A DNA stretch of 50,672 bases, taken from positions 1-50,672 of the IMG/VR virus record IMGVR_UViG_3300028364_000048. One strand, given 5' to 3'. Numbering within the stretch: position 1 is the stretch's first letter; every line of letters starts with the position of its first letter. The position numbers were made by a program, and so were the translations under genes. The notes under the pieces are model-generated. The model was not told the DNA's origin and ran no database searches. It worked only from the letters and a program-made list of their open reading frames with translations. Of the stretch, positions 1-50,672 are shown in pieces. This DNA comes from a virus (lineage: Duplodnaviria; Caudoviricetes).

Positions 1-2098
1 GCTGATGAATGGGATCGGCGGGGCATCGGACGCATTGGCTGATTTTGTAATGCGCGGGATGCGCGGGTTTGAAGATCTCAAGGACTCAGTGATAAACAGC
101 TTCAAGTCCATGCTGTCGCAGATGATATCAATGGCGGCCCGCAACAAGATCATGCTGTCCATCGGCGGGTCTGCCTCGCCTGTCTCAGCGGGCGGTATGC
201 CGGGCGGAGGCATGATGGGCAGCCTGATGGGGTCGTTCGGTGGCGGAGGCGGCATAGCGGGTCTCGCAGGCGGTGCAGGCTTCCTGGGCGGCGCTGGCAA
301 CGTGATTGGTGGCCTGGCGTCCGGCGGCCTGGCTGGCGGCGGAGCGGCAATCAGTTCAGCCGTAGGCGGCGCAAGCATGGCGGCAGGCGTAGGTAGCTTT
401 GCGATGGCGGCTGGTGCTGTTGCGGTCCCCCTCGTTGCGGCTGCTGCTGCATTCAGCTTTTTGAGTTCCAAGACAAAAGAGTTGGACAGGGGCATCATGG
501 CGACTGTGACCGGCGCCGACACGCTGGTGCAGCAGTTCGATAAGGTTCGGAAAAGCCGATTCTGGGGACTGTCAAAACGGGTCAGATCGAGACTGAGCGA
601 TGCTGACGACGCGACCACCGACGCGATCACGAACACGGTCAATTCACTGCAAGCGGGGGTGCGGGCATCTGCGGAAGCACTGGGAATTTCGGCAGATGCG
701 TTTGACGATTTCAGCTACCGCCTTCGCATCAGCACCAAGGGGATGAGCGGCGAGGCGGCGCAGCAGGCTGTGCAAAACGCACTGGTAGGGATGGCAGACG
801 CGATGGCATCCATGGCACCCGGTATGAGCGCGTTCAGCGACGCAGGAAACGTCGATGCGCTTATTGCAGCGGCTGCACGGGAACGGGACGCTAGGAAAGC
901 TGCAATTAATGCCCCCATCATCGTAGGGACGGGCGAAACTTGGGGGCGAGGACCGTCCAGCAACAAGATCATGCGAATGGTAGAGGCAGACCGAAAGTTT
1001 GCAAATGCATCTGCTGAAATCCGCAGGGCTGCCACGGCTGGAAATGCGGAACTCCTGAGCCGATTTGCTCGGAGCCTTCTCACCGTAAATGCCTCAATGG
1101 AAACGCTTGGTTTGACAGTCCGCAGCGTTTCACTTGAGAGCGGCGCAGCGTCAGATGCATTTGCCGCGTTATTTGGCGGGCTGGAAAGGTTCACAGAAGT
1201 CAGCCAATTCTATTATGAGAACTTCTACAGTGATGCTGAACGTGTGGCGCGCGCGACTCAGTTGCTTTCGGCAGAATTGAAAAGATTTGGTGTAGACTCC
1301 ATACCAGCCACGCGCGAAGCATTTAGAGCAATAGTCGAGTGGAACGACGCTGCGGGGAAAAGTGGCGTCGTGGCTGGGCTTATGCAACTTGGGCCCGCAT
1401 TTATTGGAGTCAGAGACGGGATCGACGCGCTTGCAGCAGCGGCCAAAGACGCCGGCACGGTCCTTGACAGCCCAGCCACCAGAGAAGCAGCACGTATCGC
1501 GGCTGAGCGATTTGGAATCGAGACACAGCTTGCAAGGGTGCTGGGCAACACGCTAGAATTGCGCCGTCGCGAGTTGGAAGCGCTTGATCCCACCAACCGC
1601 GCACTGATGGAATATGTTCATTCAATGCAGGACGCAGAGTCCGTCACATCTGAGCGGCTTGGGCTGGAAAAGACCCTGCTCGCATTGCAGGGCAACACGA
1701 ACGAGCTGCGCCGTCGCGAACTGGAAGCGCTTGATCCAGCGAACCGCGCATTGCAGCAAATGATATGGGGCCTGGAGGAAGCAGCCAAAGCCATGGCCGA
1801 TCTCAATCCGGACCTTTTCGCAACGATGTTCGATTTTCAGCTCGCGCAGGCTGTCGCTGCAAATGGACCTGGCCCTGCCAACTCGACAAGCGCGCCGATG
1901 TCCGCACCATCATACACTGCACCGGTTGCCACCGATGGTGCAACCGTTATAGAACTGCGCGAAATGAATAGGCGGATGCAGCGTATGGAAGATGAGCAAC
2001 GCCAGTACCATCTGACCGACATGCGGCAGGGTAAGAAATCGTCGGACACGCTTCAGCGGTGGGAGGCGATCGGCCTACCGGTGGAGCGCACGTCATGA
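1..2098 (+). CDS. Tail tape measure protein, C-terminal part (5'-truncated by window edge)
   Basis: Long Ala/Gly-rich helical ORF open from the window start; its N-terminus begins at 50564, after the tail chaperones; two internal repeats of the type ER.G.E..L....GNT.ELRRRELEALDP.NRAL. Confidence 0.9.
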   Translation, partial: LMNGIGGASDALADFVMRGMRGFEDLKDSVINSFKSMLSQMISMAARNKIMLSIGGSASPVSAGGMPGGGMMGSLMGSFGGGGGIAGLAGGAGFLGGAGNVIGGLASGGLAGGGAAISSAVGGASMAAGVGSFAMAAGAVAVPLVAAAAAFSFLSSKTKELDRGIMATVTGADTLVQQFDKVRKSRFWGLSKRVRSRLSDADDATTDAITNTVNSLQAGVRASAEALGISADAFDDFSYRLRISTKGMSGEAAQQAVQNALVGMADAMASMAPGMSAFSDAGNVDALIAAAARERDARKAAINAPIIVGTGETWGRGPSSNKIMRMVEADRKFANASAEIRRAATAGNAELLSRFARSLLTVNASMETLGLTVRSVSLESGAASDAFAALFGGLERFTEVSQFYYENFYSDAERVARATQLLSAELKRFGVDSIPATREAFRAIVEWNDAAGKSGVVAGLMQLGPAFIGVRDGIDALAAAAKDAGTVLDSPATREAARIAAERFGIETQLARVLGNTLELRRRELEALDPTNRALMEYVHSMQDAESVTSERLGLEKTLLALQGNTNELRRRELEALDPANRALQQMIWGLEEAAKAMADLNPDLFATMFDFQLAQAVAANGPGPANSTSAPMSAPSYTAPVATDGATVIELREMNRRMQRMEDEQRQYHLTDMRQGKKSSDTLQRWEAIGLPVERTS

Positions 2099-3021
2099 AA
2101 GTAGTCCAGCCAATCACAATTAACGACAGCACCTTAACTGCCAGCAACCTGCCAGAAGCGGATCACGCCGAATGGAACAGCGCCACTGACTATGCTGTGG
2201 GGCAGCGTGTGATGATGGTCTCGACGCATTCAGTTTATGAGGCAGTGGCGATTAGCACAGACAGGACCCCTGGTCTCCCAGCCAATATATTCAGCGACCA
2301 AAACACCGGTGGCGTATGGCTGCGCGTGGGTGCGACAAACCGATGGAAGGCATTTGACCAAAGGATTACTGATCAGGTTACAAATTCCGAGACAATCTCA
2401 TACACATTGGTTACGCCCAAGCTGTCGGATGGGCTTGCACTGTTCAATCTGAAAGCAGTCAGTGTTGAAGTTGTTGTGAGAGATCTATCAAACTCTATCG
2501 TCTATGAAGAGACGCAGGATATTGTAGACAGTTCGAGCATCATTGATTGGTTCACATTCTTTACCTGGGATGGCGAGTTCCAGACAGAGGCTCTTTTTAC
2601 AGGCTTCCCTGCATACGCCGGGCACACTGTTCAGATCACAATATCTAATGGCCCAGGCGCTGTTGCTGCTGTGGGGCAAGTAGTGCTTGGTAGGTTGAGA
2701 GACCTCGGTGAGACGTTGGGAGGAACAGAAATCGGCATTCGTGACTTCTCCACAAAAGGGCGCGACACATTCGGTAATGTCACACTCGTTCAGCGAGCAT
2801 TTGCCCAGACAGTCAACTTCCAATTTAGTATGCCTGTTAAAGACGAACGTCGCGTCCAAAGGATTGTGTCTGAATTACGTGGCATCCCTGCGGTTTATTT
2901 TGCATCACTAGAAACGCTTGACCGTGGCACATTGATTTATGGATTTTATCCCGACTTCTCAATCCCGCTTTCTTCTGCAGGGGTTTCATTCGCAACGCTT
3001 GAAATCGAAGGTCTCATCTGA
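2095..3021 (+). CDS. Tail tip (distal-tail-like) protein with N-terminal small carbohydrate-binding-like module
   Basis: ATGA overlap with TMP stop; WNSATDYAVGQRV...VYEA resembles CBM5/12-like motif; directly follows TMP. Confidence 0.65.
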   Translation: MKVVQPITINDSTLTASNLPEADHAEWNSATDYAVGQRVMMVSTHSVYEAVAISTDRTPGLPANIFSDQNTGGVWLRVGATNRWKAFDQRITDQVTNSETISYTLVTPKLSDGLALFNLKAVSVEVVVRDLSNSIVYEETQDIVDSSSIIDWFTFFTWDGEFQTEALFTGFPAYAGHTVQITISNGPGAVAAVGQVVLGRLRDLGETLGGTEIGIRDFSTKGRDTFGNVTLVQRAFAQTVNFQFSMPVKDERRVQRIVSELRGIPAVYFASLETLDRGTLIYGFYPDFSIPLSSAGVSFATLEIEGLI

Positions 3022-4118
3022 TGCCATTCCCTCCCATATCTCCGATCCCTGCGCCTCCCACACTTTCCAACCCTGGAGAGTTCCCAGAGAAGGCGCAGAC
3101 ATTCCTCGCCGCATTCCCTGCAATGCGCACACAGTTCAACGCGGCGGGCGTCTATCTGGATGGTGGCCTGACTGATGTGGCTGCGAACGCAGTCAGCGCA
3201 GGCAACAGCGCAGGCGTCGCCACAACGCAGGCTGGCATCGCTACAACGCAGTCTGGCATCGCCACAGACAAAGCCGCTGTCGCCACAACTCAGGCCAACA
3301 CAGCAGTGGCATTCGCCACTGCTGTGGCACAAAACAGCGGCGTCTCGGGCCGAAACTTGATAATAAACGGGTCTGGCCGCATCAACCAGGGGGATTACGT
3401 CAGCGGCACAGCCGCAGGTTCTGTAAACCAGTTCGCGCTTGACCAGTGGTTTATTCGCCTTCCTAATCAAAGTTTGACATTCCCCGGCACACCCGGCAGC
3501 GTCTTTAACGCAGCCCGCATGATGACCGCCCCTAGCCTTGGCGTGGGGCAGGTGGTCGAAGGCTTGAACATTATTGGTGGGACTTATATTCTTAATTGGG
3601 CCGGCACTGCCACCGGATTTGTTAACAATATTGGGCGCGCTAAAGGTCAACCGTTTACGCTGCCCGCTGGCGTCGACGCGAATATCTCACTTCTCAACGG
3701 CACTTTCACTGATGTGCAGCTTGAACTTGCCACAGTTGGATCATCCGGCTTTAGTGTCAATTCCGGCAATGGCCAGATATCAATCGTTGCAGGTAATCCT
3801 GTCCCAACTGCGTTTGAGCGGATCGATATCGGGTTGGAGTTGGTTAAGTGCAAAAGATATTTCCAGCAAGGTCAAATCGATCGGGAGTGGAGACCAAGCA
3901 GCGCAAGCGAAGTAGATCGGATGACCTATTTGCTTCCTGTAGAAATGCGAACAGATTTCATCCTAGGAACTAATTTCCTTTTCACCAATAACGTTCTTTC
4001 CGGGTCGGTCGAGGGGTATAGCAGGATAGCGATCAAACACAGAATAACCGGAAATGCCGCTTCGCAAAGCGTGCGCAGCATAGTGAACTGGACAGCAAGT
4101 GCGAGGCAAACACCATGA
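3021..4118 (+). CDS. Tail fiber / receptor-binding protein
   Basis: N-terminal ATTQAGI-type heptad repeats; RNLIING and ELVKCKRYFQ motifs typical of phage tail fibre modules. Confidence 0.7.
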   Translation: MPFPPISPIPAPPTLSNPGEFPEKAQTFLAAFPAMRTQFNAAGVYLDGGLTDVAANAVSAGNSAGVATTQAGIATTQSGIATDKAAVATTQANTAVAFATAVAQNSGVSGRNLIINGSGRINQGDYVSGTAAGSVNQFALDQWFIRLPNQSLTFPGTPGSVFNAARMMTAPSLGVGQVVEGLNIIGGTYILNWAGTATGFVNNIGRAKGQPFTLPAGVDANISLLNGTFTDVQLELATVGSSGFSVNSGNGQISIVAGNPVPTAFERIDIGLELVKCKRYFQQGQIDREWRPSSASEVDRMTYLLPVEMRTDFILGTNFLFTNNVLSGSVEGYSRIAIKHRITGNAASQSVRSIVNWTASARQTP

Positions 4119-4132
4119 TCGAGGAAAACTAG

Positions 4133-4483
4133 ATGGAGCTGATCTTGGCAATAGCGCTCAGCCACCACATCGGCATGGAGGGAGACTACAACGAAATCCA
4201 TCCGCACGTTCAGCTGCAATTGGACAGCGGGTTTGTTGCGGGCGCTTTTCTAAACAGCGAAAGCAACGTGTCACCATATCTGGGTTGGCGGTTTGAGTAC
4301 GATGCCGCGTTCATGGAGTTGGGCGCAGTTGCTGGATATGCTGCCATCACCGTCGCGCCGTATGTTCGGGTCGGTTACGAAATCAAACAGGGTGTGGATT
4401 TATTTCTGGCACCAGTGATGGAATTTAATGACGACGACGAAGTAAATGTCGGCGCTGTCATTGGACTATCGGTAAGGATGTAA
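4133..4483 (+). CDS. Putative small exported beta-barrel-like protein
   Basis: Hydrophobic N-terminus; alternating aromatic/Gly amphipathic strands (GFVAGAFLNSESNVSPYLGWRFEY, GAVAGY, PYVRVGY); GAGG RBS. Confidence 0.45.
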   Translation: MELILAIALSHHIGMEGDYNEIHPHVQLQLDSGFVAGAFLNSESNVSPYLGWRFEYDAAFMELGAVAGYAAITVAPYVRVGYEIKQGVDLFLAPVMEFNDDDEVNVGAVIGLSVRM

Positions 4484-4484
4484 A

Positions 4485-4826
4485 ATGGTCAATGGCCCAA
4501 GAATAACAAATGATGACCGTGGGATTACGATCAATAAGAGTTTGTTTATGTTGATATTGGTTCCGCTTGTAACTCTTATCTTTTGGTTCGGGACAAGCAC
4601 ATCAACTAGTAAAGGGCAGATCACGGTCTTGCAGGAAAGGCAGGTTGAGGACCGGGAGTTAATTAGGGATAATCAGCTCCAAATCAATATACTGCGCATG
4701 TCAAACGCGCGGATCGACCAGCGGCTTATGAACATCGAGCAATCACAAACGCGGCAGGAAGAAGTTATGGCCGAAATCCTGCAATACTTGAGAAACCCGG
4801 ACAAAAGATTGGTGCCCTCGCCATGA
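4485..4826 (+). CDS. Single-TM membrane protein with coiled coil (holin/antiholin-like)
   Basis: One hydrophobic segment LFMLILVPLVTLIFWFG then coiled coil; immediately upstream of endolysin. Confidence 0.5.
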   Translation: MVNGPRITNDDRGITINKSLFMLILVPLVTLIFWFGTSTSTSKGQITVLQERQVEDRELIRDNQLQINILRMSNARIDQRLMNIEQSQTRQEEVMAEILQYLRNPDKRLVPSP

Positions 4827-5440
4827 ACCGTATCATAATTCACTGGACAGCCGGGGTGAACAAGGCCACCGCAACCGACAAGCGACACTACCACATAATT
4901 GTCGAAGGCGATGGCAACATCGTGGCGGGCAATCATCCGGTTTCAGCCAATGACCCGATCCGCTCCCCGAACGATGGCAGCACATATGCCGCGCACACAC
5001 GGGGAGCGAATACCAAAGCCATTGGTGTCGCCATGGCCGGGATGCGTGGCGCGAAGGAACGGCCATTCGACCACGGGCTGTCGCCGATCACAAGTGTCCA
5101 GGTTGCAGCGCTTGTTGCCGAAGTGGCCAGACTGTGCCGCCTCCACGGCATCCCCGTGACGCGCGAAAACGTCCTGACCCATGCCGAGGTGCAGTCAACG
5201 CTCGGCATTGCTCAGCGCGCCAAGTGGGACGTGAAGTGGTTGCCGGGAATGCCGACGGCGGTTGACGCGCATGAAATCGGAGACCATCTGCGCGAGCGTG
5301 TGGCTACGGCGATTAATCACACACCGCGACCCATGGCACCTGATATTCCAACACCCGCACCAGCATCTGGTTTCTGGGCCCGGTTCACCTCCGCAATCAA
5401 GCGGTTTTCAAAAAGGATAGCGCGATGTTTCTCGCAGTAA
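4823..5440 (+). CDS. Endolysin, N-acetylmuramoyl-L-alanine amidase (Amidase_2-like)
   Basis: IIIHWTAG, YHIIV..DG, AHTRGAN..AIGV and VLTHAEV zinc-amidase motifs. Confidence 0.9.
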   Translation: MNRIIIHWTAGVNKATATDKRHYHIIVEGDGNIVAGNHPVSANDPIRSPNDGSTYAAHTRGANTKAIGVAMAGMRGAKERPFDHGLSPITSVQVAALVAEVARLCRLHGIPVTRENVLTHAEVQSTLGIAQRAKWDVKWLPGMPTAVDAHEIGDHLRERVATAINHTPRPMAPDIPTPAPASGFWARFTSAIKRFSKRIARCFSQ

Positions 5441-5622
5441 GGATGATGATCTACGTCTTGGCGGTGCCCGCAGCGGCAATGCTGGGCGGCTCGTTTGATC
5501 CCGAGACTGGCAATCTATGCCTCAATGTTGATACCGCCATGTCCCTGATCGGCGGCGGAGCTGTGGCTGCGACCACATTCGCATCTTCGCGCTGGACCAA
5601 GCGTCGTGGCGGCGCAACGTGA
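5425..5622 (+). CDS. Putative holin
   Basis: 65 aa, two hydrophobic segments and basic C-terminus (WTKRRGG); lies between endolysin and spanins. Confidence 0.6.
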   Translation: MFLAVRMMIYVLAVPAAAMLGGSFDPETGNLCLNVDTAMSLIGGGAVAATTFASSRWTKRRGGAT

Positions 5623-5888
5623 TCTGGACCGCCATCCTTTCCAGCAAGCCCGTACGATGGCTAATTGGGGCCGCGCTGGCGGTCTTGGCGTTTCTGGGCA
5701 TCATTGTAAGCCAACGACGTGATGCGGCTCAGGACACCCGTGCAGAGGCGGAAAACACCCACACGCGCGAATATGCAACGAAGCGAAAGGAGCTCGACAA
5801 TGAGGATCTTGGTATTGGTGCCAGTGATGCTGATCGGATTGAGCGGCTGCATGACATCGCAGACCGGCGGAGCGGCGGCGGTGATTGA
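5619..5888 (+). CDS. Inner-membrane spanin (Rz-like)
   Basis: N-terminal TM helix followed by helical periplasmic region; overlaps a lipoprotein ORF. Confidence 0.65.
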   Translation: MIWTAILSSKPVRWLIGAALAVLAFLGIIVSQRRDAAQDTRAEAENTHTREYATKRKELDNEDLGIGASDADRIERLHDIADRRSGGGD

Positions 5889-6000
5889 CGCCAGCGCGCC
5901 TTTTGTCGGGCCGTGTGCAGGCGCGCTCGCTGGTGAGAGTATGCCCACTGCCCGCGAGCGGTGCCTACCGCTCCTGGTGATCCTGGACGGTGCAACGTGA
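5800..6000 (+). CDS. Outer-membrane spanin lipoprotein (Rz1-like)
   Basis: AAAGGAG RBS, then MRILVLVPVMLIGLSGC with LSGC lipobox; starts inside the i-spanin gene in another frame. Confidence 0.75.
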   Translation: MRILVLVPVMLIGLSGCMTSQTGGAAAVIDASAPFVGPCAGALAGESMPTARERCLPLLVILDGAT

Positions 6001-6050
6001 CCCGCGCTCAAAATTCGTGTATATCACGCAGCAACACATAAGGAAAAACC

Positions 6051-9000
6051 ATGAGCGGCTATCTTTTATTCCACGTCCCTACAGAAACGTGCACAATCGT
6101 CACAGGGTCTCTGCCACTTGCGGTCAATGCGCCTCAAGGGGGAGGGACATACCGTGTCTACGAGCTTGGCCTTCCGTTTGACATAGTTGTTGCTGCCACG
6201 GTCACGGCACCTAGCACAATGGCAGCCCCAACGCTGACCGGCGGCGAGACGCAGATCACGATCGCCCCGCCTTCCGCACCAAATCTGAACGGTGGAACGC
6301 TTCTGACGGACGGCTACCGGTTCCTGGTCTACAGCGCTGCGGACGCGCTGCTTGCCACGGTTGATCGTGGCAATCTTGCGGAGTTTAATGTGACGGGCCT
6401 GAGCGCGCAGACCGGCGTTTATGCGACCGTCTTCGCGCGCACCAACAATGGTAATGGCGCGGCCAGCGCGGCCTCAAATACTGTGGCGGTTACAGCCGCA
6501 GAAACAGCAACGGCACCGGACGCATTCCTGACCAACGGATGGGCGCTAACGGATAAGCCGAGCGCAGACGGCGACACCCTGACGCTGACGATCAGTGCGC
6601 TGCCCGTTGACAACGGCGGGGCGGCGATCACTTCGATCCAGTATCGGATCGGCACAGGCGCGGCTGTGACTCTCGCAAGCGGTGCTGCAACCGGCGCGCG
6701 CGATATCACAGTGCTTGCCGACACGGAAGCGAGCATCGAGGTACGGGCGGTCAATTCGGTTGGCGCAGGTCCGTGGTCCGCTGCGAAAACGGCCACGCCT
6801 ACGGTCGTTACAGCATCCCTGGCAGGATCACTGCGCTTCCCAGACACGAACGGCCACACGGCGGCGACCAATCTGGTGCTGCGCCAAAGCACCACGAACA
6901 TGCCCGCACCTCTGGCTGCCGATACTGCGTTCTTCGGCATCATTGAACTTCCCAGCGTCGTCCGGAACGAGGAAGAAATCTACACCATCCTGGGCGACGG
7001 GTTTGGTGGCGATGAGTTCACGATTGCTGTCTATGGGCGCGGCCCAAACCTCGGGGAGCGTAGGAACACGGTAACCTGCTTTGCGAATGACACCATTGTT
7101 TCGAGCGTCCTTCCCACCACACTCGAACGGTTCCTTTTGGTCGCTGAGCGGCAAGCGAACAATGTCCGCGTCGGGGTCTATCCGTGCGACGGCAGCACAT
7201 CGCTTCCCGGAACGTTCAAGTCGGCTGTTTCGGGCACAACAGGAGCCTATGCGTGGACCGGCACGGAGTTCCGCATCGGTGACTTCGGCAGCGACGGCAC
7301 CGCACCGGCAGCTACATTTTTGCCCGTCAGCAAACAACGCCGCTTTCCCGGTGAGATTGCACTGCTTGGCTACGTTGACGGCACAGCGACGCAGGCGAAC
7401 TGGGAAAGTATTGCAGCCGGTGCTGACCCGATCACGGTGCTGGGGGCCGCAAATCTGCCTTGGTATCGCCGGTTTGACGGTACCACGGAAACACTTGACC
7501 ACCCGAGTGCTGCCACAGCTGACAGCACCAGCGCGGCCACAGTGTTCGGCACGATGCTGAAAGGCGGGCACATCGTTGCGCAGTCCGAGGCCAAGAGCCT
7601 TCTTGTCAATCCTCTGCCATTGCCCGGACAGGTCTATGGCGTCAAAAAAGCTGTGAACTGGGCCAGCGCTCAGGTTCCGCTTTCCGGCACCGCAGCCGGG
7701 CGCAATGGCGAGACGATAGAAGCGCGCATCCTGTACGAGGGCACCAACAATCTTCTGCTTGACTGGACCGTGGTCGGAAACGTCGCAAGCGGCGCGTGGA
7801 CTGGAACAGTGACCTGCCCCCGGTCCGCGAATGGCTGGTGCTATGTCGAGGTCCGGTCACAGTCTGAGCCAGCCGCAGTTGCAACGCGGATGCAGCCCTT
7901 TGCCGCCGGTTACAAGCTGGTGATGCTGGGGCAGTCGCAAGTGACGATTGCGATGAACGGAACGGGTTTTGGATCCACCGTTACGACACCCCTGAAACTC
8001 ACATACGCCAGTGTTCTCGAAAATGCTCCCGGCGTAAGTCCACTCAAAGCGGGTCGAGTTGGCGGCGATTATGTGTCGGACGCGCTCGCGGAACTGAGCA
8101 ACACGCTCGGTTTGTATTCTAACGACACGCCCATCATGGTTATCCGAGAGTCCGTGAATGGCACCAGGGTCGATCAGTTCCTTGACGACGGGCAAGCTGG
8201 TCGGACATTCGATACCATCGTTGCGTCTGTTGCTGCAGTGGGCGGGGACGTTTCTATTGTGCTTCACCAGTGGGGCACGTCAGATGCTGGGGAGCCTGAC
8301 TATGGAGACCTGCACGATGAACTGAACGCAGCAACGCCGGTTGCACCGATTGACCACAGCCTGCCGCAGGCTTTGGATGCAGGATACGAATATCTGGTCA
8401 TGCCACTGTCCCGGCACAGCAACAACTACATGAACAACATCCGACAAACGTCGATCGCATGGGCGCAGGCGAACAGTAATCCATTCGGGCCGTGGTTTTC
8501 GGACGTTACGATTGACGAAGGTGGCGGGACCACTGGTGCGCACCAAAACATCAGCGTTCTGATGGGGAACCCAAACTGGGGCGCAAAAGCAGGGATCGGC
8601 GTTGCCCGCGCAGTTGGCATTGACACATCGACCAACCCCTACTTCGCGCAAGGTGTGGAATTGTCATCTGATCGGACGAAGATCACAGTCACGCCTGTAT
8701 TGCCGAATGGCGGAACGCTCTATTCGCCCGCGCCCACAAACCTGTCGCAATTCTTTGTTTCTGAGAACGGTGGGAGCAGCTACGCCACGGATGGGTTTAT
8801 TGCGGCAATCGCCGACGGCAAAGTTGAGATCACGAAGGACAGCGCCGGAACTTTCGCAACTGGGTCCATGGTCAGTGTGCGTTCTGACAACCGGAACTTC
8901 GAAAGCGGCGTGTGGTCAGAGGCGGATATTACCGCTGGTGTTCTTTATGAGAGCTACGACAAAGACCGGATGAACCGTGGTCTGATGATTATGGGCGGGC

Positions 9001-9764
9001 GTGACTCTGACGGTAACTACATCACAAACTACGTCTCCGATGCAGCGACCTTGCAGGGTGCAGCAGTTCCGGGCAGTTCGCTCCCAACTGGGGTAACATA
9101 CAAAGGCTCATTCAACTCTGTATCGACCCCGTACACTGTGTCGGCAACTTCACAGAACACATCAAACCCGGTTTCGTGGATAACACCGGCGGATGGCACG
9201 ATAGCTTGGGTTTCAGTACTGATGCAGGACAGAAAGGATGGAAACCCACTTCCACCATCGCCTGCAATACTTGAAACTCGAAACGGGATCTCCGGTACGC
9301 CGACCAACATGACGCTGTTTGGCTCGGACGGCAACGTATTCATTAACGGCCCCGGGACAGCCAGAGCGATCATGGCAATGCAGTACCAAACACCCGCCTC
9401 CGGTGCTGGGCTTATGCGCAGTGGTTTTGGGTCAGCGTCTTACTGGAACCTGAGCCATTGGGAAGTTGACCCGGCTGTGTTTGACTTGACGGCAACGCAA
9501 TCAGTCGAGGCAGTGAACGCTGGAGTCGCATCGACAAGCGTCGAAATCGCAAATGTGCCAGCAGGGTCGGTCCTGTTCGCAGCGGCCTACAACAGGGATG
9601 GGACGCCAATCACCTTCAATGGGGGAACCGTGAACCACATGGACACGAGAACCTACGGGAGTTCTGCCCGCAGAGTTTCGGTCATGTCGGGCACAGCGTC
9701 TGGCAACCTGACTGTTACGGCCACGGCTGAGATGCTTTTGGTCGGGATCATTCCGCCGAATTAG
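6051..9764 (+). CDS. Giant virion-associated protein: FN3-like repeats, lectin-like region, SGNH/sialate O-acetylesterase-like domain
   Basis: FN3 signatures (EVRAVNSVGAGPWS); LVMLGQSQ, HQWGTSDA and GAHQ resemble SGNH/SASA esterase blocks; AAGGA RBS. Confidence 0.65.
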   Translation: MSGYLLFHVPTETCTIVTGSLPLAVNAPQGGGTYRVYELGLPFDIVVAATVTAPSTMAAPTLTGGETQITIAPPSAPNLNGGTLLTDGYRFLVYSAADALLATVDRGNLAEFNVTGLSAQTGVYATVFARTNNGNGAASAASNTVAVTAAETATAPDAFLTNGWALTDKPSADGDTLTLTISALPVDNGGAAITSIQYRIGTGAAVTLASGAATGARDITVLADTEASIEVRAVNSVGAGPWSAAKTATPTVVTASLAGSLRFPDTNGHTAATNLVLRQSTTNMPAPLAADTAFFGIIELPSVVRNEEEIYTILGDGFGGDEFTIAVYGRGPNLGERRNTVTCFANDTIVSSVLPTTLERFLLVAERQANNVRVGVYPCDGSTSLPGTFKSAVSGTTGAYAWTGTEFRIGDFGSDGTAPAATFLPVSKQRRFPGEIALLGYVDGTATQANWESIAAGADPITVLGAANLPWYRRFDGTTETLDHPSAATADSTSAATVFGTMLKGGHIVAQSEAKSLLVNPLPLPGQVYGVKKAVNWASAQVPLSGTAAGRNGETIEARILYEGTNNLLLDWTVVGNVASGAWTGTVTCPRSANGWCYVEVRSQSEPAAVATRMQPFAAGYKLVMLGQSQVTIAMNGTGFGSTVTTPLKLTYASVLENAPGVSPLKAGRVGGDYVSDALAELSNTLGLYSNDTPIMVIRESVNGTRVDQFLDDGQAGRTFDTIVASVAAVGGDVSIVLHQWGTSDAGEPDYGDLHDELNAATPVAPIDHSLPQALDAGYEYLVMPLSRHSNNYMNNIRQTSIAWAQANSNPFGPWFSDVTIDEGGGTTGAHQNISVLMGNPNWGAKAGIGVARAVGIDTSTNPYFAQGVELSSDRTKITVTPVLPNGGTLYSPAPTNLSQFFVSENGGSSYATDGFIAAIADGKVEITKDSAGTFATGSMVSVRSDNRNFESGVWSEADITAGVLYESYDKDRMNRGLMIMGGRDSDGNYITNYVSDAATLQGAAVPGSSLPTGVTYKGSFNSVSTPYTVSATSQNTSNPVSWITPADGTIAWVSVLMQDRKDGNPLPPSPAILETRNGISGTPTNMTLFGSDGNVFINGPGTARAIMAMQYQTPASGAGLMRSGFGSASYWNLSHWEVDPAVFDLTATQSVEAVNAGVASTSVEIANVPAGSVLFAAAYNRDGTPITFNGGTVNHMDTRTYGSSARRVSVMSGTASGNLTVTATAEMLLVGIIPPN

Positions 9765-9815
9765 CTCACTACACCAGTTAACTCTGATGAACAACTAGCT
9801 TCGGCGATTACAACA

Positions 9816-11810
9816 ATGTCCAATGGCAGTGGTGGAACCATTACAGTTGGAACATCTGGTGGCCCATACAATGTCAGCAGCAACGCTGGTCACGCCACAG
9901 AAACAATCACGATCCGCTCAGCGACTCCGGAAAACCCAGCACGCTTCCAGAGGATTGCACTGTTTTCAGGTGCGAAAAACTTTACGTTTGAAGAGATCCT
10001 GGTTGACAGCCGAGATGTGTATAATATCCGGCCGAGTAACCAGCGAGACCTGGACTTGAGCAGTTGCTCAAACATCGCTTTTCGATTTTGTGAGTTTGTC
10101 AGTGCTGCTGCAGGAGAGTTGGGTGTTACGGGCAGCGTAGCTGGTGAACAGTTGGCAAGGCCAACGGACGCAACAGACATAGAATTTAGTGATAACGTAA
10201 TCAGAAACTACACTTGGGGATTGCGACCGCTTGATGTCACTGGGCTATTAATTCAGAGAAATAAGTTCAGCAACATTCAAGCTGACTACATTCAAATGGA
10301 GGCTGTGCAAGACGTCATTATTCGCGACAATATTTTTGGTCCGCACCTCGGAGCAATCTTCAATATAAATCACGGAGACGTCATTCAGCTTCTATCCAGC
10401 CCCAACTCTGACACTGTGAGTGGGAACATTCTGATCGAAGGGAACCAGATATTCAGCGGCGGCCCAGCAGCCATGCAAGACGTTCTGCTTCAGAATGAAC
10501 GGGTTGGTATTCTTGGTCGGCATGGTTCAATGACCATCAGAAACAACGTTATACATGACGCCGCTTCTCATGGTCTCCGGGTTGAGCACACGAATGGCCT
10601 GACTATGAATAACAACCTCATACTCACAAACCATACGGCTGGTCTCATTAATGTACCCGATGTGCCTCGCGGAAACCCAACCAATCCGCGACTTCAGACC
10701 AGCAACAACAACCTCAGCGTCGTAGTCTCAAACAACCTCGCGGCAAACTACGAGCTTGGCGTCTGGACGCAGACCGGCGGAGCTCGCATCGAGTATGGGT
10801 CGCGGGGACACCCGGACTATGTTCACAACCACTTCGTCAACGCAGATAGGGGCACAACCGGCATAGACTTGCGGGATGCTCGGTTGCTGGCCAGCAGTTC
10901 GTGGGTCGGCATGGGTCCTGCTTTGATCCAGCCCATAAGCACCACACCGGTGCTGACCCCGGTCATGCGGATTACAGAACTTCCAAGCGTTCAAAAGACC
11001 TTTGACGCTGGTCTTTCCATGGACGCGGCAGGCACTTTGTCTGGTCGAACAGGTGTGGTCTTTACCTGGGACTTTGCTGACGATACACAGATGGTTGGTG
11101 AAGTTGTGACCCGAACTTTCACAGACTTTACTCAGCAGGAAGTCACTCTGACAGTCACCATGCCAGACGCAACCGAGGCAGCAATCACCCGGTCATTTGA
11201 ACTGTCTGATCCTGTTCTGCTGGACATGGCATTTGACACAGACTTCTCTGACGCATCGTCTTACAATGTAGGTGCCCAAGGTAATGCTGGGACTGTCGCA
11301 ACTATGATAGTCTCAGAACCCAACGCTGGCTTTACAAATGTACTGGCGATTGGGGGCACCACAAAGCTGAATTTGTGGTCGCGAGGTAGAGCCCATTTGA
11401 ATGGCCTGACAGACTTCGCTGTTTCCCTAGACTTCAAAGTCGGAGAGACCGGCGGTAGCCTTCCATCAGACGGGACGCTTTTTGGTTATCGCGGTGTCAC
11501 AAATGTCAGAGCATTGCAAAACGGCGCTGTCTCCGCAAGCATAACTACATCTGAAGATCCGACCCAGACGATAACCGGTCCAATTAACCGAATTGTTGCT
11601 GGGCAGTGGCACAACTACGCAGCAGTCTACGACGGCTCAACATATAAACTATACCTCGATGATGTGGAGCAGGTTTCGGTTGACGTAACCGGTTACACTA
11701 TCATCAAACCCACCCATGATATTTTCTTAGGGGAGGTCTTTACAGATGCTACAATCCCAGCAAGAATAGCCAACTTGAAGGTAACAAGATCATCTGTGTG
11801 GACGCCGTAA
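9816..11810 (+). CDS. Right-handed beta-helix (pectin-lyase-like) + PKD + LamG/ConA-like protein; probably a readthrough extension of 6051..9764
   Basis: Asn-rich parallel beta-helix repeats (IIRDNIF, HGDVIQ, IRNNVI); FDAGLS..FTWDFAD PKD; GQWHNYAAVYDGSTYKLYLD LamG; in frame with upstream gene, no clear RBS. Confidence 0.7.
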   Translation: MSNGSGGTITVGTSGGPYNVSSNAGHATETITIRSATPENPARFQRIALFSGAKNFTFEEILVDSRDVYNIRPSNQRDLDLSSCSNIAFRFCEFVSAAAGELGVTGSVAGEQLARPTDATDIEFSDNVIRNYTWGLRPLDVTGLLIQRNKFSNIQADYIQMEAVQDVIIRDNIFGPHLGAIFNINHGDVIQLLSSPNSDTVSGNILIEGNQIFSGGPAAMQDVLLQNERVGILGRHGSMTIRNNVIHDAASHGLRVEHTNGLTMNNNLILTNHTAGLINVPDVPRGNPTNPRLQTSNNNLSVVVSNNLAANYELGVWTQTGGARIEYGSRGHPDYVHNHFVNADRGTTGIDLRDARLLASSSWVGMGPALIQPISTTPVLTPVMRITELPSVQKTFDAGLSMDAAGTLSGRTGVVFTWDFADDTQMVGEVVTRTFTDFTQQEVTLTVTMPDATEAAITRSFELSDPVLLDMAFDTDFSDASSYNVGAQGNAGTVATMIVSEPNAGFTNVLAIGGTTKLNLWSRGRAHLNGLTDFAVSLDFKVGETGGSLPSDGTLFGYRGVTNVRALQNGAVSASITTSEDPTQTITGPINRIVAGQWHNYAAVYDGSTYKLYLDDVEQVSVDVTGYTIIKPTHDIFLGEVFTDATIPARIANLKVTRSSVWTP

Positions 11811-12461
11811 TAGATACCGCAGCCGTCCACACTTGGTTGCAAGAATGACCGCCACCAGCGCAGCCAGCAGCAGCCATGCCGATCCGGGCAGGGGGATCGG
11901 CGGGATCGGCAGCGGCTTAGTGGCTGGCACGGTGTAGCCCGGCCGCGCTGCCCTGAAGAACGAATGCGCATTGACTGCGGCGGTGCGGCCCGGCCGCGCG
12001 ATGTATGCGGGCGAGACGGTGTTCACTGCAGCGGCTATGGTGGTCCGTGGCTGGCCGACGGCCACCTGCCAGTTGCCGCATCCGTGCACCAAGACCAGCC
12101 GCCATACCCTCCCTGTGTCGTCTCTGGCGCTCCAGCCGTGGCCCGGCTCCGGCGCTGGTAGGTCTGCGATGATCGGGCGGATCTCAGCAACCGGCCCGCT
12201 CGGGCCGCCAAAAGAGTTCATCACCAGCGACTGCCCATCCACGATCTGCATCGGTTCCCCGTCGCGGTTCGCTGCGATCTGCGTGGCGATCTGGTCGTGC
12301 ACCTCGGGCGGCATCACGTCGCGCGCCTGAGCCATGGCCCACGGCAGCGGGCAGCCGCCCCACAGGTTGCACGCGTGCGGGCCGGGGCCGGCCCATGTGC
12401 TAACAAGGGCTGCGTTGGCGGGCAGGGCCAGGATTGCGACTGCAAGTGCAATGCGGATCAT
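11790..12461 (-). CDS. Exported protein with VPLPA-CTERM/PEP-CTERM-like sorting signal
   Basis: Signal peptide MIRIALAVAILALPANA; C-terminal IPLPGSAWLLLAALVAVIL followed by basic tail. Confidence 0.7.
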   Translation of the reverse strand: MIRIALAVAILALPANAALVSTWAGPGPHACNLWGGCPLPWAMAQARDVMPPEVHDQIATQIAANRDGEPMQIVDGQSLVMNSFGGPSGPVAEIRPIIADLPAPEPGHGWSARDDTGRVWRLVLVHGCGNWQVAVGQPRTTIAAAVNTVSPAYIARPGRTAAVNAHSFFRAARPGYTVPATKPLPIPPIPLPGSAWLLLAALVAVILATKCGRLRYLLRRPHR

Positions 12462-12814
12462 GTGTCATTTTCCTCGTGATATGCGTCAACCAGGATCGAA
12501 GCGATGGTGTGAATCAACAGCGCATCCTCGGGGGTTTCATCGAGCAACCATTTCAAAACCTCGGGGTCCAGCAACAAAATAAGCTTATACATGCCGCCAA
12601 ACCTCGTGCCATACTTTGCTTTAATCCGGCTCAATCGGTTGACGTCAGTGTCGGACGGTTCAAACTCCGGCAGCTTGCCAGACCTTCGCAACCGGACCTT
12701 TATTCCGGTTACACGGTTGTTTTCGATGCCCAGCGCCGTCGCTATTTCTGACGTTGTTTTTCCATCAAGCGCCATGTTGAGCACCGCTTCGCGATGGGGT
12801 GACGGCGCGGTCAT
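12458..12814 (-). CDS. Helix-turn-helix DNA-binding protein
   Basis: GKTTSEIATALGIENNRVTGIKVRLRRSG HTH pattern. Confidence 0.65.
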   Translation of the reverse strand: MTAPSPHREAVLNMALDGKTTSEIATALGIENNRVTGIKVRLRRSGKLPEFEPSDTDVNRLSRIKAKYGTRFGGMYKLILLLDPEVLKWLLDETPEDALLIHTIASILVDAYHEENDT

Positions 12815-12966
12815 GGCTTCGTCGTCAGGTGGTAGTAGGTATTCCAGAATGCCACGTGGCGAAGATCTGTCGGCCCAAAGCGCACCGGCTCAGGCGATAC
12901 CGCACCAGCGGGGACGAGATCGCCCGTCTCGGGGTCAATGGCCCATCTGCGCAAAATTCCGGTCAT
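12811..12966 (-). CDS. Hypothetical protein
   Basis: ATGA-coupled chain of small genes; GGAGG RBS. Confidence 0.5.
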   Translation of the reverse strand: MTGILRRWAIDPETGDLVPAGAVSPEPVRFGPTDLRHVAFWNTYYHLTTKP

Positions 12967-13193
12967 GGCTGTTTCGCCTCCTTGAGCAATGCCGTTCCCC
13001 TGTCTTTCCACAATGATGCGAATTCAGGATACGGCGCGGTTTCCATTAACTCGGTGCACGCTTTGCACCTATCATCCGCAGATTGGCGTGGGCTGTTCAC
13101 TATTCGGGCAAGATCTGCACGTTTCGCTTTGGATTCCTCGGTGATCGGGAACAGTGGCGCGCCTGGGTGCGCAGGGAATAGAATGACAGTCAT
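12963..13193 (-). CDS. Hypothetical protein
   Basis: MTVILFPAHP start with GGAGG RBS; coupled to neighbours. Confidence 0.5.
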   Translation of the reverse strand: MTVILFPAHPGAPLFPITEESKAKRADLARIVNSPRQSADDRCKACTELMETAPYPEFASLWKDRGTALLKEAKQP

Positions 13194-13195
13194 TT

Positions 13196-13426
13196 TCAGT
13201 CCTCCGTAAATTCGAGTTCTTCCGCCATTTCCAGCAGGTAGAATGTGAGTTTCGGGCGCAAGAATGTCAGGGACGTGACGGCGATGCCAAACATTTCCAG
13301 CTTTTCGATCTCGATATTCACCGGCGCGTTGTATGCTGGCGACCCGTCTGCGCCGACGCCCTGACATTCCGCATCGGCTGTGAAGCTGACGAAAATGTCG
13401 CCGTTGTGATATGTGGCGCGCATCAT
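13196..13426 (-). CDS. Hypothetical protein
   Basis: ATGA overlap with upstream gene; GGAG RBS. Confidence 0.5.
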   Translation of the reverse strand: MMRATYHNGDIFVSFTADAECQGVGADGSPAYNAPVNIEIEKLEMFGIAVTSLTFLRPKLTFYLLEMAEELEFTED

Positions 13427-14091
13427 GTTTGCACTCCCGTCCACAGAGTCTGCATAAGCGTGCCGCGCAGGCGCGCAGACGCTACAAAATCCACCCGGAT
13501 CGGATCACCTGCACACTGCCCTCCGGTCAACCGGATCGGGCGGCCCTTTTCGATCACGTCTGCGGCCTTGACCAGCTTGGCCAGCACGGTCGGATCGTAG
13601 CACAAGCTGGCAGCGCCCCCGCCGCCTTTGGCCACCACGCGCCGCCAGTCGGGATAGGTGCCGTCGATCACGGTAAATTCCAGAACACCGACACGGCGCA
13701 TTTCACCGTCAGTACCGTCATTGATTACAAATTGCAGGATCCCGGTCGTCGTGTCGCCGTAGACCCACAGGTTCCCCTTGACCTTGAACGCCTTGTCGGT
13801 TGCGTCACATGACAGGATGAACCCGGCGCGTTGAGGCCTGCACACAGTTCCGGGATGCCATGGCCCGTCCATGCCTTGCGTGAAACATTCCGTGCCGACG
13901 TGGCATCCGTCTGGCAATTCAATCGTCATCACCTGGTGGCCGTCCAGCGCTACCAGCTTGTCAGCCTCGATCAGCACGCCACACAAATAATAGCGGGTCT
14001 GTTCGGTGCTGATGCACTGGAACGCAGCTCTCAGATCACTGGCAGGCAGGAAAAACGTGGTCGGTGTCGGGGTCGGTGTAATGGTTTTCAT
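13423..14091 (-). CDS. DNA polymerase III beta-clamp-like protein (partial DnaN fold)
   Basis: STEQTRYYLCGV...LVALDGHQ and IDGTYPDWRRVV match DnaN central-domain motifs. Confidence 0.8.
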   Translation of the reverse strand: MKTITPTPTPTTFFLPASDLRAAFQCISTEQTRYYLCGVLIEADKLVALDGHQVMTIELPDGCHVGTECFTQGMDGPWHPGTVCRPQRAGFILSCDATDKAFKVKGNLWVYGDTTTGILQFVINDGTDGEMRRVGVLEFTVIDGTYPDWRRVVAKGGGGAASLCYDPTVLAKLVKAADVIEKGRPIRLTGGQCAGDPIRVDFVASARLRGTLMQTLWTGVQT

Positions 14092-14342
14092 TTGGTTTTC
14101 TCCGGTTGGGTAAAGGTGAATGTCAAGTCATTTTCTGGTGACATTACCAAGAATGTTTGGCCGGGTTTAACGTAAGATTTACCACGGACTTCGGTTTCCA
14201 GCATTTCTCTGTTCATGCCATCCACCCCGTTGAACCAATCAACATTTTGAAACGTTACGGGCTTGCCCGCGCCGAATGCAAACCCATCGGCCAATTTGGC
14301 AGGTAATCGGTATACATAAACCATTGTATCATTTATCTGCAT
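14088..14342 (-). CDS. Hypothetical protein
   Basis: GGAG RBS, ATGA overlap with the clamp-like gene. Confidence 0.55.
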   Translation of the reverse strand: MQINDTMVYVYRLPAKLADGFAFGAGKPVTFQNVDWFNGVDGMNREMLETEVRGKSYVKPGQTFLVMSPENDLTFTFTQPEKTK

Positions 14343-14380
14343 GGTGGTGTCTCCAGTTGCGTTGGTATTGGGCAGGACTG

Positions 14381-14632
14381 TTAAGGCGCCACAGAGTTGG
14401 CGGCAAAAAACGCGCGGGTATCGTCGGGTGTCATCCCCTTGGCCTGCTTAATCCAGTCGCGTGCTGTGGCCAGCGCCGCTTGCCTGCTTCGTGTCCGACC
14501 CCTGAAAAAGTAACTTGCTGGAAGCAGCCCGTAGCGTGGATGAGGAACCGCTGCGTAGACGCGGATCTCGGGGCGGTAGACACCCTGAAGGCTGGATGCG
14601 GCGCAGGCGGTGATCTGGTTGGGTATGGGCAT
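14381..14632 (-). CDS. Small early protein (cassette gene)
   Basis: AAGGAG RBS downstream of promoter copy 14659-14701. Confidence 0.55.
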   Translation of the reverse strand: MPIPNQITACAASSLQGVYRPEIRVYAAVPHPRYGLLPASYFFRGRTRSRQAALATARDWIKQAKGMTPDDTRAFFAANSVAP

Positions 14633-14658
14633 GTCTGTGTCTCCTTGGTGTATGTTTT

Positions 14659-14701
14659 GTATTCCTAAGACTAGAGTAGCGCATCTATAAAATGTTGTAA
14701 A
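14659..14701 (-). promoter_or_regulatory. Repeated early promoter element, copy 1
   Basis: TTTACA-N17-TACTCT-AGTCTTAGGAATAC. Confidence 0.8.
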
Positions 14702-14911
14702 CAATTATTTTGAGCCGTTGACTGGCCTTTTAACGTCATGCCAAGGACGTCTAACTCTAATCCGTATCAACTATCTAGATTGCCCATACGCGGCCCATCG
14801 CCTCGCGGTTCGGTTGATGGATTGAATTGCCCTTTTTGCGCGCGATACGGAACGCTTGGGAATTCTTCAATGCGCGGTGGCGCTCTTATAATGATGCCGA
14901 GGAACATGTCG

Positions 14912-15157
14912 TCAGTCTTCCATCTGTTCGGAATAAACAATGAAGCGTTGCTCTACGGCAGGTATGATCCCATCGCTGAACACCAGTAAAGCTTTTTTCG
15001 GGTCACGTTCCATCACCATAAGGAGGACTAAGGCAATCATGTGGTCCAACGTTCTGAGAATTTCGACCAGCTCCCGTTCATTGGTTATATCGCGACCGTC
15101 AATGACATCCGTGGCTGCCAATCTGGCGCGGCGAGCATTCCTTTGTACTTCAATCAT
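14912..15157 (-). CDS. Hypothetical protein
   Basis: ACCAGATAGGAG RBS element upstream. Confidence 0.55.
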   Translation of the reverse strand: MIEVQRNARRARLAATDVIDGRDITNERELVEILRTLDHMIALVLLMVMERDPKKALLVFSDGIIPAVEQRFIVYSEQMED

Positions 15158-15162
15158 TGTCG

Positions 15163-15327
15163 TCAGTCTCCTATCTGGTCGGTGGTTCCGTTTAAATCTT
15201 TAGTGAACAGATCAATCTGTTCGGACAAACTTAAAGCTGTTTTTGGATCTGCCTTGTGCATCTCTGCGAGGTGCTTGAGATAATCCCGCTCACTAGCGTG
15301 GCCATACATTCTGTAAACTGGGATCAT
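15163..15327 (-). CDS. Small hypothetical protein (54 aa)
   Basis: Translated by hand: MIPVYRMYGHASERDYLKHLAE...; ATGA overlap with upstream gene. Confidence 0.45.
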   Translation of the reverse strand: MIPVYRMYGHASERDYLKHLAEMHKADPKTALSLSEQIDLFTKDLNGTTDQIGD

Positions 15328-15491
15328 GGCTTCAAAACCGCCACAGCGTTTCCATTCAAATCCCGTGATACAATGGTGCGATAAGAATGCGTGCCGGAAA
15401 GCGTTTCGAATGTCATTTCTCTCAAAGTATCGCCGTTTTCAGTTATGATCTTTTTGACGGCTTCTGCCAGTTCGTCGGGTGTGAGTTTCAT
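15324..15491 (-). CDS. Small protein, paralog A (55 aa)
   Basis: MKLTPDELAEAVKKIITENGDTLREMTFETLSGTHSYRTIVSRDL...; GGAG RBS; similar to 15545..15721. Confidence 0.6.
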   Translation of the reverse strand: MKLTPDELAEAVKKIITENGDTLREMTFETLSGTHSYRTIVSRDLNGNAVAVLKP

Positions 15492-15544
15492 GGTGTTGTC
15501 TCCTATCTGGTCGGCTTGAATTTCGGGAAGTTTTCATGGTGGCA

Positions 15545-15721
15545 TCAGTCATCGTCTTGCGTGCAAATCCAACGGCTGAGACCCCGCGAAAAAATAGCGC
15601 GATATGAGTGCGTTCTGGAAGGCGTTTTGAATGTCAGCCTTGTCAAAGTGTAATCGTTGTCAACCGCTAGATTGTCGACGTAGGTCGCCATTTCGTCGGG
15701 TGTGAGTTTCGCGGGGCCCAT
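15545..15721 (-). CDS. Small protein, paralog B (58 aa)
   Basis: MGPAKLTPDEMATYVDNLAVDNDYTLTRLTFKTPSRTHSYRAIFSRGL...; AGGA RBS. Confidence 0.6.
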   Translation of the reverse strand: MGPAKLTPDEMATYVDNLAVDNDYTLTRLTFKTPSRTHSYRAIFSRGLSRWICTQDDD

Positions 15722-15799
15722 ATCAGTATCCTATCTGGTAAATGTGTGTCGGCATAGCGGTTGCTCCAGGGAAGGCAATAATTTTCATAGCCGCTTCTC

Positions 15800-15973
15800 C
15801 TATCGCGTCGGTGGAAATATAGAGCCCATCAAGCGGCCCGTGATCTTTCCTGAGATACGGCGGCCAATGCGCTTCGGGATGGCCTTGCCGGGTTTCTTGT
15901 GCGTTGCAGCCTGCACGTCTCCGGCGATGCGCGCCAAGGCGTAGAGCTTGCTGCGAAACTTGTTGATGGTCAT
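15800..15973 (-). CDS. Small basic protein (57 aa)
   Basis: MTINKFRSKLYALARIAGDVQAA...KRIGRRISGKITGR; AAGGA RBS, ATGA overlap. Confidence 0.55.
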   Translation of the reverse strand: MTINKFRSKLYALARIAGDVQAATHKKPGKAIPKRIGRRISGKITGRLMGSIFPPTR

Positions 15974-16167
15974 GGCGTTTCCTTTCTTTCGGGGAGCAAA
16001 TCTGAACGGGTCAACAGGGCAATGCCGTCGTCATCGACTTTTCCATACCAGATACGTCCATCGTCATCCTTTATTCGAAGGGCGTGCCCCGCTTCGGCTT
16101 TACCGATGCTCACAGTCATTGTGTCATGTGCCGTGTTGTCGGGCGATAGGTGAACAATGCGAATCAT
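15970..16167 (-). CDS. Hypothetical protein
   Basis: Translationally coupled on both sides. Confidence 0.5.
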   Translation of the reverse strand: MIRIVHLSPDNTAHDTMTVSIGKAEAGHALRIKDDDGRIWYGKVDDDGIALLTRSDLLPERKETP

Positions 16168-16610
16168 GGCTTCACCTGTAGTGCGGTGTGAGCCTGATCA
16201 AGTGCACCAAAAAGGTCTGAACCACCGGCAATTTCATCCCATTTAGACGTTCCTGCAAGACCAACTCGAAGAGCAATGTCTGGCATAACAGCAAGAACAA
16301 ATGCTGCACGTTCCAACGCACACCGCAGCCTCTCAATCTTTGCGTCCTGTTTGGCACTGCTTGCACTCCATTCATGTGCAAAATTCGACAAAACGTCTGA
16401 AACCCTGGCGTACTCCAAACGGGCTTCATTTCGTTGCCTCATCAGACGCGAAATCTTAGCCGCCTGTTCGATGGCAATGCGGTGAAGTTCAGGTGCAGCG
16501 GCTATCCAATCGGCGGCGTCACAAGCATCAGCTCGAGCCTTGTCACGGTTTTTTGTGTCCATGGTGTTGAAGCGCAGCCTCGCCAGCAGGTCTTGCGTTG
16601 TATCAGTCAT
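16164..16610 (-). CDS. Hypothetical coiled-coil protein
   Basis: GGGAGG RBS; helical heptad pattern. Confidence 0.55.
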   Translation of the reverse strand: MTDTTQDLLARLRFNTMDTKNRDKARADACDAADWIAAAPELHRIAIEQAAKISRLMRQRNEARLEYARVSDVLSNFAHEWSASSAKQDAKIERLRCALERAAFVLAVMPDIALRVGLAGTSKWDEIAGGSDLFGALDQAHTALQVKP

Positions 16611-16640
16611 GGTGTCAGCCTCCCGGTTGCGTTGTTAAGA

Positions 16641-16814
16641 TCACCGCTGTACTGCCAAAGCAGCTTTTACATCAACTGTGGACCTACGCTTTTCCAGTGC
16701 AGTCAACATGTCTTCCTCCTCAATCGTGAGCCGGGTGTGCCACATTTTCTTTTGAAGGCCTCCAAAGTTGCTTTCATCAATTAAGTCCCATGCGATTTTC
16801 TCTTGAGTTGTCAT
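16641..16814 (-). CDS. Small hypothetical protein (57 aa)
   Basis: MTTQEKIAWDLIDESNF..., GGAG RBS. Confidence 0.45.
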   Translation of the reverse strand: MTTQEKIAWDLIDESNFGGLQKKMWHTRLTIEEEDMLTALEKRRSTVDVKAALAVQR

Positions 16815-16840
16815 GTCGTTCTCTCCGGTTGGTTGGGTTT

Positions 16841-16860
16841 TCCCCGGCGCGTGGCCGGGG
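16841..16860 (-). terminator. Hairpin, probable terminator
   Basis: CCCCGGC-GCGTG-GCCGGGG just downstream of the 16868 stop. Confidence 0.45.
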
Positions 16861-16867
16861 CTTTAGG

Positions 16868-17029
16868 TCAGGCGTTATAGCTTGATCGGCAATCAACCTT
16901 GCCTGTGCTCAGCCACTCGCGCGCGTCGCTCTCACTGTTGGCGTGGTCGCCAAATTCCTCAGTGCGTGCGCGGCCCTCGTATCCGACCCAGTTACCGTAG
17001 ACGTTCTGCTTGATGCGGCGCTTTTCCAT
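16868..17029 (-). CDS. Small early protein (cassette gene)
   Basis: MEKRRIKQNVYGNWVGY..., downstream of promoter copy 17055-17097. Confidence 0.6.
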   Translation of the reverse strand: MEKRRIKQNVYGNWVGYEGRARTEEFGDHANSESDAREWLSTGKVDCRSSYNA

Positions 17030-17054
17030 TTTGTATTTCCCGTTGTTAGTGTTT

Positions 17055-17097
17055 GTATTCCTAAGACTAGAATAGCGTGAGTTTGGCACCTTGTAAA
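17055..17097 (-). promoter_or_regulatory. Repeated early promoter element, copy 2
   Basis: TTTACA-N17-TATTCT-AGTCTTAGGAATAC. Confidence 0.8.
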
Positions 17098-17208
17098 CAG
17101 TTTTGTTGGTCTTTTTAAAAAAAACTTCAAACACTCGTAGACTGGGGCAATACTCTGGGCACAACCGACAGGGTCTATTGGTGGTTAACGGTGTGTTTTG
17201 TCGGTCAT

Positions 17209-18327
17209 CTATAGCATGAAGAACTTTTTAGCAACTGGGAACCGTGGGACGCCGCTTGGGAATTTACCGTTAAAGAACACCGTTGCTTTCCCACCCACGT
17301 ACATGCTTTCTTTGCTTAGCAAAGCTGACATTTGTCCCATACTTCCGGCGCACCCTGAGCTAAATGTCTTTCCTTGACTTGTAACACAGTTGACGGACTT
17401 AGCACAGCCGGACCACTGGCCTTTTCCTTCAACAAAGCCCACAATAACAAATTCCTCGTCGTCTTGTTCTTTCACTTTAATAAGTTGCCTAGGTCTTTTC
17501 TGCTGCTCGTATTCCTTGTCAGAGACGCGGACCATAGTTCCCTCATAACCTTCTATAAGGAATTTAGAATGGTTTTCGTAAATAGAGTCAAATGACCCGA
17601 CTCTTATAGTTTTTACAATCTTGATGTGGGGTATCCCATCAAGCATCCTACGAATTTCTTTATAACGGTGTAGAAAATTCCCTTTAAGAAGGCAGTCATA
17701 TACGTGAAGTTCTATGACATCTTCGCAATGGAGTGTATCTAAAAAGTCAACGTTTTTCTTTGTGAGCAAGCTCTGTATTTTAGTGAAATCTTCTCTTAGT
17801 TCAAAGTTAAACAGCTCACCGTCTATGACAAGTTCTGGATACTTATTAAAGACAGTCTTCAAGGCTTCTTCAATATGAGGGCACGTCTCAGTTTTGCGAA
17901 GTTCTCTTGACCAAAGACCCCTAGCGTCGGCTAAGCATCTAAACCCGTCAAGCTTTGGTTGAACGTAGCAGTTGCCATTTTTTATCGCACGCTTTACGTA
18001 GCTGACGTCTTTATCCATGTTGGCTTTTGCTAGCATAGCTCGGGGTATCTTGTCTTGCTCAAGCAGTTCATGTATAGATCTACGATACCCACTTGCCAGC
18101 TTATCACGCTCCATTGATTTTGCTTTATCTTCGGCAACTTGACTTGGAGACCTTTGGTTGGACCTACCAACGTTTAAAGCCTTGTAGGATGTTGGTGACG
18201 ACGCCTTAGGAGGCATATTCTCATCACCAGTAAAAGTCACAACCCTGTTATCAAAAGATTGCACATACCAGTATTTCACTTTTCCAGAAGGTGTTCTATA
18301 AAAAAGAAACCCTGATTTATATGTCAT
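17209..18327 (-). CDS. ATP-dependent DNA ligase
   Basis: QPKLDGFRC (KxDG), IDGELF, YEGTMVR, LIKVK and PRFP motifs. Confidence 0.92.
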   Translation of the reverse strand: MTYKSGFLFYRTPSGKVKYWYVQSFDNRVVTFTGDENMPPKASSPTSYKALNVGRSNQRSPSQVAEDKAKSMERDKLASGYRRSIHELLEQDKIPRAMLAKANMDKDVSYVKRAIKNGNCYVQPKLDGFRCLADARGLWSRELRKTETCPHIEEALKTVFNKYPELVIDGELFNFELREDFTKIQSLLTKKNVDFLDTLHCEDVIELHVYDCLLKGNFLHRYKEIRRMLDGIPHIKIVKTIRVGSFDSIYENHSKFLIEGYEGTMVRVSDKEYEQQKRPRQLIKVKEQDDEEFVIVGFVEGKGQWSGCAKSVNCVTSQGKTFSSGCAGSMGQMSALLSKESMYVGGKATVFFNGKFPSGVPRFPVAKKFFML

Positions 18328-19793
18328 TGAAAGAACCCTTTCCAATTGGACACAACAACTTCGTCTACTAGCTTTTTCTTGGTTTTTAGGGCATTCAGTA
18401 TCTTTTCATCTATAGTACCTGGAGTGAACAAATCGATGTATCTTGCTTTTCTTTTTTGACCAATGCGGTGTATGCGATCCTCTGACTGGATACGTCTTTC
18501 AAGCGAGTAGTCATTGCTGTAGTAAATAGCAAGATCAGCAGTGGTAAGCGTGAGCCCCATACCAGCGCTTTGCGGGTTGGCAACAAAAAATCGACCTGGG
18601 TGGCTTGGGTCTTGAAAGTTCTTTGCTGCAACTTCTTTTTTTGCGCTACTCACACCACCGTGAAATTCTATTAAGCTTTCTTTCCCGTATTTGGCCACAA
18701 TCTCTGCAGCTACATCCCTGAGAGTTTGTCTATACGTGGCCCATACTACTACGTTGCCGCTCTCATTCTCAATCAAGTCCATTAATGTAGGTAGACGATT
18801 GTTTTCGATGGAGGCGTATTTCTCATTGCCAAAATCATCCTCGTATTTTAGCTGACCGCAAACAATCTGGTGGAGCTTTACGAGAAGCGTGAGGATGTTT
18901 GTAACCTCGACAGTATCGCCAAGCTCTTCAAGTTCAATGATTGCTTCTTGCTTTAGCTTCTCATACTTCGCGGACTGCAACTTTGTCATCTCCACCGCAA
19001 CGCGCTGATAGATTTTTTCGGGTAAGTCTAACGCGTCTTCTTTTTTTACAACTGACGCAAATGTGCTGATAAGATCAGAAAGCTCACTTTTGTTCTTGTA
19101 GCCTGTCACCACATCAAAGCTTCTATTTCCAAAAGTCTTTTTTTCAACGTCAGCAAAATAGTTTCTAAATGAGTAAAAAGACTTGTGCCCAAGAACTTCT
19201 TCTGTGGGAGCAAGAGCCATTGCTTGGCCAAACAACTCAAGCGGTCCATTTGTTATTGGAGTGCCTGTAAGCAGTCTGCGGTATTTGGCGGCTCTGCAAA
19301 ACTTGACAATAGCTTTGCTTCTCTTGGCCGTGTGTGTTTTAATCATAGAGCTTTCATCAACGCCGTGCATATAGTTTTTACCGACAACGCTGTACAGCTG
19401 TCTCATCATTTCAGTAAGTTTAACTGATATGGCTGACTCGGTATTAAACACGAAAATCTTGAAGCCATCAAACTCAAGAAATGTAGCCCAATCTCTTTTA
19501 AACTGCTTGTTTACCGCTTTTGCCGAGTTGTACCTGAATACTTTATAGTTTATCCTGTCAGGTACATGCGTCGGTATTTCAACCAATTCCATTGTTGGGC
19601 ACATGCCTTTGGTTGTTGATAGAACAAGAGCTTTAATCTCAGAAATCTCGTATAGGTAAGACGCATTGTCTAGCAGCATCTTTGTTTTTCCGGTTCCGGG
19701 CTCGCAGAAAAAACCCCAGTATGGAAGTCTGCTGCAGTGCTCCAAAATATCTCTTTGGTGCTGGTACGGCTTAGTTTTGTATATGTATTCCAT
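18324..19793 (-). CDS. SNF2-family (SF2) helicase
   Basis: EPGTGKT, VDESS, LLTGTP, GMGLTL and QSEDRIHRIGQ motifs. Confidence 0.92.
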   Translation of the reverse strand: MEYIYKTKPYQHQRDILEHCSRLPYWGFFCEPGTGKTKMLLDNASYLYEISEIKALVLSTTKGMCPTMELVEIPTHVPDRINYKVFRYNSAKAVNKQFKRDWATFLEFDGFKIFVFNTESAISVKLTEMMRQLYSVVGKNYMHGVDESSMIKTHTAKRSKAIVKFCRAAKYRRLLTGTPITNGPLELFGQAMALAPTEEVLGHKSFYSFRNYFADVEKKTFGNRSFDVVTGYKNKSELSDLISTFASVVKKEDALDLPEKIYQRVAVEMTKLQSAKYEKLKQEAIIELEELGDTVEVTNILTLLVKLHQIVCGQLKYEDDFGNEKYASIENNRLPTLMDLIENESGNVVVWATYRQTLRDVAAEIVAKYGKESLIEFHGGVSSAKKEVAAKNFQDPSHPGRFFVANPQSAGMGLTLTTADLAIYYSNDYSLERRIQSEDRIHRIGQKRKARYIDLFTPGTIDEKILNALKTKKKLVDEVVVSNWKGFFQ

Positions 19794-19818
19794 ATTGCGC
19801 CTCTGTATTAAAAACAAT

Positions 19819-19841
19819 AGCGGCGCCGGATAGGCGCCGCT
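19819..19841 (-). terminator. Rho-independent terminator after SSB gene
   Basis: AGCGGCGCC-GGATA-GGCGCCGCT stem followed on - strand by ATTGTTTTT. Confidence 0.65.
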
Positions 19842-19857
19842 TTGTAGTCATCCAGCC

Positions 19858-20712
19858 TTAGAACGGAATTTCGTCTTCATTTACATCAGACTTCTCACCG
19901 CTCTGGTTACCTGAACCATTGGTGTAGTTGCCGTCAGACGGTTCTTCAGCAATCTTAATGTTGCCACCCTTGACAAGCTCGTAGTATGACTTTGCTTCGT
20001 CATAGACAGAACGAGACACAGGGTCTTTCACGCGCTCAAAGCTTGGCGACCACCAGCTGTTGTCATTCTTCTCCTCAAGGAACGTTGTAAGATTGTAGGC
20101 GAACATAAACCGTGGAGCCGAGACTGTTGGATGGCCAGGCACTTTTGCCGAGGTGATGGCGTGGTTGAATTTGCGATTGGCACGGAGACCTGTGGACTTA
20201 AGGCCAATGACCATACGCTGCATTTCGCCGGTTTTCTTGTCGAGCATCAGCACGTAGTGGTAGGCCGTCTCTACAACAATCATTGTCGGATTGTCTTTGA
20301 TTACAGATTGCTTCTTCGCGTTCTTGACCGTGTCCTTAAGAATACTGTCATCGTCGTAAACGTCAATCAAGCCACCACCGCTGTCACGGTCAAGCCAAAC
20401 GTTCCATTTCTTGTTGTAATAGGCGGGCACAATAAGAACGCCATCTTTTCGTGCTTCAAACGTTTCGCCAGTAACGTTATTGAAAAGCATCGATGCTCTT
20501 GCGCCTTCGATATAGGCTTCTTTGCCCTCGTTGACTTGCGGCGAGAGACCTTGCAGAATGCCAAGAAACGGGATCGCAATGTCGTTTGCGTCAAGCTCCT
20601 CGTTCCCAAGACCGGCGTCTGCAGTAATAAAGTCAAGATCATAGCCTTCCATTCCTGATGGAAGACCAGCATCTTTCTTGACAACAACTTCGTTTTTCTT
20701 TGTATCGGCCAT
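19858..20712 (-). CDS. Putative single-stranded DNA-binding protein
   Basis: Acidic C-terminus ending EDEIPF; IPFLGILQGLSPQV motif; replication-module context. Confidence 0.7.
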   Translation of the reverse strand: MADTKKNEVVVKKDAGLPSGMEGYDLDFITADAGLGNEELDANDIAIPFLGILQGLSPQVNEGKEAYIEGARASMLFNNVTGETFEARKDGVLIVPAYYNKKWNVWLDRDSGGGLIDVYDDDSILKDTVKNAKKQSVIKDNPTMIVVETAYHYVLMLDKKTGEMQRMVIGLKSTGLRANRKFNHAITSAKVPGHPTVSAPRFMFAYNLTTFLEEKNDNSWWSPSFERVKDPVSRSVYDEAKSYYELVKGGNIKIAEEPSDGNYTNGSGNQSGEKSDVNEDEIPF

Positions 20713-20715
20713 GAA

Positions 20716-21303
20716 CTATTTCCTTTTTATCTTGGCTTCGTTGATTGTATAGGTCGTGATGCAGTCAGGTATTTTTTCGCCTGACTCGTAAAGCTCACGC
20801 ACGAGAGCACGTAATGTTTGCCAGTGGACTGATGGCTTCAGTGAGTAGTTAATGCCAAATCCCTCAAGCCGCTTTGCAATAGCCTCGGCCTGGTCGAGGT
20901 GGCCTTTCGCCACTGGTATTGTCAGAGCCGGCGTAATAACGCCAGATCGTTTGGTTTCCTTGAGCCAGACAAGAGCAGCATCCTCGTTGTCTTTTTTTAT
21001 GTTTCCAACGTACTTCATTGACACAGAAAGCTTAGATCCATTTTCAAGCTCAATAGACTTAAGATCCGCGGCTGACATGGCTTCAGGTAGGAAACCTTCA
21101 CGGATCACGCGTAGACTTTCATGGGCGTTTTTAGAAAGGGTGGTAAGAGCCTCAATAAAGTCTTCAAGCTCCATCATGCGAAGAGAAAGACGAGTGATGC
21201 TTTTAAGCCCGTCATCATCGAGATTAAGTTCTGCATTTTTCTCAATTACGCCAGCGTCAGCTAGCGCTTTACTCACGACGTCGTCGTAGTCACTTGTCAT
21301 CAT
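20716..21303 (-). CDS. Conserved phage replication-module protein
   Basis: LPEAM...LENGSKL...VHWQTLRALVRE pattern of the gene commonly found beside this SSB type. Confidence 0.6.
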   Translation of the reverse strand: MMTSDYDDVVSKALADAGVIEKNAELNLDDDGLKSITRLSLRMMELEDFIEALTTLSKNAHESLRVIREGFLPEAMSAADLKSIELENGSKLSVSMKYVGNIKKDNEDAALVWLKETKRSGVITPALTIPVAKGHLDQAEAIAKRLEGFGINYSLKPSVHWQTLRALVRELYESGEKIPDCITTYTINEAKIKRK

Positions 21304-21637
21304 TTTCATCCGATGCATCATAGGTTTTGACAGAGTAGCTCTGCCTGTATTTGTCCCACTCAAGAAAGCTGATACTTTCTTTTTGCTGCAGTTCAAATTC
21401 TTCTGATAAGCAAATGCAAACAACTGCGACAACAATCGGGCTACCAACAGGTAAGAAATAGTCGTTGTCAAAGTCAAAGTCAGAGAAAAATTCTCTTGCC
21501 GCGTCAGCAATAATCTTTACGTCAACAATGTTTACACCTAACGGGAACAAAACATTGAGTTCGCCAAATTCTGAAGCTGTAGTGAAGTCGTGGTTTGCTT
21601 GCTTAACAATTGTGTATACTGTCATTTCGTTCTCCAT
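21290..21637 (-). CDS. Hypothetical protein
   Basis: Full ORF with AEFGEL-like, DYFLPVGSP and LEWDK blocks. Confidence 0.6.
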   Translation of the reverse strand: MENEMTVYTIVKQANHDFTTASEFGELNVLFPLGVNIVDVKIIADAAREFFSDFDFDNDYFLPVGSPIVVAVVCICLSEEFELQQKESISFLEWDKYRQSYSVKTYDASDENDDK

Positions 21638-21698
21638 ATGTATAAGGACATCTATATCATGTCCTGATTTTGCGCGATATCCCTGAAATGTCGTTTTA

Positions 21699-22127
21699 TC
21701 AACTTTTGTTTATCAGGGTCTTTGCAACGTTTTGCATAGATAGTTTAGCAAGCGTTCCGGACAAATGAATAAAAGGCGGATCAACGTCTGATACCTTTAC
21801 CCTGTTCCATTTTTTATAGGGCTCAAGCTTTGTATCAACAAAACAAGAAGCTTCCCAGATCATAAGTTCGTTTGCCTCGCAAAGAGCCATAACAAAGATG
21901 CCTTTTCCATTCGTGTATCTCAGTCTCTTTTTGTAGAAAGGTATCTGAAACTTTTCAAAGTAAATGAATTCTCCTTTTGCAACCTTTGTTTCGATTAAGA
22001 ACTGCTTACCGCCGCCTGCAGCGGAAACGTCTGGGAAGCCCGCGCCTAGAGAGTTTTCAATTCTTTCAAGGTGCAGCACGCCCGACATTTTTCGGACGTG
22101 CCTCTGGTAGAAGTCTTTCTCAAGCAC
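21699..22127 (-). CDS. VRR-NUC / PD-(D/E)XK nuclease (Holliday-junction resolvase-like)
   Basis: RIEN..GAGFPDV...FLIETK...Q motif. Confidence 0.8.
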   Translation of the reverse strand: MLEKDFYQRHVRKMSGVLHLERIENSLGAGFPDVSAAGGGKQFLIETKVAKGEFIYFEKFQIPFYKKRLRYTNGKGIFVMALCEANELMIWEASCFVDTKLEPYKKWNRVKVSDVDPPFIHLSGTLAKLSMQNVAKTLINKS

Positions 22128-22488
22128 TAGGCAAAACCTTGCAAAACTCAGAAAGGTCGGAAATGGTTCCTTTTATGAGTAGTTCACCACGGTCATATCC
22201 AACGACGAACTTGTTGTCAGGTGATCCCCACTCTTTCTCGTCGAACTCCATTTCGCTCCCGATAAGTATCCTGATGCCGGCTTTGTCTAAAAGACCTGTC
22301 CAGCTACCTTGCTTTCCCATTGGGGGTGTTGTCCATAATTTTGCCGCGTAATCAACCAAACTCTCAAACGTTTCCCTGTTGAGAGCCACAGTCATGTTTT
22401 CATGGTGATTGGCGGCTAGCCACAGTTGATAGTGGTCGTGGCCAACATATACACCGTCACCAATGTATTGCGTGTCTGCTGTAATCAT
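22120..22488 (-). CDS. Hypothetical protein
   Basis: YIGDGVYV..D..QLWL block; GGAGG RBS. Confidence 0.6.
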   Translation of the reverse strand: MITADTQYIGDGVYVGHDHYQLWLAANHHENMTVALNRETFESLVDYAAKLWTTPPMGKQGSWTGLLDKAGIRILIGSEMEFDEKEWGSPDNKFVVGYDRGELLIKGTISDLSEFCKVLPSA

Positions 22489-22718
22489 GGCAGGTATCTT
22501 CCTCCGGAGTTGACAACGCCCTCAGGCACTGGCAGGTTACGTTTTTTCTTTGGGTGGCGAGCGCGGTCTTGCGCAACTTGCATTTCGGCGCGGCGCCAAA
22601 TATAGTCAGACAGCTTTTGCCCAACAACTTCCTTGGTGAAACCCTTGGCAGCATACCACTGCTCGCGCAGCCGCTGCTCGAACTGGTCTTTGGCTGGAAT
22701 GCCTTTGTATCCTGGCAC
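22485..22718 (-). CDS. Hypothetical protein (GTG start inferred)
   Basis: AAAGGA RBS before GTG; ATGA overlap with next gene. Confidence 0.45.
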   Translation of the reverse strand: MPGYKGIPAKDQFEQRLREQWYAAKGFTKEVVGQKLSDYIWRRAEMQVAQDRARHPKKKRNLPVPEGVVNSGGRYLP

Positions 22719-22790
22719 ATCTTTTCCTTTGTATTGTGTGTATTTATCATACAGCAGATTTGATTTAGTTGTAATCTCTGAAATAGGGTG

Positions 22791-22813
22791 GAGGGGCCGA
22801 AGCCCCTCTTTTT
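22791..22813 (-). terminator. Hairpin terminator after cassette gene 22813..23115
   Basis: GAGGGGC-CGAA-GCCCCTC stem (TTCG loop on - strand); near-identical hairpin at 38316. Confidence 0.6.
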
Positions 22814-23115
22814 TAATCCTTGAAGCGGATGTTCGTCTTGCTAAATTTTGGGTGGTTGTCGTAGCGACCGAATTGAACGTTGATTTTGCCGTCTGAGGTG
22901 CTCTGGACCGTACCGCCCCACCACTTCGTCCCTGTGCGGTAGCAGCCCTCGATGCCCCTGGCGAAGATCCAGTCATACTTGGTGGAAAGTGTGGCCTCAA
23001 CTGTCCGAGTCTCGCCGAAGATGGTCAGCTCGACCGTTCCGGGGATGCTGTTGTTCTTGTTCTCTTCCCCAGTGGCGACGAAGGTCTCGCGGGCGATTGT
23101 GATCTGGCTGGTCAT
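22813..23115 (-). CDS. Small early protein (cassette gene)
   Basis: CAGGAGATACTCAG-ATG leader after promoter copy 3. Confidence 0.65.
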   Translation of the reverse strand: MTSQITIARETFVATGEENKNNSIPGTVELTIFGETRTVEATLSTKYDWIFARGIEGCYRTGTKWWGGTVQSTSDGKINVQFGRYDNHPKFSKTNIRFKD

Positions 23116-23137
23116 CTGAGTATCTCCTGGTATGTGT

Positions 23138-23180
23138 GTGTCCGTAAGTATAGAATACAGCGCCTACGTGGCGCTGTACA
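23138..23180 (-). promoter_or_regulatory. Repeated early promoter element, copy 3 (stem-loop spacer)
   Basis: TGTACA-N17-TATTCT-ATACTTACGGACAC; 9-bp inverted repeat TACAGCGCC/GGCGCTGTA. Confidence 0.8.
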
Positions 23181-23183
23181 CAC

Positions 23184-23657
23184 TTATTTTGCGTCTTTCC
23201 TAACTATTTTTTTCGCCATATTGATGTGAAGAGCACTCTTTGCCGCAAAGCAATGCACTTGGCCACCTTCTACAGCCAAAACGTGGCTATTGGTATACAC
23301 AAGCCAAGTTCCTTGGCCAATGATATCAGGGAACATGGTTAGCTGCCTGGTTGTCAATTTTTTGACATGGTAATTTTTAGCGGCAAGCTTCTTCAACCTG
23401 TCTTTGATGTAGCCAAAGTCATCAAACGCGTTAAAGCCAAGGCTTGCAACGGCAGTGTCTATCTGATGAAAGTACGTTACACCACGAGTCTTACGTCCAC
23501 AATTCGCTAAAGCACAAAGAGCCGTAGCGTAGTTTACGCCACACGCAACAGCCAATGCTTTAACAGCGCAGTCATTTTTTTCGTGGAAAAAGTCAGAAGC
23601 TTTTTGCATTGCGTCGTACCGACCACACTTCACTTGATTTTTTCTTACATATTCCAT
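23184..23657 (-). CDS. Cassette gene with Cys/His papain-like peptidase-type signature
   Basis: NDCAVKALAVA...WLVYTNSHVLAVEGG pattern. Confidence 0.5.
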   Translation of the reverse strand: MEYVRKNQVKCGRYDAMQKASDFFHEKNDCAVKALAVACGVNYATALCALANCGRKTRGVTYFHQIDTAVASLGFNAFDDFGYIKDRLKKLAAKNYHVKKLTTRQLTMFPDIIGQGTWLVYTNSHVLAVEGGQVHCFAAKSALHINMAKKIVRKDAK

Positions 23658-23675
23658 AGGTGTATCCGTTTGCTT

Positions 23676-23718
23676 GTATTCCTAAGACTAGGGTATCTCA
23701 TATTTAAGCGGCTGTAAA
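23676..23718 (-). promoter_or_regulatory. Repeated early promoter element, copy 4
   Basis: TTTACA-N17-TACCCT-AGTCTTAGGAATAC. Confidence 0.8.
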
Positions 23719-23722
23719 CACT

Positions 23723-25738
23723 TTATTTGGCGTCACCCCAGTTGTCAAGGAGCTTAGCGTCAGCAATAAATGGGATGCGGAAGCCGTAATGCCTTGCCAT
23801 AGCTTGCTCCATGACGTTAGAAAGTATGACGGCTTCTTCCTCGTTTCCGTAGATATTAATCTCGTCGTGAACAGCCATTTCCGCAACAATGCCGTGATCC
23901 TCATAAAGGTCAACAAGGGCATGTTTGGTTTGGTCAGCGGCTGTTCCCTGAACTATAGCGTTGAAAACCTTGTGAAGAAAAGCGCGTTCAAAATCATCGC
24001 CAAGTTGTCCACGAGCTTCCTCAATATCATCAAATGTATGGTTGTATCCCCAGGCCTTCCGAGCTTCCCATGATTTGGCTTGAAACTTGTTAAACCTTCG
24101 CCGCCTGCCTGAGGCTGTTTTAATGTAGCCACGATCTTGCACAAGCTGCTGCAACGCGTGTATAACTTCTTTAAGGAAAGGTGCTCCTTTGTAATACACT
24201 TCTTTGAGTTCCTTAGCTTCCTTCAGGGATAGCGCCATGGTATGCGCAAGCTTTGGGTCTCCCATCCCATAAAGAATGCCGAAGTTGAGATTTTTAAGAG
24301 GTAGTCGCTCTAGGTGTTGTTGCGTCATGTCCATGATTATTTTACCAACCATGCCGTGAAAATCAGTCCTGGGTGCTTTAATGAATATCTGCATCATGTC
24401 TTCGGCGCCTGTCAACCCGCGACCTTGCTTCATATCAACTTTGCCGTCTATGTCAATACGCAGCTTTGCACTTATCTCAATGCTAATCTTTGCTTCTTGT
24501 CCTGAAAAGTCAGCGTGTATAAATTTCTTACCTTCAGGCGCGATGAAGCAACCACGTATAATCGGTGTGTGAACCTTGTTGCGACCGGGTATTTGCTGAA
24601 GGTTAACCCGACGACTCGCCATGCGTCCAGATTTTGTGCCACCTTCTTCAGTTGGAAGCTGCATCCAGTTTGGGTGTATTCGAGAGTTGACCTCAGCATC
24701 TATAAAGTTTTCAATAAAGTCGTTGGACATCTTTTTTGAAACACGCAGGTCGAGCAAAGTTTCGCAAAGTATATCACCGGGGTGCGCCTCAAGCCATTCG
24801 TTGCCAACTGATGGGCCAAACCTAGTTGACGGAACATTGTCATAGCCAAGCTCTTCCATGAGTTGTCCGACACGACTAGATGCCCAGTAATTTAGGTCTC
24901 TCCGGATGATTGAGTACAGCTCTTCATATTTATTCCTAATGCGATTGTCATACCAAATTTTTGCCTTGTGCACTTTCTCCATGTCAAGAAGCGCACCTTT
25001 TTTGCGCATCTTCCATAGCAGTGGCTGAAGCTTCTGCTCAAGACTAAACACATTCTCAAGACCATCGCGCTGCATCAATGCCTGTTGCTTCATGAAGATC
25101 TCAATGGGCTTTATCGCGTCGCCCTCCGCATACTCGGCAACATATTTTGCAGGTATCCAACGCATATTCTTTTTTGGATCAGCGGAATATGCCAAAGCAG
25201 CTTCAATCAACCTGCCCTCGTCCTTGCCTTCACCGAGGTAAGACTTAGCTATCGACTCGAGTGAATACCCGTCTTTGCGTTCTTCGTCAAGCAAAGGCTC
25301 TGCAACCTGAACATCACACCAAGGACCAAGTATTTCAACGCCAACTGAGTCTAGGCTTTCAGCGTCATACTGAAGGTTTGCCCCGCACTTTTGCTCATCA
25401 CCACCAAGCACGTGCTTAAGGTATCTGGCAACTTGGTCGATGTCACAGTTTTCGGTGTCAACGTGTCTCAAGGGTAGGTAAAGACTTAGCCCGTCGTCAT
25501 TAGCGAGACTCACACCGATCAACTGGGCGTCTCCACGGATAAATCCGGGACCTTTGGTTGTAAGGTGTGGGTCATCAGTTTCGGTGTCAACGCCAATGAT
25601 GTAGGAGCCGCGAAGGTCTGGCCACTCGCTTGACGGTGTTGGCTTCCAGTCGGGCTCGTCAAGAAACCCGGGCAGCGGAAGCTGCCCGAGTTGCTTTACT
25701 GTTTTTGCTCGGCCTGTGCTTGGGTATTTTTTCTTCAT
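23723..25738 (-). CDS. polA: DNA polymerase family A with 3'-5' exonuclease
   Basis: Exo VDTET; TKSGRMAS..VNLQQIP; motif A DFSGQE; motif B R...KNLNFGILYG; motif C VHDE. Confidence 0.95.
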   Translation of the reverse strand: MKKKYPSTGRAKTVKQLGQLPLPGFLDEPDWKPTPSSEWPDLRGSYIIGVDTETDDPHLTTKGPGFIRGDAQLIGVSLANDDGLSLYLPLRHVDTENCDIDQVARYLKHVLGGDEQKCGANLQYDAESLDSVGVEILGPWCDVQVAEPLLDEERKDGYSLESIAKSYLGEGKDEGRLIEAALAYSADPKKNMRWIPAKYVAEYAEGDAIKPIEIFMKQQALMQRDGLENVFSLEQKLQPLLWKMRKKGALLDMEKVHKAKIWYDNRIRNKYEELYSIIRRDLNYWASSRVGQLMEELGYDNVPSTRFGPSVGNEWLEAHPGDILCETLLDLRVSKKMSNDFIENFIDAEVNSRIHPNWMQLPTEEGGTKSGRMASRRVNLQQIPGRNKVHTPIIRGCFIAPEGKKFIHADFSGQEAKISIEISAKLRIDIDGKVDMKQGRGLTGAEDMMQIFIKAPRTDFHGMVGKIIMDMTQQHLERLPLKNLNFGILYGMGDPKLAHTMALSLKEAKELKEVYYKGAPFLKEVIHALQQLVQDRGYIKTASGRRRRFNKFQAKSWEARKAWGYNHTFDDIEEARGQLGDDFERAFLHKVFNAIVQGTAADQTKHALVDLYEDHGIVAEMAVHDEINIYGNEEEAVILSNVMEQAMARHYGFRIPFIADAKLLDNWGDAK

Positions 25739-25986
25739 GCTGCGTCAACCAATACTTGGACGTCACTCAAGAAAGTGCAGAATTCTTCGTGAGAAGTGAT
25801 ATTAGCGGGGGCAACGACGTTAACTTGAACCTGCCAAACCTTCAAGGTTTTCGGGTCAACCGTGCATTTGTTGGTGTAGATTACCGAAAAAATATCAGTG
25901 GCATCAAGCCCGGCCTCGATTAAGTCTTTTTTTGCGATCACTGCGTCAGCATATGTCTTTGTGTCTGTAAAAATACCCATGGTCAT
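25735..25986 (-). CDS. Small early protein (cassette gene)
   Basis: AAGGAG RBS after promoter copy 5; ATGA overlap with polA. Confidence 0.6.
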   Translation of the reverse strand: MTMGIFTDTKTYADAVIAKKDLIEAGLDATDIFSVIYTNKCTVDPKTLKVWQVQVNVVAPANITSHEEFCTFLSDVQVLVDAA

Positions 25987-26014
25987 TGCTTTACTCCTTG
26001 ATGTATGTTTGTAT

Positions 26015-26057
26015 GTGTTCGTAGTATTAGAATACAGCGCCGTGTAGGCGCTGTACA
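26015..26057 (-). promoter_or_regulatory. Repeated early promoter element, copy 5 (stem-loop spacer)
   Basis: TGTACA-N17-TATTCT-AATACTACGAACAC; same 9-bp inverted repeat as copy 3. Confidence 0.75.
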
Positions 26058-26065
26058 CACTTATT

Positions 26066-26305
26066 TTAGTCCCAGGCACCTTTTTTGCTAAGCCGCTTGA
26101 AGTCAGCGCGGCATTCTTTTGCCACGGCACCACGCCAGTTATGCATGTTGTTCAGGATATAGATGCACTGAACGCGGCACGCCTCTGGTTGGTGCATATC
26201 AAGCCCAGACAAGGCGTATCCGACAGCGTAGTTAAGGCTTTTCTCGGCGCGGTTGTCACAGACATGCTGACATGCACTGTGGAAGATTGCAAGAGTATCT
26301 GTCAT
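26066..26305 (-). CDS. Small early protein (cassette gene)
   Basis: GGAGATACTCAG-ATG leader; VQCIYILNNMHNWRG block. Confidence 0.65.
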   Translation of the reverse strand: MTDTLAIFHSACQHVCDNRAEKSLNYAVGYALSGLDMHQPEACRVQCIYILNNMHNWRGAVAKECRADFKRLSKKGAWD

Positions 26306-26325
26306 CTGAGTATCTCCAAGTTGGT

Positions 26326-26368
26326 GTGTCCTTAAGAATAGGGTATACTGTAAATGAATGGGCGTACA
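26326..26368 (-). promoter_or_regulatory. Repeated early promoter element, copy 6
   Basis: TGTACG-N17-TACCCT-ATTCTTAAGGACAC. Confidence 0.7.
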
Positions 26369-26392
26369 CTTAAAAGTGCACGCCCGATCATA

Positions 26393-26638
26393 TTAAACTG
26401 TTGCCACGATGCTGACGCCGTGGCCGGAGATATCTGCCGCCATTTCAATATTGCCACCCCAACCCATCGCACTGCCGAGAATTTTCTGGGAGGCATTGTA
26501 GGCGCGATCCTGGATCTTGTCACTCACGTGGCCGATGCAGAGTGTGTGGCGGTAACCGTCATACTTGATTGTTACCGTCATCTTGGTGATTTTCTTAACT
26601 GCTTTTGCGGCTTTGATCATTTCTTTAAGGTTGGTCAT
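26393..26638 (-). CDS. Small early protein (cassette gene)
   Basis: CAGGAGATACTCAG-ATG leader after promoter copy 7. Confidence 0.6.
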   Translation of the reverse strand: MTNLKEMIKAAKAVKKITKMTVTIKYDGYRHTLCIGHVSDKIQDRAYNASQKILGSAMGWGGNIEMAADISGHGVSIVATV

Positions 26639-26660
26639 CTGAGTATCTCCTGGTATGTTT

Positions 26661-26703
26661 GTGTCCGTAAGAATAGAATACATCAAGGCATAGCCACTGT
26701 AAA
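26661..26703 (-). promoter_or_regulatory. Repeated early promoter element, copy 7
   Basis: TTTACA-N17-TATTCT-ATTCTTACGGACAC. Confidence 0.8.
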
Positions 26704-26726
26704 CACTTATTTTGCGTTTTGCCTAA

Positions 26727-27161
26727 CTATTTTGGAATAAACTTAAACCACTCAAGTCCTGCGTCTAGCCACCAACGTCTCGCAGTCGAGTGTGGGTAGT
26801 CTTCAAGAAATACAATGCGCTTGCAACCAGTCATCAGCAACAGCTTTGTGCAGTCGTTGCATGGGCTTGCCGTGATATAAGCCGTTGCAATTTTTGACAC
26901 GTCATAGCAGTGAAGCAACGCGGCCTGTTCAGCGTGTGACGCTCGGCAAGAACTTAGGTCAGTCCCAGACGCAGCTGAAGCGGCAATGCACGGATCATCA
27001 ATGCAGTGCATTTGACCGGGAGACACCCCATTGAAACCAGTTGCAAGAATTCTGTTTTTGTCATCAACCAGAATACAGCCGACTTTTCGACGAGCGCAAG
27101 TGCCACGCGAGGCAACCAGAGAAACCATGGATGCATAGTATTCATCATTTGTTGGTCGCAC
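26727..27161 (-). CDS. dCMP deaminase
   Basis: TC.RRKVGC, GFNG, HAEQ and SPCNDC zinc-deaminase motifs; GTG start. Confidence 0.92.
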   Translation of the reverse strand: MRPTNDEYYASMVSLVASRGTCARRKVGCILVDDKNRILATGFNGVSPGQMHCIDDPCIAASAASGTDLSSCRASHAEQAALLHCYDVSKIATAYITASPCNDCTKLLLMTGCKRIVFLEDYPHSTARRWWLDAGLEWFKFIPK

Positions 27162-27364
27162 TACACCAGACCTTTGTCAATGGCAAACTGCTCTTCCATG
27201 GAAATGACAAAGACATTTTGCATCCTTTCGTGCGGCTGTACTTCAATCATAGAAAGAGGGAGCCACACTGCGTCCCTGTCGCTTTTACTTTCCGACACTA
27301 AAACCGCCCTTTCTGTTCGGGCGTGGATGTAGAAGTCAATATCGATTATTGTTGATCTTGACAT
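27161..27364 (-). CDS. Hypothetical protein
   Basis: TERAVLV...VWLPLSMIE...A.DKGL block; coupled to neighbours. Confidence 0.6.
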   Translation of the reverse strand: MSRSTIIDIDFYIHARTERAVLVSESKSDRDAVWLPLSMIEVQPHERMQNVFVISMEEQFAIDKGLV

Positions 27365-27365
27365 T

Positions 27366-28160
27366 TTAAAGCTCCAATATGCCGCTGCGCGAACCATCGC
27401 TTGCACAAGAATATAGACGGTCAAGAAACTGCGACGGAGGCAAAGAAGCAATGTTGTTGAAGTTAACGTCTTCTAGTTCGTAGTCCCATGCGGTAACAAT
27501 TTTGTTCACAGACTCAAAGTCTTTGTCGTAAAGATGGGCGGAACCAAGTGTTAAGTAAAGGTTTCCAAGCTCGAGGCTACGGCCGCAGCTGTAGTGATGA
27601 CGCAAAATCGACAGAATATAAGCTGAGGTAAGTGAAAACAGAATGCTGTCGTATGGCAACCCCATGTAAGCGTCGCTTGACCTCATCATTGCAACGCAAT
27701 GGATCACACCACCACGGATAAGAAACTGAAGTGACAAGGTGCAAGGGATGTCTTTGCTTGGCCCTGGACGCTCACGCCAAATATTGATAACTGCTTGACG
27801 GGAGCCTTTATCGTCGGCCAATGTTTTGCACACGTACGAGAGTTGGTCAACAATTTTGGGACCGTACGCGCCAGACATAAAGTAGCCGTCGTCGGAGTAT
27901 GGTGACATCTTACCAAAAGGGTGGATATCCGACAACAGGTTTTTGCCAGACAAAATCCACCAGGGCTCTGCAGCCGCAAACCTAAAGCCAAGATTTCTTT
28001 CCCCTACGCTTGGAACCGGGTTTGACATTGGCACCGTATACTTTGCACCAATTATTTCGCGGAAGTTGAGACCACGGGCCTGTTCGTCGGATCCTCTTTT
28101 CATGATTGTATCGAGGTGTCCAAGGTAGGCTTGGCTTGAAAAATTAGTGTATATGGTCAT
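27366..28160 (-). CDS. Thymidylate-synthase-fold enzyme, probable dCMP hydroxymethylase/methylase
   Basis: SRQAV, DIPCT (catalytic Cys), MRSSD...GLPYD (Asp where ThyA has Asn), SAHLY. Confidence 0.8.
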   Translation of the reverse strand: MTIYTNFSSQAYLGHLDTIMKRGSDEQARGLNFREIIGAKYTVPMSNPVPSVGERNLGFRFAAAEPWWILSGKNLLSDIHPFGKMSPYSDDGYFMSGAYGPKIVDQLSYVCKTLADDKGSRQAVINIWRERPGPSKDIPCTLSLQFLIRGGVIHCVAMMRSSDAYMGLPYDSILFSLTSAYILSILRHHYSCGRSLELGNLYLTLGSAHLYDKDFESVNKIVTAWDYELEDVNFNNIASLPPSQFLDRLYSCASDGSRSGILEL

Positions 28161-28161
28161 G

Positions 28162-28698
28162 TTACGTCTCCAAGTTTTTAAGTATTGCAGCTGAGAGTAT
28201 GTCTTGTGGTAGGGCGTCCCCGAATGGGTCAAGTATGTCGTGACGTATAACAGGGCACAGGCTTTCGAGTATCTTTATTTGACGCTCGTATTCATCATAC
28301 ACATCGATCATGTCGTTGTACATCTCTAAACGGTTCTTTTTTACCTCGTTGAAATGGCTGATGTAATCTTGCTTGTTCATCGGGTGGCAACAGACAAAAG
28401 TGGCGCCCAGGTTATTTGCACGATTGTATAGTTCAAGCGTTCTGTGCCGCTGCTCTGGACCGTCACGGAAAACATTACCGTAAACAACTTCGCTCATACG
28501 CCAGCGGTCAATTACAACCTGAGAGCTTTCAGACAGAATAACCGCCGCCTCAAGCAAATCCAAGTGATATTTCACCATGTAACCTGCCAGGTCTTTGTTG
28601 TACGTGGCGTGAATGTAGTGACCACCAATTTCCTTGGCAAGGGTGGTTTTCCCCGTTGCGTCTCCACCTTCCAGAATTATTATGGGGTGTATGCTCAT
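28162..28698 (-). CDS. Deoxynucleoside monophosphate (thymidylate-like) kinase
   Basis: IILEGGDATGKTT P-loop; VIDR..SEVVYG. Confidence 0.85.
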   Translation of the reverse strand: MSIHPIIILEGGDATGKTTLAKEIGGHYIHATYNKDLAGYMVKYHLDLLEAAVILSESSQVVIDRWRMSEVVYGNVFRDGPEQRHRTLELYNRANNLGATFVCCHPMNKQDYISHFNEVKKNRLEMYNDMIDVYDEYERQIKILESLCPVIRHDILDPFGDALPQDILSAAILKNLET

Positions 28699-29252
28699 AC
28701 CAAGTCACTTAAGTCAGGCGCAACCCAACCCTCCGGTTTTACAACATCCCACGTCGGATTTCGCTTTCCTTCCTTATCTGATTTTGCACGGACTTTTGAC
28801 ATGTTTGCCTTGTGCACACGGTCAAACGCCACGTTGAAAGAAAAGCCGTAGTCAAGTGCCATTTTTCGACAGCCACAGCAAATATCCAAGAGCTTGTTCA
28901 ACTCAACAAAGTCCGGGTCTAGGGAAAGTGTGTAACCACTTGACATCTTGTAAAGGTCAAGAAAGCTGAAGCTGTGTTCGGTGTGTCTTTCTACACGATC
29001 TTGAGCGCCTCCAGCAAGAAAGTAGGTGCCCATGGCAACGTAAGTAAGGTCTACAAGCCCGTCCAGCGTCTCATGCCTGTCCTTGCGGGCAAACGCCTCA
29101 TACGTTTCTTTTGCTTCCTCAACAAGGAACTTTTCACGGAACTGAACAAGGTCCGTCGGCATGTCAAGCAGGCTTTTGAACTGAGGCAGCTGAAACTTCT
29201 CGTGAAAAGAAACAATGCTCAGGTATTGCAACGTCAATTGCGAGTTTTTCAT
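28695..29252 (-). CDS. MazG-like all-alpha NTP pyrophosphatase
   Basis: EEAKE...DGLVDLTYV..G...VHKANMSK...KPEGW..PDL motifs. Confidence 0.85.
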   Translation of the reverse strand: MKNSQLTLQYLSIVSFHEKFQLPQFKSLLDMPTDLVQFREKFLVEEAKETYEAFARKDRHETLDGLVDLTYVAMGTYFLAGGAQDRVERHTEHSFSFLDLYKMSSGYTLSLDPDFVELNKLLDICCGCRKMALDYGFSFNVAFDRVHKANMSKVRAKSDKEGKRNPTWDVVKPEGWVAPDLSDLV

Positions 29253-30154
29253 TTGCCATCTTCCTCAGAAAAGTTTTTGTCAAGGTTTTGCCAGTCGTCC
29301 GACGATGCCCAAGGCTCCTTGATTTCCGATAGAGGCGGGAACTTCCGCTTGTATTCGGGACCGGCCGGACGCAAGTGCCAGATAGAGTTGCGCGACAAAT
29401 GTGGGAACGGCGTGCAGAACATGTTAGACAGGACGTTCGTGTCGTGGTACGCACGTGAGGCATTGAAAAAAGCCTCCATACCGGGGTACTCTTTGAACAG
29501 AGCATCCTTGTACTCGGTGATTGAAGCAAACGTTCCAAAGTTGGACATGACTTGAAAGCCGGCGTTTTCGATCATTGCACCGAGCGCCGCGTGGCGCATT
29601 TCATTGACGTGGTTTTTGGCTGTGGCAGTAACATTCCAACAAGGCGTTGACAAAATGACTTCCGCTTTGCCAAGTTTGGCAATCCGATGGAAACCCTCAA
29701 CCATACCTCGGGCATGCTTTGCGCTGACGTGTTCAAGTACTTCAAAGCACGTGATAAGGTTTGGAAGCATGTGACGCTGATCCGACTTTTTGACAGCGTA
29801 GTTGCCACTGGTTTTCAGCTTAATGTCCCGAGGGAAAATGGTGCTTCCGTATGTAGTGACGTCCATGCTTCCCCAATTACGATCGTGAAACTTTTCAGCG
29901 GCGTTGTAGTCAATACCCACATACTCGCAAAGCAAGCGGTTGGAATGAAGCAGTCGAGGCAACGGAAGGTCTGTGCCGCAACCGACGTCAAGGATACGAG
30001 TATCTTTGTAACGCGATCCGGAATGCATGATTTTTGCAACGTATGACCAGCGAAGGCAGTGCGCGATATAATCGCGATGAATAAACCCTCGAATTTCTGC
30101 TTGGTCAACGGAGAGGTCAGTGCCGTCAATAACACGACCATATTTGTTTGCCAT
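29249..30154 (-). CDS. Class I SAM-dependent methyltransferase
   Basis: ILDVGCG, YVGID, CFEVLEHV, ILSTP motifs; N-terminal HRDYIAH..RW block. Confidence 0.85.
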   Translation of the reverse strand: MANKYGRVIDGTDLSVDQAEIRGFIHRDYIAHCLRWSYVAKIMHSGSRYKDTRILDVGCGTDLPLPRLLHSNRLLCEYVGIDYNAAEKFHDRNWGSMDVTTYGSTIFPRDIKLKTSGNYAVKKSDQRHMLPNLITCFEVLEHVSAKHARGMVEGFHRIAKLGKAEVILSTPCWNVTATAKNHVNEMRHAALGAMIENAGFQVMSNFGTFASITEYKDALFKEYPGMEAFFNASRAYHDTNVLSNMFCTPFPHLSRNSIWHLRPAGPEYKRKFPPLSEIKEPWASSDDWQNLDKNFSEEDGK

Positions 30155-30200
30155 TTCTAGCCCCCTGATTTGTATACTTGTATAAGATTGAGTTTGCCTT

Positions 30201-30224
30201 GGGCTCCCTTTTTAAGGGGAGCCC
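30201..30224. terminator. Hairpin, probable terminator
   Basis: GGGCTCCC...GGGAGCCC stem downstream of the 30243 gene. Confidence 0.55.
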
Positions 30225-30242
30225 TTTTAATAAGCTAACTAC

Positions 30243-30608
30243 TCAGACTTCTTCGTCGTCTGTTTCGGCTTCGTCTTCGTCTTCTGCTTCTTCCATATCA
30301 CCGTCGACTGCTTCGCCCGAGGCATCTACCTTTGACTTCGTCTTTGCAGGTGCGGGTTCAGCGCGTTCGACCGTAACAAGGCCATCGACTTCTTCAAGCT
30401 TGGGGAGGTAGTACCCAAGGATGCGTTCGAGCGGCTGCCTGGATGTGATATTGCCTTCCATCGATGTGACAACGTCAGCAGTGTCAACTGCCACGCCTAC
30501 GCCATGCGCTTCGATTGCAGACTCGATGATCCCGCGCATTTGCGGCGCCATTTTGTCCTCAGCTGTGAGTTCACGGTTGAAAGTGATGGATTTTACGCGA
30601 GTGGCCAT
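30243..30608 (-). CDS. Putative DNA-binding protein with acidic tail (paralog family)
   Basis: APQMRGII...ITSRQPLERILGYYLPKLEE shared with two other ORFs; GGAGG RBS. Confidence 0.6.
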   Translation of the reverse strand: MATRVKSITFNRELTAEDKMAPQMRGIIESAIEAHGVGVAVDTADVVTSMEGNITSRQPLERILGYYLPKLEEVDGLVTVERAEPAPAKTKSKVDASGEAVDGDMEEAEDEDEAETDDEEV

Positions 30609-30728
30609 GATGACCTCCTATTTTTGGTTGGGTTTGGTTGGTTTTAGTTTCGACTTCTAATTCGTAACACGCTATAACTTTGTCCGTCATCCCTGAAATG
30701 AAACATTTATCAGGGATGACGATCTTTT

Positions 30729-31127
30729 TTATTCTGCCAGAGTTACGCCAGCATCTTCGAGCTTCCGGGCGTAGAACGCGAACAGAACAGCGTGATCTTG
30801 CTTGCTCTTCAGAACGCCAGCCGCGATTGCAGCCGCGACAATTGAGTCGCCACGACCAACAAACTCTTCTTTCTCCATGAAGTCAAAAATTGCTTTTGCT
30901 TGCGGAGCAAGTGCGTCGTACGCCTTTTGGTTCTTTTCAATCACCTCGTAACGACGGCCGTGGTAAGGCATAGTGCGGACGAAGTTTCCGCCGTGCTGCG
31001 TTACGTCATAAGTGACTGTCTTATCTGCGATTGCAGCGGCAAGGGCTTCCTTGCTCATGTCGTGACGACCGACAATGTTCATCTGGGTGGCAGTGGCAAG
31101 AAGATCTTTTTTGGTTGGGTTTGTCAT
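30729..31127 (-). CDS. Rho-N/HEH-like N-terminus plus paralog-family domain (cassette gene)
   Basis: TKKDLLATATQMNIVGRHDMSKEALAAAI resembles Rho_N; LAPQAKAI...LKSKQ...FYARKL. Confidence 0.6.
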   Translation of the reverse strand: MTNPTKKDLLATATQMNIVGRHDMSKEALAAAIADKTVTYDVTQHGGNFVRTMPYHGRRYEVIEKNQKAYDALAPQAKAIFDFMEKEEFVGRGDSIVAAAIAAGVLKSKQDHAVLFAFYARKLEDAGVTLAE

Positions 31128-31159
31128 GGTTTCATTCCTTGGTGTATGTTTGTATGTGT

Positions 31160-31202
31160 GTGTCCGTAAGAATAGAATACTCCGTGTGGCGGGCCTTGTA
31201 CA
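31160..31202 (-). promoter_or_regulatory. Repeated early promoter element, copy 8
   Basis: TGTACA-N17-TATTCT-ATTCTTACGGACAC. Confidence 0.8.
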
Positions 31203-31278
31203 CAAGTATTTTCACTATTCTGACATTATTTTACCTACGCCAGGTGGACGGGCATTGCTGCCCGTCTCTGTCAAGGAG

Positions 31279-31461
31279 TCACTTAATCCCCCATACATGA
31301 TGCGGCCACAGAGAACGAATCTCTTCGAGGTTCATGTTGGACAATTGCTCGAAAAGGCGCTTCCGCTTCTGGCAATACTCATCGCTTGGTAGCAAGAAGG
31401 CGTCACCCTTCATGATCCTGTTGATTACTCTCTCTCGCGTTTGCTGAAGGCTCATTTTCAT
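31279..31461 (-). CDS. Small hypothetical protein
   Basis: AAGGAG RBS; hairpin GACGGGCA-TTGC-TGCCCGTC follows at 31247-31266. Confidence 0.55.
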   Translation of the reverse strand: MKMSLQQTRERVINRIMKGDAFLLPSDEYCQKRKRLFEQLSNMNLEEIRSLWPHHVWGIK

Positions 31462-31489
31462 GGTCTTGGCTCCTTGCCGGGCGGGGCTG

Positions 31490-31663
31490 TTAAGCCGCCG
31501 CCGTTTTGGTGTTGCGAACGTGGTTCAATTCGAGGGCCACTTCCCATGCCCCGGCGGAGCGGGCGGCGACTTCAAGGTCCAGCAGATTGCAGAGGTTAAC
31601 CTTGGAGACGATCATCTCGTGCAGGTCGGTGTGGGCGGCGGCGATCAGGGTGGTGAGGGTCAT
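31490..31663 (-). CDS. Small early protein (cassette gene)
   Basis: AAGGAG RBS after promoter copy 9. Confidence 0.55.
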   Translation of the reverse strand: MTLTTLIAAAHTDLHEMIVSKVNLCNLLDLEVAARSAGAWEVALELNHVRNTKTAAA

Positions 31664-31688
31664 GGTGTGGCTCCTTGCCGGTATGTTT

Positions 31689-31731
31689 GTATTCCTAAGA
31701 CTAGAGTAGCGCGTGTAAGAGGTGCTGTAAA
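31689..31731 (-). promoter_or_regulatory. Repeated early promoter element, copy 9
   Basis: TTTACA-N17-TACTCT-AGTCTTAGGAATAC. Confidence 0.8.
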
Positions 31732-31851
31732 CACTTTTTGTGTTATCCGACAAAATATATGGACAAGCGGTTGGAATGTCTATCGGTTGTCTCGTATGAC
31801 TTGCCAGGTTTAACGAGTTGATGCCTTGAAAACCAATGTTGACCCAATTTC

Positions 31852-32085
31852 CTAATATTCACCATGAAACTCTGTGTATGACATAAGTTCCAAAGATCGT
31901 TGTAATGACAACAATGCTTCTTCCACGTCTTGTTTTTCAGACTTTGCGCCGCGTTTACCTGGCGCAAGCAACTTTTTAATAGCGTGTTGAATTGCAGGGC
32001 ACCTAACGTCAAACGCTAGTAAAACGTCATAGACGTCTACTTCTGTTTTTTCTTTTCCGATTGTTCTCTTGTACTTATTTGCCAT
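31852..32085 (-). CDS. Conserved small phage protein (DUF3310-like)
   Basis: DVYDVLLAF.V..PAIQHAIKKLL.PG.RG.K...QD motif. Confidence 0.6.
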   Translation of the reverse strand: MANKYKRTIGKEKTEVDVYDVLLAFDVRCPAIQHAIKKLLAPGKRGAKSEKQDVEEALLSLQRSLELMSYTEFHGEY

Positions 32086-32086
32086 T

Positions 32087-32650
32087 TCATTCCCACGCTT
32101 TCTTTTTGTAAAGGTCCATGTAAAGTCGAATTAGGCCATTAACATCGGCCTCGGCGGTATGTGCATCCTTTAGCTCTTCTTTAAAAAGGTGCTTGTAAAT
32201 ATTTCCAATGCTGTGGCTAGCAGCATCTTTATTGATACGCCTTGACGCCTCAAGTGTGCAGCGTCGCTTTATTGCTTCAAACGGCTTTTCAAACGCAAGT
32301 TGGTGCTCTTCAGCGTGGACCATACGGCAGTCAAACTGAACGTTGTGGGCTGCAACCATACCCGCGTCAAGGCACATACCAAAGAATTCATCTCTGGTCT
32401 GCAACCAGTAAGGTGCATCCTTGAGACTGTCCATTGTTATACCCGTGAGCTGGGTTATCTTTTTAGGTATAAACTTTGCACCCTTGACATTGGTTTTGAG
32501 AACCTTGACAACCTCGTAGTCACCATTGCTATCATACTCAAGTTGTGCGGCGTAGATTTGAGTTATGCGCGGTTGCATATCCAATGGCTGTTTTTCAATA
32601 GGCATTTTAGGGAAACCAGTAGTCTCGGTGTCGAATAGGACGATTTTCAC
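32087..32650 (-). CDS. DEDDh 3'-5' exonuclease (DnaQ-like)
   Basis: FDTETTG, AHNVQFD and AHTAEAD motifs. Confidence 0.9.
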   Translation of the reverse strand: MKIVLFDTETTGFPKMPIEKQPLDMQPRITQIYAAQLEYDSNGDYEVVKVLKTNVKGAKFIPKKITQLTGITMDSLKDAPYWLQTRDEFFGMCLDAGMVAAHNVQFDCRMVHAEEHQLAFEKPFEAIKRRCTLEASRRINKDAASHSIGNIYKHLFKEELKDAHTAEADVNGLIRLYMDLYKKKAWE

Positions 32651-32976
32651 TCTTCTTCTCCCCTGAAGTTGCAATCTTTTAAAGCAAAAGACCTACTTGC
32701 ATTTTTTACTAAGTCATGGCCTGTAATAAGCCATTGTTTTTCTGGGTGCCACTCAGTAGACCCAAAATATAGTTTGAGCTTACCTTTAACAAATCGACGG
32801 TTAACTTCTCCACGGTAGTTTTTGTAGGTAAAGATGATGTGCTCTACACATTCTTTATCAAGCTCAATTTCGGCTTTCCCACAGATCATGCACTGATCTA
32901 ATACAACGTCGCCATTGTTATCTTTTAAGTGATCAGGGCAGTCTTTGTCTGATTTTTTGTATAGGACGTGCTTCAT
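32647..32976 (-). CDS. WYL-domain-like protein
   Basis: FTYKNYRGE..RR.V...QWLITGHDL.KNASRSFAL pattern. Confidence 0.7.
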   Translation of the reverse strand: MKHVLYKKSDKDCPDHLKDNNGDVVLDQCMICGKAEIELDKECVEHIIFTYKNYRGEVNRRFVKGKLKLYFGSTEWHPEKQWLITGHDLVKNASRSFALKDCNFRGEEE

Positions 32977-32979
32977 TTT

Positions 32980-35535
32980 CTATCTCACAATGTTAAGGTT
33001 TGACTGGCTGTCTTCTTTGTTATAAACTGCAAAGCTTTCATTGTCACCGGTTTCTTTTACAAAGGTTTGCTTTGCTTCTAGTATGCCCGGCAGCATGAGC
33101 TTTTGGACTCCGCTATACGATGAAAGGAAACGGCCGCGAGGATTATTGTTTATCTCAACACCGGCCTGTCCTTTTCCGTATGTGTATGTTCTCAGATACT
33201 TGTAGAAAGCTCTTGTCTTCATGTGGCGGCGCTCGTCACGAATAGACTCTTTCTGCCAGGCCTCAAACAAGTCCCACAGCACTGACCTTTCTACCACTGC
33301 GTTCTGGTTCCAAGGCATAAAGCTAGGACCTGACGGACCTGACACAAACCCGCCATTATAAAGTGACTTTGAATACCAGCGGTTGAAAGTATACTCTGGA
33401 GAGTATTCTTGGCTGATCATTTTTTGTTTTGCAAGCGCGCTTGTTTTTGGTATCTCAAGCTTTATATTTGGTAACTTGTATTCTTTAAGATACTTATAAA
33501 GAGCCCATGGACCGCCATTAGACTTCTCTTTAAGCAGCGCATCCCAGTAAGACGTGTCACCGACGTGCGTGTCCGGTACCTCAATTGGAACCAGACGTCT
33601 TTCTCCTTTCGTGACTTGTGCAAGGCTATCCCTATTTGTAGTAAAGATAAAATGCATGAAATTGTCGCGCGTGATCTGTCCTTTACCTTTTGCCTCGCAA
33701 ACAAACGTTGAAGACGTTGACAGGTGCTTGAGTGTATCGAGTTGCGCTCCCTGTGATATTTTTGCCTCTTCAACGCGTATCAATAACTTTCCAAGCAGCT
33801 GATGGTTAAACTGCCCAGTGATCCTGTTTACATCTGATGAGGTAAAACAGGCCTGGTCGCCAAGCATGTGCTGCAGGTAGTCGCCAAATATTGATTTGCC
33901 TGATCCGTGCTCTCCAATCAGGGCAAGCATCCCACCGCTTCTTTTATCTGGAGTCTGTATCATATGAGCAAGAAAGCGCATTACATAGTCGTGCAATTCT
34001 TTAGGATCTTCCTCACCCGAGCAAATAAACTTTACATGCTCGAGAAACTTTTCACATGATCCGCTTTGGTCCATGCTTTCAGCGGCAACACCTTGCCAAA
34101 GGTTTACAACCCAACCATTGTCGCTGTCTTTGTATATCTTTCCTTTTGACGGGTTTACAGCAGATTTTGAAAACTTGCGCCGCTCGCCACCTGAGAACCA
34201 AATAGCAGCGGCATTCTTTGCTGGCTTCTTTGGTTCAACTTCTATTTTTATGTTACCATAAAGCAAACTAAAACTTTGGTAAGGTATGATTGCCTCTTCG
34301 GGGCTTTTGTATATGCTATCAAGGATAACCACTTGCGGATGCCGACCTTCCAGAAGAACACCAAACCGTTGATTAAAATAGTCAGTCATGTCTCTGAAGT
34401 GTGAGTAATCCCCGGAAAAAGGGAAGAAAAGCCCTTTTTCAAGTTGATCGTCGGGTCCATCTGCGTCGTCGTCATAAGATATCTCAGATCTTGGATTGTG
34501 GCTTTCGCCACTCTCATCTAAAAACCTTGCTATAAGCTCTAAGAACTTAGGAGGATGCGCATCTGTTGAAGTTGGGTAGTCTGCAATGTCCCATTTTTTC
34601 GGTAGGTTAAACCAATTTATGTCGACGACGTCAATGCTAGTTGCAATCCCGCCAAGAGCCTTTTTCACATCAAACGCGCCAAGAACTCCAGCTGTGTCCG
34701 CGTCGGGTATGATAATGACATTTCGGCCTTTAAGTGAAGACCAGTCGGTGTTGCCAACGGCTTGAGTACCACCTTTCCAAGTAGTAAATACGTAGCCAGG
34801 GTATCGTTGCGATATTTCTGTGTTACCATAGTCTGCGGCTTTTTCGCCTTCAACCACAATAACGATTGCGTCGGACTTAGTAGAAACGTAGGTTAACGAA
34901 TAGAGCATGTGCAGGTGTTTTTCCGACGACCAACCCTTGCACTGCCACTTTGGATTGTTGGGATCAGTCGGCCTATTTGGCTCGTCATGCTCGTCATAGT
35001 AGCCAAAGCTGTATTGCAGAATTCTCTTAGGATGGCCAACCGCGTCGTAGCGAACAACGATGCTATTTGCAAAGTCCCCGTCTGTGTAAATGTGAACCAT
35101 AGACTTGTGGAATTGCACAGGTCTACCGACTTTTTTATCTTGCAGGGATATAGTGTCCCTTAGCCTTGACGCATAGCCAGCCGCTGCTCTGTGGGATACT
35201 GGTATGCTGTTCCACTTGAATTTTGGCTGCGAACGCTCCGGGTATTTTTTTTCGTATTTACGATTTTCTTCTCTCGCTTTCTCAGCCTCAACCTGCTGTG
35301 GCCACGCGCCTCGTTCGGTGAGCAGTTTATATACTTCTTTTTCACAACCATGTGACCAGCACTTAATGAGAATGCCGACGCCTTCTTTAAGTGATACTGA
35401 TAAACTTGCGTTTGTGTCTCCATGAATTGGGCAGTAACAGGTAAAGCTTCCGTCTTGCCCAACAGTCCCATCCCACCCAAACTCTTTTACGCAAAGCTGT
35501 TCCACTTGGGAAAGAGTGTAGTGGAAGTCAGTCAT
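32980..35535 (-). CDS. DNA primase-helicase (Zn finger + TOPRIM + NrS-1/D5-like SF3 helicase)
   Basis: CPIHGD..SLS...C.S.GC; VEGEKAAD, PDAD..G, WDIAD; GEHGSGKS, FTTN, ERRL. Confidence 0.9.
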   Translation of the reverse strand: MTDFHYTLSQVEQLCVKEFGWDGTVGQDGSFTCYCPIHGDTNASLSVSLKEGVGILIKCWSHGCEKEVYKLLTERGAWPQQVEAEKAREENRKYEKKYPERSQPKFKWNSIPVSHRAAAGYASRLRDTISLQDKKVGRPVQFHKSMVHIYTDGDFANSIVVRYDAVGHPKRILQYSFGYYDEHDEPNRPTDPNNPKWQCKGWSSEKHLHMLYSLTYVSTKSDAIVIVVEGEKAADYGNTEISQRYPGYVFTTWKGGTQAVGNTDWSSLKGRNVIIIPDADTAGVLGAFDVKKALGGIATSIDVVDINWFNLPKKWDIADYPTSTDAHPPKFLELIARFLDESGESHNPRSEISYDDDADGPDDQLEKGLFFPFSGDYSHFRDMTDYFNQRFGVLLEGRHPQVVILDSIYKSPEEAIIPYQSFSLLYGNIKIEVEPKKPAKNAAAIWFSGGERRKFSKSAVNPSKGKIYKDSDNGWVVNLWQGVAAESMDQSGSCEKFLEHVKFICSGEEDPKELHDYVMRFLAHMIQTPDKRSGGMLALIGEHGSGKSIFGDYLQHMLGDQACFTSSDVNRITGQFNHQLLGKLLIRVEEAKISQGAQLDTLKHLSTSSTFVCEAKGKGQITRDNFMHFIFTTNRDSLAQVTKGERRLVPIEVPDTHVGDTSYWDALLKEKSNGGPWALYKYLKEYKLPNIKLEIPKTSALAKQKMISQEYSPEYTFNRWYSKSLYNGGFVSGPSGPSFMPWNQNAVVERSVLWDLFEAWQKESIRDERRHMKTRAFYKYLRTYTYGKGQAGVEINNNPRGRFLSSYSGVQKLMLPGILEAKQTFVKETGDNESFAVYNKEDSQSNLNIVR

Positions 35536-36301
35536 TCTGATTTATCCGATTGTTACAGTTATTTTTAAGCTCTTCGTAATAGCCATTTCTTACAGAATGC
35601 GAAATGCTCCCAGAGTATTTTTTAGCAAATAAAGAAAAGCTTGAAAATTCTCTTGCTAAGTCAAACGACTTTTGCTTATTCCATTTTATGCCAACGATCC
35701 ACCCAAAATCTTCCTGCAACCTGTTAAGTATACCTAACTTAAGAGCTGCAGCATAAACAGAAGTGTTTTTCTTAAACTCAGATTTGTTTTTACACAATAA
35801 AGCGGCGGCATAGACTGAAGACTCTGAGTGAATTTGTTGAGAGCCACCTAAATTTCCTGCACGATTAACGTTTGTGACAGTAAACCCTAAATCCTTATAA
35901 CTCTGCACATACTTTTCTTCAAGTTCAGCGGCTTGACCCGCATCAATGTAATCAGTTAAAAGCGTATACTCAAAATCACTGGACATGATTATTGCAACAG
36001 TTGAATGCTGCGTAAGCATTTTGTGCTTGTATAGTCTTACATCAAAATTATACGTTAAGCCTATATACGCTTTGTTTAATGACTTGGAAAAAAGAACATA
36101 GACAAGCCTTTTATACCTATTGCCGGCACCGGCGTGGTGCTTTATATCTTTTAGCCTATCTTTTTTCCACATTCTTGCATAAAGGTTAAAGTTTTTGACA
36201 CGCAATTCACTGCGTGTAGGGTACTCTGAAGCCAACAAGAAGTCTTCTTGTTCGTTATAGAACCTATAAACCTCTTTTTTAATCATCCCTGTCAACGCCA
36301 T
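35528..36301 (-). CDS. GIY-YIG-like (homing) endonuclease
   Basis: LVYVL....KAYIGLT....RLYKH...AAELE...N; AT-rich; start uncertain. Confidence 0.75.
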   Translation of the reverse strand: MALTGMIKKEVYRFYNEQEDFLLASEYPTRSELRVKNFNLYARMWKKDRLKDIKHHAGAGNRYKRLVYVLFSKSLNKAYIGLTYNFDVRLYKHKMLTQHSTVAIIMSSDFEYTLLTDYIDAGQAAELEEKYVQSYKDLGFTVTNVNRAGNLGGSQQIHSESSVYAAALLCKNKSEFKKNTSVYAAALKLGILNRLQEDFGWIVGIKWNKQKSFDLAREFSSFSLFAKKYSGSISHSVRNGYYEELKNNCNNRINQND

Positions 36302-36959
36302 CTTCCTCATTATTGTAGCTTTTTCTAGGATATTCGACATAGCCCTTATCGTAAAGCTGTGGCAGATAATATTGGAGAATGGAGAAAGGAGGCTGTTTTG
36401 TCTTAAGACCAAACTTGTGCAAACTAGCGCTAAGTATTTTTAGCTCGTTCATATCGTATGCGGATTGCTGCCCGTCGATAAGAGCTGCAATGATCACCTT
36501 ACACTGTTTGGGGAATTTGACCTCAGCTTCTGCAAGGCCTTTTAAATCAAACAAAAATGAATTGCCTTTGTTTTTAAGCTTGGCCTTCATCCGCGTGATT
36601 TTAGACTTTTGAAAGATTGCCCAAACGGCCTCAAACGGGTTTATTGTAACGTCCGTAAGACGGTTACCGGTAATCAGGCGATACATTTTACGCGCTTGAA
36701 TTGGCCTATAAACTGTCTTAAAATGGTTAATGCTAACGATAACATTGCTGCTGAAGACATTTGGGTTCATAAACCTTGATATGGCCTCAAAGCTTTCATA
36801 CGCGCGGTAGTTAAGAAAATTTACACTTTCCCTATAGTAAACCGTAACAAACGCGCAAGGTGCTTCTCTTGGCACGTTAGGATTTTCAACAAACTCAAGC
36901 AGGTGCTGATACGCCTGACTCGGGTGGTCATACGGGGGGACGACTTTAACGTGTTTCAT
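36279..36959 (-). CDS. Hypothetical protein with C-terminal paralog-family (putative DNA-binding) domain
   Basis: FPKQCKVII...LKTKQPPFSILQYYLPQLYDKG. Confidence 0.6.
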   Translation of the reverse strand: MKHVKVVPPYDHPSQAYQHLLEFVENPNVPREAPCAFVTVYYRESVNFLNYRAYESFEAISRFMNPNVFSSNVIVSINHFKTVYRPIQARKMYRLITGNRLTDVTINPFEAVWAIFQKSKITRMKAKLKNKGNSFLFDLKGLAEAEVKFPKQCKVIIAALIDGQQSAYDMNELKILSASLHKFGLKTKQPPFSILQYYLPQLYDKGYVEYPRKSYNNEEDGVDRDD

Positions 36960-37099
36960 GTTGTTCTTTCTTTTGTTTGCTTACGTTGTATTTGCATCTA
37001 AACTTTATTTTAGAGTGTGCGGCGGGTGGAACATTGGCCGGGAGCTACCCGTTTGAATACCAATCTTCCACCCTATACAAGTAGCACACACAAAAGAAA

Positions 37100-37640
37100 G
37101 TGTCGATAGTTCACAATATACCAATATTTATCTTAAGTATATCGTAGAAATAACTTATTTTACGGGTTACATTATTTTACAGCCCTGTTTTGGTGGCCAT
37201 TCATTGACACTACTTTTAAAGCCAGGCTTGGTTATGAATTATTTTTTACTCATTTTTTTTACCAAAGCAGGTCTGATTTGATACTTTTGGTCAATTTGGC
37301 AATTCCTTTAACCAAGCGCAAACTTTTTATGATTCTTCAAAATTATTGAGATTTTTTTGTAGTTTTTTTAAAAGTCCAAATCCCTTTAACCTTAACCAAC
37401 TTCAATAACCAAGTAAAAGCCAGCTAACTATTTGATACTGTTATCTTTATTTTCTTCTTGGTTAGTTGGTTAAGATGGTTAATATAATATAGAGAAGGGT
37501 GTATAAAAAAGAACTACTTTGGAATTTAGGAATCTTGCAAGATATTATATGTTTTTGTTATTTTATTATTATATGACTTGTGTCAATTAACCAACCAACC
37601 AAGTAACCAAGGATCCTCAAATATCCAATCAGTTGGACCC
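37100..37640. other. AT-rich non-coding region with TAACCAA iterons, putative replication origin
   Basis: No ORF >=60 aa between 36960 and 37717; ~10 AACCAA/TTGGTT copies in both orientations; near the primase-helicase gene. Confidence 0.6.
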
Positions 37641-37658
37641 AATTCCATACCCCTGTAT

Positions 37659-37703
37659 GCCATGACACGTGGTGCCCCAGGCCATGACACGTGGTGCACC
37701 CAG
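37659..37703. repeat. Tandem 22-23 bp duplication
   Basis: GCCATGACACGTGGTGC(A)CCCAG x2. Confidence 0.8.
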
Positions 37704-37767
37704 GGTGAGGACGGGCATTGCTGCCCACCCGTCTAGACTCTCGGAGGATCCTTTCGGGAGAGTTAGT

Positions 37768-37932
37768 TCAATCTACGAGGAAGCTGTTGTTGATTACTGA
37801 AAGAACCATCCAGCCATCCGATGCCTTGCAGGTGACACGACCTTTGGAGATCACCTCGGCCCGGGTTCCTTTGACGTTGCCGTCTGTGTGCTCGGCGCCG
37901 GTGTTCTTGTTGTAAAAGATGATCTTGAACAT
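37768..37932 (-). CDS. Small early protein (cassette gene)
   Basis: AAGGA RBS after promoter copy 10. Confidence 0.55.
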   Translation of the reverse strand: MFKIIFYNKNTGAEHTDGNVKGTRAEVISKGRVTCKASDGWMVLSVINNSFLVD

Positions 37933-37960
37933 TTTCTGGTTCCTTGTGAGTATGTTGGTA

Positions 37961-38003
37961 TTGTCCGTAAGAATAGAATATCGTGTACAGCAAGGCTTGT
38001 ACA
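37961..38003 (-). promoter_or_regulatory. Repeated early promoter element, copy 10 (stem-loop)
   Basis: TGTACA-N17-TATTCT-ATTCTTACGGACAA; 11-bp inverted repeat TATCGTGTACA/TGTACACGATA at 37979-38008. Confidence 0.8.
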
Positions 38004-38019
38004 CGATAAAGGTGAGGCA

Positions 38020-38211
38020 TCACCAATTATTTTCAACAGCCTCGCGAACCGCTTCTTTCCACTCAGCAGCGGCAGCTTGAAGAACAGCGTTCGCCTTGTC
38101 CCAGTCTTCTTCCGAGCCAAGCATCGCATTGACGCGACGAGCGTTGGCTTGATCCATACGCATCCGTGCAATTTCCTGGCGGTTCTTGTTGTTTTCTTGC
38201 GCGTTTGTCAT
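38020..38211 (-). CDS. Small early protein (cassette gene)
   Basis: AAGGAACGATACA-ATG leader after promoter copy 11. Confidence 0.6.
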   Translation of the reverse strand: MTNAQENNKNRQEIARMRMDQANARRVNAMLGSEEDWDKANAVLQAAAAEWKEAVREAVENNW

Positions 38212-38232
38212 TGTATCGTTCCTTGTTTGTAT

Positions 38233-38275
38233 GTGTCCGTAAGACTAGGATATGCCGTGTCGCAGGGCTTGTACA
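38233..38275 (-). promoter_or_regulatory. Repeated early promoter element, copy 11
   Basis: TGTACA-N17-TATCCT-AGTCTTACGGACAC. Confidence 0.8.
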
Positions 38276-38315
38276 CACTTTTGTTTGGAAATGCACGCAT
38301 TTTTTCCCGGAAAGG

Positions 38316-38339
38316 GTAGGGGCCGAAGCCCCTACTTTT
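38316..38339 (-). terminator. Hairpin terminator after 38339 gene
   Basis: GTAGGGGC-CGAA-GCCCCTAC stem. Confidence 0.6.
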
Positions 38340-38545
38340 TAGTTCAAGTCCCACTTTACTCCTTGTGTTTCTTCGTTGTGCTTGGCGATGATCTCAACAT
38401 CCTCTTCAGTCATGTCAGGAAACCCGGGCTTCATCTCACGGATTACGCGGCGGAGTTCACTCTGGGTCTTTTCACCACGAGAGAAATATGCGGCTACCAG
38501 GGCGGCTGCCATTTGGTTTTCGGGGGACATCGTATCGTCTGACAT
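38339..38545 (-). CDS. Small early protein (cassette gene)
   Basis: Same AAGGAACGATACA-ATG leader as the 38211 gene. Confidence 0.6.
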   Translation of the reverse strand: MSDDTMSPENQMAAALVAAYFSRGEKTQSELRRVIREMKPGFPDMTEEDVEIIAKHNEETQGVKWDLN

Positions 38546-38566
38546 TGTATCGTTCCTTGTTTGTAT

Positions 38567-38609
38567 GTTTCCGTAAGAATAGAATATCGTGCGAGGCAAG
38601 GCTTGTACA
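38567..38609 (-). promoter_or_regulatory. Repeated early promoter element, copy 12
   Basis: TGTACA-N17-TATTCT-ATTCTTACGGAAAC. Confidence 0.8.
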
Positions 38610-38675
38610 CAGTAAAAGTGAGATTTCACCACTTATTTTGGCCTGAAACTTTTTGCAACTTTGCGCATTTTGTTG

Positions 38676-38718
38676 TGTACACGATGGCAAGAACGAGGTA
38701 TTCTATTCTTACGGACAC
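38676..38718 (+). promoter_or_regulatory. Repeated early promoter element, copy 13 (only + strand copy, divergent from copy 12)
   Basis: TGTACA-N17-TATTCT-ATTCTTACGGACAC. Confidence 0.8.
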
Positions 38719-38737
38719 CTAAACAAAGGATACACCA

Positions 38738-38938
38738 ATGACCATAAAGTTCCCAGAAGCCACAGTCAATTTAAACAGCGTGGATGGAAACGCCTTCTCG
38801 ATACTCGCGGCTGTTAGAAAAGCGTTGCGCGATGAAGGGGCTACGCAAGAAGAAGTCAAGACCTACATCGATGAAGCAACGAGCGGTGATTATGACAACC
38901 TGCTGCAAGTGTCGATGAGGTGGGTGAACGTCGAGTAA
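38738..38938 (+). CDS. Conserved small phage protein (cassette gene)
   Basis: DGNAFSIL..V.KAL...G...EATSGDYDNLL block; AAGGA RBS. Confidence 0.7.
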   Translation: MTIKFPEATVNLNSVDGNAFSILAAVRKALRDEGATQEEVKTYIDEATSGDYDNLLQVSMRWVNVE

Positions 38939-38949
38939 ACACTGAACGA

Positions 38950-38979
38950 TCAGGCACCCAAAAGAAAGTGGGTGCCTGA
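38950..38979 (+). terminator. Hairpin after 38738 gene
   Basis: TCAGGCACCCA...TGGGTGCCTGA 11-bp stem. Confidence 0.55.
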
Positions 38980-39084
38980 CAGACCACGCCCTAAAACTAT
39001 TTTTCAACGAGGCAAAATAAACTATTTACTTATCAACAAGGTCAAAATATACTGTACATATGAATTGCATAGATGCCCCACAAA

Positions 39085-39184
39085 AAAATGCGTGCATGCC
39101 CTGTAGAGCGGGGCGGCCCCGTGCTTGACTTGCAAAAAATTGAAAAAATGCGTGCATGCCCGGTAGAGCAGGGCAACTTCGTGC
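39085..39184 (+). repeat. Imperfect ~40-bp direct repeat, period 60
   Basis: AAAATGCGTGCATGCCC(T/G)GTAGAGC(G/A)GGGC...CGTGC x2. Confidence 0.8.
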
Positions 39185-39684
39185 CTAACCACGACACAGA
39201 ATACAATGTTGCAATGTGCAGTGGTAGGAAAACCCTTGAGTTAATCGACGGCCTGCGCTTAGGCCATGGCGTACACGCATTCGCACCGGTGATTAGGCGA
39301 CCAGGCAAAAAGCCTTTAGTCGCGCTACCTGGTTTTCTTTTTATACCAACGCAAGAATTCGAAGATGCGGAGCACCTTGCAAGGTGCGGCTTAGTTCCAC
39401 CTTTTTCACCACTCATAATGGCTTCAAAATTAATGACATGCCGGCATGAAGAGCTTGTTGTCTTCGAGAAAGCTGTAAATGACATGAACATAGATTTGTC
39501 ACTTTTCAATGGCTCACTACGCGAGGGTGACAATGTAATGGTGACAGCAGGACCGTTTAACGGATTATCTGCCGTGGTCAAAGGAATGCGAATTGAGGGC
39601 AGCATTATGGTTACTCTCAACCTAGACATGTTTGGCAAAAGCCAGGAAATAAGCCTACCACTTTCAATGCTTGAAAGAACCTGA
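39181..39684 (+). CDS. NusG/RfaH-family transcription antiterminator
   Basis: NGN-like GVHAFAP...LPGFLFI and KOW motif GDNVMVTAGPFNG...V.LDMFG; start uncertain (39073 possible). Confidence 0.8.
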   Translation: MPNHDTEYNVAMCSGRKTLELIDGLRLGHGVHAFAPVIRRPGKKPLVALPGFLFIPTQEFEDAEHLARCGLVPPFSPLIMASKLMTCRHEELVVFEKAVNDMNIDLSLFNGSLREGDNVMVTAGPFNGLSAVVKGMRIEGSIMVTLNLDMFGKSQEISLPLSMLERT

Positions 39685-39770
39685 CTCACTGAGACAGGTT
39701 GTAGGTTGTTGAGGTGAAGCGCCTCCGATATAAATAATCTTGAAAAGGGTTTAGAAAAGCGGGCAGTAAA

Positions 39771-40286
39771 ATGAGTTACCTACAAATAAGGTCTCCTTGG
39801 AACAGGCGCAAAGTAGAAAGCGCCGAGGAACTTTGGTCTACCTTCATGGAATATGTGAAGCACAGTGACAGTAGTTTTCTTGTCGAGCCAAAGATTTTCA
39901 GCACCAAAACAGGTATTGTGCATGGCAACCTTGACAAGGTGCGTCCATTCACGCTGCATGGCTTTTGCAACTTCGTTGGAATACACCCAGGAACTTGGGA
40001 CGGATGGAAGAAAGAAGATCGCGAAGAATTCTTTGCCTCAGTGCAGCTTCAAATCGAAAGCATCATATATGATCAGCAGTATCAAGGCGCGGTTGCAAAT
40101 ATATTCAACGTCACTATGGTTTCACGTAAGCTCGGTCTTGCTGACAAGAGTGAATTTTCAGGGCCAGGTGGAAAACCAATACAAGTAGACGGGATGACAG
40201 CGCGTGAACGAGTCGCTAGCAAGCTCCTTAGCCTCTCTTCCCGAGAGTCAGCGTTCAATGATCCTGTCGGAGATGACGGAGAGTGA
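39771..40286 (+). CDS. terS: Terminase small subunit (P22 gp3-like)
   Basis: RPFTLHGFC.F.GI...W, IIY.QQ..GA...FN...SRKLGL.DK, GPGGKPI; upstream of TerL. Confidence 0.85.
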   Translation: MSYLQIRSPWNRRKVESAEELWSTFMEYVKHSDSSFLVEPKIFSTKTGIVHGNLDKVRPFTLHGFCNFVGIHPGTWDGWKKEDREEFFASVQLQIESIIYDQQYQGAVANIFNVTMVSRKLGLADKSEFSGPGGKPIQVDGMTARERVASKLLSLSSRESAFNDPVGDDGE

Positions 40287-41496
40287 CCTAGCTGAACTTG
40301 AGTATGATTGGCAATTCTGGGGCCGTCAAAATCAGCTTGCCCCTAAAGGAATATGGTCCACTTGGCTGGCGTTGGCTGGCCGAGGTTTTGGTAAGACAGA
40401 GGCAGGAGCGCAGTGGATTAAAGGGCGTGTTGAGTCTGGGTTCGAGCACCTTGCACTTATCGCTGAAACCCAAAAAGACCTCGACTCCGTTATGGTTCCA
40501 AGAATACTCTCAATCTACCCTGAAAATGAAAGGCCTATTGCAAGGTTTAAACCCACAAAAATAATTTGGCCAAATGGTGCGGTTGCTCAGGGCTATACCG
40601 GCACAGAGCCAGATCAGCTTCGTGGACCTGAATTTGATAGTGCCTGGGTTGACGAGCTAGCAAAATATCGATATGCAAGAGAAGTCTGGGACATGTTGGC
40701 CTTCACTATGCGCAAAGGTGATGATCCGAGAGTGTTCGTCAGTACAACACCAAGACCAATACCGGTTATAAAGGAAATATTGCGCGACGCGTCCACAGTG
40801 GTGACCAGGGGTTCAACCTTCGATAACGCTGGTAATTTGCCAAAGGCCTTCCTTGACAAGCTTAAGAAAAGATATGCCGGCACACGCTTAGGTCGCCAAG
40901 AACTTGAAGCCGAAATGCTGGAAGACTTGGTTGGTGCTCTTTGGAACCAAGACGAGATTGACAAGCTTCGGATAGAAGAGCTTCCGGACATGCGGCGCAT
41001 TGTTGTAGCGATTGACCCAAGCGGAACCAAAGGTGTAGAAGATGACGGCGACAGTATTGGCATCGTGATTGCAGGCAAAGGTGTCGATGGTCTCGGATAC
41101 GTTATGGGCGACTTCACGTGCAAACTCTCCCCTGATGGTTGGGGCAAGCGCGCAGTACAGGCTTATAATAAATTCGGAGCCGATCGTATTGTGGCTGAAC
41201 GAAACTATGGTGGCGCAATGGTCGAGCACGTTATTCGCACCGTTGATAAAAATATCAGCTACAAAGAAGTGACTGCCAGCCGTGGCAAGGTGGTTCGTGC
41301 AGAACCCATCGCCGCACTTTACGAGCAAAAGCGCGTAATCCACGTCGGGGATTTTCCCGAGCTTGAAGAGCAAATGTGCCTAATGGGGCCAGATGGTTTC
41401 GTAGGCGAAGGTTCACCCGACCGTCTTGACGCACTGGTGTGGGCACTAACAGATTTAATGATGAGCGATGATAGCTCATGGGAGGGCACAATATGA
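40204..41496 (+). CDS. terL: Terminase large subunit
   Basis: AGRGFGKT, LRGPEFD.AWVDE, STTPRP, VAIDPS and DRLDALVWA motifs. Confidence 0.95.
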   Translation: MNESLASSLASLPESQRSMILSEMTESDLAELEYDWQFWGRQNQLAPKGIWSTWLALAGRGFGKTEAGAQWIKGRVESGFEHLALIAETQKDLDSVMVPRILSIYPENERPIARFKPTKIIWPNGAVAQGYTGTEPDQLRGPEFDSAWVDELAKYRYAREVWDMLAFTMRKGDDPRVFVSTTPRPIPVIKEILRDASTVVTRGSTFDNAGNLPKAFLDKLKKRYAGTRLGRQELEAEMLEDLVGALWNQDEIDKLRIEELPDMRRIVVAIDPSGTKGVEDDGDSIGIVIAGKGVDGLGYVMGDFTCKLSPDGWGKRAVQAYNKFGADRIVAERNYGGAMVEHVIRTVDKNISYKEVTASRGKVVRAEPIAALYEQKRVIHVGDFPELEEQMCLMGPDGFVGEGSPDRLDALVWALTDLMMSDDSSWEGTI

Positions 41497-42827
41497 ATTT
41501 CTTAGATGGCCTTCTCAACTACGTTTCGCGTCTTGGCACCAGTCGTGACAAGGCCTCGGCATCAATTTATGAGCTGGTTCAAATTGAAGAAAGCCAGCTC
41601 ATCGCGATGTACCGCAGTTCTGCAGTGGCGCGCAAGATCATCGACATGCCGGCCGAAGATAGTCTTCGCGAGTGGCGCGAGTGGTCGGCTGAAGCGGATC
41701 AGATCACGGATATCGAGGCCGAGGAAAACCGCCTCGGATATCAAGCTGCTATGATAAAGTGCTCAAAGCGCGCAGGGCTGTTTGGCGGCTGTGCAATATT
41801 TATCGGCACCGGCGAAGAAAACCTTGAAAAACCTCTCAATCCTGAGAGCATTGGTTTTGGCGGCGTCAAGTATTTGACCGTTGTCAGCCGTCAAGATTTG
41901 TCTGTTGGTATTCTCGAAGCTGACCCGCGTTCGACAAATTATGGGAAGCCCGACTTTTACCACATGAGCACAGTCACAGGGTTGCTGACAATCCACCCGT
42001 CGCGCCTGGTCATTTTGAGAGGCGATGAGCTTCCAGACGAGCGTTACACTGGTATGAACCTTGGGTGGGGTGACCCGGTTCTTCAGGCAGTGCTTACAGA
42101 TGTGCGAAACCTTGATGCAACTTTCGCGAATGTGGCAAGCCTCATTTTTGAAGCCAAAGTTGACGTTATGTCGATTGACGGATTTAACGATGGGCTGCGG
42201 TCAGGAGGTAGAGCGTATGAGGAATTGCTTCTTACGCGTTCAGCACTGACAGCTACCGGAAAAGGAATTAACGGCACTTTGCTGATGGATGTCAAAGACA
42301 AGTATGATCAAAAGAGCGCCAGCTTCGCAACGCTGCCTGACATCATGGATCGATACATGCAGATGGTCAGTGCAGCAGCTGGAATTCCAATGACCAAGCT
42401 GTTTGGCATGTCACCGGGAGGACTGAATGCAACTGGCGACTCGGACGACAGGTCATACTATGACCGGATCAAGGTTTTGCAGACGCTTGAGTATACCCCC
42501 GCAACGGCAATCCTGGATGAGTGCCTGATCCGCTCTGCCATCGGCTCCCGCCCGCCGGAAATCTATTACAAATGGAAGCCGCTCTGGCAGCCGACCCAAA
42601 AGGAAAGTGCTGAAACCGGTAAGGTTCTGGCAGATACTTTCAAGATTGTTTACGACATGGACATTTTGCCTGAAGAAGCAATTGCAAAATCGCTTGTGAA
42701 TGCCTTGACGGAAAGTGGTCTCGCGCCGGGACTAGAGAGCAACGTGGCTGAGTATTTTGCAGGGGCCAAGGCAGACGGCGATGACGACAATGACGCCACT
42801 GACGTGGCAGATGATTACAATGAGTGA
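41493..42827 (+). CDS. Portal protein (DUF1073-type)
   Basis: IIDMPAEDSLREW, AAAGIPMTKLFG.SPGGLNATGDSD...YYD, PLWQ; follows TerL. Confidence 0.9.
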   Translation: MNFLDGLLNYVSRLGTSRDKASASIYELVQIEESQLIAMYRSSAVARKIIDMPAEDSLREWREWSAEADQITDIEAEENRLGYQAAMIKCSKRAGLFGGCAIFIGTGEENLEKPLNPESIGFGGVKYLTVVSRQDLSVGILEADPRSTNYGKPDFYHMSTVTGLLTIHPSRLVILRGDELPDERYTGMNLGWGDPVLQAVLTDVRNLDATFANVASLIFEAKVDVMSIDGFNDGLRSGGRAYEELLLTRSALTATGKGINGTLLMDVKDKYDQKSASFATLPDIMDRYMQMVSAAAGIPMTKLFGMSPGGLNATGDSDDRSYYDRIKVLQTLEYTPATAILDECLIRSAIGSRPPEIYYKWKPLWQPTQKESAETGKVLADTFKIVYDMDILPEEAIAKSLVNALTESGLAPGLESNVAEYFAGAKADGDDDNDATDVADDYNE

Positions 42828-42836
42828 GGTGGTGAA

Positions 42837-43934
42837 ATGAATTTCACAGATGCGATGCATGTCACCGGCCAGATCAACCGGTCTGACACCGGGGCCGTCG
42901 TCTTTGCGCGCGTTGCGCGAGGTGGCAACGTGCAGGACTATCTTGGCTCTGAAATGGGCTTTCCTGATCGGAATGTCATCAGGGTTTACCGCCCTTTGGA
43001 TCAGGTTTTCTCAACAGCTGCGATCAATAGCTATGCGCGCAAGCCGATTACGATTGGCCACCCCAAAGGCGGAGTGACGACTGACAGTTGGAAAGAGCTA
43101 GCTGTTGGCGAGATTGATCCTGTTGGCATTATGCGCGATGGCGAGATGGTCACTGTGCCACTGGTATTCCGCGACGGCCCTGCCATAGCTATGCTTGACT
43201 CGCCTGATGGCCCAAAAGAGTTATCGATGGGATACTCTGCTGACGTTGAGTTTGTTGACGGTGTTTCTCCCAGCGGCGATCCGTATGACGCCACAATGTC
43301 TAATTTCATCATGGACCACGTTGCTGTTGTGCCAGAAGCACGCGGCGGAAAAGAATTGCGCATCGGTGACGCGCTTAAATGGGGCGCAGCGCCCCGCCCA
43401 CACACTGTTGAAAAAGTAAAGGATGACAGTATGACAATGCTAACAGTTGTGCTAGGCGATCGGGCGGTGCAAGTTGCCCAAGCCGATGCGCCCGCACTTG
43501 AGAGCTTCAAGGATGCGGTGACTAAAGCCGCAACCGATGCAGCTACGGCATCGACAGCGGTCATCGCCGCCAAAGACGAAGAAATCGGCACGCTGAAGGC
43601 CGACGCCAAAAAGCTGACCGACTCCGCTCTGACTCCTGAGAAGATGACCAAGATGGTCGCTGATCGGGTGGCACTGGAAACCCTGGTCAAATCGATTGCA
43701 CCGACTGTCGAAAGTGCAAATGTCGGCGATGCCGATCTGCGCAAGGCAGCTGTTGCCAGCAAGTACGGCGACGAAATGGTGAAAGACGCCAGCGACGCCG
43801 AAATCACCGGCATGTTCAAGGCGCTGGCCAAGGACGTCAAGCCTGTTGACGCCTTCGCCGATGGCGTCAAGGGCGGCCTGAAGGTTGTAACGAACGACGC
43901 CTGGGGCGCGTTCCTGCCAGCGAAAGGGGCATAA
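42837..43934 (+). CDS. Head maturation protease/scaffold (DUF2213-like)
   Basis: KPITIGHP, KELSMGY and DHVAVV..ARGG motifs; Ala-rich helical C-terminus. Confidence 0.85.
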   Translation: MNFTDAMHVTGQINRSDTGAVVFARVARGGNVQDYLGSEMGFPDRNVIRVYRPLDQVFSTAAINSYARKPITIGHPKGGVTTDSWKELAVGEIDPVGIMRDGEMVTVPLVFRDGPAIAMLDSPDGPKELSMGYSADVEFVDGVSPSGDPYDATMSNFIMDHVAVVPEARGGKELRIGDALKWGAAPRPHTVEKVKDDSMTMLTVVLGDRAVQVAQADAPALESFKDAVTKAATDAATASTAVIAAKDEEIGTLKADAKKLTDSALTPEKMTKMVADRVALETLVKSIAPTVESANVGDADLRKAAVASKYGDEMVKDASDAEITGMFKALAKDVKPVDAFADGVKGGLKVVTNDAWGAFLPAKGA

Positions 43935-43937
43935 GAC

Positions 43938-44321
43938 ATGACAATTCTCACTGAAGGCACGCGAGGTTACGCGTTTCTGGTGTCCGAAGCCAGCGCCATT
44001 TATCGGTCGCGCCAGGAAGTTGTCGTAACGGTCCCGCCGAACAGCACCATCCCGGCTGGTCGGATCATGGGCCGTGTCACCACGGGCGGCAAGTTCGTGG
44101 CTCAGCTTGCCGCTTCCAGCAACGGTTCTCAAACCCCCGCCGGTCTGCTTCTGGTTCCGCAGACCAACACCACCGGCAGTGCGATTGACGTCATGGCCAC
44201 TGTTGTCGCGCGCGCGGCCGAAGTGGTCAAAACTGAAATCACCTATGACCCGGCGGCCAATGCCGCTGCAATTTCCGCCGCTGATGCAGCACTTGCTGCA
44301 CTCGGCATCATTGTGCGCTGA
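43938..44321 (+). CDS. Head decoration protein
   Basis: FLVSEA...RSR...G.IMG...ALAALGIIVR; between protease and capsid. Confidence 0.8.
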   Translation: MTILTEGTRGYAFLVSEASAIYRSRQEVVVTVPPNSTIPAGRIMGRVTTGGKFVAQLAASSNGSQTPAGLLLVPQTNTTGSAIDVMATVVARAAEVVKTEITYDPAANAAAISAADAALAALGIIVR

Positions 44322-44335
44322 AGGAGTAATTCGAC

Positions 44336-45352
44336 ATGGCCACTATGGACATTTTCAACAACTCGGCATTTTCCACGACTTCCCTCTCCGGGTTCGTCCA
44401 GAAAATGCCGTATGTTCCACAACTATTGGGTTCGCTCAATCTGTTCACCCCCAAACCGGTCCGGACGCGAAACGTCTTTGTTGACCGCACCGAGGGCGGC
44501 ATTACGCTGATCCCGACGTCGGCCGCTGGCGCACCGCCTGAGACGCTTAACAGCACCACGCGCGATGCCGTTGCGCTGAAGACCACCCGCCTTGCCAAAG
44601 ATTTCACTCTGTATGCTTCAGAGCTGGATGGCATCCGGGCCAGCGGCACCGAGTCCGAACTGATGGCAGTTCAGTCCGAGTTCAACGCCCGCATGTTGCG
44701 GATCCGGGCTGACATGGAACTGACCCATGAACACCACCGCCTGGGGGCGCTTCAGGGTCTGTTGCTGGACGCTGATGGCAGCACGGTGATCTACGACTAC
44801 GCGACAGAGTTCAACGAGGCGATCCCGACCGCCATCAGCTTCGAACTGGACGTGGTCACGACCGACGTGATCGGCATCTGTAAAGGCATCGCACGCAGCA
44901 TGGCACGGTCGGGCAAAGGTGCTCTTGCCGGCGCGACGATCCACGCGCTTGCCGGTGACGACTTTTATGACATGCTGGTCAAGCACGCCAACGTCGAAAA
45001 GTTCTATCTGAACCAGATGGGCGCTCAGGCGATGCGCGATCAGACCGCCATCTTCGAGAGTTTCAAGATCGGGGGCATCACGTTCCACAACTATCGCGGG
45101 ACGGATGACGGAACGACCGTGGCAGTCCCAACGGATGAGGCCAAATTCTTCCCGATTGGGGCTTCGGGTGTTTTCGAGGTGGCATATGCACCGCTGGAGG
45201 CCGCGGGCTTTGTCAACACACCTGGCCAGCCGCTTTACGCCATGAACATTCCCGACCGTCAACGGAACATGTGGACCAAGGGCGAGCTCTACAGCTACCC
45301 CCTCTATATGTGCTCCCAGCCGCGCGTCCTGCGTAAAGGCACGCTGACATGA
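44336..45352 (+). CDS. Major capsid protein (lambda gpE-like)
   Basis: MDIFN..AFS..SL, EHHRLGALQG..LDADG, VNT.GQP.YA, SYPL..C..P. Confidence 0.9.
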   Translation: MATMDIFNNSAFSTTSLSGFVQKMPYVPQLLGSLNLFTPKPVRTRNVFVDRTEGGITLIPTSAAGAPPETLNSTTRDAVALKTTRLAKDFTLYASELDGIRASGTESELMAVQSEFNARMLRIRADMELTHEHHRLGALQGLLLDADGSTVIYDYATEFNEAIPTAISFELDVVTTDVIGICKGIARSMARSGKGALAGATIHALAGDDFYDMLVKHANVEKFYLNQMGAQAMRDQTAIFESFKIGGITFHNYRGTDDGTTVAVPTDEAKFFPIGASGVFEVAYAPLEAAGFVNTPGQPLYAMNIPDRQRNMWTKGELYSYPLYMCSQPRVLRKGTLT

Positions 45353-45636
45353 TCGTAGGGAACCCAACCGCCCGCGCAAAGGCCGTCCGCATTGCGGGCG
45401 GTCACGTTATCATCGAACCGGGTAAAACCGAAACGGTGAAGTCCGACTTGACCGAGGCTGAAGTCGACCGGTACAAGGCTGCAGGCTTGAAGTTCAAGTC
45501 AACCAATGAAGAAGCTAAGGCCGAAGCAGACAAAGCCGAAGCTGATGCCAAAGCCGAAGCTGATGCCAAAGCCAAAGCTGACAAAGCCGAGGCAGACGCC
45601 AAGGCACAGCCCGCCATGCCGACCGGCAAAAAGTAA
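45349..45636 (+). CDS. Small head-associated protein with AKAEAD repeats
   Basis: Low-complexity (AKAEADK/A)n C-terminus; follows capsid gene. Confidence 0.65.
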   Translation: MIVGNPTARAKAVRIAGGHVIIEPGKTETVKSDLTEAEVDRYKAAGLKFKSTNEEAKAEADKAEADAKAEADAKAKADKAEADAKAQPAMPTGKK

Positions 45637-45664
45637 CGGACCGGGCCAACCACAGGAGTGTCAC

Positions 45665-46063
45665 ATGATCGGCACAACCACAGGGCTGATTGCATATGCC
45701 GCGGCGCGCGGCACGGTAATCGCTAACGACGCGGCAACGATTTATGGACTTGTCAATGCCTCCGATTACATTCGGTACACATATCTGGAAACATCAAGTT
45801 GCACAATTGACAGTGCCAACGTTGTGGAAGCTGTGTACGAAGCAGCGATTGCTGAAATTGCAGAACCAGGCTTCTGGAAATCCACATACACACCTGCTGA
45901 GCAGGTAGTTCTTGTTGCTGTGGATGGTATTAAGTGGCAGCCTACCAGCGATGCCACTAAGGTTGGGGCGTCCGTTCCAAGATCCACGATAATTGAAAGC
46001 ATGCTGAGTCATTGCATCGGCGGTGGGCTTTACGGTTACGCAACCGGTCCGAGGCTGGTATGA
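45665..46063 (+). CDS. Head-tail adaptor
   Basis: AYAAARG...L..ASDYI...VYEAA; AGGAG RBS; position. Confidence 0.7.
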   Translation: MIGTTTGLIAYAAARGTVIANDAATIYGLVNASDYIRYTYLETSSCTIDSANVVEAVYEAAIAEIAEPGFWKSTYTPAEQVVLVAVDGIKWQPTSDATKVGASVPRSTIIESMLSHCIGGGLYGYATGPRLV

Positions 46064-46440
46064 GCGGGGCCAGGATTGCCGCTCAGATCGCTCGGGCCTA
46101 TGATCAGGCGGGCCGGGCCGCTGGTAACGGGAATGGCGCAATGTCTGTAAGGATAACCCGCACGCCCCCTGTCAGCGGCCCAGAATGGGCACCAGTTTTC
46201 GGCACGCCAGTTAACCACGATTTCGTTGCCAAGCCGTCCAGCAAGACTTACACACAGCGGACCGGGTTGTCGCTGGGCGAAAAGGAGCGCGTCTATTCGC
46301 TGGTGAACCACGGCGTGACAATCACCCCGAGCACATCGGACGTGCTGACCGTGGACGGCGTGAATTGGTCCGTGAAAGAGGTTATCCCGATGGACCCTGC
46401 AGGGTATGTGTTATCGTGGCTGGTGAAGGTCGCAAAATGA
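46060..46440 (+). CDS. Head closure / head-tail connector protein
   Basis: P..SD.L.VDG..W.V.EV.P.DPAG pattern; ATGA coupling. Confidence 0.65.
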   Translation: MSGARIAAQIARAYDQAGRAAGNGNGAMSVRITRTPPVSGPEWAPVFGTPVNHDFVAKPSSKTYTQRTGLSLGEKERVYSLVNHGVTITPSTSDVLTVDGVNWSVKEVIPMDPAGYVLSWLVKVAK

Positions 46441-46613
46441 CCGACGCAATGGGGTATTTGCTTTACGGACAGATGATTTTGGTAGTGTTTGGAGGGCTTT
46501 ATGGCGTTGCAACGCTTTTCCTATCAATTCAATATCATGGCCATGAGAAAACACACTATATGGTTCTTGGTTTCGGCTTGATTACCACTTCAATGATCTT
46601 GGCCATGTTCTGA
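46437..46613 (+). CDS. Small two-TM membrane protein
   Basis: Two hydrophobic segments; inserted among neck genes. Confidence 0.5.
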   Translation: MTDAMGYLLYGQMILVVFGGLYGVATLFLSIQYHGHEKTHYMVLGFGLITTSMILAMF

Positions 46614-46831
46614 TGGCAACCGAGGGAGATGACCAGATGACTGACCACACAACTGACAACCCGCTGTTGCGCGTCCGCACCCTAAACGGGAGGGCGCAAG
46701 TTTTCGTCCGCATTGATGGTCATAACTACGAAATAGGCGGCATCATGGTCGTTAAAATTGACGAAATTCAGCCTTCCGAAATGCTGATGGTCCAAATTGA
46801 GGCGCGTCTTGGGGGCCTGGGCACCGAATGA
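46613..46831 (+). CDS. Hypothetical protein
   Basis: Coupled ORF. Confidence 0.5.
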   Translation: MATEGDDQMTDHTTDNPLLRVRTLNGRAQVFVRIDGHNYEIGGIMVVKIDEIQPSEMLMVQIEARLGGLGTE

Positions 46832-47943
46832 CAACCCGCGACACCCAGCGCAATCTTATGAGGTTGCTGGACAAGACGTGGCCTGGCGTCCAGTTAGAGT
46901 TTGTCGCAGCCATGCGCGCGGCGCGGGCGGGTGTCAATATGAAGGCACTTGAGGCGGCGATCGGGCGCGGTGATGCGGACGCTGCATTCCGCGCGCTCAG
47001 GTTCGATGCGGCCGATATGTTCCGCACCGATACGGCGATCACCACGGCTCTGGCGGCTGGCGGCAATTATCAGATGCGTGCATTTCAATACGCCACTCGC
47101 CGCGCTCCGATTGCCAACCAGATCGTGCAGTCATTCGGGGGCCGGAATGAGCGGGCCGAACGGATCGCGCGGGACTTGGGCGCGCGGCTGGTGACTGAGG
47201 TGGTGGACGACACCCGCGTGTTGATTGCCCAGACGATCAGGGGCGGCATTGAGGCTGGGGCAGGGCCGCTGCGCACCGCGCTGGACATTGGCGGTCGCGT
47301 GGTCAACGGAAAGAGGCAAGGCGGGCTGGTGGGGCTGCACAGCACGCAGGCGGAGTATGTCCAATCAATGCGGGCCGCGCTGTCGCCCACAAACGGTGTT
47401 GGGGTTCGCCGGATCGTGACGGACCCGCTTACAGGAAAACAGCGCGCGATCAAAGACTACTGGATTGGCCGAGACGGCACGCTGAAAAGCACATTCACCG
47501 CGCGCAACAAACAATCCGACGCTGCTATTTTCCGCGCCATTCGTGACGGCACAACTTTGCCACAATCCGCGATTGATCGGGCCGCGCAGGGCTATTCAAA
47601 CAACCTGCTGAAGCAGCGTGGCGAAACAATCGCCCGAACTGAAACGATGAAAGCCTTGAGCGCAGGGCGTCATGAGGCTGTCGCGCAGCTTATCGAAAAC
47701 ACGAACAATGATGTGCGAGCCGAGGACGCAAAAGGCAAGTGGAATTCAGCAGGCGATGCTAAAACGCGACCGACACATGCAGCCGCCAACGGACAGGTGG
47801 TGGCGTATGGTGAGCCGTTTATTGTGGGCGGCTATTCGATGATGTTCCCGCTCGACTCAAGCATGGGTGCACCGGCGTCTGAAGTCGTAAAGTGCAGATG
47901 CTACGAGGAAATCATAATCGACTTTTTTGCGAGGCTGAAGTGA
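46828..47943 (+). CDS. Minor head morphogenesis protein (Mu gpF / SPP1 gp7-like)
   Basis: RGETIARTE...W....D.KTR.TH...NGQ....EPF...M.FP.D...CRC. Confidence 0.85.
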   Translation: MTTRDTQRNLMRLLDKTWPGVQLEFVAAMRAARAGVNMKALEAAIGRGDADAAFRALRFDAADMFRTDTAITTALAAGGNYQMRAFQYATRRAPIANQIVQSFGGRNERAERIARDLGARLVTEVVDDTRVLIAQTIRGGIEAGAGPLRTALDIGGRVVNGKRQGGLVGLHSTQAEYVQSMRAALSPTNGVGVRRIVTDPLTGKQRAIKDYWIGRDGTLKSTFTARNKQSDAAIFRAIRDGTTLPQSAIDRAAQGYSNNLLKQRGETIARTETMKALSAGRHEAVAQLIENTNNDVRAEDAKGKWNSAGDAKTRPTHAAANGQVVAYGEPFIVGGYSMMFPLDSSMGAPASEVVKCRCYEEIIIDFFARLK

Positions 47944-48371
47944 TGGCAAAATATACTTTTGCAACTTTGGACCAATGGACCAAAAAGACGCAACAGCGGA
48001 TCGATGCCGTGCTGAAAGACGCAACGCAATCTGTAATTTCAGTGGCGCAAACCTCAAAGGGTCATGGGGGGCGGATGCCAGTGATCACAAACAAGCTGAG
48101 GGGCAGCCTTCAATCGTCAATCGCGGGCGGGGCGTTTGGCGAAGGTGAAAAGTCACACATTCTGGTTGCTGCACAAATGAAAGGCGGCGATCTGGGGACC
48201 TTCGTTTGGACGGCTGAATACGCACGTCGCGTAAATGATGGCTTTACCGGACCGGACAAGCTGGGCAGAACCTACAGCCAAGTGGGCGCGCACTTCGTCG
48301 AGGGGGCCGTCGATCAATGGCCAGCGATTGTGCGGGCGTCCATACGCAAGGCAAAGGCGCGGGTCAAATGA
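47943..48371 (+). CDS. Tail completion protein (HK97 gp10-like)
   Basis: RMPV.T..LR.S...WTAEYARRV..G...G.HFVEGA..QW..IV. Confidence 0.75.
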   Translation: MAKYTFATLDQWTKKTQQRIDAVLKDATQSVISVAQTSKGHGGRMPVITNKLRGSLQSSIAGGAFGEGEKSHILVAAQMKGGDLGTFVWTAEYARRVNDGFTGPDKLGRTYSQVGAHFVEGAVDQWPAIVRASIRKAKARVK

Positions 48372-48805
48372 CACATGACGAAATAGAAAGCGCCTTGAAC
48401 ACGCGTCTTGAAGCTACACCATCAGCGCCGCCTATCGTTTGGGGCGAGAATGCTCCCGGAGTTTATGACACACCGTCGCTGCAATACATCACCCCTGAGC
48501 CACCTTACTGGCTGGCTTATTTCACCAACACTCCGCCTGAGCGCCTTGGATTGTCCAAGTCAAGTCGAATGGTCATTCGCCTGTTTGTTGCGATCTTCGT
48601 GCAAGAGGGGACGTTCAAGGATAAAGCGAATGCGCAGGCGCAGCTTGTTCTTAACCAATTCCCCATTGACTTGATACTACCTGCTGGGAACGGTCAAATT
48701 CAGGTTGCGGAAATGGGCCACCCACAGCAGGGCGGAATGGACGGCGCATATTTTCGCAAGAACGTGTCGATCCGCTGCCGCGCAATCTTTCAAAGGACAC
48801 CATGA
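48368..48805 (+). CDS. Tail terminator protein (DUF4128-like)
   Basis: I.SAL..RL...P.IVW.EN pattern; position before tail tube. Confidence 0.65.
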   Translation: MTHDEIESALNTRLEATPSAPPIVWGENAPGVYDTPSLQYITPEPPYWLAYFTNTPPERLGLSKSSRMVIRLFVAIFVQEGTFKDKANAQAQLVLNQFPIDLILPAGNGQIQVAEMGHPQQGGMDGAYFRKNVSIRCRAIFQRTP

Positions 48806-48957
48806 CCATGAACTGGCAGCCACACTATTGCGAAGAAGAAGTTACGGAACATAGCGATGGGTCGCGCACAATTTATCAGCGTCATTGGGTGTTCGGGATT
48901 TTGGTCAAAGACACATTCCCTTCAAGGCATCCTTCGCCGCAAAAAAGGACACCATGA
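48802..48957 (+). CDS. Small inserted ORF (51 aa) flanked by 21-bp direct repeats
   Basis: MTMNWQPHYCEEE...; AAAGGACACCATGACCATGAA at 48792 and 48944. Confidence 0.45.
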   Translation: MTMNWQPHYCEEEVTEHSDGSRTIYQRHWVFGILVKDTFPSRHPSPQKRTP

Positions 48958-49184
48958 CCATGAAAGCCAAACCTATCAGCGGCGCGCGGATCGTCACAAT
49001 GCCGACACCGACCGGCACGACGCCCGCCATGCTCTACAATGGCAAAAAGCCGAAGATCGGCGACGTGATGCAGTTTGCCATGCCCAACGGCGTCACATAT
49101 TCCGGCACGGTGGCCGAGGTCACAGAGGCTGACGGTGAGGTTCTGGTCGAGTTTACAAACGGCATCCTGCCGGTCACGAAATAG
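48954..49184 (+). CDS. Hypothetical protein
   Basis: AAAGGA RBS; directly before tail tube. Confidence 0.6.
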   Translation: MTMKAKPISGARIVTMPTPTGTTPAMLYNGKKPKIGDVMQFAMPNGVTYSGTVAEVTEADGEVLVEFTNGILPVTK

Positions 49185-49221
49185 GCACCCCGCCTATCCA
49201 CGCCATTGAAAGGAAATCATC

Positions 49222-49665
49222 ATGGCACTTACTGAAGGTATCGGCGGGTTTCTGTCCGTCTCGGCGGCCACCCCCGCATCATTTGACGCAGCCGGATACG
49301 TCGCGCTGACGTGGACCGAAGTGGGCGAAGCATCCGAAGTTCCAGAATTTGGCGCGGCCTATACGCCTGTCACGTTCACACCGCTCAAGACCGGCATCGT
49401 CAACAAATTCCACGGCGAACTGAACTATGGCTCGATCACCATTCCGCTCGGCTACGATTCTGCCGATGCTGGCCAGATCATCTTGCTTGCCGCGCTGGCT
49501 TCCAAGGACGAAATCAGCTTCCGCGAAACGCGCAGCGACGGCACAATCCGTTACATCATGGGCAAGGTCATGTCGTTCCCGCGCGGCCAGTCGGTCGGGT
49601 CGGTCAACATGGCAAGCTGCAACATCGAGTTCACGACCGCCGACGTGGAAGTCGCCGCACCGTAA
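49222..49665 (+). CDS. Major tail (tube) protein
   Basis: PASFDAAGY.ALTWTEVG...EFG...K..G..NYG...D.GQ..L; AAGGA RBS. Confidence 0.85.
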   Translation: MALTEGIGGFLSVSAATPASFDAAGYVALTWTEVGEASEVPEFGAAYTPVTFTPLKTGIVNKFHGELNYGSITIPLGYDSADAGQIILLAALASKDEISFRETRSDGTIRYIMGKVMSFPRGQSVGSVNMASCNIEFTTADVEVAAP

Positions 49666-49748
49666 TCCTGCACCTCCCGCAGGCTAGGGGGGTGAGGCGT
49701 GGTTGACCATGCCCCCCGACTTCAACCACAACCAATAGGATCTAGACC

Positions 49749-50201
49749 ATGGATTGTTTCGACTCAGTATCAGCATCAGAGGCAGGCGCTTGGCTGCACC
49801 TGACAAGTCTTCGTACAGCCGCGCCAGCATACGTCACAGGCAAGGACGGCACGCCAGACATGACCAAACCCATGCGCATGCACCTTATGGGGATGGATGC
49901 GCCTGCGTATAAAGCCAAAGCCCGCAAGCGGGCCACAGCGCTTTTGAAACGCCGTGGCGGAAACCTCAACATTGCCAAAATGACCGAATTGCAGATTGGC
50001 GCGCTGATCGACGATGGCGTGGAGGGCCGTATTAGCGACGCTGTTGACGCCACAATCGGCTGGGAAAATCTGAGCCTTGACGGCAAACCTGTTGAGTTTT
50101 CTGCTGAGGCTGCCGAGGCGATTTACCGCAAGTACCCTGCCATCCTGGACGAGGTGATTGAGTTCTTGAAGGAAATGTCAAATTTTTTCGCACAAGCCTA
50201 G
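49749..50201 (+). CDS. Tail assembly chaperone (gpG-like)
   Basis: Between tail tube and TMP; IGWENL..DG...FS; ends NFF at a slippery site. Confidence 0.8.
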   Translation: MDCFDSVSASEAGAWLHLTSLRTAAPAYVTGKDGTPDMTKPMRMHLMGMDAPAYKAKARKRATALLKRRGGNLNIAKMTELQIGALIDDGVEGRISDAVDATIGWENLSLDGKPVEFSAEAAEAIYRKYPAILDEVIEFLKEMSNFFAQA

Positions 50202-50551
50202 AGGCGCTTTGTCTCTGGGCACGACAGCACGCATGGCTGGTCACAAAGCCGAAGGGCATAGATGTGACACGCTGGAGTTTTTTGGAGCGTGCAAATGAAG
50301 AGCCGGAGTTTCCAGAATTGCCTTTTCGCGGGCATCTTACGGAATGGCTGTTTGATGTTGGGCCGGTGATGGAAATTCCCGGGATGGGGTCGGTGGCCCT
50401 GTCCCATTTAGAAATTCAGTCGTGGGCCGCAAATATAGGGCTGACGTTTGAAGGCAACGAAGCGCAATGGCTTCAAAAGATGAGCGCAGTTTACTCTGCT
50501 GAGTTGTTAGCGTCGAGCGGCACGGGTACGTCGCAGCCGTATAGAGAATAG
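50186..50551 (+). CDS. Tail assembly chaperone frameshift extension (gpT-like, -1 frame)
   Basis: T TTT TTC at 50183-50189; -1 frame open from the site (FRTSLEALCLWARQHAWL...) to 50551. Confidence 0.75.
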   Translation, partial: FRTSLEALCLWARQHAWLVTKPKGIDVTRWSFLERANEEPEFPELPFRGHLTEWLFDVGPVMEIPGMGSVALSHLEIQSWAANIGLTFEGNEAQWLQKMSAVYSAELLASSGTGTSQPYRE

Positions 50552-50563
50552 GAGGCACACCGC

Positions 50564-50672
50564 ATGGAAGACATGGCATCAGTTGGCCTTCAAGTCGACA
50601 GTCGACCCGTTCATGGGGCCAACAAAGACCTGGACAAGTTTTCTAATTCTGCAAAAAAGTCGGAAACTGCGG
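50564..50672 (+). CDS. Tail tape measure protein, N-terminus (3'-truncated by window edge)
   Basis: GGAGG RBS; MEDMASVGLQVDSRPV..A.KDLDKF resembles TMP N-termini. Confidence 0.8.
   Translation, partial: MEDMASVGLQVDSRPVHGANKDLDKFSNSAKKSETA

Follow-up and report, generated by a model that had tools for sequence, protein, structure and literature searches.

Do the six tightly coupled minus-strand genes at 26727–30154 of the window (the whole stretch of viral DNA analysed here, 50,672 nucleotides) serve to build a modified cytosine, and if so, which one? From position 30154 downwards they encode a methyltransferase, a MazG-like pyrophosphatase, a P-loop kinase, a thymidylate synthase (TS) homolog, a 67-aa ORF and a dCMP deaminase (Table 1). 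ATGA overlaps join the methyltransferase and pyrophosphatase genes and the pyrophosphatase and kinase genes, gaps of 1 nt separate the kinase from the TS homolog and the TS homolog from the small ORF, and the GTG start of the deaminase is overlapped by the stop of the small ORF. The gene of a family A DNA polymerase (PolA) lies 1 kb downstream of the cassette. An earlier sequence-only reading had described these genes as coupled, with a pyrophosphatase, a kinase and a polymerase of the phage's own and no visible glycosyltransferase, and all of this is borne out: no glycosyltransferase, DHFR or ThyX family is matched in profile searches of 46 window ORFs, which cover all but some 30, nearly all short, of the 77 candidates with a length of 50 aa or more.

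Table 1. Features of the locus, with positions in the window and the match or alignment column on which each assignment is based
Feature	Positions	Strand	Match or alignment column
Class I SAM methyltransferase, 301 aa	29249-30154	(-)	PF13489 4.4e-10, 40 bits vs cut-off 27
MazG-like (PRA-PH) nucleoside triphosphate pyrophosphohydrolase, 185 aa	28695-29252	(-)	PF01503 1.5e-7, 32.2 vs 21.3; phrog_671 8e-26
P-loop nucleotide kinase, 178 aa, short form	28162-28698	(-)	phrog_761 'thymidylate kinase' 1.1e-11
TS-fold enzyme, cytosine-type, 264 aa from ATG	27366-28160	(-)	PF00303 6.6e-20, 71.8 vs 24.3
GAC codon, Asp171	27648-27650	(-)	column of E. coli ThyA N177 and T4 gp42 Asp
Catalytic Cys140 codon (PCT)	27741-27743	(-)	column of E. 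coli C146
Small ORF, 67 aa from ATG (best reading)	27161-27364	(-)	phrog_8389 3.3e-6
dCMP deaminase-family zinc deaminase, 144 aa	26727-27161	(-)	PF00383 2.8e-19, 69.3 vs 25; phrog_174 2e-35
Family A DNA polymerase (PolA), 671 aa	23723-25738	(-)	phrog_17 5.5e-94

The cassette goes beyond a chance arrangement, since the genes are ordered alike in most of 80 related IMG/VR loci. Around the methyltransferase, an Asp-type TS homolog adjoins it in 71 of the 80 loci, whereas the other nine break off too early to tell, at most some 2.5 kb downstream from where the methyltransferase begins; PolA follows the deaminase in 49. Among MAG contigs the two genes are neighbours in three of eight, and the remaining five end early. 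This co-occurrence, proposed as a check by the sequence-only reading, is thus strongly positive. The TS partners fall in three clades, with several gene orders, and include two homologs (L007 and L012) with 46–47% identity to T4 gp42 (E 1e-63), which the tree places in one group with it (SH-aLRT 98). The pyrophosphatase, kinase, deaminase, PolA, TS homolog and methyltransferase form one conserved module; the small ORF, with a homolog in 1 of the 80 loci, is not part of it. Looking from the TS side, the methyltransferase is missing from 34 of 79 loci of the window clade, 20 of which have at least 4 kb upstream, and it is optional for this clade.

The cassette very probably makes DNA with a C5-modified cytosine. 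Asp-type TS, deaminase, PRA-PH and PolA together are the published MetaGPA signature of phages with such DNA (PMC8670742; 10.1101/2024.12.05.627091); in the second report, a dCMP deaminase lies at most 3 kb from the TS gene in 104 of 149 modified vs 17 of 277 unmodified contigs, and PRA-PH and PolA are among the top neighbours. The core is therefore not new, and the earlier claim of a pathway novel as a whole does not stand; its suggestion that methyl-dCMP and the deaminase could form a ThyA-independent route to dTMP is likewise anticipated, as 10.1101/2024.12.05.627091 shows such a route for other cassettes. The new element is the methyltransferase, the sole step still uncharacterised.

Based on its alignment, the TS homolog is of the cytosine type. 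Asp171, within GLPYD, lies exactly at the codon named by the earlier reading and aligns, as it had proposed, with E. coli N177 and the Asp of T4 gp42, and also with Asp in Xp12 and MilA; this column is Asp in all 71 methyltransferase-linked homologs. The active-site columns E58, Y94, R126, C146, R166, S167, D169, H207 and Y209 are conserved. Thr follows the catalytic Cys, in the column of ThyA His147, as it does in T4 gp42 and MilA (Pro in Xp12), and the 71 homologs have Thr (69) or Ser (2) there. The closest PDB relative is the CMP hydroxymethylase MilA (8.9e-21), the best TS reaching 8e-13, and the NCBIfam thymidylate synthase score is 54 vs a cut-off of 327. We propose that the enzyme is a dCMP 5-hydroxymethylase; with a kinase, PolA and a deaminase encoded alongside it in a phage, dCMP is a more probable substrate than CMP.

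That it transfers a hydroxymethyl rather than a methyl group is likely, given the MilA match, the Thr after Cys, the tree position of Xp12, the C-terminus, the absent DHFR and a carbamoyltransferase in one sister cassette. The main rival, which we consider unlikely, is a route like that of Xp12, in which the TS homolog would reductively methylate dCMP to 5-methyl-dCMP, replacing dC, a methyl-selective deaminase would turn 5-methyl-dCMP into dTMP and the methyltransferase would have another role. Xp12 shares the Asp and a similar set of deaminase, TS and pyrophosphatase-like hydrolase, and 10.1101/2024.12.05.627091 reports 5m-dCMP synthase activity in 5 of 7 tested deaminase-linked TS homologs and a preference for 5mC over C in 34 of 194 soluble deaminase candidates. 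Against this, the Xp12 enzyme groups with E. coli ThyA (SH-aLRT 94), apart from the window clade, in a quick tree with long reference branches and an arbitrary root, and has Pro after Cys, a contrast drawn with this one 5mC reference only. Its C-terminus can be aligned to ThyA, whereas that of the window homolog cannot, although tail lengths are similar (53 residues vs 55 in ThyA) and only the sequence is dissimilar. In the Xp12 genome a DHFR gene abuts the deaminase–TS pair; a homolog of it was found neither in the window nor among 169 related sequences. The T4 gp42-like enzymes, too, have the methyltransferase as a partner, and Xp12 has no member of the methyltransferase family, being absent from the five phage records matched. 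In the sister cassette, L136, whose TS belongs to the window clade (44.6% identity to the window homolog), the first gene, in the slot held elsewhere by the methyltransferase, encodes a carbamoyltransferase (PF02543 and PF16861; 1 of 166 loci only), and PMC8670742 describes an enzyme of this type, from a TS-bearing contig, as acting on 5hmdC and not on 5mdCTP.

A cultured phage, AXL3, carries the same cassette (gp27–31), with all family invariants kept in its methyltransferase. Its DNA is cut by 2 of 37 restriction enzymes, both with A/T-only sites, and resists all 35 with G/C in their sites, KpnI and Eam1105I included. The 5mC DNA of Xp12 is cut by KpnI and by AhdI, which we take to share a recognition site with Eam1105I, and AXL1 DNA is partly cut by KpnI and Eam1105I; the failure of these two enzymes on AXL3 DNA also argues against the 5mC route. 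Mass spectrometry of virion DNA from a phage with this cassette was not found in the accessible literature. Of the earlier proposal that the DNA carries 5mC, 5hmC or a further methylated derivative, 5hmC is preferred over 5mC for the window TS clade.

The methyltransferase family, with 1012 homologs found, is essentially confined to viruses. Its motifs are HRDY, GCG, ExxEH, STP and NHxNE, and two features set it apart from Hen1, a helix with HRDY...RW at the N-terminus and a PW(T/A)SS tail at the C-terminus. The window protein has no [DNS]PP[YFW] motif, no ENV motif and no PF00145 match, and its motifs and AF2 model (pLDDT 91) support the earlier description of a small-molecule-type class I enzyme rather than a DNA amino- or C5-methyltransferase. 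Searched against 177,635 PDB sequences, the family profile matches only HENMT1 (1.2e-4, 2.1e-4) and HEN1 (5.5e-4). The invariant E138-x-x-E141-H142 aligns with their ExxEH, whose residues Glu796, Glu799 and His800 are metal ligands in HEN1, and H182 would, by position only, be the fourth ligand. ExxEH is present also in other class I methyltransferases, e.g. UbiG. The weak NCBIfam matches are UbiG and bacterial Hen1 (17.7 vs a cut-off of 340), both hydroxyl O-methyltransferases. Superposition of the model on the HEN1 structure gives Z 15.1 (rmsd 2.8 over 184 residues), and the top structural matches are generic (ChlM, Z 17.7; CmoM, 17.1; carboxyl O-methyltransferases), with N- and C-methyltransferases also among the matches. 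We propose a tailoring O-methyltransferase, which is probably metal-dependent. That it acts on modified cytosine seems somewhat better than an even bet; that it specifically O-methylates the hydroxymethyl group is a tentative assignment, a little short of even. The earlier reading had left O-methyl-hmC and N4-methyl side by side; the likeness to Hen1-type hydroxyl O-methyltransferases and the lack of amino-methyltransferase motifs favour O-methylation and speak against N4.

Concerning the remaining enzymes, the pyrophosphatase weakly matches DR2231 (E 0.045), has no sequence similarity to T4 gp56 and is proposed to clear dCTP. The kinase, proposed to act on modified dCMP as a dNMP kinase, has Pfam and NCBIfam matches under their cut-offs and no sequence match in the PDB, and does not have the C-terminal part of about 170 aa seen in most relatives. 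The deaminase contains HAE and PCxxC motifs and matches PDB dCMP deaminases at 1e-14.

The pathway which we envisage is a T4-like one at the nucleotide level, followed by O-methylation; as a whole, we give it about an even chance. The pyrophosphatase would convert dCTP to dCMP, and the TS homolog, whose cytosine specificity is shown by the alignment, would attach to C5 of dCMP a one-carbon unit donated by methylene-tetrahydrofolate, hydration presumably giving 5-hydroxymethyl-dCMP. The kinase and a host NDP kinase would raise this to the triphosphate for incorporation by PolA, while the deaminase would, like T4 cd, turn some of the dCMP into dUMP, from which dTMP is made. The Hen1-like enzyme would then O-methylate the 5-hydroxymethyl group, either at the nucleotide stage or in DNA, so that the virion DNA would contain 5-methoxymethylcytosine. 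This methylation step, if true, would give a DNA base not yet described. The observation behind the sequence-only reading is confirmed, and its interpretation partly supported.

About as improbable as the 5mC route is a second rival, in which the 5hmC pathway is right and the methyltransferase targets another atom (the base nitrogens N4 or N3, a hydroxyl on the sugar of a nucleotide, or a different nucleotide of the pool) or modifies DNA in some unforeseen manner together with a C5-DNA-methyltransferase-like partner. The strict linkage to Asp-type TS is silent on which atom is methylated, Hen1 itself methylates a ribose 2'-OH, and N-methyltransferases are among the structural neighbours. A C5-DNA-methylase domain is fused to the methyltransferase family in at least two proteins (same-cassette fusions P0121, P0122 and L169), and 12 of 166 loci have a C5-methylase homolog; this recurrent partner or fusion is left unaccounted for by the model that we favour. 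On the other side, besides the missing amino-methyltransferase motif, the conserved Glu/Glu/His set suits metal-assisted hydroxyl methylation, and the slot is shared with a carbamoyltransferase of a type which acts on the hydroxymethyl oxygen. 3'-O-methyl nucleotides terminate chains and dNMPs have no 2'-OH, which also argues against a sugar target.

Still much less probable is that the methyltransferase is a Hen1-type RNA 3'-end 2'-O-methyltransferase, or another RNA or small-molecule enzyme, merely co-transcribed with the cassette. The Hen1 enzymes are its sole PDB sequence matches, one GenBank relative is annotated 'capping protein', and the family is mostly acidic (pI 5–6.5 in most of 37 members). 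The adjacency to Asp-type TS across three TS clades and in the MAG contigs, the fusions to a cytosine-C5 DNA methylase domain and the low NCBIfam Hen1 score count against it, and no Pnkp- or ligase-type RNA repair partner is seen beside the gene in the window. Ordinary thymidylate supply (deaminase to dUMP, TS homolog to dTMP, kinase to dTDP), as in the published annotation of the AXL3 and PW916 cassettes and the Pfam and PHROG names 'thymidylate synthase' and 'thymidylate kinase', is hardly credible given the invariant Asp in place of the dUMP-specificity Asn, the low NCBIfam thymidylate synthase score, the ThyX which AXL3 encodes as well as its restriction-resistant DNA, and the tie between such TS homologs and modified DNA in the MetaGPA reports.

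With the 5hmC pathway and O-methylation as the preferred reading, each known system resembles part of the locus. MilA, of mildiomycin biosynthesis, shares with the TS homolog ACT/PCT after the strand, MR(A/S)xDA and the Asp at the specificity position, but belongs to an antibiotic pathway of Streptomyces and carries CMP as substrate in its PDB name, whereas the window substrate is predicted to be dCMP. The small-RNA 3'-terminal 2'-O-methyltransferases Hen1 and HENMT1 share with the methyltransferase the class I fold, the metal-binding ExxEH and the STP(N) strand; the match is very distant (E ~1e-4), and the context here is nucleotide metabolism, not RNA repair, with a substrate that is presumably no RNA 2',3'-diol. 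The Xp12-type 5mC pathway (10.1101/2024.12.05.627091) likewise has PolA, a nucleotide hydrolase and an Asp-type TS whose neighbour is a gene of the dCMP deaminase family, and Xp12 DNA is resistant to most restriction enzymes; it differs in its ThyA-like TS, its adjacent DHFR and its lack of the methyltransferase. The MetaGPA 5hmC carbamoyltransferase cassette (Yang et al., eLife 2021, PMC8670742), whose main text does not contain the word 'methyltransferase', has neighbours as here (TS homolog, PRA-PH and dCMP/MafB19 deaminase); its chemistry uses carbamoyl phosphate and ATP, that of the window SAM, and its product, 5-carbamoyloxymethylcytosine, is demonstrated there, whereas the methyl ether of the window is predicted only. 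The T4 5hmC pathway (gp56 dCTPase, gp42 dCMP hydroxymethylase, gp1 dNMP kinase, cd dCMP deaminase and alpha/beta-glucosyltransferases) matches the window in having a pyrophosphatase, a TS-fold enzyme with the same Asp and Thr, a kinase, a deaminase, a polymerase and a tailoring enzyme. Similarity of the window TS homolog to gp42 is remote (32% identity over 82 residues), the pyrophosphatase and gp56 share no sequence relationship, and no T4 beta-GT homolog is found in the window or the 169 related sequences. Unlike in T4, the genes form one compact operon, and tailoring would be carried out by a SAM methyltransferase in place of a glucosyltransferase.

The six tightly coupled genes described in the sequence-only reading were all recovered, on the minus strand at 26727-30154, and are joined by 4-nt ATGA overlaps or 1-nt gaps. 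The profile matches of each gene, together with the locations of the other features discussed here, are presented in the table. At 50,672 bases, the window is an entire IMG/VR virus record (estimated completeness 98%) and represents a tailed phage: the plus strand encodes the terminase, portal, protease, major head protein and tape measure, and the minus strand a replication block with ligase, helicase, PolA, exonuclease and primase. G+C content is 50-61% in the structural genes (window 1-14000 and 40000-50672) versus 40-49% in the replication block (16000-40000), and the AT skew flips sign together with the coding strand. The replication block also contains a pair of Pam3-like proteins, one of which has a counterpart on a metagenome contig with a fusion cassette. 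An ORF with a GIY-YIG domain, immediately upstream of the gene for the 851-aa primase, may be a homing endonuclease. When the cassette was compared by megablast with 50,697 GenBank phage records, no match was obtained, and none of them is a close relative at the DNA level.

Locations and profile matches of the cassette genes and of other features in the window and in related loci (L numbers)
Feature	Location	Strand	Match or description
MT, class I SAM methyltransferase		minus	PF13489, 40 bits vs cut-off 27
PRA-PH/MazG-like pyrophosphatase		minus	PF01503, 32.2 vs 21.3; phrog_671, 8e-26
P-loop kinase	window 28162-28698	minus	phrog_761, 1.1e-11
TS-fold protein		minus	PF00303, 71.8 bits vs cut-off 24.3
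Small ORF	best start ATG at 27364	minus	phrog_8389, 3e-6; 67 aa
dCMP deaminase		minus	PF00383, 69.3 vs 25; zinc motifs SHAEQ (HAE) and SPCNDC (PCxxC)
Pam3 gp34-like and gp33-like pair	window 19858-21510		PF23977, PF23984
121-aa ORF	window 30243-30608
ORF with GIY-YIG nuclease domain	window 35528-36412		PF01541, 5e-7
Long-form kinases	L027:7435-8439; L086:6289-7272
TS of Pelagibacter phage HTVC200P	L089:4965-5783
C5-methylase-like domain in TS cassette	L095:3981-5030
346-aa ORF	L095:5389-6429		no Pfam match
597-aa carbamoyltransferase	L136:4241-6034		PF02543 and PF16861
Pam3 gp34-like gene	L169:2158-3228
P0122 fusion protein	L169:8134-10326

Concerning the accessory enzymes, the deaminase matches dCMP deaminases in the PDB at 1e-14. 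The pyrophosphatase has no detectable similarity to T4 gp56 and matches the DR2231 protein weakly (E 0.045). For the kinase, the Pfam AAA_28 and NCBIfam dTMP kinase profiles match the P-loop alone, below cut-off, and a PDB sequence search gave no match. The window kinase, at 178 aa, is a short form; a length of about 330-350 aa is found in most relatives, gp29 of the cultured phage AXL3 among them, with an additional C-terminal part of about 170 aa that has no Pfam match and is absent from the entire window. The small ORF was rejected as a conserved part of the module (a homolog is found in 1 of 80 loci). Just upstream of the methyltransferase (MT) gene lies an ORF whose protein has a strongly acidic, D/E-rich C-terminal tail; a Glu-rich protein, gp62, is reported in the replication module of AXL3 (PMC7504290). 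Neither the window nor 169 related sequences gave a tblastn hit to the T4 beta-glucosyltransferase.

The thymidylate-synthase (TS) homolog carries Asp at the specificity position, as had been claimed: in the GLPYD motif, the Asp encoded by GAC at 27648-27650 is residue 171. Its proposed homology to N177 also holds, as MAFFT places it in one column with N177 of E. coli ThyA (column 177) and with the Asp of both T4 gp42, the dCMP hydroxymethylase, and Xp12, a phage with 5mC DNA; the same column holds Asn in the dUMP hydroxymethylase of SP10. The HMMER alignment places Asp171 opposite the Asp of MilA, a CMP 5-hydroxymethylase. The catalytic Cys (C146) and E58, Y94, R126, R166, S167, D169, H207 and Y209 are kept in the window TS and in all 69 full-length relatives; the last two of these columns are missing in two truncated relatives. 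The window TS has the Asp at 177 of gp42-type cytosine specificity; orthology to T4 gp42 is not supported, as the window TS falls in a clade apart from gp42 (32% identity over 82 residues by BLASTP, E 1e-8). The closest cultured homolog is the TS of HTVC200P (45% identical; Asp177, Thr147), which is solitary, located between a hypothetical gene and a primase, without pyrophosphatase, deaminase or MT; this pelagiphage may also have a modified cytosine.

The product of the window TS is fairly likely to be hydroxymethyl rather than methyl. The best solved relative in the PDB is MilA (8.9e-21, with the best thymidylate synthase at 8.1e-13), which favours hydroxymethyl, as does the Thr after the catalytic Cys, found also in T4 gp42 (MCT) and MilA (ACT); the residue is Pro in Xp12 and His in ThyA. 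In a quick IQ-TREE tree of 76 rows (two truncated rows and two duplicates left out; long reference branches), Xp12 joins E. coli ThyA (SH-aLRT 94), apart from the window clade of about 60 rows, which includes AXL3 and HTVC200P. Over the C-terminal 60 residues, Xp12 aligns to the closing segment of ThyA and the window TS does not; the tail of the window TS is, however, as long as that of ThyA (53 vs 55 residues). Both the tree placement and the C-terminus favour hydroxymethyl. In Xp12, a DHFR gene abuts the deaminase-TS pair, which fits a folate-oxidising reaction; tblastn (E 1e-3) detected no homolog of this DHFR in the window or in 169 related sequences, which also favours hydroxymethyl, weakly because a host DHFR could substitute. 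A methyl product gains from the fact that Xp12 is the single 5mC reference behind these comparisons.

The carbamoyltransferase of locus L136 bears on the same choice. It is the first gene of an otherwise equivalent cassette (carbamoyltransferase, pyrophosphatase, ORF, TS, deaminase), the TS of which is 44.6% identical to the window TS and belongs to its clade. For a carbamoyltransferase encoded on a contig with a TS, the reported substrates are 5hmdC in DNA and 5hmdCTP, with no activity on 5mdCTP (PMC8670742). This pairing of a window-clade TS with a carbamoyltransferase of the 5hmC-acting type favours hydroxymethyl; against it, the carbamoyltransferase occurs in just 1 of 166 loci. The phage of L136 probably makes 5-carbamoyloxymethylcytosine. 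The weakest alternative, an ordinary ThyA converting dUMP to dTMP, is set aside, as the window TS has Asp171 in place of Asn177 and scores far below the cut-off of the NCBIfam thymidylate synthase equivalogs (54 vs 327).

The MT belongs to a large family. Of 1393 candidates, 1012 are relatives at E <=0.001, most of them located on phage-sized contigs, and the family comprises at least 1012 clusters at 90% identity, with 320 matching IMG/VR stretches. In the protein atlas, the nearest clusters are 95-100% viral and all are unnamed viral methyltransferase clusters. Across 185,579 species genomes there are just eight full-length relatives, each on a MAG contig 2-44 kb long, and the phyla are unrelated; three of these contigs have enough flank and all three carry the cassette. 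The eight contigs, labelled as Saccharibacteria, Nitrospiraceae, Dehalococcoidia, Thermotogae, Bacteroidetes and others (L177-L184), probably come from phages and were binned together with cellular genomes.

For the gene neighbourhood, we examined the best 80 of the 320 IMG/VR stretches encoding an MT relative; several are near-duplicates, so they are not 80 independent observations. TS and pyrophosphatase are each present in 71, the kinase in 66, the deaminase in 56 and PolA in 49, and the order is nearly always MT, pyrophosphatase, kinase, TS, deaminase, PolA. The sequence of each of the nine loci lacking a TS stops no more than about 2.5 kb from the MT start, short of the position of the TS in their relatives. 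The suggested co-occurrence of the MT with an Asp-type TS is confirmed, with Asp177 in all 71 TS partners; column 147 is Thr in 69 and Ser in two. Besides the window clade, these TS partners form two further clades, one made up of seven near-identical loci (L014-L019 and L021) and the other of L007 and L012, in which the TS is 46-47% identical to T4 gp42 (E 1e-63), groups with it (SH-aLRT 98), and is separated from the deaminase by the MT alone. Locus searches with a single TS protein, or with the metagenome protein P0122 in viral contigs, gave nothing, and alignment queries were used instead. Among 79 TS-centred loci, the MT is present in 45 and absent in 34, 20 of which have at least 4 kb upstream. 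The MT belongs to the module, and its linkage to the TS is one-way.

Concerning the type of enzyme, the MT lacks the motifs of DNA methyltransferases, as first noted from the sequence: it has no (D/N/S)PP(Y/F/W), no ENV and no PF00145 match. The AlphaFold model (pLDDT 91.2) has a class I fold with the SAM-loop motif LDVGCG and reaches Z 14-18 to many class I methyltransferases, generic small-molecule and RNA enzymes (ChlM Z 17.7, CmoM 17.1, HEN1 15.1, UbiG 14.9); no DNA methyltransferase is among the Foldseek and VIA-align matches listed. No substrate can be assigned from such generic fold matches. More selective is a profile built from 37 family members, which matches just three of 177,635 distinct PDB sequences: human HENMT1 (1.2e-4 and 2.1e-4) and Arabidopsis HEN1 (5.5e-4). 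The invariant E138-x-x-E141-H142 aligns with the ExxEH of HENMT1/HEN1, a motif also found in UbiG-like enzymes, and the STP strand with STPN. The metal ligands of HEN1 are Glu796, Glu799, His800 and His860, and the metal also contacts the substrate hydroxyls (PMC10781085). The invariant N181-H182 lies at a distance past the STP strand similar to that of D859-H860 in HEN1, of which it is a candidate counterpart by position only, the HMMER alignment ending before it and the structural alignment covering the region as a whole, not residue by residue. The NCBIfam hits to UbiG and to bacterial Hen1 (TIGR04074, 17.7 bits vs 340) are weak and lie below threshold. Based on the profile matches, the ExxEH ligands and these weak hits, we read the MT as a hydroxyl O-methyltransferase that is assisted by a metal and acts in the manner of Hen1, and not as a member of the Hen1 equivalog. 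Most family members are acidic (pI 5-6.5), which leans weakly towards a nucleotide rather than DNA as the substrate.

In two proteins, P0121 and P0122, a separate C5-cytosine DNA-methylase-like domain (PF00145), with PPCA, ESV and QNRPR motifs instead of PCQ and ENV, precedes an MT-family domain. The fused MT domain is 31% identical to the window MT over 259 residues and keeps all motifs. The P0122 contig contains the fusion, a 341-aa kinase-like ORF, TS, PRA-PH, deaminase and PolA. The C5-methylase-like domain is also found fused to or beside class I methyltransferases within the TS cassette in L171-L173, L111 and L095, and 12 of 166 loci have a homolog of it. In some of these cassettes the MT family is absent and a different short class I methyltransferase is present; that of L095 was rejected as a family member, its BLASTP match being confined to the SAM loop. 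In cassettes without the MT family, a conserved ORF of 346 aa lies between the pyrophosphatase and the kinase (L095, L096, L116, L117, L145, L148 and L134) and may be another tailoring enzyme. The fusions tie the MT family to cytosine in DNA; a C5-methylase partner is not predicted by a model of hydroxymethylation followed by O-methylation.

In that model, the TS homolog would form a 5-hydroxymethyl base and the MT would O-methylate its hydroxyl, giving 5-methoxymethylcytosine. The 5-hydroxymethyl group is the predicted acceptor because the MT is of the hydroxyl O-methyltransferase type, because it lies beside a cytosine-type TS wherever the examined loci extend far enough, and because it shares its slot with a carbamoyltransferase, a type of enzyme known to acylate the 5hmC hydroxyl. 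By analogy with T4, the pyrophosphatase would clear dCTP and the deaminase would supply dUMP, and the role of the kinase is likewise assigned by this analogy. We tentatively suggest, as a possibility held with some doubt, that the virions of the window phage and of its module-bearing relatives, including the cultured phages AXL3 and PW916, have 5-methoxymethylcytosine replacing cytosine, through a virus-only, Hen1-like, metal-dependent SAM O-methyltransferase that caps the 5hmC hydroxyl.

The cassette corresponds to gp27-gp31 of Stenotrophomonas phage AXL3, a close relative of PW916; the AXL3 MT is 27% identical to that of the window and keeps every family invariant. The restriction enzymes AhdI and Eam1105I recognise the same site. 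AXL3 DNA is reported to be cut by two of 37 enzymes, TasI and Tru1I, which have A/T-only sites, and to resist KpnI and Eam1105I among others (PMC7504290). The 5mC DNA of Xp12 is cut completely by KpnI and AhdI (PMC7653180), and DNA of its relative AXL1 is cut partially by KpnI and Eam1105I (PMC9206674). The resistance of AXL3 to KpnI and Eam1105I argues against plain 5mC. It does not discriminate between 5hmC and the methyl ether. The authors of the AXL3 description assign the genes to ordinary thymidylate synthesis, and report that the phage also encodes ThyX (PMC7504290).

The core cassette is already tied to modified DNA in print and is thus of a known kind. In MetaGPA, the published association of domains with modified-DNA contigs, the strongest domain association with cytosine-modified contigs is that of TS homologs, modified and unmodified contigs are told apart by positions 147 and 177, and carbamoyltransferase, TS, PRA-PH and dCMP/MafB19 deaminase co-occur (Yang et al., eLife 2021, PMC8670742). 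The same group reports a deaminase less than 3 kb from TS in 104 of 149 cases on modified contigs versus 17 of 277 on unmodified ones, with PRA-PH and PolA among the top neighbours (10.1101/2024.12.05.627091). The window shows this arrangement, with the deaminase less than 3 kb from the Asp177 TS and PRA-PH and PolA as neighbours. According to the same report, five of seven tested TS partners made 5m-dCMP, and some deaminases prefer 5mC, giving dTMP from 5m-dCMP, so the suggested dTMP route through methyl-dCMP and the deaminase is not new, being in print for other cassettes (10.1101/2024.12.05.627091). The methyl-selective trait of such cytidine deaminases is described there as polyphyletic, and the placement of the window deaminase by sequence would therefore not settle a preference for 5mC or 5hmC. 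Of the candidate novel pathway that had been suggested, the core is known; the MT step is what is new here, a variant that yields a concrete, testable prediction.

The question is directly testable because AXL3, which bears the cassette, is in culture. Given the large size of the MT family, the modification would be common among environmental phages and not a curiosity. If present, it would affect the behaviour of DNA with restriction enzymes and modification-dependent nucleases, and would bear on sequencing library preparation and methylation-sequencing chemistries; the capped hydroxyl should resist glucosyltransferase-based 5hmC labelling, and the MT could be a new enzyme tool for marking 5hmC. 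In the CC-licensed PMC and bioRxiv papers searched, we found no mention of 5-methoxymethylcytosine or its nucleosides, no paper bringing together a phage dCMP hydroxymethylase, a SAM-dependent methyltransferase and methoxymethyl, and no mention of this class of DNA-hypermodifying enzyme, which would be new. The known tailoring of 5hmC in phages consists of sugars and, since 2021, a carbamoyl group; beside these, a SAM-dependent methyl ether would, if the model is true, add a third chemistry, and the resulting base would be new among natural DNA bases.
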